Below are positions 1 to 64,000 of a DNA stretch of 64,000 bases, piece by piece (the first letter of the stretch is position 1; each line of letters opens with the position of its first letter). The stretch is from Patescibacteria group bacterium (GTDB lineage Bacteria > Patescibacteriota > Microgenomatia > JAMCYU01), in contig JAMCYU010000004.1 in assembly GCA_023473585.1 (NCBI GenBank), positions 133,748 through 197,747 on the forward strand, in the 5' to 3' direction. A program made the translations under genes and the position numbers. Under the pieces are notes generated by a model. The model was not told where the DNA came from, searched no databases, and was given only the letters and a program-made list of their open reading frames with translations.

Positions 1-891
1 TAAGTAGGTAACCAAACCGGGTAATCTGGCGGTCCCGCCGCAAAGACTGATGACTTTAATCGGTTCTTCGGCATGTTTTCCCTGATCAAACAAAAGAGCT
101 CTTTTGATTTCCTCAACAACGGTATCAAAAATCGGCTTGATGGCTTGCAAAATTTTCCCCTCAAGCTTATCTTCTTCTAAACCGTAAGTTCTTTTGTATT
201 CTTCGGCCTGGGAAAGTTCAAAGCCCATTTCCCGAGCCACGGCTCTAGCCAAAGCTTCGCCGCCGGTCCCGATTGAACGGGTAAAACCTAAGAAGCCGTT
301 TCTCACAATCGAGAGATCGGTCGTCGCGGCGCCGAAATTAATAAGAAGGGTCGGGGTAGGGGATTTGCCCACTAAAGATCTTGAGACAGCGATAATCTCC
401 GGTTCCAAAGAAACTAAATCCAAACCGGCCGCCTCGGTGACACTCCGGTATTTTTGGATTAAACCTATGGGGGCGGCAACCAAAAGAACCTCAATTTTAT
501 CCTTACCGATTTTTTCTTCCGGGGTTAAAATGGCAAAATCAATTTTAACCTCCGAAAGAGGCATGGGAATATACTGTTCTCCTTCCCACTTGATCGCGCT
601 GGCCATCTCCTCTTCGTTTAAAGGCGGCATTTCGATGACGCGGCTAAAAATCTGCGATTCCGGCAGAGAAAGATTAACCCGACGGTTATTGACTTTAATA
701 TCAGTCCAGAGTTTTTTAATGGCAATACCGACCGTTTCAAGGTCGATTTTCGCTTCGGAAACCAAACCTTTTGGCGGGGTGGGAACAAGACCTGAAGCTT
801 TTAAGATAAAACCCCTGTCTTTTTTTTCCAGTTGGACAATTTTGATCGTGTGGGAACCAATATCTAAACCAAGGGGCAGGTTTGTCGCCAT
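1..891 (-). CDS. pilM: Type IV pilus assembly ATPase-like protein PilM (partial, C-terminus runs off the left edge)
   Basis: Reverse-strand translation from ATG at 889-891 reads MATNLPLGLDIGSHTIKIVQLEKK...SLCGGTARLPGLVTYL, an actin-like PilM/FtsA fold signature (GLDIGS, GGGTA). The open frame continues to position 1 with no stop. The listed plus-strand ORF 194-916 is its shadow. Confidence 0.8.
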   Translation of the reverse strand, partial: MATNLPLGLDIGSHTIKIVQLEKKDRGFILKASGLVPTPPKGLVSEAKIDLETVGIAIKKLWTDIKVNNRRVNLSLPESQIFSRVIEMPPLNEEEMASAIKWEGEQYIPMPLSEVKIDFAILTPEEKIGKDKIEVLLVAAPIGLIQKYRSVTEAAGLDLVSLEPEIIAVSRSLVGKSPTPTLLINFGAATTDLSIVRNGFLGFTRSIGTGGEALARAVAREMGFELSQAEEYKRTYGLEEDKLEGKILQAIKPIFDTVVEEIKRALLFDQGKHAEEPIKVISLCGGTARLPGLVTYL

Positions 892-892
892 A

Positions 893-1780
893 TTATTTCG
901 TCAAGGACCCTCCTGAAAAGAGAATATAATCAAAAATAGCCGGTAAAACCGGATAAGTACGGGTCACCTTGACTTTGCGGGTTGACTCGCCCGAAGTTCC
1001 GGTTGAAGTAATTTCGATTCCTTGTTGGGGGAAAGCGGCTTCGGATCCCACGGCTTGAACACCGATATTGGCAGAACCGTAGAACGGCCGCAAACGTAAA
1101 GCAAAAGCTTTATAAAATAAAGGTGCGGTTGAATAGTTGAATTCCACACCGTAATTAAAACCTAATTCACAATTATATGATCCGCTGGCAGCAAAATTAT
1201 TAGAATGAAGGTCAGAAGGTGCTTTATAGGCACCTCTGAAAATCTGGTAGGGACCGTTACTGCCTGTTTGTTGATAAACTAAGGTTATCTCCATGGAGGG
1301 GTCAACACTTTCAGCTTTTTCCCAACAGATATTAATCTTTTTAGCGGTAGAATTATAAAAACCCGTGCTTGGATCAAGGGTTCCGTCTGTATCATTGTGT
1401 TTAACTAACCAAACCGTGTAAGTATCACCGACACCGACGTTATTAACCCTGAATTGCCTGCTGTTACCAGCGGCAGCAGAGGTAAAAGTATACGTAGCTT
1501 TATTATCGCTAAAGGTCCCATTACCGGAAGTTTCTCCTTTTAAAGCGGCTTCGATACCGGCCTCGGCGGCGGCAAAAGCGCGTGCCGAGTCTTCCATTTG
1601 GGTTGAAATCTTAATGTCGGTTGAAGAACGGCCAATGGATGACAAACCGACGGTTAAGCCGACGGTCATCACCAAAAGAATGATTAAAAGAGCCTGACCA
1701 GACTCATAAAGACGATTTTTTTCCACCATAGGAAGATTTCTCCTTAAGTTTATTTTAGAGACTGCCAACTTTCCTGTCAA
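893..1780 (-). CDS. PilX-N-like minor pilin / pilus-associated protein
   Basis: The N-terminal hydrophobic segment ESGQALLIILLVMTVGLTVGL resembles the PilX_N domain. The remainder is Thr/Ser/Gly/Asn-rich. The TAA stop at 893-895 lies 1 nt from the pilM start. The start could instead be the internal Met at 1729. Confidence 0.5.
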   Translation of the reverse strand: MTGKLAVSKINLRRNLPMVEKNRLYESGQALLIILLVMTVGLTVGLSSIGRSSTDIKISTQMEDSARAFAAAEAGIEAALKGETSGNGTFSDNKATYTFTSAAAGNSRQFRVNNVGVGDTYTVWLVKHNDTDGTLDPSTGFYNSTAKKINICWEKAESVDPSMEITLVYQQTGSNGPYQIFRGAYKAPSDLHSNNFAASGSYNCELGFNYGVEFNYSTAPLFYKAFALRLRPFYGSANIGVQAVGSEAAFPQQGIEITSTGTSGESTRKVKVTRTYPVLPAIFDYILFSGGSLTK

Positions 1781-1785
1781 GCTTC

Positions 1786-2304
1786 TTAGTAATTTCTTAG
1801 AGAAACTGTCGTCTGGAAATTTATTGAGGCTTTTTCTTCGGGACGCGTGGCTGAAACATTGGCTTGAGTTAAAGCAAAACTGATCATGATAAGATCGGGC
1901 TTACCCGAAGTTCTCGTACAGGTAAAAAATAAATTATTGGCTCTAACTTTAGTATTCGTCAACATGCCGCCAGTTGAGGCGATCTGGTTACCCGAAAGCG
2001 AAAAGGTTGTTGTTGTCGAGGGATTTCCGGGGTTGGTTATTTGCAAAGAATTACGATTGGTAAAAGGACAAGGATTAACCACGTTATCTAAACCAATGGC
2101 GTTTCTAACCATCTTTTCCATCACCGAAAGCGCGTAATCACCGTTTTGCTTAACCTCCCTGGTTAGGTCGGTTTTAGCCGTGCTTTGTAAAACCGTAAAG
2201 AAAATTTGCGTCACGATAAAGCCGACCGTGCCTAAAATTGCCACCACGACTAAAAGCTCAATTAGGGTATAACCGTTAATTCTTTTTCTCATTTGGTCAC
2301 CCAA
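1786..2304 (-). CDS. Prepilin-type N-terminal cleavage/methylation domain protein (minor pilin)
   Basis: N-terminus MRKRINGYTLIELLVVVAILG is the class III signal peptide motif G|YTLIE. Confidence 0.7.
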   Translation of the reverse strand: MGDQMRKRINGYTLIELLVVVAILGTVGFIVTQIFFTVLQSTAKTDLTREVKQNGDYALSVMEKMVRNAIGLDNVVNPCPFTNRNSLQITNPGNPSTTTTFSLSGNQIASTGGMLTNTKVRANNLFFTCTRTSGKPDLIMISFALTQANVSATRPEEKASINFQTTVSLRNY

Positions 2305-2696
2305 TTTGAAAGAAATGATGTTAATTGAGATTGATGTGAGCCCGAACTGTCAAGCCAGGAAACGGTTATGGTTATTTTCCGTTTTTCCGCATCGCCTTCG
2401 TCCAGACAATTTATGGTTCTGGTAAAGGGAACAGGAACAGCACCTGGATTATAAGTCGGACAACTCGTCTTAAAATTGCTCCAAGTATTTTGGTCACGAA
2501 AGGCCCTGGTTTTTTCCATGCCTTCTTCGGCATATTTCGTTGCCAAAGCTTGATTCTTTGAAAATTGGACGTTTTTGATCGCTTCTCCGACCGTAAAAAC
2601 CAGGCCGGTGATAATCAAAACCGCAATCGCCATGGTGGCGACAACCTCAATTAATGATTGACCGTTTTTATGAGCAAGAGGTGACAAAACCGCCAT
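2289..2696 (-). CDS. PilV-like minor pilin (prepilin N-terminal domain)
   Basis: The internal start MAVLSPLAHKNGQSLIEVVATMAIAVLII (ATG rc at 2694-2696) gives a G|QSLIEV prepilin motif. The upstream part of the listed ORF is probably not translated. Confidence 0.6.
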   Translation of the reverse strand: MAVLSPLAHKNGQSLIEVVATMAIAVLIITGLVFTVGEAIKNVQFSKNQALATKYAEEGMEKTRAFRDQNTWSNFKTSCPTYNPGAVPVPFTRTINCLDEGDAEKRKITITVSWLDSSGSHQSQLTSFLSNWVTK

Positions 2697-3144
2697 CCTG
2701 AATTTCTCCTGTCGTGGTAACGATGATTTTATAGTATAAATTAAAACCAAAAAGACAAATCGTCCGTTGAGTTTCAACGCCCTGTCCTAATATCTTAAAT
2801 TCAATGGGTTGGGGTGAATTGGAAATATTTACGCCAGCAGGTAAGGGAAAAGTTGTTGTCGTCCCAGAACCTGCAGGCGAAACGCAAACAGCGTTAGTTT
2901 GATAATTATTAGCCGTAAAACTTACCCGGTAACGATCAAGAGTCGCGCAGGAACTTTTATTGCCGGTAAAGGCTTTCGTCTTGGCCGATTGTAAGTCATT
3001 TCTTAAGTCAAAGGCGGCCTGTTTTACGGTCTGGCGTTTATTAAAATCATTGTATCTGGCCAAACCGACGGTAAAAAGAATCGCGCCCACGGCGATCACC
3101 AAAAGCAGCTCGATTAAGGTAAAACCACGGTTTTTGGCTAACAT
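2668..3144 (-). CDS. Type IV pilin-like protein (prepilin N-terminal domain)
   Basis: Start MLAKNRGFTLIELLLVIAVGAILF (ATG rc 3142-3144), directly after the stop of the upstream pilin at 3146. Confidence 0.65.
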   Translation of the reverse strand: MLAKNRGFTLIELLLVIAVGAILFTVGLARYNDFNKRQTVKQAAFDLRNDLQSAKTKAFTGNKSSCATLDRYRVSFTANNYQTNAVCVSPAGSGTTTTFPLPAGVNISNSPQPIEFKILGQGVETQRTICLFGFNLYYKIIVTTTGEIQDGGFVTSCS

Positions 3145-3145
3145 T

Positions 3146-3835
3146 TTAAAAACCACCATCGCTACCCGCAACGCAACAACAGGGTTTACTAGAAACACAA
3201 GAGTTAGGATACGAGTATGTACCGCTACATATTTTCCCAAGCCCGGTACAACCAGATGTCGTGTTACATGTCCCTCCGCCATAAACACTACAAGAGTACT
3301 GGCAAGTTCTAGTCCCGGGAGAACACGCTAGTCCGGCACAACAATCACCATCATAGGTGCAACTCACATTTATTGTTTTGCACTGTTGCGGCGTTGGTAT
3401 TGGCGTTGGTATTGGTGTCGGCGTGGGTGTAACAATAATGACATTCGAACCTTCGGTCGTCACCTGATAGACCCCGCCGGTTTCCAAACTGGCGTTTAAA
3501 AGAAAACCATTTCTGCAAAGAACAGGCCCGGAAGAAGTATAACTATAGCGAGTTGCATCACCGGGGATAGGGTCCAAATACGTACGCCCGCTGTACGTTA
3601 AGGCTGTTGTTCCGTTAAAATTAAGAGCTTCCGGATAGCAATTGCTGTCGGCCCGGTACATTTCCAAAGCGCTTCTCACTTTTTCCATATCCGCTTTTCT
3701 TTTGGAATCGCGGGTTTTTTTCATTTGCTGGGGGTAATTAGTCAAAATTCCAATACTCGCCAAAATGCCGATTAAAACAAGAACCACCAAAAGCTCAATG
3801 AGGGTAAAACCGGCAATTTTTTTAAGTTTTAACAT
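3146..3835 (-). CDS. Type IV pilin (GspG/PilA-like) with Thr-Pro linker and Cys-rich C-terminal module
   Basis: MLKLKKIAGFTLIELLVVLVLIGILASIG plus KKTRDSKRKADMEKVRSALEMY is the T2SS-G/pilin signature. A TPTPTPIPTPIPTP linker is followed by about 80 aa containing 16 Cys. Confidence 0.7.
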   Translation of the reverse strand: MLKLKKIAGFTLIELLVVLVLIGILASIGILTNYPQQMKKTRDSKRKADMEKVRSALEMYRADSNCYPEALNFNGTTALTYSGRTYLDPIPGDATRYSYTSSGPVLCRNGFLLNASLETGGVYQVTTEGSNVIIVTPTPTPIPTPIPTPQQCKTINVSCTYDGDCCAGLACSPGTRTCQYSCSVYGGGTCNTTSGCTGLGKICSGTYSYPNSCVSSKPCCCVAGSDGGF

Positions 3836-3884
3836 CTCTTTTTATTATATTATAATCTACTTTAAATTCAATCTTTATAACTAC

Positions 3885-4427
3885 TTAATTTGATCTCAAA
3901 AACGAACCCGTGCTAATTTGCCAAGCATGTTGTGGTCTAACGGGATCATAAAAAAGGTCGTTTGGATTATTAAGAGCACCAGGAGCTTCCGGAGAACAAT
4001 GGGCTAAGAGTTTATAATTTTGCCCGTTAGAAAGATAAAGATAACAACTTTTCCAGGAAGTCCCGCAAATTGAGACAGTAAGGGGGTTAGTCTGTCCACT
4101 CCGGGGATCTTTTGGTAGTTCTTCAATGTATTGAGGAGAAAGATTAGGAATGTATCCATTTGGGCCACTGAGATCATAAGATCCTCCGTTATCGCCGCAG
4201 GCCCCCCGCCACGATCCCGCAACGGGATAAGTATTGTTATCTGTCTTATACATTTCCAAGGCCGTTTTTATTTTCGTTAAGTCTGCTTTTCTTTGCAGGT
4301 CGCGGGATTTTTGCATTTGCGTCTGGATATTCGTTATCACCAAAATCCCGATGGTGATGGAAATAATCACCAAAACAATTAAAAGTTCAATTAAGGTAAA
4401 ACCTCTGTTTTTTTTAAGTTTTAGCAT
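3885..4427 (-). CDS. Type IV pilin (GspG-like), paralog 1 of a tandem pair
   Basis: True start MLKLKKNRGFTLIELLIVLVII (ATG rc 4425-4427), then QKSRDLQRKADLTKIKTALEMY. The C-terminus NYKLLAHCSPEAPGA...NDLFYD..RP is shared with the next gene. Confidence 0.7.
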   Translation of the reverse strand: MLKLKKNRGFTLIELLIVLVIISITIGILVITNIQTQMQKSRDLQRKADLTKIKTALEMYKTDNNTYPVAGSWRGACGDNGGSYDLSGPNGYIPNLSPQYIEELPKDPRSGQTNPLTVSICGTSWKSCYLYLSNGQNYKLLAHCSPEAPGALNNPNDLFYDPVRPQHAWQISTGSFLRSN

Positions 4428-4443
4428 TTCTTTATTATAAAGA

Positions 4444-4968
4444 CTACCAACCTGCAGAACCCGGGCCAGAGTGAACTTGCCAGGCCCATGTTGGTCTTGC
4501 CGAATCATAGAAAAGATCATTTGAACTATAAGCACCGGGCGCTTCCGGAGAACAATGGGCTAAGAGTTTATAATTTTGCCCATCATCAGAACGATAAAGA
4601 TAACAAGTCGAGGCGCTATCATTACAAGGCGGATAAGATTGCCCATTTCTGGGATCAAGCGGCAATTTCGCAATATAAGTCGGAGCCAAATTAGGAATAT
4701 AACCAGTTGCTCCACTGGTTGAATAATTTCCATATCCGCATCCTGATCCCTGCCAAGAACCTCCAGATGATGGATAGTTATTATTAATTTCCCGGTACAT
4801 CTCTAAGGCATTTTTTAATTGCGACAAATCATTTTTTCTCGTTGCGTCGCGGGTTTTTTTAAGAGAGGTCTGGACGTTTGTGTAAATGACGAAACTGCTC
4901 ACGATCCCAACCAGGACAAGAACGATTAGGAGTTCGATTAAAGTAAAGCCGCGATCAGTTTTTCCCAT
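4444..4968 (-). CDS. Type IV pilin (GspG-like), paralog 2 of a tandem pair
   Basis: MGKTDRGFTLIELLIVLVLVG; KKTRDATRKNDLSQLKNALEMY; C-terminus YKLLAHCSPEAPGAYSSNDLFYDSARP. Confidence 0.7.
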   Translation of the reverse strand: MGKTDRGFTLIELLIVLVLVGIVSSFVIYTNVQTSLKKTRDATRKNDLSQLKNALEMYREINNNYPSSGGSWQGSGCGYGNYSTSGATGYIPNLAPTYIAKLPLDPRNGQSYPPCNDSASTCYLYRSDDGQNYKLLAHCSPEAPGAYSSNDLFYDSARPTWAWQVHSGPGSAGW

Positions 4969-5744
4969 AAAAGGTGGCCGTAAAACAGGGCAAAAATCGT
5001 GCTTCCTGCCAAAAACGGTCCAAAAGGAATATGACTTTTTAACTTTTTTTTGCCTCTTAAAATCAGTATTACACCGATGGCGGCCCCTGTCAAGAAAGCC
5101 AGGTATAAAGCGACGATAATTTTCGGATAGCCCAAAAAAAGACCCATCAAAACGGCTAATTTGAAATCCCCAAAACCCATACCCCGGCCGGAAGTTAATA
5201 AAAATAAAATTAAAAAAAGGAGACCGGCCAAAAAGCCGGAGATGAGATTCGATATAAGGATATTGGGATATAAGGAGAAGATGAGAGTGATGATGATGGC
5301 CGGATAAACGATTTCGTCGGGAATTATTTCGTGGTAAAGATCAATAAAGAAAATGACAATTAAAGCGTAAATAAGTATTAAGTAGTAGGTAGTAAGTATT
5401 AAGTCTTGTCTGCTTAATACTAAATACTTAATACTTAATACTGTAAGTACTCCCGTCACTAATTCCACAAAAGGATATTGCCAACTGATAGGGAAGTGAC
5501 AATGCCGGCAACGACCGCCCAAAACAAGAAAAGAAAGAAGCGGAAGGTTATCATACCAGGAAATTTTCTTTTTGCATTTAGGACAAAAAGAGCGGCCGGT
5601 AAGGGGAAGGGAATTGGGTAAACGATAAATCAAAACATTCAAAAACGAACCGAATACCAAACCAAAACAAAAGAAAAAAAGTGGAAACAAAAAAATCATA
5701 AGAAAATTAACACCTTTACACTGAAAGAATTCAACCTTATACAA
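4938..5744 (-). CDS. pilD: Prepilin peptidase (A24 family) PilD
   Basis: GSFLNVLIYRLP, a tetracysteine CPKC...CRHC motif, catalytic FFIDLYHEIIPD and GMGFGDFKL. The start may be the internal Met (MIFLFPLFFF). Confidence 0.85.
   Translation of the reverse strand: MYKVEFFQCKGVNFLMIFLFPLFFFCFGLVFGSFLNVLIYRLPNSLPLTGRSFCPKCKKKISWYDNLPLLSFLVLGGRCRHCHFPISWQYPFVELVTGVLTVLSIKYLVLSRQDLILTTYYLILIYALIVIFFIDLYHEIIPDEIVYPAIIITLIFSLYPNILISNLISGFLAGLLFLILFLLTSGRGMGFGDFKLAVLMGLFLGYPKIIVALYLAFLTGAAIGVILILRGKKKLKSHIPFGPFLAGSTIFALFYGHLLWEKLIAALL
5372..5457. repeat. AGTAT/ATACT-type AT-rich simple-repeat block inside pilD
   Basis: TAAGTATTAAGTAGTAGGTAGTAAGTATTAAGTCTTGTCTGCTTAATACTAAATACTTAATACTTAATACTGTAAGTACT. 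It shares 16-19-mers with the blocks at 8981-9017 and 28466-28497 and encodes SIKYLVLSRQDLILTTYYLILIY. Confidence 0.7.
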
Positions 5745-5757
5745 GGCTGAATTCTTT
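5724..5757 (-). terminator. Hairpin immediately downstream of the major pilin gene (possible partial terminator or attenuator before pilD)
   Basis: Inverted repeat GAAAGAATTCA...TGAATTCTTT(G) with a 10/11-bp stem, located between the pilA stop (5783) and the pilD start. Confidence 0.3.
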
Positions 5758-5782
5758 GTGGATTTATTTCTCTTTACCTAAA

Positions 5783-6202
5783 TTATGGCGGACAGACACC
5801 AACTCCCGTACTTGTTCCAATCTTCCCGTTTGACGCACACCAAACAAAAGCAGGCGTCGGCGACGTTCCACCCGTATATTTTTTAGACAGCAAGTTTGTG
5901 GAAACAATCGGCGCGCTAGTCGTTCCCCCAATCGTATACGTATATCCTGTTGGTGGAGTAGGCGCAGTTTTTAACTCTCCAAATGTGACCAAATCGGCTG
6001 TTGTCAAAACGTAAACCGAACTGTGAGCTGTGGCATACGCCTCCATAGCGGTAGCAATCTGCCCGATATCGTTCATCGCTTTAGCGTCGTTGGCCGAGCG
6101 TATCTTATCTAAAGGATCAATAACCATAAACAACCCGGCTGAAAGAACGGCTAAAATAGCGATCACAACCAAAAGCTCAATTAAAGTAAAACCTCTTTTC
6201 AT
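5783..6202 (-). CDS. pilA: Type IV major pilin candidate (139 aa)
   Basis: MKRGFTLIELLVVIAILAVLSAGLF is a classic prepilin leader plus N-methyl-Phe helix. It is short and has a strong SD (AGGGGGTG) upstream. Confidence 0.75.
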   Translation of the reverse strand: MKRGFTLIELLVVIAILAVLSAGLFMVIDPLDKIRSANDAKAMNDIGQIATAMEAYATAHSSVYVLTTADLVTFGELKTAPTPPTGYTYTIGGTTSAPIVSTNLLSKKYTGGTSPTPAFVWCASNGKIGTSTGVGVCPP

Positions 6203-6255
6203 TATTCACCCCCTTTCTTTCTAACTCACGGATAATTAAGGAAAATTATGGATAA

Positions 6256-6660
6256 TCAGGGATTATCACGAAAAGTTCGCCACGTTCCTTCTCTTTGCAT
6301 TTTCAAGATTGCCTGTATCTGACGAGTTAATAAATAATCTGTCTTGCCACATAATTCGTCTAATTTTTTATATTCATCTTCTGTTATTAATCTGTCTTCT
6401 CGACAATCTTCTATGTCTCCTAATAATTCTCCTAAAGATCCTCGACTGATATTAAGAAATTGTATATATTCTCCTGCTGTTCCTCGTTTATATCCTTCTT
6501 GTATATTTTGTTTTGCGCTTCGTGCTGCATCTCTCATTTGGCTTACTCTTCTAAATTCAATTTTAGGAAATCTTTTAGTAATTTGATAAATTAAACTTCT
6601 TAAAGAATAACTATTTCGCCAAACGATTAATTTTCTAAATCCTCCTTGATATTCCGTCAT
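6256..6660 (-). CDS. Four-helix-bundle protein (23S rRNA intervening-sequence protein / TIGR02436 family, Avd-like fold)
   Basis: Motifs KLIVWRNSYSL...ITKRFPKIEF...QMRDAARSAKQNIQEGYKR...EYIQFLNISRGSLGEL match the family. The gene is visibly AT-rich (about 30% GC) compared with the flanking pil genes (about 43-45%). Confidence 0.6.
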   Translation of the reverse strand: MTEYQGGFRKLIVWRNSYSLRSLIYQITKRFPKIEFRRVSQMRDAARSAKQNIQEGYKRGTAGEYIQFLNISRGSLGELLGDIEDCREDRLITEDEYKKLDELCGKTDYLLTRQIQAILKMQREGTWRTFRDNP

Positions 6661-6692
6661 TCTCCCTTATACTCCGCGTTTTCCCTTTCTTT

Positions 6693-7901
6693 TTAGAAAG
6701 CATTTGTTAACTGATAAATCGGCATGATGATCGAAAAGATCATGAAACCAACGCCGACGGCCAATACAACCATTATTATGGGTTCAATCGCGGTTGTCAA
6801 GCCTTTAACCATTTGTTCCGATTCGGTCTCAAAATAATGAGACAATTTAAGCAGCGAGTCGTCAAGTTTGCCGGTTTCTTCGCCGACTTTCGTCATTTGT
6901 CCCAAAATGGCCGGATAAAGAGGATTCTGGGCAAAAAGCACCCCCATAGGAAAACCTTTTTCCACTTTAAGGGCAACCTCTTTTAAGCCCTCCTGATAAA
7001 GGATACTTTCAATTGACCCAGAGACAATATTTAAAGCTTCAATAATGGGCAATCCCGCGCTCACCAAAAGACCTAAAGTCCGACAGAATTCGGTTAAAAT
7101 AATTTCCTGTCTTAATTTTCCCATTACCGGTAAACTGAAGAGAAATTTATCCAAAAGATGCGCGCCGATGGAAGTTTTTTTCCAAAGATTAAAAAGAAAA
7201 ATACTCAAAACTCCCAAAAGTAAAATAAGCCACCAAAAGGAAACCGAAAAATCCGAAATCGCTATCAAAATTCTCGTGGTTAATGGTAGGGCAACGTTAA
7301 AATCCTTATACATCACGGTCAGTCTTGGCACCACCAAAACCATCATCAAGAACATAACAATGACCATGCCGATTAAAATAATAACCGGATAAATCATCGC
7401 TCCTTTAACTTTTGATTGAAATTCTTTTTCTTTTTCCAAGTTATCGGCCAGTCTCGTCAAAACCTGATCAAGCATCCCGCCGGCTTCGCCGGCTCTGATT
7501 AAGGCAACATAGCTTCGGGAAAAATACCTGGGATATTTTTCCAAAGCATTGGCAAAATTATTGCCGGCCTCAACCTCATGCTGTACATCATCTAAAACCC
7601 TGGTAAAAGCCGGATTCATTTTTTGGCCACGCAGAATATTTAAAGCGTCGGTTAAGGTTAAACCGGCGACAAACATGGTCGCCAATTGTCGGGTAAAATT
7701 GACGATATCGTTAAAACCCACGCCTTTGAGGTTATTGGTTAAAGCGGAAAAAGAGAATTTGCCGGTCGCCGGGACGATATTGATGACCAAAAAACCCTGT
7801 TCTCTTAAAAGATTGGCCGCATCCCGATCGGTCCGCGCCTCAACCACGCCGGTGCCGCGCTTCCCGTATTGATCCCTAATTTTATAATTAAAAAGCGCCA
7901 T
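6693..7901 (-). CDS. pilC: Type IV pilus assembly platform protein PilC (GspF family)
   Basis: Two T2SS-F repeats and three TM segments; MALFNYKIRDQYGKRGTGVVEA is a typical PilC N-terminus. Confidence 0.9.
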   Translation of the reverse strand: MALFNYKIRDQYGKRGTGVVEARTDRDAANLLREQGFLVINIVPATGKFSFSALTNNLKGVGFNDIVNFTRQLATMFVAGLTLTDALNILRGQKMNPAFTRVLDDVQHEVEAGNNFANALEKYPRYFSRSYVALIRAGEAGGMLDQVLTRLADNLEKEKEFQSKVKGAMIYPVIILIGMVIVMFLMMVLVVPRLTVMYKDFNVALPLTTRILIAISDFSVSFWWLILLLGVLSIFLFNLWKKTSIGAHLLDKFLFSLPVMGKLRQEIILTEFCRTLGLLVSAGLPIIEALNIVSGSIESILYQEGLKEVALKVEKGFPMGVLFAQNPLYPAILGQMTKVGEETGKLDDSLLKLSHYFETESEQMVKGLTTAIEPIIMVVLAVGVGFMIFSIIMPIYQLTNAF

Positions 7902-7903
7902 AT

Positions 7904-8965
7904 TTAACTGCGTCTGCCCTTGGTTAAACGATCCAACTCTTCCGGTTTTAAAGCAAAGCTTTGGGCAACTTCCAGGGTAATTTTTCCGGCCTTAACTAAA
8001 CGGGCCAGGGTTCCTTCAAGCGAAATCATCCCCAGTTCCGCCGAAGTTTGGATAATATTATCAATCAAATGTGTTTTGCCTTCCCGGATCGTCGTTTTCA
8101 CGGCCGGGGTTGCCGTTAAAATCTCGCAGGCGGGAATGCGGCCGCCGCCGACCGCCGGCAATAATCTTTGTGATAAAATTCCTTCCAAAGTTGCTGATAA
8201 TTGCATTCTCACTTGCGCTTTCGTATGTTCGGGAAAAACATCAACAATACGGTCAACGGTTTGCGCGGCGGAGTTGGTATGCAAAGTCGCAAAAACCAAA
8301 TGACCGGTTTCGGCAATCGTTAGGGCCGCGGAAATCGTCTCATAATCGCGCATTTCGCCGATTAAAACAACATCAGGATCCTCACGCAAACACGAACGCA
8401 GAGAAACTTCCCAGGAATGACTGTCAAGATGCATTTCTCGCTGTGAAACCATGGACTTACCTTTAGGATAAACGTATTCAATCGGATCTTCAATCGTAAT
8501 AATATGCGTTGCCCGAGTCTGATTAATTTCGTCAATGATCGCCGCCAAGGTCGTTGATTTACCGTGGCCGGTCGGACCGGTCATGAGGATAAAACCTTGT
8601 CTTAGAGACGCAAAAGTATGACAAATCTGGGGCAAATTAAGCTCGTCAATTGACCTTATTTTAAAAGGAATTAATCTGAAAGCCGCCGCCATCGAACCTT
8701 TTTGAAAATAGACATTTACCCGAAACCTGGCCTGATCGGTTCCGTAACTAAAATCAAGCTCTTTATTAGCTAAAAAAAGTTCTTTTTGTTCCGGACTTAA
8801 AATCGCCAAAATCAACGACTCGGCTTCTTCGGCGGTTAGAAGTTCTTTGTCAGAAAGGGGAACAAGGAAACCGTCAATTCTTAGGGTCGGTTGCATCCCC
8901 ACCACCAGATGAAGGTCCGAGGCCCCTCGGCGGTTTGTTTCGTTTAATAATTCTTGAATATTCAC
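7904..8965 (-). CDS. pilT: Twitching-motility retraction ATPase PilT
   Basis: GTG start; ASDLHL, Walker A GPTGHGKSTT, Asp box and His box (GRIPACEIL). About 350 aa. Confidence 0.9.
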   Translation of the reverse strand: MNIQELLNETNRRGASDLHLVVGMQPTLRIDGFLVPLSDKELLTAEEAESLILAILSPEQKELFLANKELDFSYGTDQARFRVNVYFQKGSMAAAFRLIPFKIRSIDELNLPQICHTFASLRQGFILMTGPTGHGKSTTLAAIIDEINQTRATHIITIEDPIEYVYPKGKSMVSQREMHLDSHSWEVSLRSCLREDPDVVLIGEMRDYETISAALTIAETGHLVFATLHTNSAAQTVDRIVDVFPEHTKAQVRMQLSATLEGILSQRLLPAVGGGRIPACEILTATPAVKTTIREGKTHLIDNIIQTSAELGMISLEGTLARLVKAGKITLEVAQSFALKPEELDRLTKGRRS

Positions 8966-8980
8966 TTTCCCTCCTTATTT

Positions 8981-9017
8981 CATACTTAATACTTTATACT
9001 TAATACTAAATACTAAT
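8981..9017. repeat. ATACTTAATACT tandem repeat block in the pilB-pilT intergenic region / pilT 5-prime UTR
   Basis: CATACTTAATACTTTATACTTAATACTAAATACTAAT. Confidence 0.7.
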
Positions 9018-10719
9018 CTTGGGCGACTCTTAAAACTTCCTCTATTGTCGTTATCCCCTCAATAACTTTCAAGTAACCGTCTTGTTTCATCGTGATCATG
9101 CCTTCTTCAACCGCTTGTTTTTCCACTTGGTCCGCGGACGCTCTTTCCAAAACCATCCGACCGATTTTTTCCGAAATCGGTAAAACCTCAAAAACGCCCA
9201 CCCGGCCGAAATAACCGGTACCGTTACATTCCTGGCAACCCTTACCTTTGTAAAGTTTAACCGCCCCTTTAAGAGGCGGAAATAAATTACCCAAGACTTT
9301 TTTAATATCTTCAACGACTTCGGGTGCCGGTTCGTAAGATTCTTTGCACTCCGGACAAATTTTACGGCAAATCCGCTGGCCGACAATGGCGTTTAAAGAG
9401 GACGCCACCAAGAAAGGCTCCGCCCCCATATCCAAAAGCCGGGGCAGGGCTGTCGAGGCATTATTGGTGTGCAGGGTCGAAAAAACCAAATGACCGGTTA
9501 AGGCCGCCTGGATGGCCAGGCCGGTTGTTTCGCTATCCCGAATTTCTCCCACCAAAATAATATTCGGATCCTGACGCAAGAAAGCTTTTAGGCCGGTAGC
9601 AAAGGTTAAGCCGGCTTGAGGATTAACCTGCACCTGATTAACACCGGCAATTTGGTATTCAACGGGGTCTTCCAAAGTGACGATATTGACCCTGATGGTA
9701 TTTAATCTTGACAAAACCGCGTATAAAGTCGTGGTTTTCCCGGAACCGGTCGGTCCCGTGACTAAAATAATACCGTGCGGCCGCAAAATGGCAATTTCCA
9801 AATTTTTCAAAGCCGTACCGCGAAGACCTAGTTCCGGCAAAGAAGGAACGCCACCGCTTTTTTTCAAAAGTCGCATAACGACTTTTTCCCCGAAAGACGT
9901 CGGCAGGGTGGAAATACGCAAATCAACCTCTTCTTCACCCATTTTAAAATTGAAACGGCCGTCCTGGGGCACCCGGCGTTCGTCAATTTTCATATCCGAT
10001 AAAATTTTTATTCTGGAAACCACGGCCTCGTGAACTGATTTGGGCAGGGCGATTTTTTCGTGCAAAATACCGTCAATTCGATAACGAACCCTCGTTTTGT
10101 CTTCACCCGGTTCGATATGAATATCAGAGGCCCTTGACTTAATGGCAAATTCGAGAAGAGTCGAAACTATTTTGGCAATCGGCGCTTCTCTGATAACTTC
10201 ACCCAATTTACCCGCCTCAAAAGTCCTTACCGACGGCAGGGAAGTTTCTTTTAAGGCAGCCGTGACTTCAGTCGTTAAATTTTGAGAGTACTGCTGATCA
10301 ATGATTTCTTTAATTTCTTCGGGCAAAGCCAAAAAAGGCACAATTTTTTTACCGGATTTTCTTTCCACGAATTCAATCACCTGCAAATCTAAAGGGTCGG
10401 CCATGGCTACCGATAAAAGATTTTTTTTGTCGTCAAAATTAAAGGGGAAAAGATTATAGCGCCTGGCGACAGGCTCGGGAATATAAGTTAAAATCTCCGG
10501 CGAAACACCTTTACCGGTTAAGGTGACAAAAGGAACATTTAAAAGTTTTGCCTTCGCTTTGCCTATTTGTTCTGGGGTGGTCAGTTTTTTTCTGGTAACG
10601 ATCTCTTCAATCGAAATCCCGCTGTTTAAACTTTCAACCTTAACACTCGAGGCAATTTCCGGAGTAATAACTTTATCCGCAGCTAAAAGATCAACCAGTG
10701 TTTGGGCAGAATCAACCAT
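9013..10719 (-). CDS. pilB: Type IV pilus assembly ATPase PilB (GspE family)
   Basis: N-terminal T2SSE_N region, Walker A GPTGSGKTTT and tetracysteine motif CRKICPECK...CQECNGTG. Confidence 0.9.
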   Translation of the reverse strand: MVDSAQTLVDLLAADKVITPEIASSVKVESLNSGISIEEIVTRKKLTTPEQIGKAKAKLLNVPFVTLTGKGVSPEILTYIPEPVARRYNLFPFNFDDKKNLLSVAMADPLDLQVIEFVERKSGKKIVPFLALPEEIKEIIDQQYSQNLTTEVTAALKETSLPSVRTFEAGKLGEVIREAPIAKIVSTLLEFAIKSRASDIHIEPGEDKTRVRYRIDGILHEKIALPKSVHEAVVSRIKILSDMKIDERRVPQDGRFNFKMGEEEVDLRISTLPTSFGEKVVMRLLKKSGGVPSLPELGLRGTALKNLEIAILRPHGIILVTGPTGSGKTTTLYAVLSRLNTIRVNIVTLEDPVEYQIAGVNQVQVNPQAGLTFATGLKAFLRQDPNIILVGEIRDSETTGLAIQAALTGHLVFSTLHTNNASTALPRLLDMGAEPFLVASSLNAIVGQRICRKICPECKESYEPAPEVVEDIKKVLGNLFPPLKGAVKLYKGKGCQECNGTGYFGRVGVFEVLPISEKIGRMVLERASADQVEKQAVEEGMITMKQDGYLKVIEGITTIEEVLRVAQD

Positions 10720-10798
10720 AAATTTATTTCTAGGGTTATGACAAAGTAACTGGTCAATAAACCTAGCACTATACTTATTATTAGATCTTTCATGTATA

Positions 10799-11545
10799 AT
10801 GTCAATTATTAAAATGCAAAGTTTTATTCTTGTCGGCGGGTCAGAAGAAGAAAGACTAAAAAAAGCTCTGGACCTTAACGGTCAGGATTTAAAAATCTCC
10901 AAGTTTGATACTATTATTATTGGGGGTGAAACTTCAATCGGCATCGGCCAGATCCGTCAACTCTTTCATGAATTAAGTCTAAAACCTTATAATTCCAAAG
11001 CCAGGTCGGCGATTGTTCATCCCGGAGAACTCTTGACCGTCGAGGCCCAGAATGCCCTTTTAAAAATGCTGGAGGAGGCCAGAGAAACGGCCTTCATCAT
11101 TTTAACCACACCGCAAATTGACCTTTTGTTGTCCACTGTGACCTCCCGCTGCCAAATCATTAAATTAGCTCCCAAAACCGAAATTTCTTTAGAGGAAGAA
11201 GAATTTAAGAAAATGATTTTTGATCTATTATCTATTATCCAATCAGGAGTAGGGGAAAGGTTAAAATTTGCCGAAACTTTGGGAAAAGATCGGGAAGAAA
11301 TCAAACTTTGGCTTATTAAATTACTAACTGTCTGCCGGGAAATATTATTATTAAAAAGCGGCGCCAGGGTTGACCCGCAACGTGTTAACATGTTAACACA
11401 ATATGGAAAAACCCCAGCACTTTTAACAACGGCGGATTTACTGCAAACGATTAAGGAAATTAACCAAACAAAAACCATGCTTGAGCAAAATGTCAATCCC
11501 AGATTAGCTTTAGAAAATCTTCTGCTCGCTTTTCCTAAAACTTAA
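10799..11545 (+). CDS. holB: DNA polymerase III delta-prime subunit-like (HolB)
   Basis: AQNALLKMLEE and TVTSRCQ (SRC motif); no P-loop, as expected for delta-prime. Confidence 0.55.
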   Translation: MSIIKMQSFILVGGSEEERLKKALDLNGQDLKISKFDTIIIGGETSIGIGQIRQLFHELSLKPYNSKARSAIVHPGELLTVEAQNALLKMLEEARETAFIILTTPQIDLLLSTVTSRCQIIKLAPKTEISLEEEEFKKMIFDLLSIIQSGVGERLKFAETLGKDREEIKLWLIKLLTVCREILLLKSGARVDPQRVNMLTQYGKTPALLTTADLLQTIKEINQTKTMLEQNVNPRLALENLLLAFPKT

Positions 11546-11564
11546 AAAAAGTCCTTTTTCTCCT

Positions 11565-11592
11565 TGATTTACGCTAAAATTTTTGCTAAAAT
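11565..11592 (+). promoter_or_regulatory. Sigma70-like promoter upstream of gyrB
   Basis: TTGATT (11565-11570), 16-nt spacer, TAAAAT (11587-11592). Confidence 0.4.
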
Positions 11593-11623
11593 AGACCTAT
11601 CTAATCTTTAAAAATCAGTCTAA

Positions 11624-13612
<1,989 letters not shown>

Positions 13613-13640
13613 TATAATAACAATTGAAAGGAGATTATTT

Positions 13641-15668
13641 ATGGATATTCAAATTCTGGCCTTGACTTTGGCTCCCTTAACCGCCATTGTCGCCTTAGGT
13701 TACGGTGCTTTTTTGGTCAAAAGGGTGACTTCGGAAGAAGAAGGAACCCAAAAAATGCGGGAAATCGGTCAGGCGATTCGTGATGGTTCCATGGCCTATC
13801 TTTATCGCCAGTTTAGGGTCGTTAGCCTTTTTTTGGGCATTTTAGCTTTGATTTTGGGTTTAACTTTGGGCTGGGGCGTCGCCGGAACTTTTGTTTTGGG
13901 AGCGGTTTTTTCCGCCATTACCGGTTATGTGGCCATGTGGATTGCGGTTAAGGCCAACGTCAGAACGGCGCAAGCCGCAACTTTGGGTTTAAATCCGGCT
14001 TTAAAAATTGCTTTCGGCGCCGGTACGGTTAACGGGATGCTGATTGTCGGTTTAGGCCTTTTGGGCGTTTCGATTATTTATGTCGCGGCTTATTTTTTAA
14101 AGATCGCCCAAGGACCACAGGCGGTGGCTAAACTCGCCACTGATGTTTTAGTCGGTTACGGTTTTGGGGCCGCCCTTTTAGCGCTTTTTATGCGGGTTGG
14201 GGGAGGGATTTTTACCAAAGCCGCGGATGTGGGAGCGGATTTGGTCGGTAAAGTCGAAAAGGGCATCCCCGAAGATGATCCCAGAAATCCCGCGGTTATT
14301 GCTGACCAGGTTGGTGATAACGTCGGCGACTGCGCCGGCATGGGCGCGGATGTTTTTGAGTCATACGCCATCACCATCGTCGCCGCCATGATTTTAGGCG
14401 GCAGCATGTTCGGACTTCCGGGCGTGGTTTTTCCGCTTTTGGCCCGTTCCGGAGCTATTTGGACTTCCATTTTAGGCAGTTTCTTTGTGAAAGCGAAAAA
14501 CGATCAGGAAAATCCTTTAAATCCCTTAATGCGCGGTTTCATCTTGTCAGCCGTCGCCGCCATCGTCATTTTTATGGCTTTGGCGATTTTTCTTCTGGGT
14601 GAACCCAAAGCCGGCCTCGCCTCGGTCGCCGGTATCTTAGCCATGCTGGGTCTTCTCTATATTACCAAGTACTACACCGGTCCCGGCGAAAAACCGGTGG
14701 TCGAGATTGCTAACGCCTCAAGCACCGGCGCCGGCACGAATTTAATCGCCGGTTTGGCTTTGGGCATGCAATCAACGATTCCTTCAGTCTTGGTTGTGGT
14801 TTTTGCCATTCTGACCGGCTACACCCTGATGGGTTTTTACGGCATTGCCCTGGCCGGAATGGGAATGTTAGCGACCACCGGAATCATCATGTCTTTGGAT
14901 ACTTTTGGCCCCATTTCCGATAACGCCCAGGGAATTGCGGAAATGGCGGGTTTAACGACCGGCAAAGCCGCCAAAGTCACGAATGATTTGGATGCGGTCG
15001 GGAATACGACCAAAGCCCTAACCAAGGGTTTTGCCATCGGTTCGGCCGCGGTCGCGGCGGTTTCTCTTTACGCGACTTACTTTGAAATCACCGGCTTGTC
15101 AGCCATTAATATTGCCGATCCCAAAACCTTTGTGGGTTTGTTATTGGGAGCAGCGGTTCCTTTCCTTTTTAGCTCCAGACTTATCTCGGCTGTCGGCCGG
15201 GCGGCTTTCTTAATGGTTGAAGAAGTCAGACGCCAATGGAAAACTATCAAGGGGATTATGGAGGGAACGGCCAAACCCGATTATGCCAAGTGTGTGGAAA
15301 TCTCAACCGTTGCCGCCCAAAAAGAATTAGTGGTTCCTGCCATTTTAGTCATCGGTTCGCCCATCGCCATCAGTCTTTTAGGGGCTCAAGCCTTGGGAGG
15401 CTTTTTAAGCGGCACCATCGCTTCCGGGCTTTTGCTGGCTTTTTTCATGGCCAATACCGGCGGCGCCTGGGACAACGCTAAAAAATATATTGAAGACGGC
15501 CATTTGGGCGGTAAAGGCTCTGACGCTCATAAAGCGGCCGTGGTCGGGGATACGGTCGGGGATCCTTTAAAGGATACGGCCGGACCGGCGATTAACCCCA
15601 TGATTAAAATCATTAATATCGTGGCGTTATTAATCGCCCCCTTTGTCATGGCGATGATCGGTAAATAA
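13641..15668 (+). CDS. hppA: Membrane-bound H+/Na+-translocating pyrophosphatase
   Basis: GGGIFTKAADVGADLVGKVE, DNVGDCAGMGADVFESY, 15-16 TM helices; SD AAAGGAG upstream. Confidence 0.9.
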   Translation: MDIQILALTLAPLTAIVALGYGAFLVKRVTSEEEGTQKMREIGQAIRDGSMAYLYRQFRVVSLFLGILALILGLTLGWGVAGTFVLGAVFSAITGYVAMWIAVKANVRTAQAATLGLNPALKIAFGAGTVNGMLIVGLGLLGVSIIYVAAYFLKIAQGPQAVAKLATDVLVGYGFGAALLALFMRVGGGIFTKAADVGADLVGKVEKGIPEDDPRNPAVIADQVGDNVGDCAGMGADVFESYAITIVAAMILGGSMFGLPGVVFPLLARSGAIWTSILGSFFVKAKNDQENPLNPLMRGFILSAVAAIVIFMALAIFLLGEPKAGLASVAGILAMLGLLYITKYYTGPGEKPVVEIANASSTGAGTNLIAGLALGMQSTIPSVLVVVFAILTGYTLMGFYGIALAGMGMLATTGIIMSLDTFGPISDNAQGIAEMAGLTTGKAAKVTNDLDAVGNTTKALTKGFAIGSAAVAAVSLYATYFEITGLSAINIADPKTFVGLLLGAAVPFLFSSRLISAVGRAAFLMVEEVRRQWKTIKGIMEGTAKPDYAKCVEISTVAAQKELVVPAILVIGSPIAISLLGAQALGGFLSGTIASGLLLAFFMANTGGAWDNAKKYIEDGHLGGKGSDAHKAAVVGDTVGDPLKDTAGPAINPMIKIINIVALLIAPFVMAMIGK

Positions 15669-15703
15669 AATCGCCTGCCCAAAAGTGAAAGAGAGGTGAA
15701 ATT

Positions 15704-15856
15704 ATGAAGGAAGCAGAATACGAAGCAGCGATGGATCAAATTAGAAGGCCGGAGATGACTCCGGAGGAGGTAGCCGAAACCATCAGAAGGGGAATTTTTG
15801 AACCTAAAGATTTTACATCGGCGCAATTAAAACCGCCCGTTCCTGAAAAAGAATAA
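15704..15856 (+). CDS. Small hypothetical protein (50 aa) between hppA and gyrA
   Basis: ATG preceded by SD AGAGGTG. Translates [50 protein letters not shown]. Not in the ORF track because it is under 60 aa. Confidence 0.3.
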
Positions 15857-15861
15857 GATTT

Positions 15862-18345
15862 ATGAATATCGGTAAAGTACAAGCAACGGACATAACTACG
15901 GAAATGCAAAAGTCCTATTTGGACTATGCCATGTCGGTTATCGTGGCCCGGGCTTTGCCTGATGTCCGCGACGGTTTAAAGCCGGTGCATCGCCGCATTC
16001 TTTACGCCATGCACCAGATGAATTTAACCCACAGCGCTCATTTTGCCAAAAGCGCCAAGATTGTCGGAGAAGTCTTGGGCAAATATCATCCTCATGGGGA
16101 TATGGCGGTTTATGACGCCATGGTCAGATTAGCCCAAAATTTTTCCATGCGTTATCCGCTCGTTGAAGGACAGGGTAATTTCGGCTCGATTGACGGCGAT
16201 CCGGCGGCCGCCATGAGGTACACGGAAACCAGACTGGCCCAAATCAGCCAGGAAATGCTTGCCGATTTGGAAAAAGAAACCTGTGATTTCTTGCCCAATT
16301 TTGACGCGACCCTTAAAGAACCGGTTTTTTTACCGGCTAAACTCCCAAACCTGCTTTTAATGGGTTCCGAAGGGATTGCCGTCGGCATGGCCACGAAGAT
16401 CCCGCCTCATAATTTAACTGATGTCCTAGACGCCGTCAATTTTATGATTGAAAAAGGCCGGGTTGATAAAGACGATCATTTTGTTTCCGAAGCCACGGTC
16501 GAGGATTTGGTCGAAATTATTAAAGGCCCGGATTTTCCGACCGGCGGCACCATTTATGATATCAACGAAATTATCGGAAGCTACGCGACCGGACGGGGCA
16601 AAATCTTAATCCGCGGCAAAGCGGAAATTGAAGATATCGGTCAGGGCAAGGCCGCGATCATCGTTTCCGAACTGCCTTATCAGGTTAATAAATCCATGTT
16701 TGTTGCCAAAATTGCCGAGCTGGTCAAAGAGAAAAAATTGGAGGGAATTTCCGATTTGCGCGACGAATCCGACCGGCGCGGCATCAGGGTTTACATTGAA
16801 TTGAAACGCGACGCCAGACCCCAGCAGGTTTTAAATAATTTATATAAACACACCGAACTGCAAACCGTTTTTCCGGTCAATGTCGTCGCTTTGGTCGATG
16901 GCACCCCTCAAACCCTAACACTGAAAATGATTTTGGAAGCCTATCTTGAACACCGCCGTGAAGTCGTCCGTAAAAGATCGGAATTTGAATTGAGGGAGGC
17001 CCGGGCCAGGGCTCATATTTTGGAAGGCTTAAAAATTGCCGTCGAGAATATTGACGCGGTGATTGAAACCATCAAAAAAGCCAAAGACGCGGAAGCGGCC
17101 AAATCGGCTTTGATGACAAAGTTTAAATTAACCGAAATTCAGGCCACGGCGATTTTAGACATGCAGCTTCGACGTTTAGCGGCTTTGGAACGCCAAAAAA
17201 TTGAAGACGAATATCAGATGATTAAGGAAACCATCGCTTACCTTGAAGATTTGCTTACTCATCCGGAAAAGATCTTAAAAATCATCAAAAATGAATTAAC
17301 CTATCTTAAGGAAAAATACGGCGACGAAAGAAAAACCCGCGTGGTTAAAAGCAAGGTTGGGGAATTTTCCGACGAACAATTAATTCAAAAAGAAACGACC
17401 ATTGTCACCATTACCCGCGGCGGTTATGTCAAAAGATTATCCCCTCTCTCTTTTAAGACGCAGGGGCGAGGAGGTAAGGGAGTTATAGGCATGGTAACAA
17501 AGGAAGAAGACGAAATTGAACACTTAATTTTCTCAAATACCCACGAAAATATCCTTTTCTTTACGAATAAAGGCAAAGTTTATCAACTTAAAGTCTGGGA
17601 TCTGCCCGAAGGAACAAGGATCAGTAAGGGTCAGGCGATTGTCAATTTGATCAATACCGAACAGGGAGAATTGGTTTCCTCGGTCTTAACCTACAGCGAA
17701 AACGCCAAAGAAAAGAAGCAGAGCTTTTCTCCGAAGAAATTTATTTTCTTAACCACCAAGGGCGGCACGGTTAAAAAAACGGCCATCTCCGAATTTACCA
17801 ATATCCGCAGAAACGGCCTAACCGCCATCAAGCTTTCTCCGGGCGATACTCTTTCCTGGGCGAAATTAACCGACGGGGCTTCAGAAGTGATTTTAATTAC
17901 CAGCAAAGGAAAAGCGATTAGATTTAACGAAAAACAGGTCAGACCCATGGGCCGAGACACCATGGGCGTTCGGGGCATTGCCGTTTCTGGAGGAGATTTT
18001 GTCATTGGTATGGATGTCATTGACGATCCTAAAGCTAACCTTCTAGTCGTCATGGAAAAAGGCATCGGCAAACGCAGTCCCTTGTCTGATTTCCCCAAAC
18101 AAGGTCGTGGCGGTATGGGTGTTAAAGCCTCCGAAGTGACACCGCGAACCGGCAAAGTCGTTTTTGCCCAGATTATTCCGGAAAAAACCGAAACTCTCAT
18201 CTTAAATTCCAGTAAGGGCCAGGTTGTTAAGGTCTTAATTGATCAGGTCCCCAAACTTTCCCGCGCGACTCAAGGGGTCATTTTGATGAGGTTTGCCGAC
18301 AGCAAAGATTCTTTAGCCACAGCCACTTGTATGGCTAAAGACTAA
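15862..18345 (+). CDS. gyrA: DNA gyrase subunit A
   Basis: [17 protein letters not shown], active-site Tyr region and C-terminal beta-pinwheel repeats with the GyrA box (QGRGGKG). Confidence 0.95.
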
Positions 18346-18519
18346 GAAAAGATTAAAGACAATCTAAAAGATCCTCATCTAGAAACAAAGTGGGTAGGTT
18401 ATCAATAAGCGATTACAAAAATCAAAAAACAGAAAGCCTTGGAAAAACTTAAAATCCTATCACTTAAATTTGCTAATTATGGTATTAAAGCCGCCGGCGG
18501 AAGAATCTAATCATTTTAT

Positions 18520-18539
18520 ATGATATATCGATATATCAT
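18520..18539. repeat. Perfect 20-bp palindrome ATGATATATCGATATATCAT between convergent genes
   Basis: Exactly self-complementary. It lies downstream of both gyrA (+) and the 84-aa minus-strand ORF. A 10-bp GC palindrome CCGCCGGCGG sits at 18491-18500. Confidence 0.8.
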
Positions 18540-18563
18540 TTATGAACAGGGATAAAAATGGTA

Positions 18564-18818
18564 TTACCTAGAAGTAAAGGTAACTTCTAAACTCTGTTCT
18601 TCTAAAACTTTTTGGTGATGCCCAGAAGAACAAACTGGACCAAACTCATCAGCCACTTCTTCTGGATGCAACCCTTCAAAACAAGAATCATGCAGAATAT
18701 GGGCAGCTAGATAGGCTGGAAAAGAGCTTTCATTAGTTTTATGTTCGGTACTTCCCAAACGACGTCTGACAATTTCGTTTCCGGATTCCCTAATATCTAA
18801 TTCAATATGTGGCGGCAT
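18564..18818 (-). CDS. Hypothetical small protein (84 aa)
   Basis: Isolated ORF in a 0.5-kb poorly coding region. It contains an R-x6-H motif (RRLGSTEH) that could be HEPN-like, but this is speculative. Confidence 0.25.
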   Translation of the reverse strand: MPPHIELDIRESGNEIVRRRLGSTEHKTNESSFPAYLAAHILHDSCFEGLHPEEVADEFGPVCSSGHHQKVLEEQSLEVTFTSR

Positions 18819-18870
18819 GATGGTTAAATTATAGGTTATAATTTTATTTTGTCAAGTGAAATGGCCTTTT

Positions 18871-19800
18871 TTATTTATTACCCCGATGAAAAGTTTCGTG
18901 AACGTCTTTTAAACGGCGGTTGGTCACATGAGTGTAGATCACGGTTGTGTTAATGCTCTCGTGGCCTAAAAGTTCCTGGACGCTTCTTAAATCCGCTCCG
19001 GCCATCAAAAGGTCGGTGGCAAAGGAATGACGCAAAGTATGCGGCGTCGCCAAAACCGGCAGCTTGGCTTTGGCGACGTACTTTTCGATTAAACGCTCGA
19101 CCGATCTTACCGTCAGACGTAAAGTTTCGCCGTCTTTACCCGGGTCAGCCTTCTTGCCGCCGTAACGAATAAATAAGGGTTTGTAGGCATCCTGGCGGGC
19201 TCCCAGGTATTTCCTCAACCATTCCGTGGCTCTTTTAGACAAGTAAACAACCCTGACTTTGCGGCCCTTTCCGACAACCCCAAATTCGCGGCGCTCCAGA
19301 TTAATTTGGTCCTTATTTAAAGAGACCAATTCGGAAACCCGAAGACCGGTCGAAAACAAAACCTCCATAATGGCTTTATCGCGGAAACCCTGGGGCTTGG
19401 AAAGATCCGGTTGACTTAAAAGTCTTTCGATTTGATCGGGGTCCAAAAACTTAATCATTCTTTCCTGGCTGCGTTTAGGCAATTCAATTCTTTTAGGCGC
19501 CAAACTTTTGATTTCCTGTCTTTCCAAATAACCCAAAAAGGCCCGTAAAATAATAATATGGTAAGTCTGCGTTAACTTTTTTAAGGGCAAATTACGCTCG
19601 GTTAATCTGGCCAAATAAACCCGGTATTTTTGCACCATCTCCAGGGTTAAATTTTCCGGCTTTGTACCGGGAAAATTAGCCTCAAGCCAGCCGTCAAATC
19701 TGTCCAGATAAAGTTTATAATTGCGCACCGTCAGGGGTGAACAGTCTTTTTCGATTTCCAAATATTCCAGGTACCTATTAATAGCCTCGGAAAAATTCAT
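18871..19800 (-). CDS. xerC: Tyrosine recombinase, XerC/XerD family
   Basis: R..GLRVSEL, GKGRKVRVV and HTLRHSFATDLLMAGADLRSVQELLGHESINTTVIYTHV (R-H-R-Y catalytic signature). Confidence 0.85.
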   Translation of the reverse strand: MNFSEAINRYLEYLEIEKDCSPLTVRNYKLYLDRFDGWLEANFPGTKPENLTLEMVQKYRVYLARLTERNLPLKKLTQTYHIIILRAFLGYLERQEIKSLAPKRIELPKRSQERMIKFLDPDQIERLLSQPDLSKPQGFRDKAIMEVLFSTGLRVSELVSLNKDQINLERREFGVVGKGRKVRVVYLSKRATEWLRKYLGARQDAYKPLFIRYGGKKADPGKDGETLRLTVRSVERLIEKYVAKAKLPVLATPHTLRHSFATDLLMAGADLRSVQELLGHESINTTVIYTHVTNRRLKDVHETFHRGNK

Positions 19801-19920
19801 AAATTATTTTTAACAAAGAAAGTTTTTATTTTTTTGGGTTTTAATAGGGGAGGGCTAAAAACGAGGCCAGGGGCCCTTTTTGGGAAAACAGGGTAATGGG
19901 GGTTAAAAAATGAAAACATA

Positions 19921-19977
19921 ATTCTATTTTAATTTTTTTTCTTAAATTTTTCTATCTTTTAATTTTTTCTTTTTTTG
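19921..19977. other. Extremely AT-rich tract (about 90% A+T), DNA-unwinding-element-like
   Basis: ATTCTATTTTAATTTTTTTTCTTAAATTTTTCTATCTTTTAATTTTTTCTTTTTTTG. Confidence 0.5.
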
Positions 19978-20260
19978 ACCACTTCTCCGGATCTGTGCCT
20001 GGTTAACGTCGTAAAAGTGTAGTTATACGACATATTAGATTATTTCCTCCCCGTTGTCAAGTCCCTCTTTTTTATAAGAACCGGGGTTAGCCGGATCTTT
20101 AATCTGGTTAACTCTTGGAGGAGAAAAGAAGGACTTCTCCGAAAGTCTTTGAAGATTGAAAAAGATGATAAGATTTTAGAAAGAGATCATTGAATCAAAG
20201 GACCAAGGAAGTCTTCGGTCAAAAGAAGAGCCCTCTTTATCCCTTACAGTGACACGCAAG

Positions 20261-20663
20261 TTTAGCAGATTATAACGCGCTAAACTGTTTATTTTAAGGC
20301 TACGTCTCTGTCTCGGCTCTTTCGGCTTTTTTTCGGTCGTCCGTATTTTAACGATATTTAGCGCATATTAACGCCCTAAACTTGTAATTTTGAGGCTGTT
20401 ATTCTCATGAGTCTTCTTAAGGATAAAGACGATTTAGGCGATCATAAAGCTCTAAACTCTTATTTTTAAAGCTCATAATTCTTCCCAGTCCCCAGCACCC
20501 AAGAGAAGCAATTGCTGATCTAACCGGATCAATCATGTACGTAACTAGTTTAGCCCATTGTAACGGTCTAAATCATTAATTTTAAGGCTAAGTTTTGAAA
20601 GAATTTTGATCATCATTTAGTTTTAGAGCATAATAACGCGCTAAAGTCAATTTTAATGCGTAA
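20261..20663 (+). repeat. Array of five degenerate ~44-bp direct repeats, each with an internal hairpin
   Basis: Copies at 20261, 20357, 20433, 20549 and 20621, with consensus TTTAGCnnAT(T)ATAACGCGCTAAAcTGTtTATTTTAAGGCT. Each has an inverted repeat TTTAGCGC/GCGCTAAA. Spacing is irregular (72-116 bp). Confidence 0.7.
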
Positions 20664-20765
20664 ATTAAGTGTTCAGCTTTGGAGAAGAAGAGTTTGCGGC
20701 AACGAGCGAGTCGGGGCGTGAAAAGAATACCCGAATTTCGTGAAATAAAGTTTAATCATGAGAAG

Positions 20766-20774
20766 TTATCCACA
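20766..20774 (+). promoter_or_regulatory. Perfect consensus DnaA box TTATCCACA
   Basis: Exact match within the ORF-free region; only one perfect copy was found. Confidence 0.4.
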
Positions 20775-20896
20775 ACAAGAAATCAGTTTTTAGTTATTTT
20801 ACTATAGGCTTATTAAAAGACCTAAATATATCAAACTATATCAGGAGCTTCACGCCCTTAAACCTCCCCCACTCCCCAACCAAACTCTTTAATTTT

Positions 20897-21715
20897 TTAA
20901 CCCCAGCTTGTCGTTATCAAAACTAAAACAAAAACGACGCCGGCGACGGAAACAAATTCCGTAATGGTTTGGCGAAATAATCTTTCAACCAGGTTCTGTT
21001 GGATAAGACCAACAATGGTATAGTAAATCGTGGTCAGAAATAAAGCTTCGATCACGCCCTGTATTGGCCAAAAAGAAAAAACAAAAGCGAATTCGGCAAA
21101 AGATAAGGAAGTAAGAAAAGTAAAAATAAGAATTTCCCCGTCAATTCGGGGATCAAGTCTCATGGACCAAAGAGATTGCAAACTTAAAGGCAGCGAAATT
21201 AAAAAAACCAAAAGGACATTCCAATAAGCCGGTAAGTGTAAAGAAAAAACAACGCTAAAAAACAAAAAGAGAGTAAAAAGAGTGATTAAAAGTCCAACCG
21301 AATGAGCGGCTCTTAAAAGCTGAATGGTCCGTTCCGCCGCGACATTATAGATATTCTCAACGAGTAAAATGGCGTACATCCCGACGGCAAAAAGAAAAGC
21401 CGTCGGCAGTCTCGTCAGCCAACGCACCGGCAGTAAAAAATAAAAAAGATTAATCGCCGCGGTATACATCGCCGGCAAGATAAACAACGTTAACCACTCT
21501 ACCCCGGCTAAATCCTCGCGCAAACTCCAGGCCGACAGAAGATAGGTTAAAACAACCAAAACGATAATCAGTTGGTAGCGAAAACTGGATGCAGCTAACT
21601 GAACCGCCAAAAGACCCAGCGTCAAAAGACCAACCACCACCCCAAACTTCTCTCTTTTCGTGAAGCTTAACCTTTTCCGAAAAAATCTCAAGATTTTTTT
21701 AAACCTTTTTTTCAT
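20897..21715 (-). CDS. Hypothetical polytopic membrane protein
   Basis: Basic N-terminus followed by about 8 hydrophobic helices; no recognisable motif. Confidence 0.5.
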   Translation of the reverse strand: MKKRFKKILRFFRKRLSFTKREKFGVVVGLLTLGLLAVQLAASSFRYQLIIVLVVLTYLLSAWSLREDLAGVEWLTLFILPAMYTAAINLFYFLLPVRWLTRLPTAFLFAVGMYAILLVENIYNVAAERTIQLLRAAHSVGLLITLFTLFLFFSVVFSLHLPAYWNVLLVFLISLPLSLQSLWSMRLDPRIDGEILIFTFLTSLSFAEFAFVFSFWPIQGVIEALFLTTIYYTIVGLIQQNLVERLFRQTITEFVSVAGVVFVLVLITTSWG

Positions 21716-22172
21716 GGATTAAATAACAAATCGCCAAAGCCAAAGCGTCAGCGGCATCGTCAGGTTTTGGCAAACGGTATAACCCCAAGGTCTTTCTCAC
21801 CACTTGCTGAATCATTTTTTTGGAAGCATGACCGTCTCCCGAAAGTTTTCTTTTAACCCAAAGACCCTGATATTCAAAAATGGGCAGCTTGGCTTCGGAA
21901 GCCGTCATTAAGATGACTCCCCTCGCCTGACCCACCATCATGGCGGTTTTCGCGTTTCTGCCAAAAAACAATTGTTCAATGACGACCGTCATCGGCTTAT
22001 AGGTCACAATAACTTTTTTTAATTGTTGGCGTATGAGAAGGAGTCTCTCCCCCATAGGCATGCCTACCGGCGTTTTGATGACGCCGTGAGCCAGATATTC
22101 TATTTTTTTTTGGCCTTTAATCAAACCATAACCCGTCGTCGCGGTGCCCGGGTCAATGCCTAAAATAATCAT
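21699..22172 (-). CDS. ruvC: Holliday junction resolvase RuvC
   Basis: MIILGIDPGTATTGYGLI and the RNase H-like fold residues. Confidence 0.85.
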   Translation of the reverse strand: MIILGIDPGTATTGYGLIKGQKKIEYLAHGVIKTPVGMPMGERLLLIRQQLKKVIVTYKPMTVVIEQLFFGRNAKTAMMVGQARGVILMTASEAKLPIFEYQGLWVKRKLSGDGHASKKMIQQVVRKTLGLYRLPKPDDAADALALAICYLIHEKKV

Positions 22173-22924
22173 GAAGACAAACCTTTCAGAATCGCGTCGG
22201 GAATATCGAAGTTGGCAAAGACTTTTTGCACGCTTTCGTTTTCTTCTAATTTCTCCATCAGGGAAAGGATTTTCGCGGCTTCTTGAGGGGAATTAATAAG
22301 GACGGTGGAAAGCGGCTTAAAATTTAATTCTGCCTCTTCGACTTTAATTTGCGCGGTCAGGAGTTTTTCCATAACCCGATGAAGTTCTTCGGGCTTCGTG
22401 TAAACAAGGATTTCCCCCCCTGCCTCCTCTAAATCTTGAGCCCCGGCCTCAACGACCAAATCCATAATTTCGTCCGTTGTTTTGCCGTTTTTAAGAACGG
22501 AAATCAGACCCACGCTTTGAAAAAGATAAGCCGTGGCTCCGGGACCGGCTAAATCCCCTCCGGCAGTCTCAAAAATACTTTTAATCTCCTGGGCGGTTCT
22601 TTGGCGGTTATCGGTCGCGGCCTCAACCAAGATCGCCACTCCTCCCGGACCAAAGCCTTCATAATTAATCTCTTCAATTTTTCCCGCTTCTAAACCCTTA
22701 GCCCTTTCGATGGCCCTTTGAATATTTTCCTTGGGCATATTGGCTTGGCGGGCTTTTTCAATGGCCAACCGGAGTTTGAAATTGGCGGCCGGATCAGCAA
22801 TCCCTCCGCCGGCCTTAACGGCAATCGTGATCGCGTTGCCCATCTTGGTAAAAGCCTGACCGCGTCTTTGATCAGCCACGCCTTTTTGTCTTTTAATCTG
22901 GCTCCATTTGGAATGTCCTGACAT
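22169..22924 (-). CDS. yebC: YebC/PmpR family DNA-binding regulator
   Basis: MSGHSKWSQIKRQKGVADQRRGQAFTKM at the start (Met at 22924). Confidence 0.85.
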   Translation of the reverse strand: MSGHSKWSQIKRQKGVADQRRGQAFTKMGNAITIAVKAGGGIADPAANFKLRLAIEKARQANMPKENIQRAIERAKGLEAGKIEEINYEGFGPGGVAILVEAATDNRQRTAQEIKSIFETAGGDLAGPGATAYLFQSVGLISVLKNGKTTDEIMDLVVEAGAQDLEEAGGEILVYTKPEELHRVMEKLLTAQIKVEEAELNFKPLSTVLINSPQEAAKILSLMEKLEENESVQKVFANFDIPDAILKGLSS

Positions 22925-23000
22925 AAAGCTTATTATACCATATAAATTTTCCCCCTTGACAATCTTTTCCAAACTTTATATTCTTAGGCACTAGTTTTCT

Positions 23001-23765
23001 ATGCCTTCTAATTTAATTACTCAAGCCATTAATGCTGCCCTAAATTATGATTGGCATGAAGCTATCAAAATTAACCTGGCCATCCTCGATGAGAACGAAG
23101 AAAGCATCGAAGCTTTAAATCGCCTCGCCCACGCTTACAAAGAATCAGGCAATATTAAGTTGGCGCAAAAAATTTACCGCCGGGTTTTGAGTCTTGACCG
23201 TTTTAATCCTATTGCCAATAAAAACCTGAAGCTTTTGGAATCACTGCCCAAATCTTTTAAGAAGGAAAAAGAAAATAATCACGGTTTACCCTGTCAGGCG
23301 CAATTTTTGGAGGAATCCGGCAAAACCAAGATTGTCAGCTTGGTTAATTTAGCGCCATGCTCCGTTATTTTGGGTATTTCCTGCGGCATGCCGGTCGGAC
23401 TGGAAATTAAAAGAAGATCGGTTGTCATCACGAGCGGAAACGGGACTTATTTAGCCGCTTTGCCCGATGATCTTTCCGCCAAATTAATCAAATTTCTTAA
23501 GGCCGGCAATAAATACGAAGCCTTTGTCAAAACCGTCGGCAAAAATAATTTATCAATTTTTATCAGAGAAATTTGCCGGGGTCAGCGTTTTAAAAATCAA
23601 CCGACCTTTTCGCTGGCATTAGGAAAAACAACTTTATCAAAAAGAACAGAAGATGAATTGGGAACCGAAGAAGAGACGGAAAACGAAACCGAGACCGAAT
23701 CAGAAATTGTCCCCAAGACGACGCGGCTGGCAGAACCTGTTAATGAAGAAGAGGCTCTTTACTAG
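23001..23765 (+). CDS. Hypothetical protein with TPR-like N-terminus and acidic C-terminal tail
   Basis: The helical-repeat segment (AHAYKESGNIKLAQKIYRRVLSLD) and the tail EEETENETETESE are the only recognisable features. Confidence 0.4.
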   Translation: MPSNLITQAINAALNYDWHEAIKINLAILDENEESIEALNRLAHAYKESGNIKLAQKIYRRVLSLDRFNPIANKNLKLLESLPKSFKKEKENNHGLPCQAQFLEESGKTKIVSLVNLAPCSVILGISCGMPVGLEIKRRSVVITSGNGTYLAALPDDLSAKLIKFLKAGNKYEAFVKTVGKNNLSIFIREICRGQRFKNQPTFSLALGKTTLSKRTEDELGTEEETENETETESEIVPKTTRLAEPVNEEEALY

Positions 23766-24781
23766 TCGCGTTCAAAAAGTTTTTGCCAATAATCCTGGCC
23801 AATTGCTACCTGCAAATCAGCTCGAGCTTCATTCTGATCGGCAATTTTGACACAATTATAAATTTTAAAAAGAAGTTGCCCCGTATAACTTTCCAGAGCC
23901 TGGCTTTTTCCTTTAATTTGACAACGGCTAATTTTTTCCTGACTGTTGGTCACGCTGACGACGTCGCCGCCAAGATTCGTGATTAGTCTGGCCAAACGAT
24001 TGGCCAAGCCTGCTTTTTCCGTACCGTTTAAAATTTCCACGGTTAAATGCTCCTGAACGATTTTCTGCTCCTTAAATAAACCTACTAAAAGACTATCAAC
24101 CAATTTTTGGTCAGCAGTAAGAACTTTCGTCCCGTCAGCCAGGGTTAGGGTGTTTAAGGCCGGACCGTTTTCCAGATCAACAAATTTAACCTTGTCAAAA
24201 CGGGTAAATTTCGCGGAAAACCAAAGTCTCGTCAGATCGACAAAATTAAGATTAGTTTCCAAATTTTGGAAAGAAAGGATGAGTTCTTGGGGTTTAAGCA
24301 AGTATCGCAGGGAAATCAGCTCATTTTTTTGCTGAAGAAAGTTTTCCCGGTTGAAGGAAACCGACCATGAGCCATTTTTGGGTCCTACCCAGCCATCAAC
24401 AGGAACCCCTAAAAACTCCCCAACGGTTTCCGCCAAAAGTTTGCCCCTTAATCCTTCCATCGCTCCCAATTCCCAAACCGCCCCTAAACGGTACGAACCA
24501 AAACCGCGGTTGACCTCAAGATAAGTTTTTTCCGGTATTGAGATAACGGTCAGATCAGAACCCGGTTCAAAAGAAAGGAGAAGAAGCGGTTTGGTCGCCA
24601 GAATAATGGTTGACCGCGAATCTTTGTTAAAAGGACTCTCTTTCGTTAACTTTAAAAACGAAAAAGCCAAAAAAAGGATAAAGCCCAAAAGAATAAGGCA
24701 GAAGACTAATTTTATCAAAACAGAAACTTTACGGCGACGTTTATTTCTTTGTTCCTGCCGCCATCGGGGCAGACGCTTCAT
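23762..24781 (-). CDS. LytR-CpsA-Psr (LCP) family cell-envelope phosphotransferase
   Basis: N-terminal TM segment, LCP core (SIPEKTYLEVNRGFG...GVPVDGWV) and a LytR_C-like C-terminal domain. Confidence 0.7.
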   Translation of the reverse strand: MKRLPRWRQEQRNKRRRKVSVLIKLVFCLILLGFILFLAFSFLKLTKESPFNKDSRSTIILATKPLLLLSFEPGSDLTVISIPEKTYLEVNRGFGSYRLGAVWELGAMEGLRGKLLAETVGEFLGVPVDGWVGPKNGSWSVSFNRENFLQQKNELISLRYLLKPQELILSFQNLETNLNFVDLTRLWFSAKFTRFDKVKFVDLENGPALNTLTLADGTKVLTADQKLVDSLLVGLFKEQKIVQEHLTVEILNGTEKAGLANRLARLITNLGGDVVSVTNSQEKISRCQIKGKSQALESYTGQLLFKIYNCVKIADQNEARADLQVAIGQDYWQKLFERD

Positions 24782-24784
24782 CTT

Positions 24785-24930
24785 TATTCTTCTCTCTTTT
24801 TTTTGCTGATAATCTCAACCTTGGGCAAGACAAAAGGTTTTTGATAAGAAAGTTGCTGGGCTTTTTTCTCCAGCTTGTCTTTTTTGGGCTTTTTTTTATC
24901 GCCCGTGTAAAATCCGCCAAAGTTACCCAT
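24785..24930 (-). CDS. Small Lys-rich hypothetical protein (47 aa)
   Basis: ATG (rc 24928-24930) preceded by a strong SD GGAGGTG. Translates MGNFGGFYTGDKKKPKKDKLEKKAQQLSYQKPFVLPKVEIISKKKREE. Its TAA stop is 3 nt before the LCP start. Not in the ORF track. Confidence 0.4.
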
Positions 24931-24953
24931 TTTTCACCTCCGTCTTATCTTTA

Positions 24954-26120
24954 TTATATCAACCACTTCTTTCTTAATTCAAGCAGTTGGTTTTGTTCAA
25001 TGGCTTCTCTGATTTCCTCGACTAAGTGATTAAGAAAATAAAGATTATGAATGGTCAAAAGACGATAGCCCAAAAGTTCGCGAACCCGAAACAAATGATT
25101 GAGGTAAGCTCGTGAGAAGTTTTGGCAAGTAAAACAACCGCAATCTTTTTCAAGCGGATTTACGTCGTTGGCATATCTCGCTTTGGTGATATCAATTTTA
25201 AATTTTGCCTTTTTAATTTTCATGAGGGCCTGCCCCATTCGCCCCAATCTGGTCGGCATGACACAGTCAAAAGTATCAATCCCCCGCTCGCAAATCGCAA
25301 AAATATCATCAACCTCGCCTACTCCCAAAAGATGACGAGGTTTTTCTTCCGGAAAATAAGGCATTATCCAGTCAAGAGCTTTTTGCATTTCCTTTTTTGT
25401 TTCGCCTACCGCCATCCCGCCGACCGCGATCCCCCAAAAAGGCAAAGAACCGATATCTTTTGCGGACTCAATCCGTAAATCCTGATAAACCGATCCCTGG
25501 ACAATCCCGTAAAGAGCTTGCTGACTCCCCCTAGTTTGCTTTTGAGCCTCTAAACAACGCCTGGCCCAACGGTGAGTTTTGGACATGGCCAGATGGGCTT
25601 TTTCATAAGTGATGGGGTAAGGCGCGCATTGATCAAAGGCCAAGATGAGATCTGCCCCTAACTGTTGTTGGATTTTAATGGATTTCTCCGGAGTAAAACG
25701 ATGGATTGTCCCATCCCAATGCGATTTGAAAGTCACACCTTCGTTGTCGATTTTAACTACAGTAGGAGTGGCGACGGAAAAATTCGTTGCCGCCGACCAA
25801 TTACTACGCGCCAAAGAAAAAACCTGAAAACCGCCGCTATCCGTCATTAAGGGCCCATTCCAATTCATAAACTGATGCAAACCGCCCATTTTTTGGATAA
25901 CTTCAGCTCCCGGCCGAAGATAGGTATGATAGGTATTCACGAAAAAAACCTGAGTCCCGATCTTTTCAAGTTCCGGCGGGGTTAAACTTTTAACGGTCGC
26001 CTGGGTTCCCACGGCCACAAAAGCGGGGGTTTTAATTTTTCCATGAGGCGTGGTGATTTCACCTGTTCTGGCTTGCGTTTTATGATCTTTTTTTAAAACT
26101 TTAAAAGAAAAATTTTCCAT
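24954..26120 (-). CDS. tgt: Queuine tRNA-ribosyltransferase (tRNA-guanine transglycosylase)
   Basis: Catalytic Asp region, LGVGEVDDIF, and zinc site CGCFTCQNFSRAYLNHL. Confidence 0.9.
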   Translation of the reverse strand: MENFSFKVLKKDHKTQARTGEITTPHGKIKTPAFVAVGTQATVKSLTPPELEKIGTQVFFVNTYHTYLRPGAEVIQKMGGLHQFMNWNGPLMTDSGGFQVFSLARSNWSAATNFSVATPTVVKIDNEGVTFKSHWDGTIHRFTPEKSIKIQQQLGADLILAFDQCAPYPITYEKAHLAMSKTHRWARRCLEAQKQTRGSQQALYGIVQGSVYQDLRIESAKDIGSLPFWGIAVGGMAVGETKKEMQKALDWIMPYFPEEKPRHLLGVGEVDDIFAICERGIDTFDCVMPTRLGRMGQALMKIKKAKFKIDITKARYANDVNPLEKDCGCFTCQNFSRAYLNHLFRVRELLGYRLLTIHNLYFLNHLVEEIREAIEQNQLLELRKKWLI

Positions 26121-26129
26121 GATGGAGTT

Positions 26130-26444
26130 TTATTTTCTCACCGGAACCGTGGATAATTTTGTCACCAGGGCGAAGTCATCATCGCCGGCAATACGGTTGT
26201 AGCGCTCAAATCCACACTTCGTGCAACGGTGGACCAAGACGTACTCTCCTGTTCTTCTGGTAAAGACACCGGTGGGCTCCATTAATCCCTGACAATCTGA
26301 TTTTCGGTCCCCCGGCTCATCTTCATCAACGTGCTTGCTCCAAAGACAATAAGGGCAATGATTTCGGGAAGAACCGCCGTATTGAAGAGGCTTAACTTTT
26401 TTTTGGCAGTTCTCACAAATAAAAGGATCATTACGAGCGATCAT
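26130..26444 (-). CDS. RNHCP-domain zinc-ribbon protein
   Basis: CENC...RNHCPYCLWSKH...CTKC is the RNHCP-domain signature. Confidence 0.55.
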   Translation of the reverse strand: MIARNDPFICENCQKKVKPLQYGGSSRNHCPYCLWSKHVDEDEPGDRKSDCQGLMEPTGVFTRRTGEYVLVHRCTKCGFERYNRIAGDDDFALVTKLSTVPVRK

Positions 26445-26446
26445 AA

Positions 26447-28174
26447 TTACCCCATCCCGTGTTCAATTTTTAAGCGTTTAATTTTGCCATCAATGTCATT
26501 TCCGGCCACGCCGAAGTCACTCAAAAGTTTGGTCACAATTGACAAAGCGGCTTCAAATTCGGGCTGAATAATGGTTTCAACTTTCAAAGCTCTAAGCTTC
26601 GGCTGGTCCTCTTCATGATGAGTCCTGCAGATAATTTTGATCCCCGGCCGCAACGTTTGGGCGTTGGCAATAATCATTTCCTGGCTCTGCCGATCAGGAA
26701 TGGCGATAATGACGGTTTTAGCCTTATCAACTTGGGCGTAATCCAAAACATCGATTTCCGCCGGATCACCATAAATGATCTTTAAGCCCTTATCTCTAAG
26801 CTCTTTGACCACCTGATAATTATAGTCAACGACGACAAAGGGAATTTTTTCCATCTCCAGAGCCCGACCGATATATCTGCCGACACGGCCATAACCGCAG
26901 ATAACGACATGGTCGGCAAAAGGCAATTCCTCCTTAAGCGGTTTTTTGTCGTAAGTATTAAAAAACGAGGCCAAAGCCGGGAAGCGGGAACTTTGATTTT
27001 TAATTTTTTTGTAAAAAGAAGGGGCAAGATTAAAAATCCAGGGAGTAAGAATAATCGTCAGAAGCGTTACGGAAATAATTAAAAAATTAAGTTCTTGAGA
27101 AATAATCTGGGTCGCCAACCCCATCTGCGCCAAAACCGCGGCAAACTCCCCTACCTGGGTCAGAGCGATACCGGTCATAAAGGCGGTTTTTGTGTGGTAG
27201 CCTAAATACAAAACAATAGCCGAAACCAGAAGAAATTTAAAAGCGATAACCAGTAAACTAATTGTTAAAATCATCACCCAGTTTTCTAATAAAAATTGCG
27301 GGTAAACCAAAAAACCCAAAGTTACAAAGAAAATCACGGCAAAAATATCCCGTAAGGGTCTGATTTCGCCAAAGATAGAAGCGGAAATCCCCATGTCAGA
27401 AACCAAAAATCCGGCCAAAAAAGCGCCCAAAGCAAAGGACAAACCCAAACTGGCCGTACCAAAAGCCAAAATCAGGCAGAGAGCCACAACCGACAACAAA
27501 AGAAGTTCTCTGGATTGGGTTTTCAGGATTTTTTCCGTGATCAGGGGAACCAATTTTTTGCCGATAAGAACCACGAAAAAAAGAAGGATTGTGGCCCTTA
27601 AAAGGGCTTGGCCGAAAATCAGCAAGGAAACCATCAGGCTTTCCCCGTTTTTTAAATTGTTGGCCAAGGCCGGTAGGATAATCACCATGGGCAAAACGGC
27701 TAAATCCTGAATTAAAAGCCAGCCGACGGTTAATTCCGATGACAATTTATCAATTTCGCCCCGATCCGACAAAATCTTAACCACAACCGCCGTTGAAGAC
27801 AAAGAAAAACAGCAGGCTAAGAAAAATGAGGCATAAAAATCAAAGCCAAACCGGGGAAAAAGGAAAAGACCAAAAAGAATGGTGCCTAAGATTTGCGAAA
27901 TCGCGGCAAAAAGAAGTTCCTTGCCGATTCTTTTAAACTTATTCCACGAAAACTCCAAACCCAAGGTAAACATTAAAAAAGCCACCCCTATTTGAGAAAA
28001 ACTGGCTAAATTACGATCGGGAGCGATAAATTGTGAAGAAAGACCCCCGATAATCAAACCGCCCAAAATATAACCGGTTAAAAGCGGCTGGCGCAACTTT
28101 TTTGCTAAAAAGCCACCCAAAAAAGCCGTGCCCAAAACCAAAATTAAATCACGCGTAAAAGAAAAATTTTCCAT
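26447..28174 (-). CDS. Monovalent cation:proton antiporter (CPA2, Kef-type) with TrkA-N/TrkA-C domains
   Basis: About 13 TM helices, then Rossmann GYGRVGRYIG (TrkA-N) and a C-terminal TrkA-C domain. Confidence 0.8.
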   Translation of the reverse strand: MENFSFTRDLILVLGTAFLGGFLAKKLRQPLLTGYILGGLIIGGLSSQFIAPDRNLASFSQIGVAFLMFTLGLEFSWNKFKRIGKELLFAAISQILGTILFGLFLFPRFGFDFYASFFLACCFSLSSTAVVVKILSDRGEIDKLSSELTVGWLLIQDLAVLPMVIILPALANNLKNGESLMVSLLIFGQALLRATILLFFVVLIGKKLVPLITEKILKTQSRELLLLSVVALCLILAFGTASLGLSFALGAFLAGFLVSDMGISASIFGEIRPLRDIFAVIFFVTLGFLVYPQFLLENWVMILTISLLVIAFKFLLVSAIVLYLGYHTKTAFMTGIALTQVGEFAAVLAQMGLATQIISQELNFLIISVTLLTIILTPWIFNLAPSFYKKIKNQSSRFPALASFFNTYDKKPLKEELPFADHVVICGYGRVGRYIGRALEMEKIPFVVVDYNYQVVKELRDKGLKIIYGDPAEIDVLDYAQVDKAKTVIIAIPDRQSQEMIIANAQTLRPGIKIICRTHHEEDQPKLRALKVETIIQPEFEAALSIVTKLLSDFGVAGNDIDGKIKRLKIEHGMG

Positions 28175-28175
28175 G

Positions 28176-28195
28176 CTCTAAATTGATTATATCAA
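28176..28195 (-). promoter_or_regulatory. Promoter-like motif TTTGATATAATCAA upstream of the antiporter gene
   Basis: The reverse strand reads TTTGATATAATCAAT, an extended -10. The same 17-mer is found upstream of the MFS gene at 31434-31452. Confidence 0.4.
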
Positions 28196-28945
28196 AGATG
28201 AAAGAATTTGCTGCAAATCTTCCGGTAATTTTGCTTCCATTTTGCATAATTTTCCGGTTGCCGGATGAAGAAATTCAATCGAAGCGGCGTGTAAAAAAAC
28301 TCTGGGACAAAATTTCCGGTCGTCTCTTCCTCTTTTTCGGCCCGCGTAAAACTCGTCACCGACAATGGGAAAACCGAGATATTTTAAATGAACCCGAATT
28401 TGATGCGTCCGCCCAGTCAAAGGCCAAACTTCAAGAAACGTTAAAGGCTCCCTGTCTCCGTTTGTAACTTTATACTTTATACTTAATACTTTATACCTGG
28501 TTTCCGCTTCCCTGCCGCCGGGAAAAACACCGAAACGTTCTCTCTGCCAAGGAAGCCGACCGATAGGCGCCTTGATTTCACCTTCCTCGGGCGCAACTTG
28601 GCCGTGAACCAACGTAAGATAGGTCTTTTTAACTTTTCTTTCCTTAAATTGCGCTTGGAGGTTTAAAAAAGCTTCTTCGGTTTTGGCAATCAAAAGTAGG
28701 CCGCTTGTCTCTTTATCAGTTCGATGAACAATTCCCGCTCTTTTAACAAAGTCACTGTCCCCGATTGTAGATTTTAAATTGTGAATTTTAAATTTTTTCT
28801 CAACCCAATCCTGCACTGTTTCCAGATCTTTTGTCGTGTCGGCCTTATTAACGATCATACCGGAGGGTTTATCTATTACTAGAATTTCTTCGTCTTCGTA
28901 AAGAATTTTCGGGGAAAGGTTCACTTTTGTTTCTTTTTTTCGCAC
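28187..28945 (-). CDS. RluA-family pseudouridine synthase
   Basis: HRTDKETSGLLLIAKT carries the catalytic Asp motif. Confidence 0.8.
   Translation of the reverse strand: MRKKETKVNLSPKILYEDEEILVIDKPSGMIVNKADTTKDLETVQDWVEKKFKIHNLKSTIGDSDFVKRAGIVHRTDKETSGLLLIAKTEEAFLNLQAQFKERKVKKTYLTLVHGQVAPEEGEIKAPIGRLPWQRERFGVFPGGREAETRYKVLSIKYKVTNGDREPLTFLEVWPLTGRTHQIRVHLKYLGFPIVGDEFYAGRKRGRDDRKFCPRVFLHAASIEFLHPATGKLCKMEAKLPEDLQQILSSLI
28466..28497. repeat. ACTTTATACTTAATACT repeat block in frame inside the RluA-family gene
   Basis: AACTTTATACTTTATACTTAATACTTTATACC encodes YKVLSIKYKV. It shares the peptide LSIKY and a 19-mer with the other blocks. Confidence 0.7.
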
Positions 28946-29283
28946 TCAAGGCAAAGTTCCGCCGTGGGCATAACCGCCAATCTATCTGTGTCAATCATTT
29001 TCCCGCATTTTTCGCAAATGCCGTATTTACCGATTTTAATTTTCGTTAGGGCTTTTCTGATCCTGACCAAGTTTCGGGAAAGTTCGAATTTAATCGCCTC
29101 AATCCGCTGATGACCGATCTGTTCCTTAACCTCGGTATCAATAGAGGCATTATCAATTAAGCGGTCGGTATCCGAAAACGGATCTTCTTTTGCCAAATTC
29201 GCCATTTTCTTTTCCGTATCTTCTTTTTGTCTTTTAAGATGTTCCTCAATCGGTTTTAAGATGTTAATCGGAAATTTAAACAT
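28921..29283 (-). CDS. DksA/TraR-family C4 zinc-finger protein
   Basis: C-terminal CEKCGKMIDTDRLAVMPTAELCLEC preceded by a coiled-coil. Confidence 0.6.
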   Translation of the reverse strand: MFKFPINILKPIEEHLKRQKEDTEKKMANLAKEDPFSDTDRLIDNASIDTEVKEQIGHQRIEAIKFELSRNLVRIRKALTKIKIGKYGICEKCGKMIDTDRLAVMPTAELCLECEKKKQK

Positions 29284-30091
29284 AATTGCCTTTCTTAAAT
29301 TTTAGATTTTTAATTTTTGTTAAAACGACCAAGAAATCCGTTTTGAGATTTCTGCCTAAACGGCGAAACAAAAAAACAGTTGCGCTTAAAATAAAAAAGA
29401 GGCAAACTATTTGTGTTGTTCGCCAACCCAAGAAGTATACACTATCACCCCTGAGGATTTCAAGAAAAAATCTGGTGATTCCAAAAATAAGAAAATAGAA
29501 AAGAAAATTAAGACCCGTCGGCAACTGTCTCTCTCGCCATTTTTTTTCTAATTTTACTAACAAAACAAAAGTAAGGATGGCCGCGATTAGCTCGTAAATT
29601 TGCGTCGGATGGCGTTTACCGAGAAGTCCGATCATGGGAACACCCAAAGGCAGATTAGTTATTTCTCCATAAGCCGATCCTCCCAAGAAAGCACCAATTC
29701 TCCCAATGGCCTCGCCCAAACTTAAGCCCAAGACTAAAAAATCGCCCAGTTGCCAAAAAGACCAATTCTGACGCCTGGCAAAAATTAAAGCCCCGATTAA
29801 ACCGCCGAAAATGGCACCGATAAAGGAAAGCCCCGGAAAATGAAAAAACAAAAACCATTTAAAGGGGGCTAAACCGAAATCAGAAAAATGAAGAATCAAA
29901 TAATAAATTCTGGCACCCATAAGACCAAAGAAAAGCTCGGCCAAAAGAAAATCAACTATTCTTTGCTCGTCTAGCTTGGCCTTTCTGCCTTCACGCCAAA
30001 CCACAAAACTCCCCATGATGATTCCCAAGGCCAGAAAAAGTCCGAAAGAATAAATTCTGACTGGACCGATCGTTAAAAGAATCGGGTACAT
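29276..30091 (-). CDS. lgt: Prolipoprotein diacylglyceryl transferase
   Basis: MYPILLTIGPVRIYSFGLFLALGIIMG and a conserved Lgt membrane topology. Confidence 0.8.
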   Translation of the reverse strand: MYPILLTIGPVRIYSFGLFLALGIIMGSFVVWREGRKAKLDEQRIVDFLLAELFFGLMGARIYYLILHFSDFGLAPFKWFLFFHFPGLSFIGAIFGGLIGALIFARRQNWSFWQLGDFLVLGLSLGEAIGRIGAFLGGSAYGEITNLPLGVPMIGLLGKRHPTQIYELIAAILTFVLLVKLEKKWRERQLPTGLNFLFYFLIFGITRFFLEILRGDSVYFLGWRTTQIVCLFFILSATVFLFRRLGRNLKTDFLVVLTKIKNLKFKKGNYV

Positions 30092-30150
30092 AATTATTTA
30101 TTATAGCAAAGATAAGACAAGCTTTTACTTTGTAAAAAATGAGTGAAATT

Positions 30151-30189
30151 ATTGATATTTCTTTGATTAATTCGTTTCACTCATTATAT
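30151..30189 (-). promoter_or_regulatory. Shared promoter/operator motif upstream of lgt (copy 1)
   Basis: The reverse strand reads ATATAATGAGTGAAACGAATTAATCAAAGAAAT, with a TATAAT -10 box followed by an 8-bp palindrome GATTAATC. It is 28/30 identical to the copy at 31451-31480. Confidence 0.45.
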
Positions 30190-31400
30190 CTTGCTTTATC
30201 CAATCTGTAAATTGCAAAAGCTAAAACTAAAAGAGCCAGAAAAAGGATAACGACCCTGATGCCGAAAAGATCAGCGGCTAAACCGGTGAAAATGGCGGGT
30301 AAAATGGCCGCGCCGCCGACAAAAGCGGTCACAAAACCATAAACCCGACCCTGAAGGGCCGAAGGTGTATATTCCTGCAGCATCGTGCTGGAGGGAACCG
30401 TCACGAAAGCCGTGAAAACGCCTAAAAGACCTAAGAGAAAAAGAACCACCACTAAACCGCCCAAACCCGCTAAAATGGCTAAAAGGAAAAGTAAAACGCC
30501 AGCGCAGACAATCCCGATATTAACTAATCTTTCTTTGGGAAATCTTTGGCCGAATTGCCCAACCAGCAAAGCGCCCAAAATGAGCCCTGTTCCGGCGGGC
30601 CCTAAAATGATATACGAAGCGTCGCTGACCTCAATTTTTAAAACGGTATCGGCAAAGCCGGGCGCTAAAGTCGCCAGACAAACGAATAAAGCCTGCGCCA
30701 CGGTTTGCAAAAAGATCGCCAATCCGACTTTTTTGTCTTCTTTAATAAATTTTAGGCCGCTTAAAAAATCCCGGTAAATCTTTACGGCCTCGTCTTTGTC
30801 AAATTTCATTTTGGCCTGGGCTTTTTTAACCTCACCGGGAATTTGCGAAACAAAAAAGGCCGCCAGGGCTAAAAGGGCTGACAAAAATAAAAAGACATTG
30901 TGATTGCCGAAAAACCGCAGGGCCGGCCCGGAAAAAATATAACCAATAACCATCGAGGTATAAAAAGTAAAAGTAAAAAGCGAATTGGCTGGCAATAAGA
31001 GTTCTTTAGAAATAAGCCTGGGAATGGTCGGCGCTTCCGCCGGCACGAAAAATTGGGTGGTTATGGAAATTGCCAAAATCAAAAGATAAACCCAAAGAAG
31101 CGTTTCCGAAGAAAAGAAAAAACCCAAAATAAGAATCGTCCGCAATAAGTTGGTGACAATTAAAACGTTCCTTTTGTCCCAGGAATCAACCAAGGTTCCG
31201 GCCAAAATACCGACGACAACCGCCGGTAAACCCAGCGTTAAAATCAAAAGGGAAACCGCGGTATTGGAAACGGTGGTTTGATAAATTCGTAAAACCAAAA
31301 CAAAAGTTAACATGTTTGTCGCCACTTGAGAAGTTATCTGACCCAGCCAAAGATTACGGAAGTGTTTATTGTTGATAACGCTTAAAATTGGTGAATTCAT
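30177..31400 (-). CDS. MFS transporter
   Basis: Twelve TM helices; N-terminus NKHFRNLWLGQITSQVATNMLTFVL is typical of MFS. Confidence 0.8.
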   Translation of the reverse strand: MNSPILSVINNKHFRNLWLGQITSQVATNMLTFVLVLRIYQTTVSNTAVSLLILTLGLPAVVVGILAGTLVDSWDKRNVLIVTNLLRTILILGFFFSSETLLWVYLLILAISITTQFFVPAEAPTIPRLISKELLLPANSLFTFTFYTSMVIGYIFSGPALRFFGNHNVFLFLSALLALAAFFVSQIPGEVKKAQAKMKFDKDEAVKIYRDFLSGLKFIKEDKKVGLAIFLQTVAQALFVCLATLAPGFADTVLKIEVSDASYIILGPAGTGLILGALLVGQFGQRFPKERLVNIGIVCAGVLLFLLAILAGLGGLVVVLFLLGLLGVFTAFVTVPSSTMLQEYTPSALQGRVYGFVTAFVGGAAILPAIFTGLAADLFGIRVVILFLALLVLAFAIYRLDKARYNE

Positions 31401-31434
31401 ATGGGGTTGACAACCTATGGTAAACTTCCTGTAT

Positions 31435-31482
31435 ATTGATTATATCAAAGATTTCTTTGATTAATTCGTTCGCTCATTATAT
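31435..31482 (-). promoter_or_regulatory. Shared promoter/operator motif upstream of the MFS gene (copy 2)
   Basis: The reverse strand reads CATATAATGAGCGAACGAATTAATCAAAGAAATCTTTGATATAATCAAT, with -10 TATAAT, the GATTAATC palindrome and a second TGATATAAT. Confidence 0.45.
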
Positions 31483-31494
31483 GATAGATCTTAT

Positions 31495-31935
31495 ATGACA
31501 GCAACCAGTCATTCATTAGCGGGCGCTTCCCTGGCTAAATTAATCCCTAATCCTTATCTGGCGATACCGCTGGCCTTATTTTCTAATTTTGCCCTGGATT
31601 TTATCCCTCATTGGGATACGGGAACGGGCTGGCACCACCGGCCGAAAATCATCACTTTTCTGATAACCGGCCTTGATGTCTTTGTGGGACTTGTTTTAAG
31701 CTGGTGGCTTTTTTCCTCAACCGTCAATCCCCTTTATCTTTTAATCGTTATTTTTGCCGCAACTTTACCTGACTGGATTGAGGCGCCTTATATTTTCTTA
31801 AACTGGGATTTTCCGCCCTTTAACTGGCTTTATCGAGTTCAATCAAGGTTTCACGGCCGGGATGGAACAATTCGGGGCGTCGTAACGCAGGTCGTCGTGA
31901 TTTTACCTCTCGTCTGGCTCGCTTTGTCAAGATAA
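31495..31935 (+). CDS. Hypothetical membrane protein
   Basis: Three to four hydrophobic helices; no recognisable motif. Confidence 0.4.
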   Translation: MTATSHSLAGASLAKLIPNPYLAIPLALFSNFALDFIPHWDTGTGWHHRPKIITFLITGLDVFVGLVLSWWLFSSTVNPLYLLIVIFAATLPDWIEAPYIFLNWDFPPFNWLYRVQSRFHGRDGTIRGVVTQVVVILPLVWLALSR

Positions 31936-31960
31936 ACAAGGCTTTTACTTCGTAAAAGAA

Positions 31961-32524
31961 CTATTTCATTACTCTTTCTTCGTATTCTCCCGTTCTCGTA
32001 TCTACTAAAATCCGATCACCTAACTTGACAAAAAGAGGGACTTTAATTTTTAACCCATTAGAAAGGACGGCGTCTTTAAAAATGTTCGTCGCCGAATTGC
32101 CCCTGATCCCCGGTTCGGTTTCGGCAACGGTAAACTCCATTTTAATCGGTAATTCTAAGGTTAAAGGCTCCTCCTGATGAAAAAGAATTTTGACGGTCAT
32201 GCCTTCCTGAAGATAAGGGGCGCTGTCTGCAATTTTTTCGGCCGAAAGCTCAATCTGTTCAAACGTTTGCGGATCCATAAAAACGAAATTGGTCGCTTTG
32301 TAAAGATATTGCATTTCTTTTTTGGCAAGCGACGCTTCTTCAACTTTAGCCCCGGAAATAAAGGATTTCTCCGTGGTTGCCCCCGACTTTAAGTTTTTGA
32401 CTTTAACCCGAATTGTCGCTGTGCCACGACCCATTTTGACATGTTCATAGGTCAAGACCAAAAAAAGATCTTTACCGTCAGTAAAACAAGCACCGGTGCG
32501 TAAATTAGTAACCGGAATCATCAT
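31961..32524 (-). CDS. efp: Elongation factor P
   Basis: KMGRGTATIRVKVKNLKSGATTEKSF matches the EF-P KOW/OB domains. The stop codon is TAG. Confidence 0.9.
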   Translation of the reverse strand: MMIPVTNLRTGACFTDGKDLFLVLTYEHVKMGRGTATIRVKVKNLKSGATTEKSFISGAKVEEASLAKKEMQYLYKATNFVFMDPQTFEQIELSAEKIADSAPYLQEGMTVKILFHQEEPLTLELPIKMEFTVAETEPGIRGNSATNIFKDAVLSNGLKIKVPLFVKLGDRILVDTRTGEYEERVMK

Positions 32525-34002
32525 GCCTCCAAAAAATTTAAAATCGTGCGAACGGCAAAGCCCGTTCCGCCCCGAGGCAAAAGATCAGTCCCTTTCTCCT
32601 GCCAGGCCGGACCGGCGATGTCTAAATGGGCCCATGGCGTTTTGGAAATAAATTCCTGTAAAAAAAGCGCGGCCGTGATGGCGCCGCCAACGTGTCTGCC
32701 GGTGACATTTTTTAAATCGGCGGTTTCCGATTTTAAAAGCTCCCGATAGGTTTTTTCAAGCGGCATCGGCCAGAATTTTTCGCCGACCGCCTCGCCCGCT
32801 TGGCTTATTTCTTTGACTAATTTTTGCTCGTCGGAAAAGATGCCGGCAATGTCCTCGCCCAAAGCGACCAGACAAGCTCCGGTCAGGGTGGCGATGTCCA
32901 AAATAAGGTCGGGTTTTAAGGTTTCACCAAAAGCCAGGGCGTCGGCCAAAATCAGCCGGCCCTCGGCATCGGTATTGACAACCTCGATGGTTTTGCCGTT
33001 ATAGGCTTTAACAATATCACCGGGCTTAATCGCTTTGCCGGAGGGCATATTTTCGGTCACGGGCATTAAACCGATAATATGAACTCGGGGTTTAATTTTT
33101 TCCAAAACCGAAAAAACGGCCAAAATCGCGGCCGCTCCGGCCATGTCCATTTTCATCGTTTCCATCTCGTTTTGTTTTTTCAAGGACAAACCGCCGGTGT
33201 CAAAAGTGATGCCCTTGCCGACCAAAACGATTTTCCTCGCCCGCCGAAGCCTTGGCGAAGGCGGGTTGTATTCCAGTCTAATTAATTTAGGAGGCTCATC
33301 AGAGCCTTGGGCCACGCCCAAAAGGGCTCCCATGCCTAATTTCTTTAAATCCTCCTTTTCGTAAATTTTGCAAAGAAATTTGCTGTTTTTGCCGATTTTT
33401 TCCGCTAAAGAAGCCAAATAGGTCGGCGTCGTCACCGAGGAAGGTTCGTTAACCAAGTCTCGGGCGAAAATTGTCGCCTGACTCAAAATTTCGCCCCTGG
33501 TTAACTTCTCTCTTAAAGACACCAATTCCCGGGCGTCTTTGACCAAAATAACGATTTCTTTTTCCGTTTCTTTTTCTTTTGAAGGCCCAACCGACTTGTA
33601 TTTCCCAAACTGGTAACTTCCCAACGTTATTCCTTCAACTAAGGCCTGTACAAATTCAAAATCAGCCTGATTAGCGAAACCCAGACTCTCGATCCCCTCT
33701 TCCTTAAGTTTCTTGGCTAAGGCGGCAAACACCTGACGGGCTTTTAAGGCATTAAAATCGGCTTTTTTACCTAAACCGAGAAGAATGACTTTTTCGGCGA
33801 AAAGTTTTTTGTATGAAGGAACAATAAGAAATTTGCCCGTTTCGGCCTTAAACTGACGGCGAAGAGTTTCTTTTTTTAAAAAACCTCCCAAAACCCGGTC
33901 GATTTGGTCGGCATAAGGAGTAAAACCTTCTTCCCAAACAAAAAGAGCGATCGCTTCGGTTTGGGCTTGCTCAAGACTCCCGATCTTAAGAGTAAATTTC
34001 AT
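32521..34002 (-). CDS. pepA: Leucyl aminopeptidase (M17)
   Basis: NTDAEGRLILADAL and the catalytic Lys/Arg region. The gene ends with TGA, showing that TGA is a stop codon here. Confidence 0.9.
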   Translation of the reverse strand: MKFTLKIGSLEQAQTEAIALFVWEEGFTPYADQIDRVLGGFLKKETLRRQFKAETGKFLIVPSYKKLFAEKVILLGLGKKADFNALKARQVFAALAKKLKEEGIESLGFANQADFEFVQALVEGITLGSYQFGKYKSVGPSKEKETEKEIVILVKDARELVSLREKLTRGEILSQATIFARDLVNEPSSVTTPTYLASLAEKIGKNSKFLCKIYEKEDLKKLGMGALLGVAQGSDEPPKLIRLEYNPPSPRLRRARKIVLVGKGITFDTGGLSLKKQNEMETMKMDMAGAAAILAVFSVLEKIKPRVHIIGLMPVTENMPSGKAIKPGDIVKAYNGKTIEVVNTDAEGRLILADALAFGETLKPDLILDIATLTGACLVALGEDIAGIFSDEQKLVKEISQAGEAVGEKFWPMPLEKTYRELLKSETADLKNVTGRHVGGAITAALFLQEFISKTPWAHLDIAGPAWQEKGTDLLPRGGTGFAVRTILNFLEA

Positions 34003-34068
34003 AAGAGGCTTAATTCTAACAAAAAAAGGTAGACTTTACAAGCCGGGCTATGCTAAAATAACGCTTAA

Positions 34069-34155
34069 GCCAAGGTGGTGAAACGGTAAACACGCAGGTC
34101 TCAAAAACCTGTGCCCGCTTAAACGGGCTTGGGGGTTCGACTCCCCCTCTTGGCA
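34069..34155 (+). tRNA. tRNA-Leu (anticodon CAA), type II with long variable arm
   Basis: Acceptor stem GCCAAGG/TCTTGGC (7 bp, one G-U). Anticodon stem CAGGT/ACCTG with loop CTCAAAA (anticodon CAA). Variable-arm hairpin GCCCGCTTAAACGGGC. T-arm GGGGGTTCGACTCCCCC. Discriminator A, then CC. Confidence 0.85.
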
Positions 34156-34191
34156 CCGATGCCCATTCGTAGACTTTCGGCCAAAAACTTT

Positions 34192-35133
34192 ATGAAAATG
34201 CAGATTATTCCCTATATGGGAAATTGTGCCTATTGCTATGCCAATTCCGTCTCAATGTTGTTAGCTTCTATCGGTGAGCAAATTCCTCCATCCACTATTG
34301 AAGTTCTCTCCGGTGTTGGATTAGGCGCTTGTCTTTTAAAAGGTACTAATCTTTTATTCTTTGGTTGGGAGATACCGGATAATGGAATCGATAACGCCTT
34401 AAAGCTATTAGGATTTAGTTGTAAGGCAGAAAAGATTCCAAAGACAGAACCTGCTCCTTTGGAAACACTAAGAAAAGATTTACAGAAAAGTCCTGTCGTT
34501 CTTGGCCCTCTTGATATGGGCTATCTTGTTTACAATCCGCTTCACCGGTCGCTGGGTGGCGCTGACCACTTTATTGTCTCTTACTCTATGGACAATAACG
34601 AAATCAGAATCCATGACCCAGCAGGATTCCCGTGCGTATCGCTATCTCTAGATAAGTTAAAAGTTGCTTGGAAAGCAGAAAGAGTCGATTATAGTAAACA
34701 GTATTATCGATATTGGACAGCTCCTAAACGCATTGATAATCCGACAGAAGAAGATATTTACAAATCGGCCGTTAAAATGTTTCAATTTCTCTATAATCAC
34801 AGCCAACAAAAATCTGAAAAGGAAGGTTGGATAATCAGTAAAGAAGCGATTATTTCCTTCGCTAATCGACTGAAAGATAGAAAAGCTACCAAAGACGAGA
34901 TAGAACAGCTTACATGCTTTGTTCTTGCCCTAGGGGCCAAAAGAGCACTTGACTACGCTAATTTCTTTGATTCTTATGACGTTGAATTAGCAAATCTGAA
35001 AATAAAACAGGCAGATTTATTTGGCAAAGCCCATTCTTTAGCTGTTAGAAAAGATTGGAATGCGACCGTTGATACCCTACAACAACTAGCAGAAATTGAA
35101 GAAAACTTTCGTCTTACACTTCTGAAGAAATAA
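34192..35133 (+). CDS. Hypothetical protein, possibly papain-like (BtrH-N/DUF4872-like) fold
   Basis: Start MKMQIIPYMGNCAYCYANSVSM with a candidate Cys nucleophile, and later His/Asp (GGADHFIVSY). About 38% GC, lower than its surroundings. The listed ORF start 34129 overlaps the tRNA and is unlikely. Confidence 0.35.
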   Translation: MKMQIIPYMGNCAYCYANSVSMLLASIGEQIPPSTIEVLSGVGLGACLLKGTNLLFFGWEIPDNGIDNALKLLGFSCKAEKIPKTEPAPLETLRKDLQKSPVVLGPLDMGYLVYNPLHRSLGGADHFIVSYSMDNNEIRIHDPAGFPCVSLSLDKLKVAWKAERVDYSKQYYRYWTAPKRIDNPTEEDIYKSAVKMFQFLYNHSQQKSEKEGWIISKEAIISFANRLKDRKATKDEIEQLTCFVLALGAKRALDYANFFDSYDVELANLKIKQADLFGKAHSLAVRKDWNATVDTLQQLAEIEENFRLTLLKK

Positions 35134-35491
35134 ACTAGGCTGGATTGGCAACCCCGCGCAGGATAAAACTATTGTTGAGAACTTGATGCTTCGACTCTGC
35201 CCAGCATCATCTTGAGTAAGATCGAAGGATGACTGGGTAAATTACCTTGAATACCCGGAGCTTACTACTAAAGAAATAAACAAGTTTTTACAACTTGGTG
35301 TCTAACTACCAACTGATGGGTTTAGTAGAACAGGTGTTTTAAAAAGCAAATGTAAAATCAATAAAAACAACGAAAAGATGAGGCTAATCACAAAGATATT
35401 TTCTATCCTATCTGCATTAAGTCTAAGGAGTTTTAGAACTTTATGTTCAAGTTTCTTTTTATACGCATCCTCTTGTTTCTCTAAATTGGGC

Positions 35492-35911
35492 TCAATGACC
35501 TCTCTCTGTTTTCACTGTTTCATCTTCCCAAAGTTCCCTCGTCCACCAATGATTTTTTAACTCTTGATAGTAATTCCATTCGTGAGACTGATAATTAGCT
35601 TGAATCGAGATGTTTTGTCTCCAGACTCCAAAAATCAAACTTACGAGAATTAAACAAACAGCTGATATAAGCCAAATAGTAATCTGTTGAGAATTTGTAA
35701 AGATAATAACTGCACCAAAAATAACTCCTTCAAGGGTAATAAGCTGTGATATGTAGGAATTGTGCATCTCTGCAAGAAGGTCGTATTTCTCAAAATGTCG
35801 CTCCATGAATTGTTTATGCCTAACCATCTCCTGTTCAACCATTGTCTTATTAATCGGATCAAGACGCTCCTTCAAGAACTTGTCCAAATCGACCTTTAGA
35901 TTAGTGTCCAT
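35492..35911 (-). CDS. Hypothetical small membrane protein
   Basis: Two TM helices (GVIFGAVIIF, IWLISAVCLILVSLIFGVW); low GC. Confidence 0.4.
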   Translation of the reverse strand: MDTNLKVDLDKFLKERLDPINKTMVEQEMVRHKQFMERHFEKYDLLAEMHNSYISQLITLEGVIFGAVIIFTNSQQITIWLISAVCLILVSLIFGVWRQNISIQANYQSHEWNYYQELKNHWWTRELWEDETVKTERGH

Positions 35912-36368
35912 CTTTCTGCTCCCAACTTTTAATCAACTCAAGCATTTCTTGTTCAAAATCGGGTAAGTATTCAATTTCAACCTGTCGATTGTTTTCTTTG
36001 TTTACTTTATAAATATCTGTCATACCTTCATAATATCCTTTTTTAGCCATCTCTTCGGTCTTTTTACAACCAAACACTATTCTTGTAATTCCAGCCCAAT
36101 TCGCAACACTAAAACACATTAAACATGGTTGTAGAGAAGCATAAAGAGTAGCGCTTGTTAAATCTGTTGTTTGTAATTTTCTACACGCTTCCCTGATGGA
36201 AGAAGTTTCCGCATGGCTGGTAGGATCATTCAGTTTAAACCCTAAACTAACACCTTCGGCAATAATTTCGTTATTTTTAACAATTATCGCACCGGCGGGA
36301 AACCCACTTTCTTCAACTGATTTCTTAGCTTGTTCTACGGCTAGTTTCAAATATTCTTTATCATCCAT
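35901..36368 (-). CDS. CMP/dCMP-type zinc deaminase, TadA-like
   Basis: HAETSSIREA...PCLMCFSVANWAGITRIVFG is the H(A)E...PCxxC zinc-binding signature. The start is MDDKEYLKLAVEQAKKS at 36368, directly after the dnaB stop. Confidence 0.75.
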   Translation of the reverse strand: MDDKEYLKLAVEQAKKSVEESGFPAGAIIVKNNEIIAEGVSLGFKLNDPTSHAETSSIREACRKLQTTDLTSATLYASLQPCLMCFSVANWAGITRIVFGCKKTEEMAKKGYYEGMTDIYKVNKENNRQVEIEYLPDFEQEMLELIKSWEQKDGH

Positions 36369-36375
36369 AATTTTC

Positions 36376-37722
36376 TTAGCTTTCTTTTTCTCTCTTCTTC
36401 TCAACTCCGTAGAATCTAATGCGGTCGCCGCGGAACAGAAGATCAATTTCCGCCAAGGGCCCGTTTCGGTGTTTGGCAATTAAAAGTTTGGTTAAAATCT
36501 GCTCGCCCCACTTTTCCGGTTCTTCTTCCCGATATAAAAACATGACGACGTCGGCATCCTGTTCAATCGCCCCCGACTCCCGAAGATCGGCCAACTGCGG
36601 CACCCTGGTTCCCCGTGATTCAACCGCCCGGGAAAGCTGGGAAACGGCCAGAACCGGCACTTTAAGTTCACGGGCTAAGTTTTTTAAAGCCGCCGAGATT
36701 AAGGAAACCTCCTGCACCCGGTTATCAAACCTTCTCCCTGAATCAATAAGCTGCAGATAATCAACAACCAGAAGCTGAACATTTTGTTGAACCTGGAGTC
36801 TTCTGGCTTTGGTTCTGATCTCCAAAATATTGGCGCCCGGCGTATCGTCAATGTACAAAGGCGCTTCCGCCAATTGTCCCATGGCTTCTGACAATTTGCC
36901 AAAATCCTCATCCGTCAATTTTCCGGTTTTAAGCTTCCAGGCATCAACGTCAGCCTGAGCGACCAGTAAACGATCAACCAACTCTTCCTTGCTCATTTCC
37001 AGCGAAAAAATACCGATGGGAATTTTTAAATCAACGGTTATGTGCTGGGCAATATTTAAAACGAAAGCCGTTTTTCCCTGACCGGGACGGGCGGCCAAAA
37101 TCAAAAGATTAGAAGGCTGCATGCCGGCCAAGCGGTTATCCAGATCGTTAAAACCCGTCGGCACGCCCCGCATCCCTCCGGCTTTTTTATGAAGTTCATC
37201 CAGCCGATCAAAAGATTCGGCCAAGGCGTCTTTAACCGGCATAAAATCTCTCTTGGCGTGAAACTGGGCAATGGAAAAAATTCCGGCTTCGGCCTGATCC
37301 AGAATTTTCCTGACTTCCCCTTCCTGGTTAAAAGCTTCTTGGGTAATTTGCGCGGCGGTTGAGATTAAACTTCTTCGCGTGTAATGATCCTGAACAATCC
37401 GTCCGTAATTTTCCGCGTGCGCCGAAGTCGGCACCACGTTTAAAAGTTCGGTTAAGTAAGAAGTGCCGCCGATTTTCTCAAAATGACCGTGTTTTTTAAG
37501 CTCCGCCGTCACGGTCACAATGTCAATCGGTTCGTGGGTCTCAAAAAGAGACAAAATGGCCGTATAAATGAGACTGTTGGCGTCTTTATAAAAATGCTCG
37601 GGCCGTAAGAATTCAACAACGTCAACCACCGCGTCTTTATCAATTAAAAGCGCGCCCAAAATTGACAGTTCGGCCTGTTCATCATGAGGTGGAACTTTGA
37701 TATCAGCCATATTTTTAGGCAA
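36376..37722 (-). CDS. dnaB: Replicative DNA helicase DnaB
   Basis: N-terminal ELSILGALLID, Walker A GARPGQGKTAF and RecA-like motifs. Confidence 0.95.
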   Translation of the reverse strand: MPKNMADIKVPPHDEQAELSILGALLIDKDAVVDVVEFLRPEHFYKDANSLIYTAILSLFETHEPIDIVTVTAELKKHGHFEKIGGTSYLTELLNVVPTSAHAENYGRIVQDHYTRRSLISTAAQITQEAFNQEGEVRKILDQAEAGIFSIAQFHAKRDFMPVKDALAESFDRLDELHKKAGGMRGVPTGFNDLDNRLAGMQPSNLLILAARPGQGKTAFVLNIAQHITVDLKIPIGIFSLEMSKEELVDRLLVAQADVDAWKLKTGKLTDEDFGKLSEAMGQLAEAPLYIDDTPGANILEIRTKARRLQVQQNVQLLVVDYLQLIDSGRRFDNRVQEVSLISAALKNLARELKVPVLAVSQLSRAVESRGTRVPQLADLRESGAIEQDADVVMFLYREEEPEKWGEQILTKLLIAKHRNGPLAEIDLLFRGDRIRFYGVEKKREKES

Positions 37723-38347
37723 GAACGACGACTTCCAGCTCGTCGGGTAATTTATCTTTGGTGACTATCAATTTGGGTTGAGGTTTGACTTCTTCTTTAC
37801 CCATCTCTTCTAAGAATTTGTCAACCGGCGAAAGGTCAATTTTTAAACCCGGAAGACCGTAGTGCATGGGGATAACAATTTTCGCTTCAAACTGAGCCAC
37901 AACCTCCGAAGCGTTATGAGCGTCTAAACTAAAGGTGCCGCCTACCGGCACAAAAATAATATCCACCCCGTTTAAAGTTTCGATTTGTTCGGTCGTTAAC
38001 TTTCCTCCCAAATCGCCTAAATGCGCCAGGATCAGTCCGTCCATTTGAATTTGATAAATCGTATTTTTACCAAATTTCGCCCCTTTTTCGTTGTCATGAT
38101 AAGTTTGGATCCCGACAATTTTGGTTCCCCCAACCTCGTATTCTCCGGCTCCGGAAAAAATCCGTGGCTGACCGCCGACTAAACGAGCCTGATTGTGATC
38201 CTCGTGATTATGAGAAATCGTGACGATATCGGCCTCGACTTTGGGGAATTTTAAACCTACCATCTCGGGCAAAAAAGGATCGGTCACTAAAGTCAGACTC
38301 TTGCCGCGAATTTTAAAGGAAGAATGACCAAGATGCGTTATTTCCAT
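37715..38347 (-). CDS. MBL-fold metal-dependent hydrolase (UPF0173-like)
   Basis: MEITHLGHSSFKI...HNHEDHNQ is the beta-lactamase-fold His motif. The probable start is the Met at 38347. Confidence 0.6.
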   Translation of the reverse strand: MEITHLGHSSFKIRGKSLTLVTDPFLPEMVGLKFPKVEADIVTISHNHEDHNQARLVGGQPRIFSGAGEYEVGGTKIVGIQTYHDNEKGAKFGKNTIYQIQMDGLILAHLGDLGGKLTTEQIETLNGVDIIFVPVGGTFSLDAHNASEVVAQFEAKIVIPMHYGLPGLKIDLSPVDKFLEEMGKEEVKPQPKLIVTKDKLPDELEVVVLA

Positions 38348-38380
38348 ATGTCCATACATAAATATCATAAAATCCCCTGC

Positions 38381-38410
38381 TTGACAAGAGGAAAAAGATT
38401 GAGTTAAAAT
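38381..38410 (+). promoter_or_regulatory. Sigma70-like promoter for the 38417 gene (leaderless or very short leader)
   Basis: TTGACA (38381-38386), 18-nt spacer, TAAAAT (38405-38410), then ATG at 38417. Confidence 0.45.
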
Positions 38411-38416
38411 GACGCC

Positions 38417-38848
38417 ATGAATCTTGGTCGAGAGACAATTTTAGCTGCCGTTGCCGGCTTAGGCGTTGGTCTTTTGGCTGCCTGGGCTGTTTGGAGCCTC
38501 CCCAATGTCCTTCCCCAAAAAAAAGCGCCAACCGAAATTACGGAAAAAGAGATTCCGGCTTCAGAAACCGCTGTTGAAGCTTTCAACTTAACCTTAAGTC
38601 AACCGGAAAACGATGCTCTCGTGGAAACAAATCAAGTTACCGTCACCGGAAAAACCTCTCAAGGAACAACCGTTGTTGTTAATGGTCCGCTTAAAGACGA
38701 AATCGTGACGGCCGGAAACGATGGTTCCTTCTCCGCCACCATGACTTTAGAAGAAGGTGCCAATGAAATTATTGTCACCGCTTACGATAAAACCGGTACG
38801 GAAAAATCAGAAACCAGAACGGTTAATTATACCAAGGAACAATTTTAA
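38417..38848 (+). CDS. Hypothetical membrane-anchored or secreted protein
   Basis: N-terminal TM segment (ILAAVAGLGVGLLAAWAVW), then a beta-rich domain. Confidence 0.4.
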   Translation: MNLGRETILAAVAGLGVGLLAAWAVWSLPNVLPQKKAPTEITEKEIPASETAVEAFNLTLSQPENDALVETNQVTVTGKTSQGTTVVVNGPLKDEIVTAGNDGSFSATMTLEEGANEIIVTAYDKTGTEKSETRTVNYTKEQF

Positions 38849-38851
38849 AAA

Positions 38852-39658
38852 ATGAAAAAAATACTCGCTTTCAGTTTGGGATTATTGGCGATTTTGGCAA
38901 TACCTGGGAAAACTTTGGCGGTCGTTTCTACCTCTTCAAGCGAGGCCAGCAAATCAAGAATTCTTCGCAATGAGCAAAAAGAACAGGTCAAGGATTTGCG
39001 AGAACGCGTCGCGACGAAAGTGGCCGAACTTAAGGAAAAAATGCGCCGGGCGTGGTCTGGCGACGTCAAATTGATTTCCGGAAAAACGATCACTTTAACG
39101 GTCAAAAACAGCGATAAAACCGTTGTGACCGATGAAAACACTTTGTTTTTTCGAATCGGCACCGGTGCCAAAAAGATAATTACTCTTGATGATTTGGATA
39201 CCGGAGAAAAAATCGTGGCTTTCGGCCAGGCAAACGAAGAAACCAGCCAAATGACCGCTAAGATAATTATCGCCAAGGTCTTGCCTTTTAATCTTAACGG
39301 TAAAGTTACCGCCGTTGACGCGAAAACGAAAACTCTGACAGTTTCTGCAAAGAAAGGTAATTTTACGGTCATGATTGATACCAACACCAAGATTCTCCTT
39401 TGGGAAAAAGGTCAGGGATTAAACAGCGCGGAGCTTAGCCAAATTAAAATCGGTGACCGGGTTCATGTCAACGGCTTAACTCCGGTCAAGTCCAACACAC
39501 AAATCACCGCCAAAAGGATTTTGGTTTTGCCGGGTAAAGCCCTGGGCATTACCGGCGAAAATACGCCCGTACCCACGGCTAGCCCAAGTAGCACCCCCAA
39601 AGCCTCGCCGACGCCAAAACCCAAGACTTCCCCGACGCCTACCCCGACAGCACAATAA
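38852..39658 (+). CDS. Hypothetical secreted protein, DUF5666-like repeats, Pro/Thr-rich C-terminus
   Basis: Signal peptide MKKILAFSLGLLAILAIPGKTLA; repeated GK.T.TV beta modules; tail TPVPTASPSSTPKASPTPKPKTSPTPTPTAQ. Confidence 0.4.
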   Translation: MKKILAFSLGLLAILAIPGKTLAVVSTSSSEASKSRILRNEQKEQVKDLRERVATKVAELKEKMRRAWSGDVKLISGKTITLTVKNSDKTVVTDENTLFFRIGTGAKKIITLDDLDTGEKIVAFGQANEETSQMTAKIIIAKVLPFNLNGKVTAVDAKTKTLTVSAKKGNFTVMIDTNTKILLWEKGQGLNSAELSQIKIGDRVHVNGLTPVKSNTQITAKRILVLPGKALGITGENTPVPTASPSSTPKASPTPKPKTSPTPTPTAQ

Positions 39659-39740
39659 GTTTATTCTCTCTTAATAAACCGTACCTCAACGAATTCCAAA
39701 AACTTTATGGTATACTTAAAGGTAGATAGGGACAAATCTT

Positions 39741-40655
39741 ATGCAAAAAGGACCGACAACACCTAAAGGTTTCCGCGATATTGAGCCGAATTTAGCCAAA
39801 AAAAGACGCGAGGTTATGAATAAAATCGTCTCGGTTTTGGAAAATTACGGCTTTGTTCCCGTGGAAACACCGACTCTGGAATTTGCCGAAACTCTTTTGG
39901 GCAAATACGGCGAGGAGGAAAAATTAATTTATCAATTTACCGACCGCGGCAACCGGAAATTGGCCCTGCGCTATGATTTAACCGTCCCTTTGGCCAGGTT
40001 TGTGGCCAATAACCTGGGGCTTCTTAGTCCCTCTTTTTCCCGCTATCAGATCGGCCAGGTTTTTCGCGGCGAAAATCCGCAAAAAGGCCGTTTCCGCGAA
40101 TTCACCCAGTTTGATTTTGATACCGTCGGCAGCAATGATTTAACGGAAGATGCCAAAATCATCGCCGCCGCCATTGAAATCTCCCGAAAATTAGGTCTTC
40201 CCAAAGCGATTATGGCCGTAAACGACAGAAAGTTCTTCCAAGACGTTCCCGTTGAAGTTATCAGGGCCTGGGATAAATATTATAAAATCGGCCTTGATGG
40301 CGTTAAGGAAGAACTCAAAAGAAATGGATTAACGAATGAAGAAATCGAAAAAAATATTAATCTTCTTGATAAATCTGAAACTTCGGATTTTACCAACGTT
40401 TCGCAAATTCTTAAAACAGCGTGGAATCTTAAAGAAGGTCAGGACTTCTTTTTTGACAAATATTTAGCCAGAGGTTTGGATTATTATACCGGTTTGATTT
40501 TTGAACTTAAACCCAAAGATTTGCCCCAAGATTTATCCATCGGCGGCGGCGGCAGATATGATAACTTAATCGGGATGTTTGCCCAACGTCAGATTCCGGC
40601 CGTCGGTTTTTCTTTTGGTCTTGATCGCTTATTGGAAATATTATCTGCCTCATGA
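39741..40655 (+). CDS. hisS: Histidyl-tRNA synthetase-like class II catalytic core (no anticodon-binding domain)
   Basis: Motif 1 region, FRYQIGQVFRGENPQKGRFREFTQFDFD (motif 2 and His-binding), GGGGRYDNL and GFSFGLDRL (motif 3). The protein stops at 304 aa, right after motif 3. Confidence 0.7.
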   Translation: MQKGPTTPKGFRDIEPNLAKKRREVMNKIVSVLENYGFVPVETPTLEFAETLLGKYGEEEKLIYQFTDRGNRKLALRYDLTVPLARFVANNLGLLSPSFSRYQIGQVFRGENPQKGRFREFTQFDFDTVGSNDLTEDAKIIAAAIEISRKLGLPKAIMAVNDRKFFQDVPVEVIRAWDKYYKIGLDGVKEELKRNGLTNEEIEKNINLLDKSETSDFTNVSQILKTAWNLKEGQDFFFDKYLARGLDYYTGLIFELKPKDLPQDLSIGGGGRYDNLIGMFAQRQIPAVGFSFGLDRLLEILSAS

Positions 40656-41545
40656 GACTCAAAGCAACTTTAGCTTTAATTCTTGCCAACGTGATTTGGG
40701 GCGCGGCTTCTCCGATTTTTAAATGGAGTTTGGAAAATATTCCTCCCTTTACCCTGGCTTTCCTGCGCTTTAGCTTGGCCTCCTTTTTCCTTTTGCCTTT
40801 TATAGGCAAGGATCTTTTTCGTCTCAAACGCACGGACATGCCGCAAATTATTCTTTTTGCCCTCTCTGGTATCACCATTAATATCACCTTTTTCTTTTGG
40901 GGTTTGAAACTGGCGCCTTCTGTCAATGCCGCCTTTATCAGTACGACTCAACCTTTAATTCTTTTGCTCCTGGGAGCTTTTCTTTTGCAAGAGAAAGTCG
41001 AACCGCATGAGGTTTTCGGCACGATTGTTTCTCTAACCGGCGTCCTTTTAATCATTCTTATTCCCCTGATGACTTCCGGCCTTCAGGGCGAAACCGTTGT
41101 TTTGGGCAATCTGTTTTTTGTCCTGGCCACTCTTGGGGCTGTCGGCCAAGCCTATTTCGGTAAAAAACTTCTCGCCATCAACAAATCTTTACCAATCACT
41201 TTTTGGTCTTTTACCATCGGGGCCTTAACTTTTTTGCCTTTTTTCCTCTGGGAACAAACGACTAATCCCTCCTGGGTCATGGAATTAGGAACGCCGGGGA
41301 TCGTCGGTATTTTCTACGGCGCCATACTCTCCTCGGCTTTGGCCTATTCTTTTTATGATTGGGGGCTTTCCAAGATTGAGGCTTCAGAAACCGGCATTTT
41401 TTCTTATCTGATGCCGATTACCTCGGTTTTGGTGGCCATCCTCTTTTTTGGGGAAAAATTAAGTCGGCAATTTGGAATCGCCGCTTTTTTAATCATTTTG
41501 GGGATTACGGTTGCCCAAATCCGTCTTCACAAAAAGATAAATTAA
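40652..41545 (+). CDS. EamA/DMT-family transporter
   Basis: Ten TM helices in two EamA repeats. Confidence 0.75.
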   Translation: MRLKATLALILANVIWGAASPIFKWSLENIPPFTLAFLRFSLASFFLLPFIGKDLFRLKRTDMPQIILFALSGITINITFFFWGLKLAPSVNAAFISTTQPLILLLLGAFLLQEKVEPHEVFGTIVSLTGVLLIILIPLMTSGLQGETVVLGNLFFVLATLGAVGQAYFGKKLLAINKSLPITFWSFTIGALTFLPFFLWEQTTNPSWVMELGTPGIVGIFYGAILSSALAYSFYDWGLSKIEASETGIFSYLMPITSVLVAILFFGEKLSRQFGIAAFLIILGITVAQIRLHKKIN

Positions 41546-41563
41546 TGGTATAATAAGCGTCTT

Positions 41564-41869
41564 ATGAAAACGAATATTCATCCGCAATGGTACACGGAAG
41601 CCAAGGTCACTTGTGCCTGCGGCCATAGTTTTACCGTCGGCTCGACCAAGCCGGAAATCAGAGTCGAGATTTGTCATAAATGCCATCCGTTTTTTACCGG
41701 ACAATTAAAATACGTTGATACGGCCGGTCAGGTTGAAAAATTTCAAAAAAAGCAGGCGATCGGTTTGGCCAAGGCTCCTGATTTAGCTAAACTTAAAGCG
41801 AAGAAAAAAGGCATTGTTGAAGAAAAAGAGGCACCAAAAAGCCTCAGAGAAATGCTAATGGGAGAATAA
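41564..41869 (+). CDS. rpmE: 50S ribosomal protein L31 with C-terminal extension
   Basis: [28 protein letters not shown]...[10 protein letters not shown]. Confidence 0.85.
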
Positions 41870-41877
41870 ACTTCGTT

Positions 41878-41972
41878 AATTAACCTAATTGACCTAATTA
41901 ACCTAATTTCTAAAAAATAACCCATTTAATAATTTTTTTAGGTCAATTAGAAATTAGAGCAATTAGAAATTT
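41878..41972. repeat. CTAATT-rich palindromic intergenic element, copy R1
   Basis: Tandem CCTAATTRA units with inverted repeat CTAATTGACCTAA...TTAGGTCAATTAG and AATTTCTAA/TTAGAAATT. Core TTGACCTAATTTCTAAA is shared with the copies at 58119 and 58993. Confidence 0.7.
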
Positions 41973-41974
41973 GT

Positions 41975-42652
41975 ATGTTGAATCCCAACACGGTTATTCT
42001 CGAAATTCGCGGCGCGGCCGGAGGCGATGAGGCCAAAATTTGGGCTGAAGATCTTTTACGCATGTATGGCCGCTTCGCCGTTAGCCAGGGCTGGAAAATT
42101 GAACCTTTAGGCGAAGGTACGGTGAAGATTGCTGGTGCTGGCGCTTTTGAAAAATTAAAAAACGAGGCCGGCGTGCACCGGGTCCAAAGAATTCCTCAAA
42201 CCGAACGCCGGGGCCGAATTCATACTTCGACCGCGACAGTCGCTGTTTTGCCAGAAATTCCCGAAACCCAGGTTTATATTAATCCCGCTGATTTGGAAAT
42301 GCAGGTTTATAGAAGCTCCTCACACGGGGGCCAAAACGTTCAAAAAGTTTCCTCCGCCGTCAGATTAATTCATAGGCCGACCGGTTTAGTCGTCTCCTGT
42401 CAAACCGAAAGAGACCAATGGCAAAACCGGCAAACGGCTCTTGGTATGCTTCGGGCTAAGCTCTGGGATTTGGAAGAAGAAAGAAAAAGACTACAATTGG
42501 CAGATTTGCGTCAGGTTATCGGCCGCGGCATGAGAGCGGAAAAAATTAAAACTTATAATTTTCCGCAGGATCGGTTAACCGATCATCGGCTTAATAAATC
42601 CTGGCGCCATTTAGAAAAAATCCTCGCCGGAGACCTTAACCAGGTTATTTAA
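41975..42652 (+). CDS. Class I peptide chain release factor, RF1-like, lacking N-terminal domain 1
   Basis: VILEIRGAAGGDEA, codon-recognition loop RVQRIPQTERRGRIHTS (PQT where canonical RF1 has PAT) and SSHGGQNVQKVSSAVRLIH (GGQ). Only 225 aa; domain 1 is absent. Confidence 0.75.
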   Translation: MLNPNTVILEIRGAAGGDEAKIWAEDLLRMYGRFAVSQGWKIEPLGEGTVKIAGAGAFEKLKNEAGVHRVQRIPQTERRGRIHTSTATVAVLPEIPETQVYINPADLEMQVYRSSSHGGQNVQKVSSAVRLIHRPTGLVVSCQTERDQWQNRQTALGMLRAKLWDLEEERKRLQLADLRQVIGRGMRAEKIKTYNFPQDRLTDHRLNKSWRHLEKILAGDLNQVI

Positions 42653-42686
42653 AATTGGTTATAACCACATTGTCTTGACTTTAATT

Positions 42687-43199
42687 TCATCTCCTTAAAG
42701 CTTCTATTAATTCGGCTTTTCTCTCATCAATCATCTTCCCGCCGGCTAAAAGAACAAAAGTTCTCAACCAGTTTAATTCAAAATCATCAAGCTTTTCGGC
42801 CATTCTTTGCGTACTGTGTCCCAACATGTGCGGCAAAGCCTTAAAACAGTCTTGCAGCTTATAACTTTCGCTCTCGACCCTGCGACCCGGAAGCGTTAAG
42901 CTCTTCCTCCTTAACTCGAGGCCGCTTTTAGCCAAGGCAACGAGTTTTTTTAAGGCTTCTTTATCTTTGTCGTCAAGAGGCTTAACTAAACAGCTAATTT
43001 CATGAACTAGCCCTGACGCGGTAAAGTCCCCGTAGTGTTTAGTTTCCTCCCTGTCCCATACGCTCCCTGTCTGCGGCAGTCCGTCCGGAGACTGCAAAAG
43101 GTCGGCCAGGATCAAAACCATTTTTTCAATTCTCAAAACTCCATAGAGATAATTTACTTCCCCGCTTCTGAAAAAACCGGTTTCAGGTTTTGACCCCAT
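42687..43199 (-). CDS. Hypothetical protein
   Basis: No confident motif; possibly a hydrolase-like helical protein. Confidence 0.35.
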   Translation of the reverse strand: MGSKPETGFFRSGEVNYLYGVLRIEKMVLILADLLQSPDGLPQTGSVWDREETKHYGDFTASGLVHEISCLVKPLDDKDKEALKKLVALAKSGLELRRKSLTLPGRRVESESYKLQDCFKALPHMLGHSTQRMAEKLDDFELNWLRTFVLLAGGKMIDERKAELIEALRR

Positions 43200-43212
43200 G
43201 TTAGTTTTTTCT

Positions 43213-43545
43213 TTATTGTCGGCTTTCCCAATAAAGACAAATCTTTTCTCCTTGAGGAGGAATGATGGTTATATTAACGCCAGCTTCTGGTTGAAGACAA
43301 AAAGGGGAATTGATTTTGCTGTTTTCCACCGAACCGTCTGATTTCCTTTTCTCTAAAGTAACCTCGCCAGGAAAACGAACCTGAAGGGTTCCGTTTTTTT
43401 GCGGAACAAACATTACCTCTGATTCTCGATAGGCAACAACGTCAGTAATTTCTTCTCTCAACGGCCTGCCCGAGGGATCACGGGTTGTTTCAATCCACGG
43501 CGGCATAAAACTTTCCTTTCTTTTTGGCAAAAAATAGCTGCCCAA
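43213..43545 (-). CDS. Hypothetical protein
   Basis: No recognisable motif; the start may be the internal Met (MPPWIETT). Confidence 0.3.
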   Translation of the reverse strand: MGSYFLPKRKESFMPPWIETTRDPSGRPLREEITDVVAYRESEVMFVPQKNGTLQVRFPGEVTLEKRKSDGSVENSKINSPFCLQPEAGVNITIIPPQGEKICLYWESRQ

Positions 43546-43596
43546 AAAGGCAGCTAGGCTTACAAAATAACACTAATAACTTAAAAAGTCAATTAA

Positions 43597-44784
43597 TTAC
43601 TGGCTGAACTCCTGCAGGGTCGTTTTTATTTTTATTTCCTTGCCGCCACGCCAGATCGTCAGTTCAATCGTTTCCCCGACTTTTTTAGAGGAGATAATTT
43701 TTGCCAAATCCTGATCCTCTTGGGCGACTTTTTGGCCGTCAATTTTGGTAATAATGTCCCCGGCTAAAACCTTGGCTTTTTCGGCCGGAGATAAGTTAAC
43801 GACTTCCTGAACATACGCTCCCTCGGGCACTTCGTTTAAAATGGCCAGGTCTTTGCCGATCATTTTATAGCGGATTCCCAAATAAGGCCTAGAAAATTTG
43901 CCGGTTTTATTAAAATTATCATAAGATTCTTTGATCAGGTTTATCGGAATGGCAAAACCGATATTTTGGCTTCCTTGCGCCACCGCGACATTAACGCCGA
44001 TGACCTGGCCGGCGGAATTTAAAAGCGGTCCCCCGGAATTACCAGGATTGATCGCGGCGTCGGTTTGAATCACGTTGTCCAAGCGTTCGACGTAGCCTTC
44101 AAACGGTGAACCGGCGGTAATCCCTCGGCCTAGTCCGGAAATGACACCGGTCGTAACCGTATTGCGAAATTCGCCTAAAGCCGTACCAATGGCGATGACG
44201 AACTGACCGACTTTAAGTTTTGAAGAATCACCAAACTCAACGGGTTTAAAAACTTGCCCCGATCCGCCAGCCGGCAAAGAAGAATCAATTTTTAAAATGG
44301 CCAAATCATTGACCGGATCACGATAAATCTGCTTAATTTCATAGGTTTTATCGTCTTTGGTAATCACTTTATATTTCGCTTCGGTATCAGAAACGACGTG
44401 TTTATTGGTCACAATCATCCCGTCCTTGGAAATAATAAAGCCGGTACCGATATCCTGCTCGATTTTTTTCTGTTGCGTTTGTGGCTGACTGAAAAAGGAA
44501 AAGGGGTCAAAAGGATCAATTTGTAAAGATTGACCCAGTCCTTTGGTTTTACTGATGACCACGGTGACCACCGACGGGGAAACTTTATCAACCACATCAA
44601 TAACGACCGACTCTTCTTTAACGACTTTGATGGTCTCTTCTTTGGGAAGTTCTGATTTAAACTTGCCTAAAAAATTGAAGCGGTTCCAGTTTAAACCCAA
44701 AAGTCCCGAAGAAATCCCCACGCCTAAAAGAACAATCAGAACAGCCAAAAGAGTTGTCGGTTTAAAACCTTTGAAAAGTTTCAT
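43597..44784 (-). CDS. HtrA/DegP-family serine protease with PDZ domain
   Basis: Catalytic His/Asp/Ser (GNSGGPLLN) with a PDZ domain and an N-terminal TM anchor. Confidence 0.9.
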   Translation of the reverse strand: MKLFKGFKPTTLLAVLIVLLGVGISSGLLGLNWNRFNFLGKFKSELPKEETIKVVKEESVVIDVVDKVSPSVVTVVISKTKGLGQSLQIDPFDPFSFFSQPQTQQKKIEQDIGTGFIISKDGMIVTNKHVVSDTEAKYKVITKDDKTYEIKQIYRDPVNDLAILKIDSSLPAGGSGQVFKPVEFGDSSKLKVGQFVIAIGTALGEFRNTVTTGVISGLGRGITAGSPFEGYVERLDNVIQTDAAINPGNSGGPLLNSAGQVIGVNVAVAQGSQNIGFAIPINLIKESYDNFNKTGKFSRPYLGIRYKMIGKDLAILNEVPEGAYVQEVVNLSPAEKAKVLAGDIITKIDGQKVAQEDQDLAKIISSKKVGETIELTIWRGGKEIKIKTTLQEFSQ

Positions 44785-46019
44785 TTTAATAAAAGTTCAA
44801 TGGCTTTCTTAAGTTGCGCGTCCTGATCGGGATTTTTTTCGTCCATGGCCACTTCAATATCGGGTTTGATACCGGAACCGTTTAGCCAACCGCCTTTGGG
44901 CAAAAGCCATTTGCCGGTCGTAATGTGCAAACCCGCTCCGGTTTCCAGATCCTGGGCTTCCTGAACCGTCCCTTTACCGAAAGAGGTTTCACCGACAATC
45001 TTCGCCCGATTATAGTCCTGCAGGGCTCCGGCGACAATTTCCGAGGCTGAAGCCGACCCTTTATTAATAAGAACAACCATGGGAATATTTAAAAGTTTGC
45101 CCGTTCTTTCCACTTGATAATTTTGTTTTGCTCCGCCGGCTTCTTCCTGTTGCACCACTAAGGAACCAACGGGCAAAAATTCGCTGGAGACAAAAACCGC
45201 CCCGGTTAAATAACCACCCGGGTTATTACGTAAATCTAAAACAAGACCCTTAATTTCTTTTTTTTCGTAAGAAGCTAAAATTTCGTTGATCATTTTAGCC
45301 CATTCCGCGTTCGTCTGGTCGCCGAATCTTGATAATTTAAGATGGGCGATTTGCCCGCCTTGACCGGCTTTTTTCTCCCATTCCACCGATTTCACCAAAA
45401 TCGTTTCCCGGGTAATCGCCAGATCTTGCGGTTTTTCCTCTCCTTCATGAACAATGGCTAAGGTGACTTTTGTGCCTTTTGGCCCTCTGATTTTAGAAAC
45501 CGCCTCGGGCAAAGTCCAGCCGGCCGTCTCCTGGCCTTCTATTTTAAAAATCCAATCTCCGGCTTTAATCCCGGCTTTTTCCGCCGGTGTTTCTTTTAAA
45601 GGAGCAATCACCACAATTTTTTTATCCTTAATCCCCAACTGGGCCCCAATGCCGTCAAATTGACCGCCTAAGTCCTCCTGGCTTTCTTTTTGCTGCTGGG
45701 GACTTAAGAAAACAGTGTAGGGATCACCTAAAGAAGCCACCATGCCAGAGATCGCTCCCCAGACCATTTTTTGCGGATTCAAAGCTTTTTTGTCGATATA
45801 TTTTTTTTCTAAACGCTGCCAAACATCCCAGAATAAGGAAAAATCAACGGAACTGGCGGCCGGCGGATTAAGGTTAGTCACGGAAACAGCGGGGCGAAAA
45901 TTGTTCCAGGTAAAGTTAACCTCGTTTTTCCCCAGATTATAACCAATGCCGCCGGAAATGAGGCAGAAACTTAAAATAAAAATAAAATTACGTATTTTGG
46001 TGAGTGGCATGATGACCAT
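44781..46019 (-). CDS. ctpA: Carboxyl-terminal processing protease (S41)
   Basis: PDZ domain plus GSASASEIVAGALQD around the catalytic Ser/Lys. Confidence 0.85.
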   Translation of the reverse strand: MVIMPLTKIRNFIFILSFCLISGGIGYNLGKNEVNFTWNNFRPAVSVTNLNPPAASSVDFSLFWDVWQRLEKKYIDKKALNPQKMVWGAISGMVASLGDPYTVFLSPQQQKESQEDLGGQFDGIGAQLGIKDKKIVVIAPLKETPAEKAGIKAGDWIFKIEGQETAGWTLPEAVSKIRGPKGTKVTLAIVHEGEEKPQDLAITRETILVKSVEWEKKAGQGGQIAHLKLSRFGDQTNAEWAKMINEILASYEKKEIKGLVLDLRNNPGGYLTGAVFVSSEFLPVGSLVVQQEEAGGAKQNYQVERTGKLLNIPMVVLINKGSASASEIVAGALQDYNRAKIVGETSFGKGTVQEAQDLETGAGLHITTGKWLLPKGGWLNGSGIKPDIEVAMDEKNPDQDAQLKKAIELLLK

Positions 46020-46029
46020 TGATAAGATT

Positions 46030-46419
46030 TTAATCGGGCGTTTGTTCTGCCAAAATAAGCTTTTTCTCTGCCGGATCTAAAACGGCTTTCTTCCCATCGA
46101 AGTCTTTTACTTCCGCAAGGGAAGATTCTTCGATAACCAAGAGAGGCAACTTAAAACAACATTCGTTGCCGATTTCCCAGGTTTTACCGTGTTCAATTTC
46201 CTCAAAAAGCTCTTCGGAAATATCGGCCGTAACGATACCGGCAACTTCCAAAGCGATGGCTTTGGCAAGAGCCGTTTTCCCGAATTTGCCACCGGCGATA
46301 ATTTTTCCATCAATTTTTCTCTCCAAATCCAAAAGATTTATTTCGCCATCGCCCAAAAAAACTAACTCCGCCGTAACCTTTTCGCCGGTAGCCTGAAGGC
46401 CCCCAATTGCATCTTTCAT
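46030..46419 (-). CDS. Hypothetical protein translationally coupled to rpsR
   Basis: Overlaps the rpsR stop by 4 nt; no confident family assignment. Confidence 0.35.
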
Positions 46420-46670
46420 CTAACTTTAATCACAAAAGGCAACAAAGCTAAAGCTCTGGCTCTTTTGATGGCCAAACTTAATTTTCTTTGGTGATTGCGG
46501 CAAATACCTGTTCTCCCCCGACTGACAATTTTTCCCCTCTCACTTAAGTAACGGGATAAGAGTTCAATGTCTTTATAATCCGGTTCTCTTTTGTCAGTAC
46601 AGAAAAAACACGGCTTTAGTCTAAAGCTTTGGGGACGACGAGAACTGGTTCCTGTTCGTTTTTTAAACAT
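46416..46670 (-). CDS. rpsR: 30S ribosomal protein S18
   Basis: CFFCTDK...[18 protein letters not shown]...[17 protein letters not shown]. Confidence 0.9.
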
Positions 46671-46673
46671 AAA

Positions 46674-47213
46674 TTAAAAAGGAATATCGTCAGGATTGAT
46701 TTCCTGATTCTCCTGGCTTTCCTCCGTCACTTCCGTTGCCGGTGCTTCTTCTTTCTTTTTCTTTTTTTTGTCCGATTCCTCCGCTTCCGCAGTCGCTGGT
46801 TGAGCGGTCTCAATAACCGGTTCTTTTGTATTTACCGGGACTGCGGTGGTTCCGGCCGGGACTTCTTCTCCCAAGCGACGGCTATCCAAAATAATCATAT
46901 CGTCAATGACAATTTCGGTAGCGGTTTTCTGTTGCCCATCGGGAGCCTGCCAGCTTCGTGTTTGCAGTCTTCCTTCAACAAAAACTTTTCGGCCTTTGGT
47001 CAAAAGTTGGCTGCAGAGTTCCGCCAGTTTATTCCAGGCGACAATGCGATGGAATTCGGCTTCCTCACGTTTCTCGCCGCTTTCCGTTGTCCATTGGCGA
47101 TTCGTAGCCAAACCGAAAGAGCAGACAGCTGTTCCCTGAGGCGTATAACGGAGTTCCGGATCCCTGGTTAAATTACCGATAAGTAAAACCTTGTTTAAAG
47201 ATCGCGCTGACAT
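46674..47213 (-). CDS. ssb: Single-stranded DNA-binding protein
   Basis: OB fold LNKVLLIGNLTRDPELRYT, an acidic tail and terminal DDIPF. Confidence 0.9.
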   Translation of the reverse strand: MSARSLNKVLLIGNLTRDPELRYTPQGTAVCSFGLATNRQWTTESGEKREEAEFHRIVAWNKLAELCSQLLTKGRKVFVEGRLQTRSWQAPDGQQKTATEIVIDDMIILDSRRLGEEVPAGTTAVPVNTKEPVIETAQPATAEAEESDKKKKKKEEAPATEVTEESQENQEINPDDIPF

Positions 47214-47219
47214 AAATTT

Positions 47220-47525
47220 TTACTCCTTTCTGACCAAAAGATGGCGTAAAACGTCTTCTTCGACTTTGATTTTATTTTCTAATAATTTCGCTTCGTTACC
47301 TTCTAGTTCCAAAAAAAGGGTGAAGAAAAAACCTTCTTTTTCTCTCTGGCCGTGACGAGCGGCAGGTAAAACCGGATAGGCTAACTCACGCTTCCCCCAC
47401 TCTTTGATTTCCCCGATTTTACCATTGGCATCCGTGACCAGTTTTTTGACTTTCGCCAGAATTTTATCCTGATCCTCTTTAGGTAAATTGGCGCTTAAAA
47501 CAAAAGTTAATTCGTAATTACGCAT
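47220..47525 (-). CDS. rpsF: 30S ribosomal protein S6
   Basis: MRNYELTFVLSANL...KEWGKRELAYPV; start at the Met at 47525. Confidence 0.85.
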   Translation of the reverse strand: MRNYELTFVLSANLPKEDQDKILAKVKKLVTDANGKIGEIKEWGKRELAYPVLPAARHGQREKEGFFFTLFLELEGNEAKLLENKIKVEEDVLRHLLVRKE

Positions 47526-47583
47526 GGAGCTAATAATATCAAAATAAGGGTGACTTGGCAAGAGGAAAGTTTAACTCCCGACT

Positions 47584-48687
47584 TTAAACCCCCACCCTAA
47601 ACTCTACTACCTCACCATCTTTAATAAGATAATCTTTCCCTTCACTTCTCACTTTTCCCTGCGTCCGACAGTTAGCCCAGCCGTTATATTGCACAAAATC
47701 TTCGAAAGAACAAATATCGGCCTTAATAAAAGCTTTTTCAAAGTCCGTGTGGATAACACCGGCGGCTTGCCTGGCCGTCATGCCTTTTTCAATCGTCCAA
47801 GCCCGAACTTCCCCATGTTCTTCCGAAGCTTTAGCGGAGGAGGATTTTTCTCCGGCGGTTAAAAAAGAAATCAAACCCAAAGTATCATAAGCGAGTTTAA
47901 TTAAACGATCTAATCCAGCTTCCGTTAAATTATATTGGCTCAAATATTCTTTTTGTTCTTCAGGATTTAAAGAAACCAAATCCGCTTCCATTTTCGCCGA
48001 TAAAGGGATAATGGGCTTATGGGGAAAACCAGTCAATAAGTCTTGATTGTCAATTTGATCTTCGGCGACATTGGCCACATAAATCATGGGTTTGCCGGTC
48101 AAAAGACATAATTTCTTAATCATTTCTCTTTGTTTATCATCCAAATTCACCTCGCGCGCCAGTTTACCCATATTCATTTCCGCTTTTAATTTTTGGATAG
48201 CTTCCCAAAAAGCCGTCGTTTCTTTATTAATTTCCATACCTTTGGGTTCTTTCTGTTTTTCAAAAGTTTGTAAATCAGCTAAAATCAATTCGCTGTTCAC
48301 CACCTCGGCATCCGAGGCTGGATCAACCTTGTTTCCAACGCGAATCACGTTCGGATCGCTAAAAAAACGGACAACATGGCAAATGACCGAAACTTCCCGG
48401 ATATTAGCTAAGAACTGATTACCCAAGCCTTCACCTTTTGATGCACCCTTAACCAAACCGGCAATATCATAAAATTCGACAATCGCCGGAATAATTTGTT
48501 GAGTATTCAAGATTTTGGCCAGTACTGGCAAACGGCCATCCGGCACTTCAACCACGCCCTTATTGGGCTCAATCGTGCAAAAAGGATAATTGGCGACATT
48601 CGCCACCTGCTTTTTCAAAAGCGCGTTAAAAAGCGTGGATTTACCCACATTAGGTAACCCAACAATCCCGACAGAAAGAGATGACAT
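47584..48687 (-). CDS. ychF: Ribosome-binding ATPase YchF
   Basis: GIVGLPNVGKSTLFNAL, the G4 motif and a C-terminal TGS domain. Confidence 0.9.
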   Translation of the reverse strand: MSSLSVGIVGLPNVGKSTLFNALLKKQVANVANYPFCTIEPNKGVVEVPDGRLPVLAKILNTQQIIPAIVEFYDIAGLVKGASKGEGLGNQFLANIREVSVICHVVRFFSDPNVIRVGNKVDPASDAEVVNSELILADLQTFEKQKEPKGMEINKETTAFWEAIQKLKAEMNMGKLAREVNLDDKQREMIKKLCLLTGKPMIYVANVAEDQIDNQDLLTGFPHKPIIPLSAKMEADLVSLNPEEQKEYLSQYNLTEAGLDRLIKLAYDTLGLISFLTAGEKSSSAKASEEHGEVRAWTIEKGMTARQAAGVIHTDFEKAFIKADICSFEDFVQYNGWANCRTQGKVRSEGKDYLIKDGEVVEFRVGV

Positions 48688-49256
48688 ATGGAGATAATTT
48701 TACCACAAATGAGAATTGATATAGTCTGACATATTGATTCCCGGAATCGGAGACTACATTTTTTCCATTTTCCCAAATGAATTCTTTTAGAGTCAAAGTC
48801 GTTAATATTGTGCGGTTCTTTTTTGGTTTTGGCAAAACCAACGGGAATCAAGTTAATGGCTAAAAAATTTTCCGGCATGCCCAGTATTTTTTTCACCTGG
48901 TCTCTTTTATCTTCAGGGATATTTTTCCAAACCGAACCCAAACCTAAGGCTTCGGCTTGAAGAAAAATATTTTCGGAGGCGACAGAAAGATCCTGCACCG
49001 GACAAATGGTCTTCTGGATATCAATAACCGGTATAATTAGAAGCGGCGCCTTGTCAATAAATCCCTTGCCAATTGAAGAATAAAGTTGTTCTTTAATTTT
49101 TTGATCTTTAATGACGATAAACTCTATAGACTTATTATTTAAAGCCGAGGGCGCAAAATAAGCCGCCCGAAGAAGATCGAGAATATCTTCTTCGGGAACC
49201 GGTTTAACTTTATAGTCTCTGATTGATCGTCTTTTTAAAATTTGTTTAAGAATCAT
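48615..49256 (-). CDS. Nitroreductase-family protein
   Basis: RRSIRDY... is the FMN-binding nitroreductase fold. The last ~24 codons overlap the ychF start by 72 nt, so the extension may be read-through. Confidence 0.7.
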   Translation of the reverse strand: MILKQILKRRSIRDYKVKPVPEEDILDLLRAAYFAPSALNNKSIEFIVIKDQKIKEQLYSSIGKGFIDKAPLLIIPVIDIQKTICPVQDLSVASENIFLQAEALGLGSVWKNIPEDKRDQVKKILGMPENFLAINLIPVGFAKTKKEPHNINDFDSKRIHLGKWKKCSLRFRESICQTISILICGKIISICHLFLSGLLGYLMWVNPRFLTRF

Positions 49257-49264
49257 ATGTGTCT

Positions 49265-49924
49265 TCAGATTAAAATTTTTGCCTTCGTAACGCTGGGTTT
49301 TAGTTGATGAATGGTTTCAGCAACGACTTTTAAAACTTCATCTTGCGAAATCCCCAATTGACTGGCCACCCATAAATCTAAAGTAAATTTCCTGCCATTA
49401 ATTGTTGGCGTCTCGCCGGTCCTTAAATTAACCACCAGTTCCTCTTCTTCATGTTCGCCTTCAAGAACCCGGTATTCGCCACCGGCGGCTTTAACGGCCC
49501 CGACGGCTTCCTCGGCTGAAAGTTCTTGCCAGGGCAACCAGTTCGCAATGATCGTCGGAAAACCGGCTTTTTTCACCAAACCGAAAAAACCGCAACCGGA
49601 TTCATGATGATGTTCGTCTCCGTGAATCGTTGCCTTTAAATTTAAAGTTTTGATATCCGCAACCGCTTTTTTCAGGGCCTCTTGGGGCGCAAGATGTCCG
49701 TATTTCATGACCGCGACCCCGATGACTCCGCCCGGCCAGGCCACCCCGGCTTTGAATTTATCGTTGCCAACGGCTAATCTGCCATCAATGCAACGGAAAT
49801 CCCCGTCTTTTTCCGCTTTTTGGGTTTCCCCTTTTGACCCATCAATCTCTACCTGCCAACCCGAACTTTGTAAAAGAATAACATACCACTCTGCTGATAA
49901 TCTTTTTTGATTTTTTTCTGGCAT
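49265..49924 (-). CDS. Hypothetical protein
   Basis: Contains CIDGR and HGDEHHHESGCG, which may be metal-binding motifs; family unclear. Confidence 0.35.
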   Translation of the reverse strand: MPEKNQKRLSAEWYVILLQSSGWQVEIDGSKGETQKAEKDGDFRCIDGRLAVGNDKFKAGVAWPGGVIGVAVMKYGHLAPQEALKKAVADIKTLNLKATIHGDEHHHESGCGFFGLVKKAGFPTIIANWLPWQELSAEEAVGAVKAAGGEYRVLEGEHEEEELVVNLRTGETPTINGRKFTLDLWVASQLGISQDEVLKVVAETIHQLKPSVTKAKILI

Positions 49925-49926
49925 CT

Positions 49927-51327
49927 TTAACGGACCTTTCTCGCCCAAACTCCCTTGAGAGTGTCTTTAATCATAAAGCCTAAACCAAGAATTTTTTTTC
50001 TTATCAAGTCGGCCTCCTGCCACTTGCCTTCTTTTCTTAATTTGTCTCTCTCCTCTAATAATTTTTTTATTTCTTCAGGAATTGACAAATTGGTAAGGGA
50101 AGCCTTTTCTAGATTTAGTCCTAACACCTGGTCAAAAGCTAAAAGCAGATCTAGCTTATCGGGTGCCGGAATGTTGGATTTAACCAATTCCCAAACAACG
50201 GCTAAAGCCTGCGGAAGAGCCAGGTCATTATTCAGCGCCTCGTCAAATTGTTGACGGTAACGATCAATTTTGTCCATTTTTTCAAAGGAGACGCTGCTTT
50301 CGGTCTGACCCACTTGCCGAAGATCGGCAACGATCTGCCGCAGATTTTTCAAAGCCGTCTGGGCTCCTTCAAGTGCTTCCCAGGAAAATTTAAGACCCGA
50401 ACGATAATGAGAAGTCAAAATTAAATAACGTAAAGATAATGGCTCAAAACCTTTGTTCTGCAAATCCGAAACCGTGATAAAATTACCCAGGCTTTTGCTC
50501 ATTTTCCCGCCCCCTGCTTCCAACCAGCCGTTATGCAACCAATAATTGGCCGTCTGGCGACCGAAAGCCCCATATGCTTGAGCGATTTCGTTGGTATGAT
50601 GAACCGGGATGTGCTCCTTGCCGCCGGTATGAATATCGAAAGCTTCCCCTAAATACTTCGTGGACATCGCCGTACACTCGATATGCCAGCCGGGAAAACC
50701 TTTACCCCAGGGACTCTCCCATTGCATCGTGTGTTGGGGTTGATTGGTAATCCATAAAAGAAAATCCCAGGGCTTTTTCTTTTCCTTATCAACCTCGACT
50801 CTTGAACCGGCTTCCTGTTTATCTAAATCAAGCCTGGCAAAATCGGCATAGTGCGAAAATTTCGAGGTCTCAAAAACCAAACCCGTTTTGGTTTTGTAAG
50901 TGAAACCACGGGCTTCAATCTTTTTGATCAAATCTATCTGCTCCTGAATATGAGCGGTGGCCCGGCATAAAATATCTGGTCTTTGAATATTAAGAAGGTC
51001 AACACTTTCTAAAAATTGAGCTAAATATTTATCGGCGATTTCCCAAACCGTTAAGCCTTCTCTTTTTGCGCCTTTTTCCATTTTGTCCTCGCCCGCATCT
51101 TCGTCAGAAGTTAAATGCCCGACATCGGTAATATTCATGACCCATTTAACTTTAAAACCAAGATATCTTAAACTCCTAACCAAAACGTCCCAATGAACAT
51201 AGGCATACATATGCCCGATGTGTTGGTTCCAGTAAACGGTCGGCCCGCAGGAATAAATCCCGACAACGCCGTCTTTTATCGGTTTAAATTCTTCAATTTG
51301 ACGAGATAAGGTATTGTAAAAACGCAT
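49927..51327 (-). CDS. cysS: Cysteinyl-tRNA synthetase
   Basis: HIGH-type motif ([12 protein letters not shown]) and KMSKSLGN. Confidence 0.95.
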
Positions 51328-51330
51328 AAT

Positions 51331-52065
51331 TCAATCAAAAGCGGCCTGATTAAAAATCGGCCAGATAACTCCTAAATCTTTGGCTTGACGTTGTTCTCGT
51401 ATCTCCCGTTGTTTCTGTATTATTAAACACTGTAGTCGATGGTATATTTCTCTAGTTGGTCCTTTTTCTCCGGCATATTTTTCTGCCAGTCGTTGTGCCA
51501 AAAATAATTCTAAATGGGCCAGATTCCCAGAGTTATCAACTGCCCTTAATGCTTCAATATAAGTATCTTTTTCATGTGGCCAGACAATAATCGGTCTCAG
51601 ATGGAATTTCCTGTTAATCATATCACATAACAATCTCACCGTTCGGCCATTACCGTCTTCAAAAGGATGAATTCTCACAAAGGCATAATGGGCAAAAGCA
51701 CTGGTTTCATTCATCGCCGGTAAGCAATCCAATCCCCGACTACATCCGGTTACTCTCAGATTTAAACTTTGGCTGAATTCTGCCATTAAAGAAGAAACAT
51801 TAACCCAGTCAGGTGGCACAAAACTGGCCCTATTAATACCAACGTTTAGTGTCCGATAATGACCTGCTGCTGCTTCAGGTAAAAGATTGGTCATCACTAT
51901 GCGATGAATTCCTTTAATGGTGTCTTCGGTAATCGGACCCTTGTTTCCTGCCTGACGATCAGCATACTGCAGGGCTCGATGGGTGTTTTCGTAAGCGAGA
52001 ACGTCTCCATTAATTGGAACTCTTTCCGGCGCCATTCCCACTAAAGACTCTTTTTTCTCATTCAT
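51331..52065 (-). CDS. Fic-family protein (AMPylator-type)
   Basis: Canonical Fic motif HPFEDGNGRTVRLL. Confidence 0.85.
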   Translation of the reverse strand: MNEKKESLVGMAPERVPINGDVLAYENTHRALQYADRQAGNKGPITEDTIKGIHRIVMTNLLPEAAAGHYRTLNVGINRASFVPPDWVNVSSLMAEFSQSLNLRVTGCSRGLDCLPAMNETSAFAHYAFVRIHPFEDGNGRTVRLLCDMINRKFHLRPIIVWPHEKDTYIEALRAVDNSGNLAHLELFLAQRLAEKYAGEKGPTREIYHRLQCLIIQKQREIREQRQAKDLGVIWPIFNQAAFD

Positions 52066-52292
52066 TATTCTTTCTCCCCTCTAGTCTTTCGTCTTGCAAA
52101 AAGCTTAACTAGTTCTTCTATTTCTTGAGGGTTTAATTTGAAATCAGCCCGAAGTTTTCTTCTAAGAGTCCATGGTCGGAGATTAATATTCTCAATATCC
52201 AAATTAGATAAGGTCCTTGCTGCCGCTTCAAAGTCAGTACTTGCTGGCTTTAAAGAATCATCAGGTCCGGTATTTCCGGCTTCTTTATCCAC
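52065..52292 (-). CDS. Small hypothetical protein overlapping the Fic start (possible antitoxin/regulator)
   Basis: 75-aa ORF whose stop shares 1 nt with the Fic ATG. It lacks a strict S/TxxxE(G/N) inhibitory motif. Confidence 0.3.
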   Translation of the reverse strand: MDKEAGNTGPDDSLKPASTDFEAAARTLSNLDIENINLRPWTLRRKLRADFKLNPQEIEELVKLFARRKTRGEKE

Positions 52293-52677
52293 TGATGCCT
52301 CCTTTTCTCTCGCCGGTCCCCCATTTTGGTTTGGAAGCAGAAACCGGCGGCGGGAGCTTGGGCGCCTTTCGGGTAAGAGAGTTTGAGAGTTCCCCAGCTG
52401 GTTCTTTGGGCGGCTTGTAAGAAGAGTGAATAATCTGCTGGACGTAAGGTAAAGCGGCGGCTTTCTGTTTTTTTTCCTGTTTTCGCAACTTTTGTATTTT
52501 TCCTCTTTGGGGAATTTCGATCCCGGTTAAAGGATCGGTCTTTATCTTTCCTCCCGTGACTTGAGCCATCGCCCTCGAAGCCAAATCAGCCGGCAATTTT
52601 ACCATCTGACTCGCGGCTTGTTTGCGGATTTGCTCTAATTGCTCAAGGGTCTCACTCAAGATGACGGGTTTATCCAT
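52285..52677 (-). CDS. Hypothetical Lys/Pro-rich protein
   Basis: No recognisable motif. Confidence 0.35.
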   Translation of the reverse strand: MDKPVILSETLEQLEQIRKQAASQMVKLPADLASRAMAQVTGGKIKTDPLTGIEIPQRGKIQKLRKQEKKQKAAALPYVQQIIHSSYKPPKEPAGELSNSLTRKAPKLPPPVSASKPKWGTGERKGGISG

Positions 52678-52678
52678 A

Positions 52679-52981
52679 TTAGGGCATTTTTAATTTCTCT
52701 TTGGCTTCTTTAGTCATTTTTTCCGGCGTCCAGGGAGGATCAAAAGTTATTTCCACTTTAACTTTTTTGACATTTTTAATTTCTTTGACTTTTCTTATAA
52801 CTTCCTGATCAAACATCGCGGCCATCGGACAACCCGGGGTCGTTAGGGTCATTAAAACCGAAACATCGTCACCGTCAATCTTAATTTCGTAAACCAAACC
52901 TAAATCCAAAATGGAGATGCCGATTTCCGGATCAAGAACTTCTTTTAATTTTTCCTCAACTTGTTTTTGCGTTACTCCCAT
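52679..52981 (-). CDS. DUF59 / MIP18-family Fe-S cluster assembly protein (SufT-like)
   Basis: LTTPGCPMAAM is the characteristic DUF59 motif. Confidence 0.65.
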   Translation of the reverse strand: MGVTQKQVEEKLKEVLDPEIGISILDLGLVYEIKIDGDDVSVLMTLTTPGCPMAAMFDQEVIRKVKEIKNVKKVKVEITFDPPWTPEKMTKEAKEKLKMP

Positions 52982-53590
52982 TTAAAAATCCTTTCTGCCT
53001 TCAAGCGCCCGAGACAAAGTTACTTCATCAGCATACTCTAAATCCCCGCCGGTTGGCAAACCCTGACCTAATCTCGTAATTTTAAATTTTAAATTTGAAA
53101 TTTTAAATTGATTTTTGATGTACATGGCCGTCGCTTCTCCTTCCATATTGGGATTGGTTGCCAAAATAATTTCCGAAACCGGGTAGGCAAAGGATTTAGT
53201 CCTTTCTAAAAGTTTCTCAATATAAAGCTCATCCGGACCGATATTATTTAAGGGAGAAATCGCTCCGTGAAGAACATGATAAACACCCTGATATTTGCCA
53301 GTTTTTTCCAAAGCCAAAACATCCAAAGCTTGTTCCACGACACAGATTATTTTTTTGTCACGTTTGGGATCCGAACAAGTCGGGCAGGGATCGCTTTCGG
53401 TCACGTTAAAACAAACGGAGCAAAGAACCGTTTTTTGTTTTAAACTCTTTAGGGCCTCGCTAAAATCCTCCAGTTGCTCCTGCGGGACATGAAGAAGATA
53501 AAAAGTTAATCTTTGGGCGCTTTTTGGCCCGATACCCGGCAGTCTTTCAAAAGATTCAATTAATTTTTGCAAGGATTTAGGAAGCTGCAT
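52982..53590 (-). CDS. recR: Recombination protein RecR
   Basis: Start MQLPKSLQKLIESFERLPGIGPKSAQRL (HhH), C4 zinc finger CSVCFNVTESDPCPTC, Toprim, and C-terminal GEATAMYI...GGDLEY. Confidence 0.9.
   Translation of the reverse strand: MQLPKSLQKLIESFERLPGIGPKSAQRLTFYLLHVPQEQLEDFSEALKSLKQKTVLCSVCFNVTESDPCPTCSDPKRDKKIICVVEQALDVLALEKTGKYQGVYHVLHGAISPLNNIGPDELYIEKLLERTKSFAYPVSEIILATNPNMEGEATAMYIKNQFKISNLKFKITRLGQGLPTGGDLEYADEVTLSRALEGRKDF
53068..53103. repeat. AT-rich octamer tandem repeat (AATTTKAA)x4 in frame inside recR
   Basis: TAATTTTAAATTTTAAATTTGAAATTTTAAATTGATT encodes KNQFKISNLKFKI. It is 33/36 identical to the repeat inside the kinase gene at 57178-57215. Confidence 0.8.
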
Positions 53591-53597
53591 AGAGAAA

Positions 53598-54506
53598 TTA
53601 TAGCACTTTTTTGATAGCTTCGACCAGAAGCTGATCGACAGAAACGATTTTAAGTTTGGAAAAAAGTTGGGCTGAGGGAACAAGAATCGTATCGGAAACA
53701 AAAATTTTCTCAAGAGAAGAATTAGCTAGTTTTTCTTTGGCACCGTCAATAAAATTAGCGTGCGTGGCGCAAACGAAAACTTTTTTAGCGCCGAATTTTT
53801 TTAAAATTTCGGCGGCACCGACAACCGTTCCTCCTCCGGCAATGATGTCGTCAACAATGACACAAGTTTTCTTTTTTACCTGCCCGATAACATTTAGAGT
53901 TTCAAGCTCGTGAATTTTGTCTAGGTTTCTTTTTTTTTCAACCATCGCCAAAGGAGCATTGACTTTTTCCGCAAATGATTGAGCTCTTTTCGCCCCGCCG
54001 GCATCGGGAGCCACGATAATAAGATCATCTTTAAGTTTTTCTATTTCCGACTGAAAAATGGAAAGACCGAAAAGTTGAGAAACCGGGATATCAAAAAATG
54101 AAGCCACGGAATCACTGTGTAAATCAATCGTCACGATTCTCTCAATGCTCATGGTTTCGATAAGCTTTGTCACGACGCGAGCCGAAATACTCTCGCCTGG
54201 CCGATAAGCTTTATCCTGCCTTCCATAACCGAAATAAGGAATAACGGCAATAATTTTTTCGGCTTCACTTTGTTTTAGAGCATCGCAGATTAAGAAAAAT
54301 TCCATTAAATGATTATCAACCGGATTGGAAAATGAAGTAATGACGAAACAAATCTTACCCCGAACGTCTTCTTCAATTCTGACTCTACCTTCAGAATCGG
54401 CAAAACGCACAATCTCTATTTTTGCCAAAGGCATTCCCAGTTTGGCGGCGATTTTACCCGCCAGAGGTAAATTGGAACTCCCAGCAAAAATTTTAAAATC
54501 TTTCAT
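53598..54506 (-). CDS. prs: Ribose-phosphate pyrophosphokinase
   Basis: PRPP-binding motif VIVDDIIAGGGT and the N-terminal Prs domain. Confidence 0.9.
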   Translation of the reverse strand: MKDFKIFAGSSNLPLAGKIAAKLGMPLAKIEIVRFADSEGRVRIEEDVRGKICFVITSFSNPVDNHLMEFFLICDALKQSEAEKIIAVIPYFGYGRQDKAYRPGESISARVVTKLIETMSIERIVTIDLHSDSVASFFDIPVSQLFGLSIFQSEIEKLKDDLIIVAPDAGGAKRAQSFAEKVNAPLAMVEKKRNLDKIHELETLNVIGQVKKKTCVIVDDIIAGGGTVVGAAEILKKFGAKKVFVCATHANFIDGAKEKLANSSLEKIFVSDTILVPSAQLFSKLKIVSVDQLLVEAIKKVL

Positions 54507-55345
54507 TTGTTTCTTGCCCCTCGGGAAAAATCATGAAAAAGCTCCATTATCCTTTTGGTGTTTTCTCCCACTCTGCCGTTTCCCACCGTGAGATTATCAA
54601 TCTGGACAACGGGCATAACTTCTTTATTGCTGGCCGTAATGAAAGCCTCATCGATTTCCTCAAGCTCTTGATATTTAATCGGCCTAAAAACCGTTTTGAA
54701 TTCTTTTTTGGCAAGGTCAATAACAACCTGGCGCGTTATTCCCTTTAAGATTTCATCTTGGGGCGTAATCAAATTCCCGTTCTTGAAGATAAAAAAACTG
54801 CTTGTTGTTCCTTCCAGGACTTCTCCCCTTTTGTTGGTGTAAAGCGCCTCGATGGCTTTTTTCTTTTTGGCAATTTTTAAAGCTAAAATCGCCGGAATAT
54901 AATTTATTGTTTTCGCCAAATGGTAAGATCTGCCGAAAGGAACCGTGACAACTTTAATGCCCTTTTCATAATAAGCGACGGGGAAACTAATCGCCGGAGT
55001 TATAATCACGGCCAAGGTTGGTTTATCGGCCGGTGTGATTTGGTCTAAACTTACGCCGCCGGTTAATAGAATTTTGATATTGGCTTCAGGCAGGTTGTTT
55101 TTAGCTAAAGTTTTAATGGTCATTTGTTTGATTTGACTAATGGGTGGACATTCAAGACCAATTTGTTTGGCAGAATTTTGCAGGCGTTTCAAGTGCTCGT
55201 CAAGTTTAAAGGGCTTACCATTGTAGGTTCTTAAAAAATCAAAAACCCCGTAGCCACGGATAAGGCCAAGGTCAAGAATGGAAACCCTGGCTTTGTCTTT
55301 AGAAACAAATTTTCCATTAACGTAAAAAATAAGGTTTTTAGACAT
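54503..55345 (-). CDS. Class IV PLP aminotransferase (branched-chain or D-amino-acid aminotransferase)
   Basis: Aminotransferase class IV fold (E..G.SSF); about 280 aa. Confidence 0.8.
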   Translation of the reverse strand: MSKNLIFYVNGKFVSKDKARVSILDLGLIRGYGVFDFLRTYNGKPFKLDEHLKRLQNSAKQIGLECPPISQIKQMTIKTLAKNNLPEANIKILLTGGVSLDQITPADKPTLAVIITPAISFPVAYYEKGIKVVTVPFGRSYHLAKTINYIPAILALKIAKKKKAIEALYTNKRGEVLEGTTSSFFIFKNGNLITPQDEILKGITRQVVIDLAKKEFKTVFRPIKYQELEEIDEAFITASNKEVMPVVQIDNLTVGNGRVGENTKRIMELFHDFSRGARNK

Positions 55346-55348
55346 TTC

Positions 55349-56620
55349 TTACGTGCCTTCTTGCCAAGAAGTTAAGTATCTTTTTTGTTCAGGCGTCAAT
55401 TTGTCAATTTCGACATTCATGCTTTTAAGTTTTAAACTGGCGATTTGCCGATCTAATTCTTCCGGTAAAGTATAAACAATCGGTTTTAAGTCTTTTCTCT
55501 TTTGTAATATCCATTCGGCCGCCAAAGCTTGATTCGCAAACGACATGTCCATAACTTCCGGCGGATGACCTTCGGCAGCGACAAGATTGATTAAACGGCC
55601 CTCACCTAAAACATAAATAGTTCGGGGTTCTAAGTTATGAGTTCGGAGTTTGTATTCAGTTACGTATTCCCGAACCTGCCGTTTTGAAACGGCTTTCTTT
55701 TCCAACTCCTCAACCGCGACCTCAACATTAAAATGACCGCTATTGGCCAAAATCGCTTTGTCTTTCATTTTTTCGATATTTTTAAAAGAGATGACTTCTT
55801 TGTCGCCGGTGGCGGTGACAAAAATATCGCCGATTTTGGCAGCTTGACTAATCGTCATGACTTCAAAGCCGTCCATAACCGCCTCCAATGCCTTGATAGG
55901 ATCAACTTCGGTAATAACAACTTTAGCTCCCATGCCTCTCGCCCGAGAGGCAATCCCCCGACCACACCAACCATAACCACAAACAACAAAGTTCTTTCCG
56001 GCTAAGAGAAGATTGGTGGCTCGTAAGATACCGTCAATCGTTGATTGACCGGTTCCGTAGCGATTATCAAAAAAATGTTTTGTCTGACTGTCATTAACGG
56101 CAATGACCGGAATTTTTAAGGCGTCGTCCTGTTCCATGGCCTTAAGCCTAATAACTCCGGTGGTTGTTTCCTCGCTGGAACCGTAAATTTCTGAAATTTG
56201 TTTTTTTCTGTTTTTATGAATTTCAGAAACTAAATCGGCTCCGTCATCCATCGTAATCTGCGGATGGGTCTCTAAAACCGCTTTCAAATGTTGGTAATAA
56301 GTTTTATTATCCTCGCCTTTTTTGGCAAAAACAGGAATCCCAAAATCGGTCGCTAAAGAAGCGGCGACATCATCTTGAGTCGAGAGCGGATTTGAAGCAC
56401 AAAGAGCAACACTGGCTCCTCCGGCTTTTAAAGTTAAAACTAAGTTTGCCGTTTCGGCCGTAACGTGTAAACAAGCACCGATTTTAATATTTTTAAGTGG
56501 TTTTTCCTTAGAAAAACGTTCCTTAATAAGATTTAAAACCGGCATGTGACTCCCCGTCCATTCAATTCTCAATTTTCCCAAAACGGAGAAAGACGGGTCT
56601 TTAATGTCAAAATTCGCCAT
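55349..56620 (-). CDS. ahcY: Adenosylhomocysteinase
   Basis: NAD-binding GYGWCGRG and AhcY core motifs. Confidence 0.9.
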
Positions 56621-57588
56621 TTTAAATCCTCTCTAAAATTTTCTTGATAACGATTTTTAAATTCTTCCACGGTAAATTTATGAGTTGTTGTTCCGTATTT
56701 TTCGACAGTGTAAACTGCCGCGATGCTCCCCATTTTACCACAAGTCTTTAAAGGTAGTCCACGAAGAAAACCGGCCAGAAATCCTGCCCGATAAGCATCA
56801 CCGGCCCCGGTTGGATCAAGAACTTCGCGCGGTTTGGCTGGTGGTATTTTGTACGTTTTTCCGTCAGCTTCGACGATCGATCCCTTGTCTCCTAATGTTG
56901 TTATCCAGACTTGAGATATAGTTTGACCTATTGATTCCCCGCCTGCGCCGAGGCTTCGGCGGGCAGGCCGGAATCGGTTGCGAATTAAGGCTATTTCATA
57001 ATCATTTCCAGTGACAATTTTCGCTCCCTCAATTCCTAATTTTAAATCTTTGTCTGATAATCTCGGTAACTGCATCCCCGGGTCAAACATATATGGCAGA
57101 TTCAATTTAAGACAATTGTTAACATGGTTATTCATGGCTTTTGGTTCATTCGGAGATATGACAACAAAAGGAGTTTGTCCAATTTGAAATTTGAAATTTG
57201 AAATTTGAAATTGTGCGCTTGCACGCATGGCTCCCGGGTAAAAACCGGTAATTTGGTTATCAACCATGTCCGTAAAAATAAAAGCCGAGGCAGTTGGTTC
57301 TGCTTCAATGATTGATATCATTGAAGTGTCAACACCAACTTTTTCTAGTTCACTTTTATATTCAGCAAAATCATAACCGGCCGTGGCTAAAACGGTAGGT
57401 CTTAAACCGAGTAGTGCTAAATTATAAGCAATATTGCCGGCGGTCCCGCCGTACTGTTTTTGCAATTTCTCGACTAAAAAAGAGAGGTTAATCTCATGAA
57501 TTTTTTCAGGTAAAATATGGTCGCCAAATTTACCCGGAAAATTCATAATTAAATCAAAGGCTAAAGAACCGGTAATAATTACTTTCAT
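56569..57588 (-). CDS. PfkB-family carbohydrate/nucleoside kinase
   Basis: N-terminal GG motif ([15 protein letters not shown]) and C-terminal [13 protein letters not shown]. Overlaps the ahcY start by 52 nt. Confidence 0.75.
57178..57215. repeat. Perfect (AATTTGAA)x4 tandem repeat in frame inside the kinase gene
   Basis: Encodes [11 protein letters not shown]. Near-identical to the recR copy. Confidence 0.85.
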
Positions 57589-58109
57589 AATTTTATCAGG
57601 GAGATGATTTTATAATCTTTTAGTCTTTTTCGGGGATGAAGATAAGTTAATTCATTAAGAAAAAGAAAAGCGGTCACTTTCCCACCGGCTTTCTCCACCA
57701 GTTTGGCTGCGGCCAAAGCTGTCCCGCCGGTAGCTACCAGGTCATCAACGATTAAGACTTTTTCTCCTTTTTTGAGAGCGTCAGCGTGAATTTTAACGCC
57801 GTCGATTCCGTATTCTAACTGATATTTTTCGCTAATAACTTTTCTCGGCAGAAGTTTATTTAGTTTACGCACCGGCACAAAACCGACTTTTCTTTTTTGA
57901 GCGATTAAAGAACCGAAAATATACCCGCGGGACTCAATGGCCAAAACTTTAGTAAATTTGGTTTTAGAGATTTTACCAAGCATTTGTTTTAAAGCTTCGT
58001 CGAAATAGACAGGATCTAAAAGCAAGGGGGTCAGGTCACGAAAAACGATTCCCTTTTGGGGAAAATCAGGAATATCCATGATTTTAGAACGAAGATTGAG
58101 TTTAGACAT
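57585..58109 (-). CDS. apt: Adenine phosphoribosyltransferase
   Basis: [16 protein letters not shown] and PRPP motif [13 protein letters not shown]. The ATG at 58107-58109 is the likely start; the track uses an upstream TTG. Confidence 0.85.
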
Positions 58110-58118
58110 AAATAACAA

Positions 58119-58194
58119 AATTTCTAATTATTCTAATTTCTAATTAACCTAAAAAAATCCTAACTTGGAAAATTCATTTAGAAATTAGGTCAAT
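58119..58194. repeat. CTAATT-rich palindromic intergenic element, copy R2
   Basis: AAATTTCTAATTATTCTAATTTCTAATTAACCTAA...TTTAGAAATTAGGTCAATTT, with terminal inverted repeats AATTTCTAA/TTAGAAATT and core TTGACCTAATTTCTAAAT on the reverse strand. Confidence 0.7.
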
Positions 58195-58992
58195 TTAAAT
58201 CCTAGCTTCTTTAAGGGCATCTCCACACTCACACGTACGACTTTTGGGTATTTTTTTGATCATCTCTCTGACTAATTTTTTTGCTTCAGCAATATTTTCT
58301 CCAAAAACTTGCATAATCTCATCAGTGGAGACCGGTGGTAATTTTTCCCAAGCAACTATGCCAACATCATAATCGGTCACGATGGCAATCGAACTATAAC
58401 ATATTTCCAGTTCTTTAGCCAAAGCAACTTCTGGATAGCCGGTCATATTAATAATATCCCAGCCCATTTTGGTGAACCATTCGCTTTCGGCTTTGGTGGA
58501 AAACCGAGGGCCTTCAACAATTACCAGGGTTCCCTTCCGATGAACCCGTAATCCTTGTTTTAAACTAATCTCGTAGGCTATTTTGTTGATTTCCGGACAG
58601 TAAGGATAAGCAGTAGAAATATGAACCGTTTTTGGCCCATCAAAGAAAGTTGCTTGCCGGCCGGAGGTTCTATCAACAAACTGATCAATGACAACAAAAT
58701 CCCCTCTTTTAATTTGTTTTTGAAGAGAACCACAGGCGGTCAGGGAAATAATTCTTTGCACGCCGAGTTTTTTTAAAGCCCAAAGATTGGCCTTATAGGG
58801 GATTTTGTGAGGAGGAAACTGGTGATGCTTACCATGACGCGGTAAAAAAATGACTTGCCGCCCGGTCATTTCACCCACGGCGATTTTGTCCGAAGGAAAG
58901 CCGTAAGGTGTTTCAATTTTTATTTCCTTAGCTTTATCCAACAGTTGATAAAATCCCGAACCGCCGATGATCGCAATGTCCACATTCGTCAT
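58195..58992 (-). CDS. mtnP: S-methyl-5-thioadenosine phosphorylase / purine nucleoside phosphorylase (PNP-UDP family)
   Basis: MTNVDIAIIGGSGFY, phosphate-binding and purine-binding motifs, and a C-terminal Cys cluster typical of MTAP. Confidence 0.8.
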   Translation of the reverse strand: MTNVDIAIIGGSGFYQLLDKAKEIKIETPYGFPSDKIAVGEMTGRQVIFLPRHGKHHQFPPHKIPYKANLWALKKLGVQRIISLTACGSLQKQIKRGDFVVIDQFVDRTSGRQATFFDGPKTVHISTAYPYCPEINKIAYEISLKQGLRVHRKGTLVIVEGPRFSTKAESEWFTKMGWDIINMTGYPEVALAKELEICYSSIAIVTDYDVGIVAWEKLPPVSTDEIMQVFGENIAEAKKLVREMIKKIPKSRTCECGDALKEARI

Positions 58993-59077
58993 AATTTCTA
59001 ATTCCTAATTATTCTAATTAACTTAAATAAGTCTCAATTTAGAAATTAGGTCAACTAGATTAATTTCTAGCTACTCA
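58993..59077. repeat. CTAATT-rich palindromic intergenic element, copy R3
   Basis: ATAATTTCTAATTCCTAATTATTCTAATTAAC...CAATTTAGAAATTAGGTCAACTAG; same family as R1 and R2. Confidence 0.7.
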
Positions 59078-59353
59078 TCATCCCAAAAGTCCTCCCAAAC
59101 CGCCACTCATTTCCTGAAGTTTTTTGGCGGCCAATTCCTGGGATTTTTTAATGGCTTCATTTAGGGCTTCTAAAAGCCTTCTATCCTGGGCGCCGTCAAC
59201 CATCACCGATTGAATTTTCTGATCACCGGTAATTTCGATTTTGACCCCGTCTCTTTCAATCGTTATGACTTCCTGCGCCAGACTTTGCTGAATCTGCATC
59301 GCTTGATCTCGCATGGCTTTTAAATCACCCAAACCTTTTAAAGGATTAATCAT
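59078..59353 (-). CDS. ybaB: Nucleoid-associated protein YbaB/EbfC
   Basis: MINPLKGLGDLKAMRDQAMQIQQSL; about 90 aa; follows dnaX, which is the conserved synteny. Confidence 0.8.
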   Translation of the reverse strand: MINPLKGLGDLKAMRDQAMQIQQSLAQEVITIERDGVKIEITGDQKIQSVMVDGAQDRRLLEALNEAIKKSQELAAKKLQEMSGGLGGLLG

Positions 59354-59354
59354 T

Positions 59355-60767
59355 TTACAACACCTCCTTTTCTTTTAATTTAGGAAAAACTTTTATTTTC
59401 TTCCCGAATAATTCCTCAATGACTTTCTCTAAAAGCTCTCTGATTTTTGTTTCCGATAAGCGCTCGTAGTGAAATTTATAAAACACATTAAGGACTAAAG
59501 TTTCGCCGTCATAAGCCCCGGGCTGGCAGGAACGCAGAAGGCCGGCCACCGAATGATTATACGGCTTAACGGCGGTTAAAATCTCCTCCCAACGGGTTTC
59601 TATCTCGGAAATCTGCTGATTGTCCCCAGAGACCTTTATTTGCGGGCTAGGTTTCGGCTCTGGGGATGACATTTCAACGATTGGTTGGGGAAATTCCGCT
59701 TTGGCCGGTCCAGCTTTTTCTTGACCGCCACACCATTCAACGACAGCCATCTCCAAAGGAAGCTCGGGAATTGAAGTATTTTTAAGTTCCTGACCGGCTT
59801 TTGAAAAAAGATTAATTAGGATTTTAAGGTCGCTAATTTCTAAATTTTCCAGCGGTTCCTGATAAGGGAAATTTTCTTGGGTTAAGCCGTATTTTTTTAA
59901 AAGATGAGCGTGTAATGTCTCTAAAATTGTTTGATTTAAAAATTTAAAATCCACTCCTTTTTCCGCCATTAAACCAATCATCTCTAGGCCCTGTTTCGCG
60001 TCATGGGTCGGTATCCAACCAAAAAGATTGCCGCCAATCTTCTTCTCTCCTAACACTTTTTGCACCATTTCGTCAGTAATCTTGGCTCTGGGATAAGCGG
60101 TCAAAACCTCCTCCAAAAGCTTATGGGCGTCGCGATAACTGCCATCGGCTAATTGCGCAATTTGTTCTAGGGCCTTCTCGTCAATCTCTCTTTCCTCTCC
60201 CCTTTTGGCCCTTTTGAGCGACTGGAGAAGATCCGAAATTCCGGCTTTTTTAAAATCAATTTGCCGGCAACGCGAGACGATGGTTTCGGGCAGTTTTTCC
60301 GCGTTAGTCGTGCAAAGAACAAAAAGAGCGTGTTCCGGCGGCTCTTCGAGGGTTTTTAAAAGAGCGTTAAAGGCTTCTGTTGTCAGCATGTGGACCTCGT
60401 CAATAATGTAAATTTTTTTCCTGGCTCCGGCAGGCGCCAACCTAATCTTGTCGCGCAAATCTCTGATTTCATCAATGCCGCGATTTGAGGCGGCATCAAT
60501 TTCTAAAATATCCAAATTCGTGCCGTTGGTGATGGAAAGACAGGTGGAGCAACGATTGCAAGGTTCGCCTTTACCATTATTTTTCTCGCAATTAAGACTT
60601 TTAGCGATAATTCTGGCGGATGAGGTTTTCCCGGTTCCTTTAGGTCCGGAAAATAAAAAAGCGTGGGGGGGCCTACCTGAAGATAAAATCTTTTCTAATT
60701 TCTCCCGAACTTCGGGGTTATCAATTTCGGCAATTTTTTGCGGTCGGTATTTTCGGTAAAGAACCAT
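59355..60767 (-). CDS. dnaX: DNA polymerase III gamma/tau subunit
   Basis: Walker A GPKGTGKTS, zinc module CNRCSTC and SRC-like TIVSRCRQ. Confidence 0.9.
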   Translation of the reverse strand: MVLYRKYRPQKIAEIDNPEVREKLEKILSSGRPPHAFLFSGPKGTGKTSSARIIAKSLNCEKNNGKGEPCNRCSTCLSITNGTNLDILEIDAASNRGIDEIRDLRDKIRLAPAGARKKIYIIDEVHMLTTEAFNALLKTLEEPPEHALFVLCTTNAEKLPETIVSRCRQIDFKKAGISDLLQSLKRAKRGEEREIDEKALEQIAQLADGSYRDAHKLLEEVLTAYPRAKITDEMVQKVLGEKKIGGNLFGWIPTHDAKQGLEMIGLMAEKGVDFKFLNQTILETLHAHLLKKYGLTQENFPYQEPLENLEISDLKILINLFSKAGQELKNTSIPELPLEMAVVEWCGGQEKAGPAKAEFPQPIVEMSSPEPKPSPQIKVSGDNQQISEIETRWEEILTAVKPYNHSVAGLLRSCQPGAYDGETLVLNVFYKFHYERLSETKIRELLEKVIEELFGKKIKVFPKLKEKEVL

Positions 60768-60841
60768 AATCTAATAAACAAATAAACTAATAATCTAATG
60801 ACCAATGACTAATCACTAATTCCTAATATCTATATCTAATT
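60768..60841. repeat. CTAAT-rich intergenic element, diverged copy R4
   Basis: AATCTAATAAACAAATAAACTAATAATCTAATGACCAATGACTAATCACTAATTCCTAATATC. It has tandem CTAAT units but lacks the TTAGAAATT arm. Confidence 0.45.
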
Positions 60842-61264
60842 TTATTGTTCCAGGCCGAATAAATTGGACAGGCCATGACAAACTAACTCGCCGATTTTTT
60901 GATCTACCAGTTTATTTTCGGCGCCGGCTAGTAACACTGCCTGCGGATAAGAAATGACGATGTCGCCGATACGTAAAACCCTGTCCGGCGGTGTCACAAA
61001 AGGCTTCCCTTCCTCAAGGGAAAAGGTCAAAACCGGAGTGGTATAGTCGTGCTGACGATATTTTTTATTCAAGGCTCGCATCTTACGGTCGCCGACAATA
61101 CTAAGACTCACTTCGATCTCGTTTTTGATTTTTCTCTCCACTAAGAATTTTTCGACCTCTTCCCTTAAAGACGCACGATTGATTAAAAATCTTGATTCGC
61201 TCTGAATAAGAACGTTAGCCACCGAGAACCTCCTTGACGATTTTGCTAACGATGCTTCCGTCAC
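60842..61264 (-). CDS. ybeY: YbeY-like endoribonuclease homologue with degenerate metal-binding motif
   Basis: RALNKKYRQHDYTTPVLTF matches the YbeY core. The C-terminal HGLSNLFGLEQ stands where the canonical motif is HGxLHLxGYDH, so two His and the Asp are substituted, and the protein ends immediately after. Confidence 0.55.
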   Translation of the reverse strand: MTEASLAKSSRRFSVANVLIQSESRFLINRASLREEVEKFLVERKIKNEIEVSLSIVGDRKMRALNKKYRQHDYTTPVLTFSLEEGKPFVTPPDRVLRIGDIVISYPQAVLLAGAENKLVDQKIGELVCHGLSNLFGLEQ

Positions 61265-61682
61265 TCTTACCCTTAACTTTAGCCATCACGTCTTTCATAA
61301 TTTGTCCAAAATCGTTTAACCCGCGTTCTTTGGCTTCGATCACTAATTTTTTAATCGCTTCTTCGGAAAGTGCTTCCGGCAAATATTTTTGTAAAAGACT
61401 TAATTCTTCTTCTTCCTTCTTAACTAGGTCGGCTCTTTGGCCAGTTTTAAAAGCCTCGATCGATTCTCGATGGGTTTTGGCCATTTTGGCAATAACCGCC
61501 GTGACGTCCTCATCCGGTAAACCACTGGAAGGAACGCCACCTTTTTCCGGTGGGTATTTTTCGATTTCAAGATTATGAATGGCGGAAAGCAAGAAACGCA
61601 GGGTTCTCACGATTTCTAGGTTTCTTTCTTTCAGCGCCCTCTCAAGATCTTGCTGAATTTTATCGAGAAGACCATTGTCCAT
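61215..61682 (-). CDS. GatB/YqeY-domain protein
   Basis: About 150 aa, helical; the ...IVSKIVKEVLGG C-terminus is typical. Confidence 0.7.
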   Translation of the reverse strand: MDNGLLDKIQQDLERALKERNLEIVRTLRFLLSAIHNLEIEKYPPEKGGVPSSGLPDEDVTAVIAKMAKTHRESIEAFKTGQRADLVKKEEEELSLLQKYLPEALSEEAIKKLVIEAKERGLNDFGQIMKDVMAKVKGKSDGSIVSKIVKEVLGG

Positions 61683-61866
61683 AAGTTTTATGACTGTACT
61701 TTCTCCTCTCCCGTTCTTTTTTTTCTTCTTTTCTGACCTCTGACGGCTTTTGATAAAATTCTCTTTTTTTTAGATCTTGCAGGATTCCTTCGGCGGCGAC
61801 TTTTTTACTGAATTTTCTGATCAGCGAGTCCGCCGTATCTCCCGGTTGAGCCTTAACCACGGCCAT
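61660..61866 (-). CDS. rpsU: 30S ribosomal protein S21
   Basis: MAVVKAQPGDTADSLIRKFSKKVAAEGILQDLKKREFYQKPSEVRK. Confidence 0.8.
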   Translation of the reverse strand: MAVVKAQPGDTADSLIRKFSKKVAAEGILQDLKKREFYQKPSEVRKEEKKERERRKYSHKTYGQWSSR

Positions 61867-61884
61867 TTGTTAATCCACCTCCTC

Positions 61885-62220
61885 CTAAAGTTTCTTTTCG
61901 GCTGTAATTTCGCCCATTAAATGAATATGAAAATGATCAACAAGTTGCGCTCCGCCGCCGTTACAAACAATTCTGTAACCACGACTTTCTAATTGATATT
62001 TTTTAATCATTTTTTTAACCATGTTAATTAATTCTTCCCAAATTATTTTATCTTGTTCGTCAAGTTTAATAAATTCCGTGATGTGTTTTTTCGGGACGAT
62101 TAACAGGTGAATTGGCGCCACGGGATGGATATCGGCAAAAACCATCACCAGGTTATTTTCGTCAACGAATTCCTTAGGTTTTTCTTTTCTGGCAAACTGA
62201 CAAAAAAGGCAATCAGACAT
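61885..62220 (-). CDS. HIT-family (histidine triad) protein
   Basis: C-terminal HFHIHLMG (HxHxHxx). Confidence 0.8.
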   Translation of the reverse strand: MSDCLFCQFARKEKPKEFVDENNLVMVFADIHPVAPIHLLIVPKKHITEFIKLDEQDKIIWEELINMVKKMIKKYQLESRGYRIVCNGGGAQLVDHFHIHLMGEITAEKKL

Positions 62221-63055
62221 TTTTGATGATTTCGATAATTTGTTTTAAGGTTAAACTCGTCGGTCTCATTTTCGGATTTTTGGTTGAACCGTTTAAAAGC
62301 TGGTGCTTGTCAATATGCAAAAACCAGGAAGCTTCCGGATCCGCCTCCTGCAATTTTTCGGCCAGGCGGCTTAAATCAATTTTAGGATCAGGCAGGGTTT
62401 TAATCCTCAAATAACCCTTTTTAGGATCTTTCCTCACGACCAAAATATAACCTTGTTTTTGACCGGTATGGACAACTTCATCATTCCCGGTTTTCAAACC
62501 CACCGCCCTTCCCCATCTTGTTTCGAACTCAAACGCTTCTTCTTTTAAGATTTTTTCCGCCCAAACCTTGTTTTGTAACTGTTTATAAATGCCGTCAAGC
62601 GCCACCATTCCTAAGTCAACCAGCTTTTGATGATCGTCAGGAGACAAAAGTTTCCAACCATCAAGTTGAGCCACCAGTCCCAAATTGTAAAAATCCGCCG
62701 TCGGATTCGGATAATAGACTTCCTGAAAATGGTCAATCTCGTTAACCACTTCAACCAATCTTTCCAAAGCTTCGTCAATTTTAACGCTTTTACCCTCGGG
62801 CAAATTCTTCATTCCTTCCAGAACTTTTTTGCTGGCGCTGGTTTTATCCAAGTTTTGATGATGATCGAATTTACCAAAACCCGTGTCAATGTGCAAAATT
62901 TCCTTGTTGGTGTCAACCGGCTGATTTTCAAAAGTTTCTCCGGCGGGCACAAATTCGACTTTTGCTTGCCCCCACCCGGGTAAGAGTTTTTTGATAAGCC
63001 AAAGACCGCAAATAGCGTCCAAATCCGGACTAAAATGGGTAACGAGAATTTTCAT
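62213..63055 (-). CDS. DHH-family phosphoesterase (NrnA-like)
   Basis: Motif I HFSPDLDAICG and motif III GKFDHHQ. Confidence 0.6.
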   Translation of the reverse strand: MKILVTHFSPDLDAICGLWLIKKLLPGWGQAKVEFVPAGETFENQPVDTNKEILHIDTGFGKFDHHQNLDKTSASKKVLEGMKNLPEGKSVKIDEALERLVEVVNEIDHFQEVYYPNPTADFYNLGLVAQLDGWKLLSPDDHQKLVDLGMVALDGIYKQLQNKVWAEKILKEEAFEFETRWGRAVGLKTGNDEVVHTGQKQGYILVVRKDPKKGYLRIKTLPDPKIDLSRLAEKLQEADPEASWFLHIDKHQLLNGSTKNPKMRPTSLTLKQIIEIIKNV

Positions 63056-63180
63056 AAAATAAACGCTTTGGCCTGACGTTAGGTTTTTATTTTATAACTT
63101 TCTGGGTTGCTTGACAAGAAGGAGGAGCGATTATGAAGTTTGACGATTATAAATACACCTTTAGGCTAATTTTGACTAAC

Positions 63181-64000
63181 TTAAGGCTTATATGATTTTA
63201 AGCGAGAGATAAGTTCAGAGAACGAGAGAAGTTCGGTTTTATCCTGACTTCTTACCTTCCATTCTATTTGCCCTTTGGTTTTGGGTGAAATGATTAATCT
63301 TACCGGCAAACCGATTAAATCAGCGTCGGCAAATTTTGAACCGGCGGAGGTCTCTTCCCGATCATCATAGAGAACCTCTATTCCCTCACCCTGCAATTTT
63401 TCGTAAATTTCCAAACCGTTTTCTTCTAGAGAAATTAGATGAGCCGAAAACGGAGCCACTTCTTCTGGCCAAATGATCCCTCTCTCATCATGGCTTGATT
63501 CCACGATCGTCGCCATTAATCTGCCTATCCCTATTCCGTAACAGCCCATTAAAATAGGTTTCTTTTCTCCTTTTTCATCGGCAAAGTAAGCCCCCAGCTT
63601 TTCCGAATAGCGCGTTCCTAATTTAAAAACATGACCATTTTCAATGGCGTTATTTTCCTCTAATTCTCCTCCGCATTTGGGACATTTTTCCTCTTTGCCT
63701 TTTTCTTCGTTTTCCGCCCAATCGCATTTCGTACAACACAAAACTTTGTCTTCACCTGTTTCACAAAGCATCATGAATTCGTGGGAAAAATTACCGCCGA
63801 TACACCCCGACTGCGCCTCAACAATTTTCGTCACCAAGCCGCACCGCGTAAAGATTTTTTTATAAGCTTTTATAACTTTAAAATAAAAATCATCCAGATC
63901 TTTATCGCTCGTATTAAAAGAATAAAGATCTTTCATTAGAAATTCCCTGACCCTTAAAAGTCCGCCGGTTGAGCGCATTTCGTTTCGAAATTTATTCTGA
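63181..64000 (-). CDS. proS: Prolyl-tRNA synthetase (partial; N-terminal part lies beyond the right edge)
   Basis: Class II motif REFLMKDLYSF, a Cys-rich insertion (CTKCDW...CPKCGG) and a C-terminal anticodon-binding domain. The frame is open to position 64000. Confidence 0.85.
   Translation of the reverse strand, partial: QNKFRNEMRSTGGLLRVREFLMKDLYSFNTSDKDLDDFYFKVIKAYKKIFTRCGLVTKIVEAQSGCIGGNFSHEFMMLCETGEDKVLCCTKCDWAENEEKGKEEKCPKCGGELEENNAIENGHVFKLGTRYSEKLGAYFADEKGEKKPILMGCYGIGIGRLMATIVESSHDERGIIWPEEVAPFSAHLISLEENGLEIYEKLQGEGIEVLYDDREETSAGSKFADADLIGLPVRLIISPKTKGQIEWKVRSQDKTELLSFSELISRLKSYKP

What the first reader, a model, noticed from the sequence alone, without database searches (positions are those of the whole stretch)
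3146..3835. Pilin with Thr-Pro linker and a C-terminal module carrying 16 cysteines
Seen in sequence:
- A canonical class III prepilin N-terminus (KKIAGFTLIELLVVLVLIG) and GspG/pilin core.
- Then a TPTPTPIPTPIPTP linker.
- Then about 80 residues with 16 Cys (QQCKTINVSCTYDGDCCAGLACSPGTRTCQYSCSVYGGGTCNTTSGCTGLGKICSGTYSYPNSCVSSKPCCCVAGSDGG).

This architecture looks like a pilus-displayed disulfide-rich (knottin- or granulin-like) tip or adhesin domain. It sits in the same operon as five other pilin-like genes and the major pilin.

Inference: a modular minor pilin presenting a Cys-rich binding module at the pilus tip. This is plausible for host or particle attachment in an episymbiont-like organism.
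Basis: partly seen in the sequence, partly recalled or inferred. Interest (0 to 1): 0.55.

Follow-up and report, generated by a model that had tools for sequence, protein, structure and literature searches.

The report
Pilin carrying knotted cysteine-rich cargo
A pilus-subunit gene of an ultrasmall Patescibacteria bacterium carries, on a proline/threonine tether, two tiny cysteine-rich domains; the first resembles spider-venom "knottin" peptides, and the cargo evolves far faster than its carrier, so it is a plausible but untested host- or surface-recognition device.

Summary
A 229-aa ORF on the minus strand (3835→3146) encodes a canonical type IV prepilin followed by the linker TPTPTPIPTPIPTP and an 80-aa tail. 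The tail has 14 Cys, not 16; the other two are in the pilin head.

- **Not an artefact.** The gene is nucleotide-identical in three assemblies. It sits in a complete retractile type IV pilus operon.
- **Knottin-like first sub-module.** Residues 152-178 have the framework C6C5CC4C6C. Scored alone they pass Pfam Toxin_12 (26.3 bits, cutoff 21). Versions with Cys fixed and other residues shuffled reach at most 17.6 bits. A profile of eight such pilin-borne modules retrieves knottin-type mini-proteins from the PDB (best E 8e-5).
- **Orphan second sub-module.** Residues 182-229 (8 Cys) match nothing.
- **Fold unconfirmed.** AlphaFold2 gave pLDDT of about 49.
- **Fast-evolving cargo.** The only close relative (P0002) has an 81% identical carrier but a roughly 26% identical tail, with the break exactly at the linker.
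- **Recurrent design.** 30 of 243 related pilins carry small Cys-rich tails after a P/T linker, and 29 of those 30 have an even Cys count.

Verdict: a modular pilin (a known kind) with a new cargo type. Binding function and tip location are inferred, not shown. Interest 0.5.

The parts
3146..3835 (-). Whole ORF, 229 aa plus TAA stop (3146-3148): modular type IV prepilin (identical to P0001; NCBI MCL4382997.1 / MCL5095434.1)
3809..3835 (-). Leader peptide, residues 1-9 (MLKLKKIAG), ending in the Gly of the prepilin peptidase site
   Evidence: read directly from the sequence; Pfam N_methyl 30 bits; TIGR02532 28.4 bits
3737..3808 (-). Mature N-terminus, residues 10-33 (FTLIELLVVLVLIGILASIGILTN): hydrophobic alpha1 helix with Glu5
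   Evidence: AF2 helix 12-61, the only region with pLDDT >80; the N-terminal ~60-70 residues match solved Geobacter pilin, GspG and PilA chains
3443..3736 (-). Pilin head, residues 34-131, GspG-like start (RDSKRKADMEKVRSALEMYRAD), one Cys pair C66/C107
   Evidence: T2SSG 19.8 bits and TIGR01710 49.6 bits, both below cutoff; 81% identical to P0002 over residues 1-135; dN/dS 0.19
3389..3430 (-). Linker T136-P149, TPTPTPIPTPIPTP. The DNA similarity to the P0002 gene breaks here
3302..3382 (-). Sub-module 1, C152-C178: inhibitor-cystine-knot-like framework C-x6-C-x5-CC-x4-C-x6-C
   Evidence: Toxin_12 26.3 bits alone (cutoff 21), 21.7 in the tail, 20.0 in the full protein; Jingzhaotoxin-XI 2a2v E 0.005, ungapped; Cys-fixed shuffles reach at most 17.6 bits; profile of 8 pilin-borne modules hits knottin-type proteins in the PDB
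3149..3292 (-). Sub-module 2, C182-F229: 8 Cys (C-x7-C-x5-C-x6-C-x9-C-x5-CCC), orphan
   Evidence: no Pfam hit at E<=10; no PDB hit at E<=10
2668..3144 (-). Next gene, GspH/ComGD-like minor pilin. Its ATG lies 1 nt after the stop codon (TAA A ATG), suggesting translational coupling
893..2696 (-). Three further minor-pilin-like genes (2289-2696, 1786-2292, 893-1729/1780; the last carries PilX_N), followed by pilM, which is cut by the window start (1-891)
3885..4968 (-). Two GspG-like pilin paralogues (3885-4427, with the same MLKLKK leader; 4444-4968)
4938..5744 (-). Prepilin peptidase PilD (A24_N_bact 108 bits, Peptidase_A24 58.9 bits)
5783..6202 (-). 139-aa pilin, candidate major pilin
   Evidence: the 'major' role is inference
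6693..10719 (-). PilC platform (6693-7901), PilT retraction ATPase (7904-8965; 444.6 bits, cutoff 319.1) and PilB/GspE-type assembly ATPase (9013-10719)

Best explanation
The gene encodes a genuine type IV pilin of a Patescibacteria pilus machine, used as a carrier for a small disulfide-rich cargo.

**Proposed mechanism**
1. The PilD peptidase encoded in the same operon cleaves after Gly9.
2. The hydrophobic alpha1 helix, with Glu5, polymerises into the filament built by PilB, PilC and PilM. PilT retracts the filament.
3. The head domain ends at the filament surface.
4. A stiff 14-residue Thr/Pro tether projects the cargo outward. If fully extended as polyproline II it would span roughly 4 nm, and it may be O-glycosylated.
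5. The cargo is two tandem mini-domains held by seven disulfides. The first is a knottin (inhibitor-cystine-knot)-like unit of 6 Cys. The second is an 8-Cys unit with no relatives.
6. The cargo most likely acts as a rigid, protease-resistant ligand-binding head, perhaps binding host cell-wall glycan or protein.

Because the cargo diverges far faster than the carrier, and such cargos are exchanged between carriers at the linker, it is probably a specificity determinant.

**Shown:** the architecture, the operon, the integrity of the gene, the recurrence of the design, the knottin-like sequence framework, and the contrast between carrier and cargo divergence.

**Inferred:** cleavage, incorporation into pili, disulfide formation and knot topology, position in the filament (tip or shaft), and the binding function.
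For: **Pilin identity and machinery.** N_methyl and TIGR02532 score above cutoff. PilD, PilC, PilT and a PilB-type ATPase lie in the same operon, followed by four minor-pilin-like genes and pilM.

**Real gene.** It is identical in three assemblies. There is no alternative-frame signal. The start codon of the next gene lies 1 nt after the stop.

**Same architecture in the closest relative.** P0002 has it, with the same gene order in its locus L001.

**Knottin-likeness of sub-module 1**
- Toxin_12 scores 26.3 bits against a cutoff of 21.
- It aligns without gaps to Jingzhaotoxin-XI.
- Cys-fixed shuffles give 0-17.6 bits, so non-Cys residues contribute to the score.
- Eight pilin-borne modules share the consensus C-x3-G-x2-C-x5-8-CC-x-G-L-x-C.
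- A profile of those eight modules finds 48 PDB chains at E<=1. Nearly all are small disulfide-rich toxins or inhibitors. The top hit is the double-knot toxin at E 8e-5.

**Disulfides rather than free thiols**
- 29 of 30 small Cys-rich pilin tails have an even Cys count (p = 6e-8).
- All eight pilin-like proteins of the operon have even counts.

**Carrier versus cargo**
- Amino-acid identity is 81% (110/135) in the carrier against 16/61 in the tail.
- DNA identity is 0.73-0.96 up to nt 405, then 0.4-0.6 from the linker onward.
- The carrier has dN/dS 0.19.
- In the knottin loops pN is 0.74, equal to the permutation null of 0.71. pS is 0.46, below the null of 0.73 (1% of permutations are as low) and close to the carrier's 0.39.

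**Shuffling**
- P0040 and P0062 have cores 80% identical and tails 24% identical.
- P0073 and P0154 have cores 29% identical and tails 53% identical.
- One carrier subfamily bears at least five different tails.

**Precedent**
- Modular pilins present functional modules (PMC8179133).
- A Saccharibacteria minor pilin with a C-terminal accessory domain (PilX2) is needed for normal host binding; PilX1 also carries such a domain (PMC11623550).
Against: - No confident fold. AlphaFold2 gave pLDDT 49.6 for the whole protein and 48.9 for the tail alone, both without an alignment. Foldseek found nothing. Knot topology and disulfide pairing are therefore unproven.
- The Toxin_12 score on the full-length protein (20.0) falls just under the cutoff of 21.
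- Related pilin-borne modules score only 9-17 bits against toxin families. That is the range reached by Cys-fixed shuffles, so the resemblance is largely the cysteine framework and may be convergent.
- The 80-aa tail found no homologue in the 5.8-billion-protein search. Sub-module 2 is an orphan.
- Only one close relative exists.
- The dN/dS contrast rests on 20 loop codons and a single alignment.
- There are no expression, proteomic or binding data.
- A CxxC motif screen found no obvious thiol-disulfide oxidoreductase in the 64-kb window (a weak test). Many Patescibacteria live in anoxic water.
- The frequency of Cys-rich tails (30 of 243) is inflated, because the query itself contains the linker and tail.
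Confidence: 0.6

Rival explanations
1. Same protein, different role in the filament. It would be a GspG-position, polymerising (major-like) subunit. It would be incorporated along the shaft, or form its own filament, coating it with tethered knottin modules. It would not be a low-abundance tip adhesin.
For: - Glu5 is present, and the protein has a GspG-like N-terminus (TIGR01710 49.6 bits).
- The gene lies directly upstream of the GspH/I/J/K-like genes, in the 'G' position.
- The cargo is only about 8 kDa on a flexible tether. Raynaud et al. say a shaft location cannot be excluded when the linker is flexible enough.
Against: - Three GspG-like paralogues and a separate 139-aa pilin next to pilC/pilD compete for the major role.
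- The modular pilins characterised in S. sanguinis are minor (low-abundance) pilins.
- TIGR01710 and Pfam T2SSG both score below cutoff.
Confidence: 0.2
2. The knottin-like module is a toxin or effector rather than an adhesin. The pilus would present it to the host cell, where it would block or gate a host membrane protein, as spider ICK toxins do.
For: - The best family match is Pfam 'Ion channel inhibitory toxin', and the best PDB matches are gating-modifier theraphotoxins.
- The tandem arrangement recalls bivalent double-knot toxins.
- Cultivated Patescibacteria are obligate episymbionts, and TM7x shows a phase of host killing.
Against: - The match is mostly framework.
- By my reading of the sequence, the module lacks the hydrophobic/aromatic patch and basic ring typical of those toxins.
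- It is covalently tethered to a pilin.
- No processing site is seen between carrier and cargo.
Confidence: 0.07
3. The Cys-rich tail binds metal or has a redox role (metallothionein- or Fe-S-like) rather than being disulfide-bonded.
For: - The tail is 17.5% Cys, with CC and CCC runs.
- No Dsb-type gene was seen in the window.
- Anoxic habitats are common for the group (my knowledge).
Against: - Cys counts are even in 29 of 30 such tails.
- The spacing is knottin-type, and the profile hits only disulfide-rich mini-proteins.
- The tail contains five Tyr and one Phe but no His. Metallothioneins typically lack aromatic residues (my knowledge).
Confidence: 0.05
4. The tail is a non-functional extension, or an assembly or gene-fusion artefact.
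For: - The tail has no confident predicted fold.
- Sequence search found no homologues of the tail.
Against: - The gene is identical in three assemblies.
- The reading frame is intact, with a coupled downstream start.
- The architecture and the total of 14 tail Cys are kept in P0002 despite dS of about 0.5.
- The design recurs in dozens of pilins.
Confidence: 0.03

Closest known systems
Modular type IV pilins, e.g. Streptococcus sanguinis PilB (vWA module) and PilC (lectin module) (Raynaud et al. 2021, PMC8179133; PMC9934059)
   Same: A class III signal peptide and a small pilin module are joined through a linker to a C-terminal module that the filament presents. The design is reported as widespread (more than 1,200 proteins, 264 architectures), including in Candidate Phyla Radiation bacteria.
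   Different: - The cargo here is tiny (80 aa) and consists of two tandem disulfide-rich mini-domains. In full-length context it reaches no database signature (Toxin_12 20.0 bits, cutoff 21), so a signature-based survey would probably miss it.
- The linker is a pure Thr/Pro repeat.
- The cargo is hypervariable relative to the carrier.
- Function is untested here.
Saccharibacteria (TM7x) minor pilins PilX1/PilX2 with C-terminal accessory domains (PMC11623550)
   Same: This is a Patescibacteria type IV pilus locus. It has pilins carrying extra C-terminal domains that are proposed to be the host-binding element. Deleting pilX2 halves host binding.
   Different: - Their accessory domains are a beta-jelly-roll and a seven-bladed beta-propeller, not Cys-rich mini-domains.
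- Those proteins lack a predicted PilD signal, whereas this one has a canonical signal.
Spider inhibitor-cystine-knot toxins, Pfam Toxin_12 (PF07740), e.g. Jingzhaotoxin-XI (PDB 2a2v)
   Same: The cysteine framework and loop lengths are identical (C6C5CC4C6C). They align without gaps, sharing 12 of 31 residues, including D-x-D-CC-A-x-L-x-C-x-P. The score is 26.3 bits against a cutoff of 21 when the domain is scored alone.
   Different: - The module is bacterial and fused to a pilin, with no toxin-type signal or propeptide.
- By my reading it lacks the toxin pharmacophore.
- The score falls to 20.0 bits in the full-length protein.
- Sister modules in other pilins do not reach threshold.
- The resemblance is probably convergent, or too ancient to prove.
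Tandem-ICK 'double-knot' peptides (DkTx, Tau-theraphotoxin-Hs1a) and secreted cysteine-rich repeat proteins (PMC6262176, PMC9885460)
   Same: Two disulfide-rich mini-domains are joined in tandem by a short linker. P0002 even has a second TP linker between its two knottin-like units. DkTx is the top PDB hit of the pilin-module profile.
   Different: In this protein the second unit is not knottin-like by sequence. No bivalent target is known.
Thr/Pro/Ser-linker plus small disulfide-stabilised binding domain, as in fungal CBM1 cellulases and hevein- or tachystatin-type chitin binders (from my knowledge; a lead, not a test)
   Same: A P/T-rich tether ends in a 30-50-aa disulfide-rich module with exposed aromatic residues. 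The tail here has five Tyr and one Phe. One sister module gave a weak hit to tachystatin A (14.6 bits).
   Different: No significant match to any carbohydrate-binding family was found. Carbohydrate binding is speculation.

Membership tests
Type IV pilin (class III signal peptide protein) | Short basic leader ending in Gly, then Phe+1 and Glu+5 in a hydrophobic stretch of about 20 residues | tested here: met
   MLKLKKIAG|FTLIELLVVLVLIGILA. PF07963 scores 30.0 bits against 21.2. TIGR02532 scores 28.4 bits against 16.3.
Type IV pilin (class III signal peptide protein) | Cognate prepilin peptidase and assembly machinery are present | tested here: met
   PilD (108 and 58.9 bits), PilC, PilT (444.6 bits, cutoff 319.1), a PilB-type ATPase and pilM lie in the same operon.
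Type IV pilin (class III signal peptide protein) | Lollipop fold: a long alpha1 helix plus a beta-sheet head | tested here: inconclusive
   AF2 predicts helix 12-61 followed by six strands, but the mean pLDDT is 49.6.
Type IV pilin (class III signal peptide protein) | Cleaved, N-methylated and polymerised into filaments | not testable with these tools
   Needs proteomics or microscopy.
GspG (T2SS major pseudopilin) equivalog | Score above the curated cutoff of TIGR01710 or PF08334 | tested here: not met
   TIGR01710 scores 49.6 bits against 88.85, matching residues 9-72 only. PF08334 scores 19.8 bits against 21. The protein is GspG-like at its N-terminus but is not a member.
Modular pilin (sensu Raynaud et al. 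2021) | An N-terminal pilin module fused through a linker to an extra C-terminal module | tested here: met
   Pilin 1-131, linker 136-149, cargo 150-229.
Modular pilin (sensu Raynaud et al. 2021) | The extra module has a direct role in a pilus-mediated function | not testable with these tools
   No functional data are available.
Knottin / inhibitor cystine knot (Pfam Toxin_12) | Six Cys in the framework C-C-CC-C-C with compatible loop lengths | tested here: met
   C152-x6-C159-x5-C165C166-x4-C171-x6-C178. The exact framework arises in 2e-5 of tail shuffles.
Knottin / inhibitor cystine knot (Pfam Toxin_12) | Profile score above the gathering threshold | tested here: inconclusive
   26.3 bits for the domain alone and 21.7 bits for the tail (both pass 21). 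The full protein scores 20.0 bits, just below. Cys-fixed shuffles give 0-17.6 bits.
Knottin / inhibitor cystine knot (Pfam Toxin_12) | Disulfides I-IV, II-V and III-VI, with the third threading the ring (the knot) | tested here: inconclusive
   The AF2 tail model has pLDDT 48.9, and Foldseek against the PDB found nothing. Needs disulfide mapping or a structure.
Knottin / inhibitor cystine knot (Pfam Toxin_12) | Ion-channel inhibitory activity | not testable with these tools
I consider the activity unlikely.
Granulin | Twelve-Cys granulin framework and a PF00396 match | tested here: not met
   No Granulin hit at E<=10. The spacing differs.

The most novel reading that the evidence does not exclude
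Patescibacteria may use a conserved pilin carrier as a natural display scaffold for a shuffled, fast-evolving repertoire of disulfide-knotted mini-binders. The repertoire would include the knottin-like units and at least three other small Cys-rich families, exchanged at the Thr/Pro-linker DNA. This cargo would set which host cell or surface an episymbiont can attach to. It would evolve as venom peptides do: conserved leader and carrier, fixed cysteines, hypervariable loops.
Probability: 0.3. Interest if true: 0.75.

Novelty: new variant of a known kind. Interest (0 to 1): 0.5.

Why it matters
How ultrasmall episymbiotic bacteria recognise their hosts is an open question, and type IV pili are the leading candidates. 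This gene points to a compact, swappable, disulfide-stabilised recognition head on a pilin. No database signature captures it, so domain-based surveys of modular pilins would miss it.

If the cargo really sets specificity, tail sequences could be used to predict or track host range in metagenomes. The 80-aa tail is small enough to synthesise and test directly for binding.

It would also give knottin-like mini-proteins a defined structural context in bacteria. The KNOTTIN database lists bacterial knottin sequences but has no experimental structure for them (PMC5753296).

Tried and rejected
- **Tail-only search.** The 80-aa tail found no candidate in the 5.8-billion-protein collection.
- **Profile with linkers.** A profile of five linker-plus-module tails returned only P0111 and hits driven by the linker.
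- **Full-length search of 1.84 billion representatives.** The pilin core dominated the result, and only P0001 passed E 1e-30.
- **Locus scans.** Scans of metagenome and genome collections with the carrier gave no further orthologue. The source genome is not in the species-representative set.
- **Structure.** Two AlphaFold2 runs without alignments gave pLDDT 49.6 and 48.9. A Foldseek search of the PDB was meaningless.
- **Sub-module 2.** No Pfam or PDB match at E<=10.
- **Granulin reading.** Rejected.
- **Frameshift or fusion artefact.** Rejected.
- **Promoter and terminator scan.** Counts were not above shuffles. The TTGAAT-16-TATAAT site at 3871-3844 is not evidence.
- **Oxidoreductase screen.** A CxxC motif screen of the window's ORFs found no obvious Dsb or thioredoxin-type protein (a weak test).
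- **Literature.** No paper combines Patescibacteria, pilin and cysteine-rich or disulfide bond. The held supplements of Raynaud et al. contain no knottin or toxin architecture.
- **Horizontal transfer from an animal toxin gene.** Considered and rejected as unsupported. The sister modules match only at the level of the cysteine framework.
Full report
**Observation**

The interval 3146-3835 holds one ORF on the minus strand, ATG at 3835 and TAA at 3146-3148, 229 aa. The plus strand of the same interval is full of stops.

The protein begins MLKLKKIAG|FTLIELLVVLVLIGILA. This is a class III signal peptide with Gly-1, Phe+1 and Glu+5. Pfam N_methyl scores 30.0 bits (cutoff 21.2) and NCBIfam TIGR02532 scores 28.4 bits (cutoff 16.3).

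Residues 136-149 are exactly TPTPTPIPTPIPTP. One correction is needed: those 80 residues contain 14 cysteines, not 16. C66 and C107 in the pilin head bring the protein total to 16.

This is far beyond chance.
- Cys is 0.78% of 17,276 residues in 56 other ORFs of the window, giving P(>=14 in 80) of about 3e-15.
- Only one other real ORF of the window (63181-63978) has a stretch with at least 6 Cys in 40 aa, and it is much less dense than this tail.

**Is the gene real?**

- The exact protein is in NCBI under two accessions, named as a Patescibacteria-group MAG prepilin.
- The 690-nt gene is nucleotide-identical in a Logan assembly of SRR10267473 (100% over 3,869 bp) and in GCA_023380895.1 (99.7% over 3.3 kb).
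- The other two frames across the linker and tail encode nothing related to the homologue's tail.
- The next gene's ATG lies one base after the stop codon (TAA A ATG).

A frameshifted fusion is therefore excluded.

**Context**

Read along the minus strand, the operon runs as follows:

| Position | Gene |
|---|---|
| 9013-10719 | PilB/GspE-type ATPase |
| 7904-8965 | PilT (444.6 bits, cutoff 319.1) |
| 6693-7901 | PilC |
| 6256-6660 | small PF05635 protein |
| 5783-6202 | 139-aa pilin |
| 4938-5744 | PilD |
| 4444-4968, 3885-4427 | two GspG-like pilins |
| 3146-3835 | this gene |
| 2668-3144 | GspH/ComGD-like pilin |
| 893-2696 | three more minor-pilin-like genes, the last with PilX_N |
| 1-891 | pilM, cut by the window start |

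This is a complete retractile type IV pilus locus with seven other pilin-like genes.

The same layout surrounds Cys-tailed pilins in four other loci, L001, L013, L015 and L016: the pilin lies upstream of the minor-pilin block, with pilM downstream where the contig reaches it and PilD upstream in L015.

**The carrier**

The N-terminal 70 residues resemble GspG, ComGC and Geobacter pilin, but all scores are below the family cutoffs. It is therefore a GspG-like pilin, not a GspG equivalog.

It keeps Glu5 and occupies the 'G' position just before the H/I/J/K-like genes. The labels 'minor' and 'tip' are consequently not established.

**The cargo, first sub-module (C152-C178)**

The framework is C-x6-C-x5-CC-x4-C-x6-C.
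- Scored alone, it matches Pfam Toxin_12 (ion channel inhibitory toxin) at 26.3 bits, E 1.2e-5, against a cutoff of 21. In the 80-aa tail it scores 21.7 bits. In the full protein it scores 20.0 bits.
- It aligns without gaps to Jingzhaotoxin-XI (PDB 2a2v), E 0.005.
- As a control, I kept the six Cys fixed and shuffled the other residues. Two of nine shuffles still hit Toxin_12, at 15.6 and 17.6 bits. The other seven did not hit it. The framework therefore supplies much of the score, and the real loops add about 9 bits or more.
- The exact framework arises in 2e-5 of shuffles of the tail.

**The cargo, second sub-module (C182-F229)**

It has 8 Cys and ends in CCC. It has no Pfam or PDB match at E<=10.

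**Structure**

AlphaFold2 without an alignment gave pLDDT 49.6 for the whole protein and 48.9 for the tail alone. Foldseek found nothing. The knot itself is therefore unconfirmed.

**Relatives**

The tail alone retrieved nothing from the word-indexed 5.8-billion-protein collection.

The full protein retrieved one close relative, P0002: 231 aa, from Logan SRR22388171, with the same downstream gene order.
- P0002 has the same carrier, a longer TP linker, and a knottin-like unit (C6C5CC3C7C).
- A second short TP linker follows, and then a second knottin-like unit with an extra Cys pair.
- Its tail again holds 14 Cys.

The carrier is 81% identical (110/135), while the tail shares 16 of 61 aligned positions, mostly Cys. 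DNA identity is 0.73-0.96 up to nt 405 and falls to 0.4-0.6 exactly at the linker.

Nei-Gojobori estimates give the following picture.
- For the carrier, dS is 0.54 and dN is 0.10.
- In the 20 non-Cys codons of the first knottin unit, pN is 0.74, indistinguishable from a permutation null of 0.71.
- In the same codons, pS is 0.46, below the null of 0.73 (1% of permutations are as low) and close to the carrier's 0.39.

This suggests descent in place with saturating amino-acid replacement in the loops. It rests on few codons and is suggestive only.

**A recurrent design**

Among 243 pilin homologues gathered:
- 53 have a P/T-rich linker after residue 100.
- 30 of those are followed by a small tail (20-110 aa) with at least 4 Cys.
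- 8 are followed by large domains (DUF1554, Laminin_G_3, repeat propeller-like and others).
- 29 of the 30 small tails have an even Cys count (p = 6e-8), as expected for intramodule disulfides.

This frequency is an upper bound, because the query itself contains a linker and a tail.

Knottin-like frameworks occur in P0002 (twice), P0043, P0111, P0142 and P0235. In P0086 the unit is an insertion inside the pilin head. The modules share the consensus C-x3-G-x2-C-x5-8-CC-x-G-L-x-C.

A profile built only from these eight bacterial modules retrieved 48 chains at E<=1 from 177,635 distinct PDB sequences.
- By name, nearly all are small disulfide-rich toxins and inhibitors: theraphotoxins, conotoxins, gurmarin, plant amylase and trypsin inhibitors, and sponge asteropsins. 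Classifying these names as knottins is from my own knowledge.
- The double-knot toxin is first, at E 8e-5.

Scored individually, the sister modules reach only 9-17 bits on toxin families. The family is thus knottin-like in framework. Membership of any animal toxin family is not shown, and convergence is likely.

**Shuffling**

- P0040 and P0062 have cores 80% identical and tails 24% identical.
- P0073 and P0154 have cores 29% identical and tails 53% identical.
- One carrier subfamily (P0001, P0002, P0111, P0112, P0124, P0142, P0154) bears at least five different tails, all joined at the same point after the last conserved head motif.

Cargo and carrier therefore have separate histories, and the linker is the junction.

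**Interpretation**

The best-supported reading is a modular type IV pilin whose carrier is processed by PilD and built into the pilus. Its Thr/Pro tether projects two disulfide-rich mini-domains that act as a rigid binding head.

This follows the concept of modular pilins (PMC8179133). It also follows the finding that Saccharibacteria pilins with accessory C-terminal domains mediate host binding (PMC11623550).

What appears to be new is the type of cargo, its tandem and hypervariable nature, and the evidence for exchange at the linker. I found no paper describing it. The KNOTTIN database notes bacterial knottin sequences but no experimental structure for them.

Position in the filament, disulfide formation, fold and ligand are all inferred.

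The rival readings are a shaft-coating major-like subunit, a tethered toxin, metal binding, and a non-functional extension. I rate them at 0.2, 0.07, 0.05 and 0.03.

**Verdict**

This is a new variant of a known kind. Interest is 0.5.

Noticed in passing
window 6256-6660 (-): A 134-aa '23S rRNA-intervening sequence protein' (PF05635, 84.6 bits) sits inside the pilus operon, between pilC and the 139-aa pilin.
   Followed up: no
L015 2032-5228: In the pilus locus of P0030, two glycosyltransferase-like genes (PMT_2/TMEM260_N, 681 aa; Mannosyl_trans2, 384 aa) lie between a pilin and pilD. This hints at pilin O-glycosylation, perhaps of the Thr/Pro linkers. The window's locus has no equivalent.
   Followed up: no
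L016 1080-1850 (P0086): A knottin-like module followed by a roughly 40-residue TP linker is inserted inside the pilin head, between alpha1 and the beta-sheet part, instead of at the C-terminus.
   Followed up: partly
proteins P0073/P0154 and P0040/P0062: The same 8-Cys tail occurs on very different carriers (cores 29% identical, tails 53%). Conversely, near-identical carriers bear unrelated tails (cores 80%, tails 24%). Cargo is therefore shuffled between pilins in both directions.
   Followed up: partly
L008 1881-3374: A 497-aa pilin has a long Ser/Thr-rich repeat region and ends in a separate 6-Cys motif (CSTNRDCSTFSCTSGTPVCNTFLRICEC).
   Followed up: no
proteins P0108 and P0114: These ORFs contain two complete pilin modules in tandem, each with its own GFTLIELL motif. 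They could be real fusions or gene-call or assembly artefacts.
   Followed up: no
window 3885-4427 and 3146-3835 (-): The neighbouring GspG-like pilin and this gene share the identical leader MLKLKK. The 3' ends of the two upstream pilin genes are about 80% identical in DNA. Both point to local duplication.
   Followed up: partly
window 893-6202 (-): All eight pilin-like proteins of the operon have even cysteine counts (2, 4, 4, 16, 4, 2, 2, 2). A CxxC motif screen found no obvious thiol-disulfide oxidoreductase in the 64-kb window.
   Followed up: partly

Follow-up and report, generated by a model that had tools for sequence, protein, structure and literature searches.

A conserved gene-free region beside a XerC/D-type recombinase gene of Patescibacteria, with a candidate Xer-binding site and repeated dyad-symmetric units

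What kind of element occupies a gene-free gap of 1096 bp, the largest in a 64-kb window (the whole stretch of patescibacterial DNA analysed here), with 20 kb of that window on one side of it and 44 kb on the other? No open reading frame of 60 codons or more lies between xer, a tyrosine recombinase gene of the XerC/D type, and the gene for a DUF5656 membrane protein, in agreement with the initial annotation of this DNA. Its account of the neighbourhood was also accurate: xer adjoins the gap, which lies on the upstream side of that gene, and both gyrA and gyrB are present as described (Table 1). The place of the gap between DUF5656 and xer is kept in about 60 related metagenomic loci. Four relatives (Xer identity 76-95%) have a gene-free gap of 0.96-1.2 kb there with alignable blocks, three genomes with Xer identity of 62-64% carry the same element downstream of DUF5656 even with genes inserted before xer, and the element follows DUF5656 in most of 62 metagenomic loci. 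All conserved blocks have one orientation relative to DUF5656 in every locus compared. Judged from these sequence comparisons, the gap is a real non-coding locus that is conserved across a large Patescibacteria/Microgenomates group.

Three parts can be distinguished in the gap: a head, a body of 0-7 dyad-symmetric units of about 45 bp (five here), and a tail made up of a promoter and a 24-bp dyad. The G-rich tract just past the DUF5656 stop codon marks, as placed by the alignments, the start of the conserved non-coding element. A decayed protein gene was considered and rejected, as the small open reading frames are not conserved and one of 24 codons starting at the dyad is broken by stop codons in two related loci (L010 and L012). 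Literature on the motif, DUF5656, dif and Xer in CPR bacteria, oriC in Patescibacteria and non-coding RNAs of CPR bacteria yielded nothing relevant. The reading that we favour, with a probability of roughly 40%, is that the gap combines an Xer-binding site (dif-like or an operator) with accessory protein-binding repeats.

Table 1. Positions of the elements of the gap and of its neighbouring genes in the 64-kb window
Feature	Position	Strand	Basis or remark
gyrB	11630-13612		
gyrA	15862-18345		
xer, XerC/D-type tyrosine recombinase gene, presumed partner of the dyad	18871..19800	minus	Pfam Phage_integrase and Phage_int_SAM_1
A+T-rich tract (89.5% A+T), xer 5' region	19921..19977	minus	weak promoter-like TAGAAA-17 nt-TAAAAT
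Conserved stretch after the dyad, ending CCGGAGAAGTGGTC	19977..20007	minus	holds the proximal copy of the 22-bp repeat (19987-20007)
24-bp imperfect dyad GTCGTATAA-CTACAC-TTTTACGAC, candidate Xer core/operator site	20008..20031	minus	
Sigma-70-type promoter TTGACA-17 nt-TAATAT, firing toward xer	20032..20060	minus	10 of 12 consensus positions
CCGG/CCGG hairpin and U-rich stretch, terminator-like, just upstream of the tail promoter	20067..20094	minus	inferred only
Unit, last in minus-strand order: AGCCTTAAAATAAACAG-TTTAG-CGCGTTATAATCTG-CTAAA	20261..20301	minus	
Unit: AGCCTCAAAATTACAAG-TTTAG-GGCGTTAATATGCG-CTAAA	20357..20397	minus	
Unit: AGCTTTAAAAATAAGAG-TTTAG-AGCTTTATGATCGC-CTAAA	20433..20473	minus	
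Unit: AGCCTTAAAATTAATGA-TTTAG-ACCGTTACAATGGG-CTAAA	20549..20589	minus	
Unit 1 in minus-strand order (fifth as first listed): CGCATTAAAATTGAC-TTTAG-N14-CTAAA	20622..20660	minus	
Conserved block CTGAACACTTAATTTACGCAT, directly before the first unit	20656..20676	minus	alignment A1; variant CTTGAGTACACAATGTGTGCGTAAT in relatives
Head part 3: two direct TTTCACG repeats 22 nt apart, TTTCACGAAATTCGGGTATTCTTTTCACG	20717..20745	minus	invariant block in alignment A1
Head part 2: exact DnaA-box 9-mer TGTGGATAA (plus strand TTATCCACA)	20766..20774	minus	exact match
Head part 1: direct repeat TGATATAGTTTGATATA (20843->20824), then CCTATAGT (20810->20801)	20801..20843	minus	
G-rich tract GGGGAGTGGGGGAGG, just past the DUF5656 stop codon	20863..20877	minus	alignments A1 and A2, and relatives' flanks
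DUF5656 membrane-protein gene	20897-21715	minus	

The candidate site is the dyad of the tail, which begins directly after the -10 hexamer of the tail promoter (whose TTGACA and TAATAT hexamers hardly vary among the five closest genomes) and consists of two 9-bp arms around a 6-bp variable centre. It occurs in 49 distinct related loci, always inside the gap and in one orientation, and there is a single copy per related locus, as there is in the 64-kb window. Sequence is conserved in the arms and varies in the 6-bp centre (consensus GTCGYAYAA-N6-TTTTRCGAC) throughout 49 CPR loci and 112 viral copies, the centre being CTACAC in the window and TAATAC, TGTATC, TGTACC or TGATAC in relatives. The only arm pair that varies is position 5 (C/T) with position 20 (G/A), for which the 112 viral copies comprise 48 CG, 46 CA, 12 TG and 6 TA. 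The two positions therefore vary independently; nothing constrains them to pair, as would suit a site bound by protein on double-stranded DNA. With its two inverted arms around a 6-bp centre, the dyad has the anatomy of an Xer core site; it could also belong to another dimeric DNA-binding protein. In E. coli dif, the XerC arm with its adjoining centre reads GGTGCGCATAA-TGTATA, which the left arm and centre of the dyad resemble, some copies having a TGTATA or TGTATC centre. A canonical dif was discarded as a candidate, the window containing no match to the proteobacterial or Firmicute consensus.

The sequences on either side of the promoter and dyad are also conserved in part. GGAGAAG, in the stretch that follows the dyad, is invariant in 11 genomes of the window's clade, within which no supported pairing partner for this stretch was found; an ACUUUU/AGAAGU helix proposed for the tail of the same clade was dropped for want of compensatory changes. 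The 22-bp direct repeat of the initial annotation is present at 19987-20007 (rather than from 19988) and 20091-20112, its two copies being one indel apart, and the distal copy overlaps the CCGG hairpin upstream of the promoter. A similar hairpin with a T-rich run is found in three related loci (L009, L010 and L012), and a terminator scan of the window did not call the CCGG hairpin. The A+T-rich tract, estimated beforehand at about 90% A+T and found to be so, has a pattern of invariant A/T positions in alignment A1.

The protein scores 241 bits against the NCBIfam model for XerC, 231 against that for XerD and 202 against that for XerA, all under the equivalog cut-offs. Being neither a clear XerC nor a clear XerD, it fits a single-recombinase system with a near-palindromic site, and Xer identity is at least 60% across many Microgenomates. 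In 643 kb there are about 55 left half-sites of the dyad (GTCG[CT]A[CT]AA) with the same orientation, as against about 10-15 for each of the three other half-site classes. In relatives, such half-sites are placed over the -10 hexamer of the xer promoter or directly beside its -35 hexamer, and in a Levyibacteria locus and one other from the CPR the half-site closely precedes the start codon of xer.

The full dyad has, in addition, at least 120 exact matches in viral contigs, one per contig, of which 103 of 120 are intergenic. Where terL, the gene for the terminase large subunit, is nearby, the dyad lies on its upstream side and may face either way, which is what one would expect of a DNA site that works regardless of orientation and at which a host enzyme could carry out, for instance, multimer resolution or attachment. 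The mixed orientation relative to terL also led us to reject an mRNA element of phage late operons. Since a tyrosine recombinase is detectable near the dyad in only 3 of the 120 contigs, this is not a standard int-attP module, and the idea of a phage attP beside its integrase was abandoned; nor was any pattern found when a skew switch at the dyad was sought in the viral contigs. Around the viral dyads, within 300 bp, DnaA boxes show an enrichment of about 4-fold, two of them abutting the dyad in one case (L180).

In the body, the five repeat units reported initially are all present, one of them starting at 20622 rather than 20621. They are directly oriented and of the general form AGCCTCAAAA, 8 nt, TTTAG-N14-CTAAA, with spacings of 96, 76, 116 and 73 bp and identities of 68-83%. 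The degenerate core TTTAGCNNATNNTAACGNNCTAAA, with up to three mismatches allowed, matches five times in the 64-kb window, each time at a unit, when 0.18 matches are expected by chance. The units are therefore beyond chance and not a window-wide REP, and the suspicion that they might be a genome-wide generic REP fails in this window, all five matches being in the gap. Among the loci compared first, the unit motif recurred only in L001, which is the window's own locus in another assembly, so that a REP or MITE is not indicated. The units do not form a CRISPR array either, as had been argued from the start: their intervals are irregular (73-116 bp) and their identity low for such an array, the supposed spacers are conserved between genomes, and no cas domain or cas-like gene was found among the approximately 50 open reading frames scanned.

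The inverted repeat said to span 8 bp in each unit is conserved only as the 5-bp arms TTTAG/CTAAA, the full 8 bp not being kept. In 57 units from relatives, no compensatory change is seen in these arms, and their covariation score is 0.145 against a shuffled mean of 0.163. Dyad symmetry without covariation fits recognition by a protein and leaves RNA or single-stranded DNA hairpins unsupported. The left arm tolerates A/G in 20 of 56 units, while the mirror position is nearly invariant (deviating in 2 of 56), an asymmetry also compatible with G-U pairs in a minus-strand RNA. Lineages differ in the number of units counted inside the gap, which ranges from 0 to 7; L012 and L013 carry insertions of entire units, and the sequences between units are conserved between genomes. 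Tandem sigma-70 promoters were tried as an explanation, the unit centres of the window reading TAnnAT on the minus strand and TTAAAA standing 17 nt upstream, and were rejected because the centres in distant relatives are not -10-like.

The head consists of direct TGATATAG repeats, CTATAGG, the exact DnaA-box 9-mer and two TTTCACG repeats. GATAnAGTTTGA is found about 35-110 nt past the DUF5656 stop codon in most of the 62 metagenomic loci, and CTATAGG or CTATAGT directly precedes the DnaA-box 9-mer in the related loci compared. Because the spacing of these two elements varies (11-27 nt), they do not together make a fixed sigma-70 promoter, and no convincing promoter with fixed spacing was found in the head among the related loci compared. 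The DnaA box had been noted before and is indeed exact, the 64-kb window containing just one other exact copy. The exact 9-mer recurs at the corresponding place before the tail dyad in 41 related loci, at a distance of 144-186 nt in lineages without units and 489-962 nt in lineages with them, and one sub-lineage has two further exact boxes (three in all), 74 bp apart, just upstream of xer. TTTTCACG follows the 9-mer in most related loci, and structured insertions of variable length separate the 9-mer from the first TTTCACG repeat in relatives.

Instead of acting as DNA, the gap could encode at least one minus-strand non-coding RNA, a reading that we consider possible, if on the unlikely side. 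A long RNA of about 0.75 kb with five protein-binding modules would start in the head, or read through from the yebC-ruvC-DUF5656 operon (a possible source of such transcription), and end at the CCGG hairpin near 20080, and a short RNA or xer 5' leader would start from TTGACA-17-TAATAT. The single orientation of the conserved blocks relative to DUF5656 speaks for this, as do the structured insertions of variable length between blocks (for instance the hairpins between UGUGGAUAA and UUUUCACG in L051 and L017), but the head has no convincing promoter with fixed spacing to start such an RNA. Variants of the unit arms, read on the minus strand, are G-U-compatible in about 46 cases and C-A in about 16, and of the 17 windows of alignment A1, 13 give slightly better consensus folding for the minus strand; yet folding of the body is weak (-1 to -13 kcal/mol per 150 nt) and the unit hairpins, as noted, covary no more than shuffled ones. 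In a sister clade, the tail forms two successive covarying hairpins, the first of which includes the right arm of the dyad, and then runs into a U-rich stretch; compensatory changes affect 13 of 28 pairs, so that at least part of the tail acts at the RNA level there. Against this, that tail has as many G-U as C-A exceptions (8 of each) and folds more stably as the reverse strand (-40.9 versus -32.0 kcal/mol), while in the window's clade only 1 of 10 pairs is compensatory, all pairs fall within the dyad itself, whose arms vary independently, and no structure beyond it is supported. The initial suggestion of small structured RNAs thus survives for the tail of the sister clade and fails for the five units. 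A scan of the gap and 15 related loci with Rfam covariance models gave no match at the gathering threshold and chance-level hits only at E values up to 10, and no tRNA or tmRNA was found. A Cas9-guide-like reading of the plus strand (GTTTAG...CTAAAC, then AAGGCTA) was rejected, there being no cas gene and the commonest arm variant giving C-A mismatches on that strand. The neighbourhood of a membrane-protein gene recalls OLE RNA, a large bacterial non-coding RNA found next to oapA (PMC9723947, PMC12265935). Like OLE, the present element is a conserved non-coding region of 0.5-1 kb next to a multi-pass membrane-protein gene and on its strand, in one bacterial lineage; OLE, however, has extensive structure supported by covariation, whereas folding here is weak and the units lack covariation.

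Improbable, in our estimation, is an element related to DnaA, whether the chromosomal origin, a secondary origin, one derived from a plasmid, or a locus that titrates DnaA or is regulated by it. The constancy of the 9-mer in 41 loci, the extra boxes of one sub-lineage, the enrichment around viral dyads, the A+T-rich tract with the repeated elements, and the presence of holB, gyrB, gyrA, dnaB and dnaX in the window all favour such an element; the tract stands about 800 bp from the DnaA box of the gap and coincides with the xer promoter region. The gap resembles a chromosomal oriC in being about 1 kb of non-coding DNA with a perfect DnaA box, an A+T tract, repeats and replication genes around it, but differs in having no skew switch, converging genes, one box and neither dnaA nor dnaN near. 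The origin or iteron region proposed in the initial annotation does not stand up to these differences: GC skew at third codon positions is -0.159 on the left and -0.160 on the right for plus-strand genes and -0.001 and -0.028 for minus-strand genes, so that its sign is constant throughout the 20 kb to one side of the gap and the 44 kb to the other. When 39 related loci were pooled (4 kb either side), all four gene classes were positive (0.157-0.239), with loci of skew 0.5-0.76 on both sides among them. To the right of the gap, 83% of coding bases point toward it, no one-mismatch DnaA box accompanies the exact one in the gap (the enrichment of boxes expected of an origin is thus missing), and dnaA and dnaN are absent from the window (20-44 kb) and from within 4-10 kb in any of about 90 fetched loci. 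The gap is neither oriC nor terminus. A classical role in dimer resolution at the terminus is likewise not supported, because the skew keeps its sign in the window and the 39 loci; a titration or regulatory role is possible for the single DnaA box. Even less credible, and in our view very improbable, is that the gap is what is left of mobile DNA on which the recombinase acts, or a docking array for such DNA, either attP/attB-like with arm-type sites or integron-like with units folded as single-stranded DNA. Integrons are recognized by the geometry intI-attI-attC and by the order of the R'' and R' cores of attC, and a gene related to Xer and IntI with a variable number of directly oriented imperfect palindromes upstream has much of that geometry. 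The range of 0 to 7 units, with whole units inserted in two loci, would favour this reading too, as would the fact that the strand with G-T-tolerant variants is by its skew the lagging-strand template, and the dyad occurs in phage-like contigs. The differences from an integron platform are however considerable: housekeeping synteny and the conserved inter-unit sequences show that the units are not mobile cassettes, no open reading frames lie between them, their arms (GTTTAG...CTAAAC) are in the reverse order of the attC cores, their stems do not covary, the integron-integrase model gives 101 bits against a cut-off of 265, and no locus has two full dyads flanking an insertion. As to the att remnant suggested initially for an element once mobilised by the recombinase, its functional tie to xer holds, given the dyad and the promoter half-sites, and its origin as the remnant of a mobile element does not.

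Under the Xer-site reading, the gap would be a composite region of control and recombination, mainly at the DNA level, for the single XerC/D-type gene that adjoins it. The tail promoter would fire toward xer, and the dyad directly after it, with its two arms and 6-bp centre, is the proposed binding site of Xer. Binding of Xer to this dyad, or to the isolated left half-sites over the xer promoters of relatives, would make xer auto-regulated, and the full dyad could also act as a recombination site (dif-like or for resolution). The five units and the head (DnaA box, TGATATAG and TTTCACG repeats) would build a nucleoprotein complex on one side of this core. The sequences themselves show the conservation, the anatomy of the site, its independently varying arms, its link to xer, its occurrence in phage-like contigs and the lack of origin and terminus signatures; we infer from them that Xer is the binding protein, that recombination takes place at the site and what would bind the units; the strictly conserved DnaA-box 9-mer is left unexplained by the Xer model. 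Carried to its full extent, and unlikely as a whole, the proposal would be of an undescribed Xer system in which the recombinase acts at GTCGCACAA-N6-TTTTGCGAC beside its own gene and away from the terminus, the site being also the xer operator and set in an accessory array with a DnaA box that would couple recombination or xer expression to the replication cycle, while phages and plasmid-like elements would carry copies of the site so as to exploit the host's enzyme.

For the Candidate Phyla Radiation (CPR), a vast part of the bacterial tree with few cultured members, we know of no experimental work on chromosome dimer resolution or on the maintenance of phages and plasmids. A short, defined DNA site that is linked to the only Xer-type gene, is kept throughout a lineage of class rank and recurs in phage-like contigs offers a testable handle. 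A dif site is expected where GC skew changes sign, at the replication terminus, and a dif-type site away from the skew switch would, if true, challenge the rule that dif marks the terminus. Should the dyad prove to be the operator of another regulator, it would define a regulon common to host and phage. The locus also illustrates that a perfect DnaA box, an A+T tract and repeats by gyrA and gyrB do not make an origin, and origin predictors based on such features would mis-call it.

Known systems offer partial parallels for each component of the favoured Xer-site reading. The sopC site of plasmid F is built of 43-bp units, each with an inverted repeat, and several directly oriented units of about 44 bp with a dyad would, as in sopC, give a multi-site platform for one DNA-binding protein; the units here are however not tandem, but 73-116 bp apart with conserved unique sequence between them, and no parA/parB-type genes are adjacent. 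The cer site of ColE1 and psi of pSC101 have accessory regions of about 180 bp with sites for ArgR or ArcA and PepA. They are likewise core sites flanked on one side only by a non-coding region for accessory proteins, and lie, as the viral dyads do, on DNA without its own recombinase; a gene for a PepA-family aminopeptidase is found in the window at 32521-34002. The region here differs from cer and psi in its size (0.15-0.95 kb), its unrelated dyad units, DnaA box and direct repeats, and its chromosomal, syntenic location. XerS/difSL of streptococci and lactococci and XerH/difH of epsilon-proteobacteria are single-recombinase modules with the site next to the gene. Unlike these, the present locus has no skew switch, a site that directly follows a promoter, half-sites in xer promoters and modules of 0.15-0.95 kb; it shares with them one XerC/D-like gene with a near-palindromic site close upstream, here single-copy within the window and within each related locus, and the arms (...GAAAA-N6-TTTTC... 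in difH and difSL, ...CAYAA-N6-TTTTRC... here) have in both cases A-rich and T-rich inner bases around a 6-bp centre.

The space between the tyrosine recombinase gene (xer) and the DUF5656 membrane-protein gene, here called the gap, holds no ORF of 60 or more codons on either strand and is the longest gene-free stretch in the window. The initial annotation described its contents correctly, as the A+T-rich tract, the exact TTATCCACA, the 22-bp direct repeat and the five repeat units are all present (see table). A degenerate pattern of the unit core has five matches in 64 kb, all of them in the gap, against 0.18 expected, so that the repeat is real and local, and not a dispersed REP. A 17-nt inverted repeat (94% complementary) encloses nearly the entire gap; since it is kept in the closest relative (L009) and absent in the others, it is probably non-functional.

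Positions of the features discussed, in window coordinates
Feature	Position	Strand	Remark
Gap	19801-20896		gene-free
xer, tyrosine recombinase gene	18871-19800	minus	left border of gap
DUF5656 membrane-protein gene	20897-21715	minus	right border of gap
Exact TTATCCACA	20766-20774		
22-bp direct repeat	19987-20007, 20091-20112		two copies
Repeat units (starts)	20261, 20357, 20433, 20549, 20622		
Promoter TTGACA-17 nt-TAATAT	20060-20032	minus	dyad begins directly after
Dyad GTCGTATAA-CTACAC-TTTTACGAC	20031-20008	minus	directly 3' of promoter
ACAACGGGGAGG	~20043-20053		
17-nt inverted repeat	19899-19915 / 20888-20904		
holB, gyrB, proton pyrophosphatase gene, gyrA	10799-18345	plus	
21-bp tandem duplication	11671-11716		2.2 copies
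PF05635 gene	6256-6660		
PepA-family gene	32521-34002		12 kb from gap
Short tandem arrays	5372-5442, 8982-9014, 28467-28496, 53078-53109, 57181-57212, 41877-41908, 60766-60820		4-5 copies each

To the left of the gap lie holB, gyrB, a proton pyrophosphatase gene, gyrA, a small ORF and xer, and to its right the DUF5656 gene, ruvC and yebC. Near the 5' end of the gyrB ORF there is a perfect tandem duplication (TTATTCCCAGAAAAGCTCTGC); the ORF was called from the GTG at 11630, and its true start codon may be downstream of this duplication. A gene for a '23S rRNA intervening sequence protein' sits within the type IV pilus/T2SS cluster (0.9-10.7 kb), and several short tandem arrays of A+T-rich 7-9-nt units (AATTTGA x4.6 at 100% identity, for example), some of them intergenic, occur in the window. 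In E. coli, PepA is an accessory protein of Xer recombination at cer and psi; the presence of a PepA-family (M17) leucyl aminopeptidase gene near the gap is probably a coincidence.

Four genomes with an Xer 76-95% identical to that of the window share its gene order, and their gaps, likewise gene-free, measure 0.96-1.2 kb; the five gaps align as long invariant blocks with variable stretches between them. In three genomes at 62-64% Xer identity the gap still adjoins DUF5656, with 2-3 small genes inserted before xer. A DUF5656 alignment used to scan metagenomes retrieved 80 loci, and most of those with sufficient downstream sequence have the same motifs in the same order after the DUF5656 stop codon. 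This ordered recurrence in relatives and metagenomic loci indicates a lineage-wide, modular element. One assembly, GCA_040960625.1, carries two versions of the syntenic locus (L009 and L012, Xer 95% and 80% identical to the window's) and thus mixes at least two related organisms.

Read from DUF5656 toward xer, the element has three parts: 1) a head, with a G-rich tract, TGATATAGTTTGATATAG, CTATAGG, the exact 9-mer TGTGGATAA and two TTTCACG repeats about 22 nt apart; 2) a body of 0 to 7 units; 3) a tail, the 24-bp dyad. Every motif has a fixed orientation relative to DUF5656, that of the minus strand in the window, and the distance from the DnaA-box 9-mer to the dyad is 144-186 nt in unit-less lineages versus 489-962 nt in unit-bearing ones. 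A unit-less sub-lineage (loci L059, L066, L076, L082-L086, L088-L091, L093 and L094) has two exact DnaA boxes 74 bp apart, with CCTATAG and TTGATATATCA, just upstream of xer; this stretch amounts to an inverted copy of the head module, placing the dyad between two head-like modules.

The dyad is present once in the window. The pattern GTCG[CT]A.AA-N6-TT.T[GA]CGAC was found at 49 distinct related loci, always within the gap and in one orientation, with conserved arms and a variable 6-bp centre. Two 9-bp arms, a free 6-bp centre, a 24-bp span and A-rich/T-rich inner ends give it the anatomy of an Xer-type core site, and the left arm and centre resemble the XerC arm and centre of E. coli dif (GGTGCGCATAA-TGTATA). 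The left half-site alone is strongly over-represented downstream of the full site in the same orientation (about 55 copies in 643 kb, against 10-15 for each other half-site class), and these copies lie in the xer promoter, either across its -10 hexamer or right next to its -35 hexamer. The half-site also closely precedes the xer start codon in two CPR loci that lack the large gap, one of them from Levyibacteria. In the distant CPR loci L002 (~620-640) and L003 (~5975-6001), GTCGCACAAT or GTCGTATAAT occurs 8-15 nt before this codon, which suggests that the xer mRNAs there are leaderless and that the -10 hexamer falls within the half-site.

Scanning viral contigs for the dyad gave at least 120 exact matches, one per contig, of which 103 out of 120 are intergenic. 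The terminase large-subunit gene terL is nearby in 22 contigs, downstream of the dyad in all but one, and dyads less than 700 bp from the terL start take either orientation (10 opposite, 6 same). Only 3 contigs carry a tyrosine recombinase gene anywhere on the viral locus (within 500 bp of the dyad in 2). Up to 300 bp from viral dyads, AACAGGGG (or its complement) is enriched 12.7-fold and exact DnaA boxes about 4-fold. Among 112 distinct viral copies, the members of the only variable arm pair change independently (CG 48, CA 46, TG 12, TA 6); this excludes a hairpin constraint on the arms and points to a site for a protein on duplex DNA. In many viral contigs (L099, L118, L131, L132, L139, L147 and L210 among them) the 9-mer AACAGGGGT, or its complement, is found either some 15 nt ahead of the dyad or 28-50 nt beyond it, and a related A(A/G)CAGGGAA is found upstream of the dyad in CPR loci, with ACAACGGGGAGG as the window version. 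Seven 'viral' IMG/VR contigs of 4-5 kb with the dyad (L106, L117, L121, L126, L133, L157 and L158) encode a secreted 400-aa protein and a protein read as FtsQ-like (no PHROGs match), and look like CPR chromosome fragments rather than phages.

The units have the minus-strand consensus tAGCCTcAAAAta..ag-TTT(A/G)G-agcgTtat.A.gcg-CTAAA-t (57 units, 20 genomes). Their TTTAG/CTAAA dyad pairs in 80.6% of cells, and its covariation score is 0.145 against a shuffled mean of 0.163 (452 of 500 shuffles at least as high), so that the symmetry is one of conserved sequence, not of maintained pairing. One asymmetry stands out: G occupies position 4 of the left arm in 20 of 56 units, with the mirror change only twice. 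Sequences between units are conserved between genomes, and loci L012 and L013 have extra units. The units are read as putative recognition sites of a dimeric protein; a third, related half-site (AGCCTCAAAA) precedes each of them by 8 nt. Their centres in the window resemble a -10 hexamer, with TTAAAA 17 nt upstream; five promoters were considered and dropped, as this pattern is lost in more distant genomes.

The origin or iteron region listed first in the initial annotation does not survive analysis of third-codon-position GC skew, which parts coding-strand from replication effects (genes on both sides of the gap are mainly on the minus strand, except for the holB-gyrB-pyrophosphatase-gyrA island). 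In the window, skew is -0.159 left and -0.160 right of the gap for plus-strand genes, and -0.001 and -0.028 for minus-strand genes, which gives a replication component of about -0.09 on both sides. When 39 related loci are turned so that DUF5656 is on the plus strand and then pooled, skew is positive for genes of both strands, at +0.239 and +0.202 on the upstream side and +0.157 and +0.198 on the downstream side, and some of these genomes reach 0.5-0.76 on both sides. With the same sign on both sides, replication runs through the element from DUF5656 to xer, and a terminus location is rejected as well. The island is therefore head-on to this inferred direction of replication, which is uncommon for genes that are essential and highly expressed; relatives keep the arrangement. 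Further DnaA-box sites had been proposed as a check, and the gap holds a single box; neither the window nor any fetched locus encodes a DnaA or DnaN homologue. A chromosomal origin of bidirectional replication is thus refuted, and a DnaA-linked function of another kind, even taken jointly with the origin, is improbable; the box's strict conservation and its enrichment near viral dyads speak for it.

One or more minus-strand non-coding RNAs are a rather unlikely explanation. In 12 loci of a sister clade, a downstream CG(C/T)AAAA pairs with the dyad's right arm and closes off a variable hairpin; beyond it come a second long hairpin and a run rich in U. Of the 28 predicted pairs in this tail, 13 show compensatory changes; G-U exceptions are as frequent as C-A ones, and folding is slightly better for the reverse strand. 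In the window's clade the dyad itself is the only consensus structure of the tail, and the invariant GGAGAAG after it has no supported pairing partner. Folding energies of the body consensus are weak, with a slight advantage for the minus strand. The best hint of a transcript that remains comes from the head, where structured insertions differing in length separate conserved blocks. Rfam gave no match to the gap even at E up to 10, and ARAGORN no tRNA or tmRNA. A docking or integron-like array for mobile DNA would accord with the dyads of viral contigs, and seems very improbable. The recombinase is XerC/D-like (241 bits for XerC, 231 for XerD and 202 for XerA, all under equivalog cut-offs) and scores 101 bits with the integron-integrase model (cut-off 265). 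Among database proteins, the nearest to it carry the labels Patescibacteria, Gottesmanbacteria, Curtissbacteria and Microgenomates, and thousands of homologues exceed 60% identity, which suggests a housekeeping gene rather than one of a mobile element.

The most economical reading, with a probability of roughly 0.4, takes the gap as a region for control and recombination that works at the DNA level and has xer at its centre. The dyad would be an Xer site, acting at least as an operator and possibly also as a dif-like or resolution site, and phage-like elements would copy it so as to gain the use of the host enzyme; accessory protein-binding sequences would be supplied by the units and the head module. 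Weak points of this Xer reading are the off-terminus location and the strictly conserved DnaA-box 9-mer, which it does not explain. No description of the element, its 24-bp site or any dif/Xer system of these bacteria was found in Rfam or the searchable literature. The nearest kinds are known single-recombinase Xer modules and Xer sites with accessory sequences, such as cer and psi, in which these sequences lie on one side of the Xer site, as proposed here.

Follow-up and report, generated by a model that had tools for sequence, protein, structure and literature searches.

Release factor 1 without domain 1 in a Patescibacteria genome and in related CPR lineages

The stretch of DNA analysed here, 64 kb in length and referred to below as the window, carries on its forward strand a gene for a class I release factor next to the gene for ribosomal protein L31. 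The open reading frame (41975-42652, + strand) encodes a protein with the N-terminus MLNPNTVILEIRGAAGGDEA. The features of the locus are as follows.

41526..41554, + strand: promoter-like site, TTCACA-17-TATAAT plus a TG upstream of it; a consensus match only, at 11 of 12 positions
41564..41869, + strand: rpmE, ribosomal protein L31, 101 aa; open reading frame whose syntenic counterpart in the relative L001 matches PF01197 (Ribosomal_L31)
41877..41971, no strand assigned: AT-rich imperfect palindrome in the rpmE-prfA spacer, made of three 9-bp-spaced TAATT[A/G]ACCTAATT repeats and inverted copies
41975..42652, + strand: prfA, RF1 without domain 1, 225 aa, domains 2, 3 and 4 only; from the open reading frame, Pfam, NCBIfam and PDB matches, alignment and an AF2 model
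42020..42034, + strand: GGDEA, residues 16-20, aligned to the helix alpha-5 tip, G120-A124 of E. coli RF1
42185..42229, + strand: codon-recognition loop QRIPQTERRGRIHTS, residues 71-85, with Q71, P74-Q75-T76 (the PxT 'anticodon') and H83-T84
42326..42334, + strand: GGQ, residues 118-120, the catalytic motif of peptidyl-tRNA hydrolysis, within a complete RF-1 domain

The original prediction, made from the sequence of this DNA, was of a class I release factor whose N-terminus lies at the boundary of domains 1 and 2, and the open reading frame, its 225 aa and its motifs are as it described them. The relatives of the protein start with MNPN, which aligns with a TTG at 41978, so that the true start of prfA is either the ATG at 41975 or this TTG. 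In a MAFFT alignment the protein is missing residues 1-105, 146-155 and 342-360 of E. coli RF1, corresponding to all of domain 1, a 10-residue loop of domain 2 and the C-terminal tail. The total deficit of 135 aa agrees with the earlier estimate that the protein is about 130 aa shorter than canonical RF1. The promoter-like site probably drives a transcript of rpmE and prfA together. Between the two genes only a 105-bp repeat element had been noted, and the spacer does measure 105 nt and holds the palindrome of 9-bp repeats, for which a hairpin of -21.7 kcal/mol (z = -2.4) is calculated. Compared with the close relative L001, the palindrome is an insertion: in L001, 9 nt rather than 105 nt separate the rpmE stop from the prfA start. 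The spacer was also considered as a repeated mobile element, and this was rejected, as there is no second copy within the 64-kb window.

Among the families of class I release factors, the RF1 models rank first, above RF2, PrfH and ArfB. A comparison with RF1, RF2 and PrfH HMMs had been asked for beforehand, and it gives 302-307 bits for RF1, 201 for RF2 and 63 for PrfH. The scores for the two NCBIfam prfA models, NF001859 (306.8 bits against a cutoff of 400) and TIGR00019 (301.9 against 423.25), are below both curated RF1 equivalog cutoffs; the alignments run from model position 104/111 on, and the shortfall matches the absence of model positions 1-103/110 and of the tail. The RF2 model TIGR00020 gives 200.7 bits against a cutoff of 370, and the tripeptide is PQT, not SPF. 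For the PrfH model TIGR03072 (63 bits, cutoff 166.65) the match is limited to residues 97-194, the GGQ domain, and for the ArfB model NF006718 (45.4 bits, cutoff 100) to residues 98-133. The Pfam RF-1 domain PF00472 is complete (positions 2-116 of 116, 117.8 bits) and of the PCRF model only positions 100-194 of 194 are matched. RF1 chains in the PDB match residues 6-225 with E = 1e-71 to 1e-57 and 42-48% identity, the best being those of T. maritima (residues 87-317), S. mutans, E. coli (110-340) and T. thermophilus. Since the PCRF, NCBIfam prfA and PDB RF1 alignments all begin past domain 1, this domain is absent. An AF2 model built on the family alignment has a mean pLDDT of 83 and superimposes on ribosome-bound, open RF1 with a TM-score of 0.86-0.89 and an rmsd of 2.6-3.0 Å, compared with a TM-score of only ~0.55 for the closed crystal forms of free RF1 and RF2. 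With the retained residues, the match of the modelled fold indicates that the predicted protein is an RF1 body, complete for codon reading and catalysis, that has no N-terminal arm. In the databases its relatives are named 'release factor-like' or 'PCRF domain-containing'; NCBI uses 'release factor-like protein'.

The alignment places G16/E19, Q71, P74-Q75-T76 and H83-T84 on G120/E123, Q185, P188-A189-T190 and H197-T198 of E. coli RF1, and GGQ 118-120 on the E. coli GGQ at 233-235. The codon-recognition segment RVQRIPQTERRGRIHTS includes the PQT tripeptide (42194-42202). The helix alpha-5 tip, GGDEA, is taken by us to read the first stop-codon base, U1, as in the established RF1-ribosome structures (Laurberg et al. 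2008). G16, G17, E19, A20, Q71, P74, T76, H83, T84 and G118-Q120 are invariant in 63 aligned family members, and residue 75 is free to vary. Twelve different residues occupy the middle position of PxT in the best 120 homologues (Q 25, T 24, A 22, K 17, E 14, V 7, I 4, D 2, S 2, and G, N and R 1 each), in all of which P and T are invariant, and among the best 80 genome loci this residue is K, E, V, T, A, Q, S, L or N. The segment RVPQT is found as well in a full-length, 357-aa RF1 of Anaerolineales (Chloroflexi, locus L057). The presence of PQT where bacterial RF1 has P-A/V-T had been singled out as a distinguishing mark of the protein; the replacement is there, but in the light of the Anaerolineales RF1 it is ordinary variation. 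As position 75 is equally variable in full-length Chloroflexi RF1, PQT cannot mark a new specificity, and a specificity change at this site was rejected. The sequence GGQNVQKV (GGQHVNTT in E. coli) was similarly discarded as a lineage-specific change, being common to full-length Chloroflexi RF1.

A scan with one genome per GTDB species gave the best 80 loci, which together with L001 make up the 81 related loci examined, each with 20-kb flanks. L31 is encoded directly upstream of RF1 on the same strand in 59 of the 81 loci, and all 59 belong to CPR. The distance between the two genes grows with the N-terminal extension of RF1. It is 13-58 nt in the short clade of Microgenomates, with the one exception of L005 (125 nt), 97-137 nt in four further forms that are short or nearly so (L034, L042, L066 and L070), ~200-380 nt in forms with a remnant of domain 1 and 360-700 nt in full-length forms. 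The rpmE-prfA slot is common to full-length CPR prfA and the short gene is therefore the positional orthologue of prfA.

A neighbour-joining tree on the region shared by short, remnant and full-length RF1 places the domain-1-less RF1 of Gottesman-, Shapiro- and Roizmanbacteria in one clade, nested inside CPR RF1. The sister of this short clade is a Levybacteria-type clade with an N-terminal remnant of ~67 aa (MxDYRxxQxxELExKIEETKxLLxDP...), which aligns to residues ~53-105 of E. coli RF1, and the 10-residue deletion in domain 2 is common to both clades. In Woesebacteria RF1 is full length (358 aa). Within Microgenomates the reduction apparently proceeded stepwise, from the full-length form in Woesebacteria through the ~67-aa remnant in Levybacteria and relatives to none, and this endpoint without domain 1 is found in Gottesman-, Shapiro- and Roizmanbacteria and in the present genome. 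Two domain-1-less forms, L066 (Paceibacteria) and L070 (Portnoybacteria), group with full-length Parcubacteria RF1 and have the canonical length of domain 2, from which it follows that domain 1 was lost at least twice; on this tree the loss in Parcubacteria is independent of that in Microgenomates. With L070 as query, 105 of the 120 best homologues are no longer than 255 aa, revealing a second large domain-1-less clade. The loss of domain 1 is clade-wide, apparently stepwise and recurrent across CPR and not the peculiarity of one genome.

All three stop codons are in use in the window: 67 long non-overlapping ORFs end in 45 TAA, 17 TGA and 5 TAG. Hence an RF2 activity is required. That pepA ends in TGA, as had been pointed out, holds for the gene at 32521-34002 on the minus strand and, more broadly, TGA terminates 17 of the 67 ORFs (25%); one TGA overlaps the ATG of the next gene (40652-40655). 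A tblastn search with RF1 detects no second release factor homologue in the window or in the 81 related loci (1.3 Mb), and a search of representative sequences with the RF1 query gives only RF1 clusters among the best 150 listed. The likely prfB neighbours SecA, FtsE, FtsX and SmpB are absent from the CPR loci examined. A degenerate DNA pattern for SPFD-x3-RRHTSF is matched by 21 viral-contig loci, among which there is no CPR-like RF2, only RF2 of phage or host. A pattern for RF2 with a compact domain 2 gave 120 listed matches in metagenome contigs, and in the ~105 that are measurable the spacing is always the canonical 54 residues, because the ATGTAY anchor matched elsewhere in the gene. At a guess, these metagenome RF2 matches come from other phyla, as they look acidobacterial-, SAR11- or actinobacterial-like. 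As an aside, viral contigs carry RF2-like ORFs in which the SPF codon-reading superdomain is kept and both domain 1 and the entire GGQ domain are missing; these ORFs match Pfam PCRF only.

The gene is most probably the genome's housekeeping RF1, a prfA orthologue by position and phylogeny that has been naturally minimised to domains 2, 3 and 4. From its sequence we infer specificity for UAA and UAG, and likewise that it is independent of RF3 and the only RF1 in the cell. The short RF1 would bind to the A site like canonical RF1, read UAA and UAG through the alpha-5 tip GGDEA, Q71, the PxT loop (P74/T76) and H83-T84, and hydrolyse peptidyl-tRNA with its GGQ. In known systems, domain 1 of RF1 is in contact with the L11 N-terminal domain and forms a bridge to domain 3 of RF3 (PMC3677378). 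Without domain 1, the short RF1 should make no contact with the L11 N-terminal domain or RF3, and would for this reason enter and leave the ribosome without stalk docking or RF3-driven recycling. Its exit could occur by spontaneous dissociation or during recycling by RRF and EF-G. Deletion of domain 1 leaves codon specificity and in vitro release unchanged and abolishes the response to RF3, and truncated RF1 is functional in vivo (Mora et al. 2003, in PMC1586002). The statement that domain 1 mediates RF3 and L11 contacts and is dispensable for release in vitro, on which the original prediction drew, matches these two sources (PMC3677378; PMC1586002). Furthermore, prfC is non-essential and is lacking from many small genomes (PMC1586002). 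On the other hand, E. coli RF1 has been reported to be inactive on ribosomes that lack L11 (a reviewer comment citing Tate et al. 1984, in PMC1586002), which implies that the loss of domain 1 is not obviously neutral; it probably needed compensating changes.

A deficit of 135 aa in a single MAG-derived window would normally suggest an artefact, and an unusual palindromic insertion lies immediately upstream of prfA. The idea that the gene is a truncated pseudogene or the product of an assembly or gene-calling error (frameshift, contig break or wrong start) is nevertheless vanishingly improbable. In the 96%-identical relative L001 (GCA_040960625.1, contig JBFOMW010000009.1 of 787,768 bp) the rpmE stop is located 9 nt before the prfA start. 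There had been said to be no room upstream for domain 1, and the adjoining rpmE, with a spacer of 105 nt here and 9 nt in L001, bears this out. The nearest in-frame upstream stop is 2-33 codons before the conserved N-terminus in every short-clade locus, and all upstream frames are closed by stop codons. A frameshift upstream that restores domain 1, named in advance as the finding that would overturn the prediction, is excluded by these stops and by the adjoining rpmE. The best 120 database homologues have lengths of 201-257 aa (median 231.5) and the same N-terminus; their sources are NCBI, JGI, ENA and Logan assemblies, and those with a name are called Gottesmanbacteria, Microgenomates or Patescibacteria. 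The same architecture recurs in over 120 independent sequence clusters from these four sources, in some cases on contigs of up to 788 kb. Between the window and L001, prfA has a dN of 0.023 and a dS of 0.53, and a dN/dS of 0.043 at such a dS reflects purifying selection and argues against a pseudogene, as does the confident and complete predicted fold. The truncation of domain 1 is an old, selected state and not damage. It is also conceivable, though unlikely, that the gene is a specialised paralogue (PrfH-, ArfB- or rescue-like) and that a canonical full-length RF1 encoded elsewhere carries out routine termination. The known domain-1-less homologues of class I release factors, PrfH and ArfB/ICT1, are rescue factors (PMC1586002), the RF1 equivalog cutoffs are missed, NCBI's name for the relatives is noncommittal, and the view of the genome is that of a 64-kb window. 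Against such a paralogue, the gene sits in the slot that full-length prfA occupies in other CPR and nests within CPR RF1, and its RF1 stop-reading residues are all invariant, whereas those of PrfH are altered (PMC1586002). No RtcB is detected by tblastn with the E. coli RtcB query in the window or the 81 related loci. The protein had been distinguished from PrfH by the absence of RtcB, and this distinction stands on both counts, with a PrfH score of 63 bits against the cutoff of 166.65. Nor is there a second release factor homologue in the window or the 81 loci, or an assembly with two loci among the best 80 genome matches.

A different reading accepts the protein as the terminating factor and supposes that PQT, or the remodelling as a whole, alters decoding, for example to an omnipotent factor that also reads UGA and makes RF2 unneeded. 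TGA ends 25% of the ORFs and no RF2 is present in the window or in the related loci, and the middle residue of PxT is unusually free in the short RF1 family. However, the window is about 8% of a ~0.8-Mb genome, and RF2 is expected elsewhere. The discriminators of the second and third bases (P74, T76, Q71, H83 and T84) do not vary and are RF1-type residues, position 75 is just as variable in full-length Chloroflexi RF1, PQT of L057 included, and the tripeptide rule puts discrimination in residues 1 and 3 (Ito et al. 2000, in PMC1586002). Altered decoding is therefore very unlikely. Only slightly less remote is a split RF1, with domain 1 encoded elsewhere as a separate small protein that associates in trans, which is quite unlikely. 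The helical module that makes up domain 1 is flexible and loosely attached (PMC1586002) and gene fission is common in reduced genomes, but eight sequences of domain 1 used as tblastn queries (from E. coli, Chloroflexi, Woese-, Levy- and Collier-type, and Parcubacteria) yield no match with an E-value below 0.1 in the window and 13 short-clade loci. That sister lineages keep a ~67-aa remnant speaks for progressive deletion rather than fission, and the C-terminal tail is lost as well.

As the probable housekeeping RF1, the short protein shares domains 2, 3 and 4 with the canonical RF1 of E. coli, T. maritima (1RQ0) and T. thermophilus (4V63), including the PxT loop, the alpha-5 tip, the Q/H/T decoding residues, the GGQ and the switch-loop region, and it occupies the genomic slot after rpmE of full-length CPR prfA. 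It differs in being without domain 1, the 10-residue loop of domain 2 and the last ~19 residues. The engineered, N-terminally truncated RF1 and RF2 of E. coli likewise consist of domains 2-4 only (Mora et al. 2003, in PMC1586002). Those constructs were made in the laboratory and carry a growth cost, whereas the short RF1 is natural, selected and clade-wide, has additional trimming of domain 2 and of the C-terminus, and is presumably co-adapted with its ribosomes. PrfH (RFH; TIGR03072) resembles the short RF1 in that domain 1 is absent and the GGQ is kept (PMC1586002). PrfH has altered codon-recognition residues, is always accompanied by an RtcB-like gene upstream, and functions in rescue or repair, in contrast to the RF1-type residues and the upstream rpmE of the short RF1. 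A pairing of the PrfH/RtcB kind was rejected for the short RF1, the PrfH model being below its cutoff and the upstream gene being rpmE. The reduced class I homologues ArfB, ICT1 and C12orf65 also work without domain 1. They have no codon-reading superdomain 2/4 and are independent of stop codons, unlike the short RF1, which keeps domains 2/4 intact. Mitochondrial mtRF1a is a further RF1-type factor in a reduced translation system, and its structure (7nqh) matches the model of the short RF1 with a TM-score of 0.86. Its PxT is PKT, with a middle residue that is neither A nor V. mtRF1a keeps an N-terminal domain, however: in its chain of 362 aa the match to the short RF1 starts at residue 108.

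To our knowledge, domain 1 is present in essentially every bacterial RF1 and RF2 that has been studied, where it serves as the handle for RF3 and the L11 stalk. A specialist in termination would find the short RF1 moderately surprising. Full-text searching of the literature outside subscription journals gives no description of a domain-1-less RF1 in CPR/Patescibacteria. Such an RF1 is not mentioned in the paper of Burroughs and Aravind on release factor evolution (PMC6514570) or in the survey of prfB frameshifts (PMC12421855), and a full-text search for 'release factor' finds no occurrence in the paper on the small ribosomes of CPR (PMC9297842). Deletion of domain 1 in the laboratory had a growth cost, yet nature has repeated the deletion and fixed it in large clades. 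Its repeated fixation is an argument for regarding RF3-coupled recycling and docking to the stalk as optimisations and not requirements. The three states of domain 1 (full, ~67-aa remnant and absent) suggest a route by which the translation apparatus of ultra-small bacteria underwent reductive evolution. Ultra-small bacteria are known to have lost the ribosomal proteins L30, L9 and L1, and the stepwise reduction of RF1 parallels these losses (PMC9297842).

A broader proposal is that whole CPR lineages terminate with an RF1, and perhaps an RF2, that has no domain 1, no L11-stalk docking and no RF3 recycling, accompanied by the loss or unlinking of prmC and by compensating changes in the ribosome, a state to which Microgenomates would have come in steps and Parcubacteria by convergence. 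This is put forward tentatively, as a possibility with somewhat more against it than for it. If true, the stripped-down termination of CPR would be a natural experiment that tells which of its parts bacterial termination really requires. In practical terms, the short proteins are a ready-made minimal RF1 for structural and kinetic work. Because they fall below the curated HMM cutoffs, RF1 will be counted as missing from these lineages by pipelines in which TIGR00019 serves as a universal marker. TIGR00019 is, we assume, a member of the GTDB bac120 marker set.

The gene that follows prfA also varies among these loci. No prmC is found next to prfA in the Levy-type or domain-1-less loci examined, nor in the present window. 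In Chloroflexi and five CPR loci, prfA is followed by prmC; among these five, RF1 is full length in L043, L063 and L065 and carries a remnant of ~66-72 aa in L039 and L049.

An intermediate form of RF1, 284–311 aa long, is encoded at the Levybacteria-type loci (L007–L047), of which the following is an example:

L022:9800-10663, Levybacteria-type RF1, intermediate form

Alignment shows that of domain 1 only the last ~67 residues are left in this form, matching residues ~53–105 of the E. coli protein, and a 10-residue deletion in domain 2 is common to the Levybacteria-type RF1 and the fully domain-1-less Microgenomates clade. In the Parcubacteria, RF1 without domain 1 forms a second clade, independent of the Microgenomates one; it includes L070 from Portnoybacteria, L066 from Paceibacteria and the database homologues P0271–P0390. 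These proteins have ~240–248 aa with a domain 2 of normal length, and among L070's 120 best homologues, 105 do not exceed 255 aa. In a few relatives, 284–294 aa long, the N-terminus is a short coiled coil with a match to PF16326.

The HemK methyltransferase PrmC modifies the GGQ motif, and the position of its gene was compared between L043, L063, L065, L039, L049 and the Chloroflexi loci (L052–L079) on one side and L001–L038 with the window on the other. The prmC gene lies directly 3' of prfA in the Chloroflexi loci and in the five CPR loci of the first set, where RF1 is either full-length (L043, L063, L065) or has a remnant N-terminus of ~66–72 aa (L039, L049). No prmC was found in any locus of the Levybacteria type (~67-aa remnant) or of the domain-1-less type, nor in the 64-kb window; the gene may have been lost or only moved.

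Four features accompany rpmE (the L31 gene) and prfA in the window:

41526-41554, sigma-70-like promoter-like site, 10 nt upstream of rpmE (TTCACA-17-TG-TATAAT, near-consensus)
41877-41971, AT-rich imperfect palindrome between rpmE and prfA (repeats and a predicted hairpin)
42687-43199, minus strand, gene of 170 aa downstream of prfA
43213-43545, minus strand, gene of 110 aa downstream of prfA

The promoter-like site agrees with the sigma-70-like consensus at 11 of 12 positions and is consistent with rpmE and prfA forming one operon. In the palindrome, TAATT[A/G]ACCTAATT occurs three times at 9-bp spacing together with inverted copies, and the predicted hairpin has an energy of -21.7 kcal/mol (z = -2.4). 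The palindrome is a recent insertion, because the 96%-identical relative L001 has just 9 nt at this position. It may be a miniature mobile element, a terminator or an operator; no second copy was found within the 64-kb window. The prfA start is ambiguous (41975-41980), since the MNPN start of the relatives' RF1 aligns with TTG 41978 and not with ATG 41975, and neither codon is preceded by a Shine-Dalgarno-like sequence in the window. The 170-aa and 110-aa genes have no Pfam match, and the syntenic region of L001 holds three small ORFs, likewise unannotated.

RF2-like ORFs that lack both domain 1 and the entire GGQ catalytic domain were found on five contigs:

L083:6850-6888, L093, L102, L099:163-201, viral contigs from IMG/VR
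L166, metagenome contig Ga0187875_10039120

These ORFs, about 110–170 aa long, keep the SPF codon-recognition superdomain and run from ...RRHTSFAAVSVMPDIDD straight to ...IRSYVLHPY..., and Pfam matches PCRF alone (≤108 bits). They could be phage-encoded, catalytically dead stop-codon binders; to our knowledge, GGQ-less RF2-like proteins of this kind have not been described.

Contigs with the CPR-type rpmE-prfA arrangement often bear non-CPR labels (L004, L015, L018, L020, L023, L024 and others; P0326): many are labelled 'uncultured Gammaproteobacteria' or 'Pseudomonadales', and further record titles read 'Methylomirabilota', 'Acidiferrales' and 'Firmicutes bacterium ML8_F2'. Such titles suggest that the public records are taxonomically mislabelled or mis-binned.
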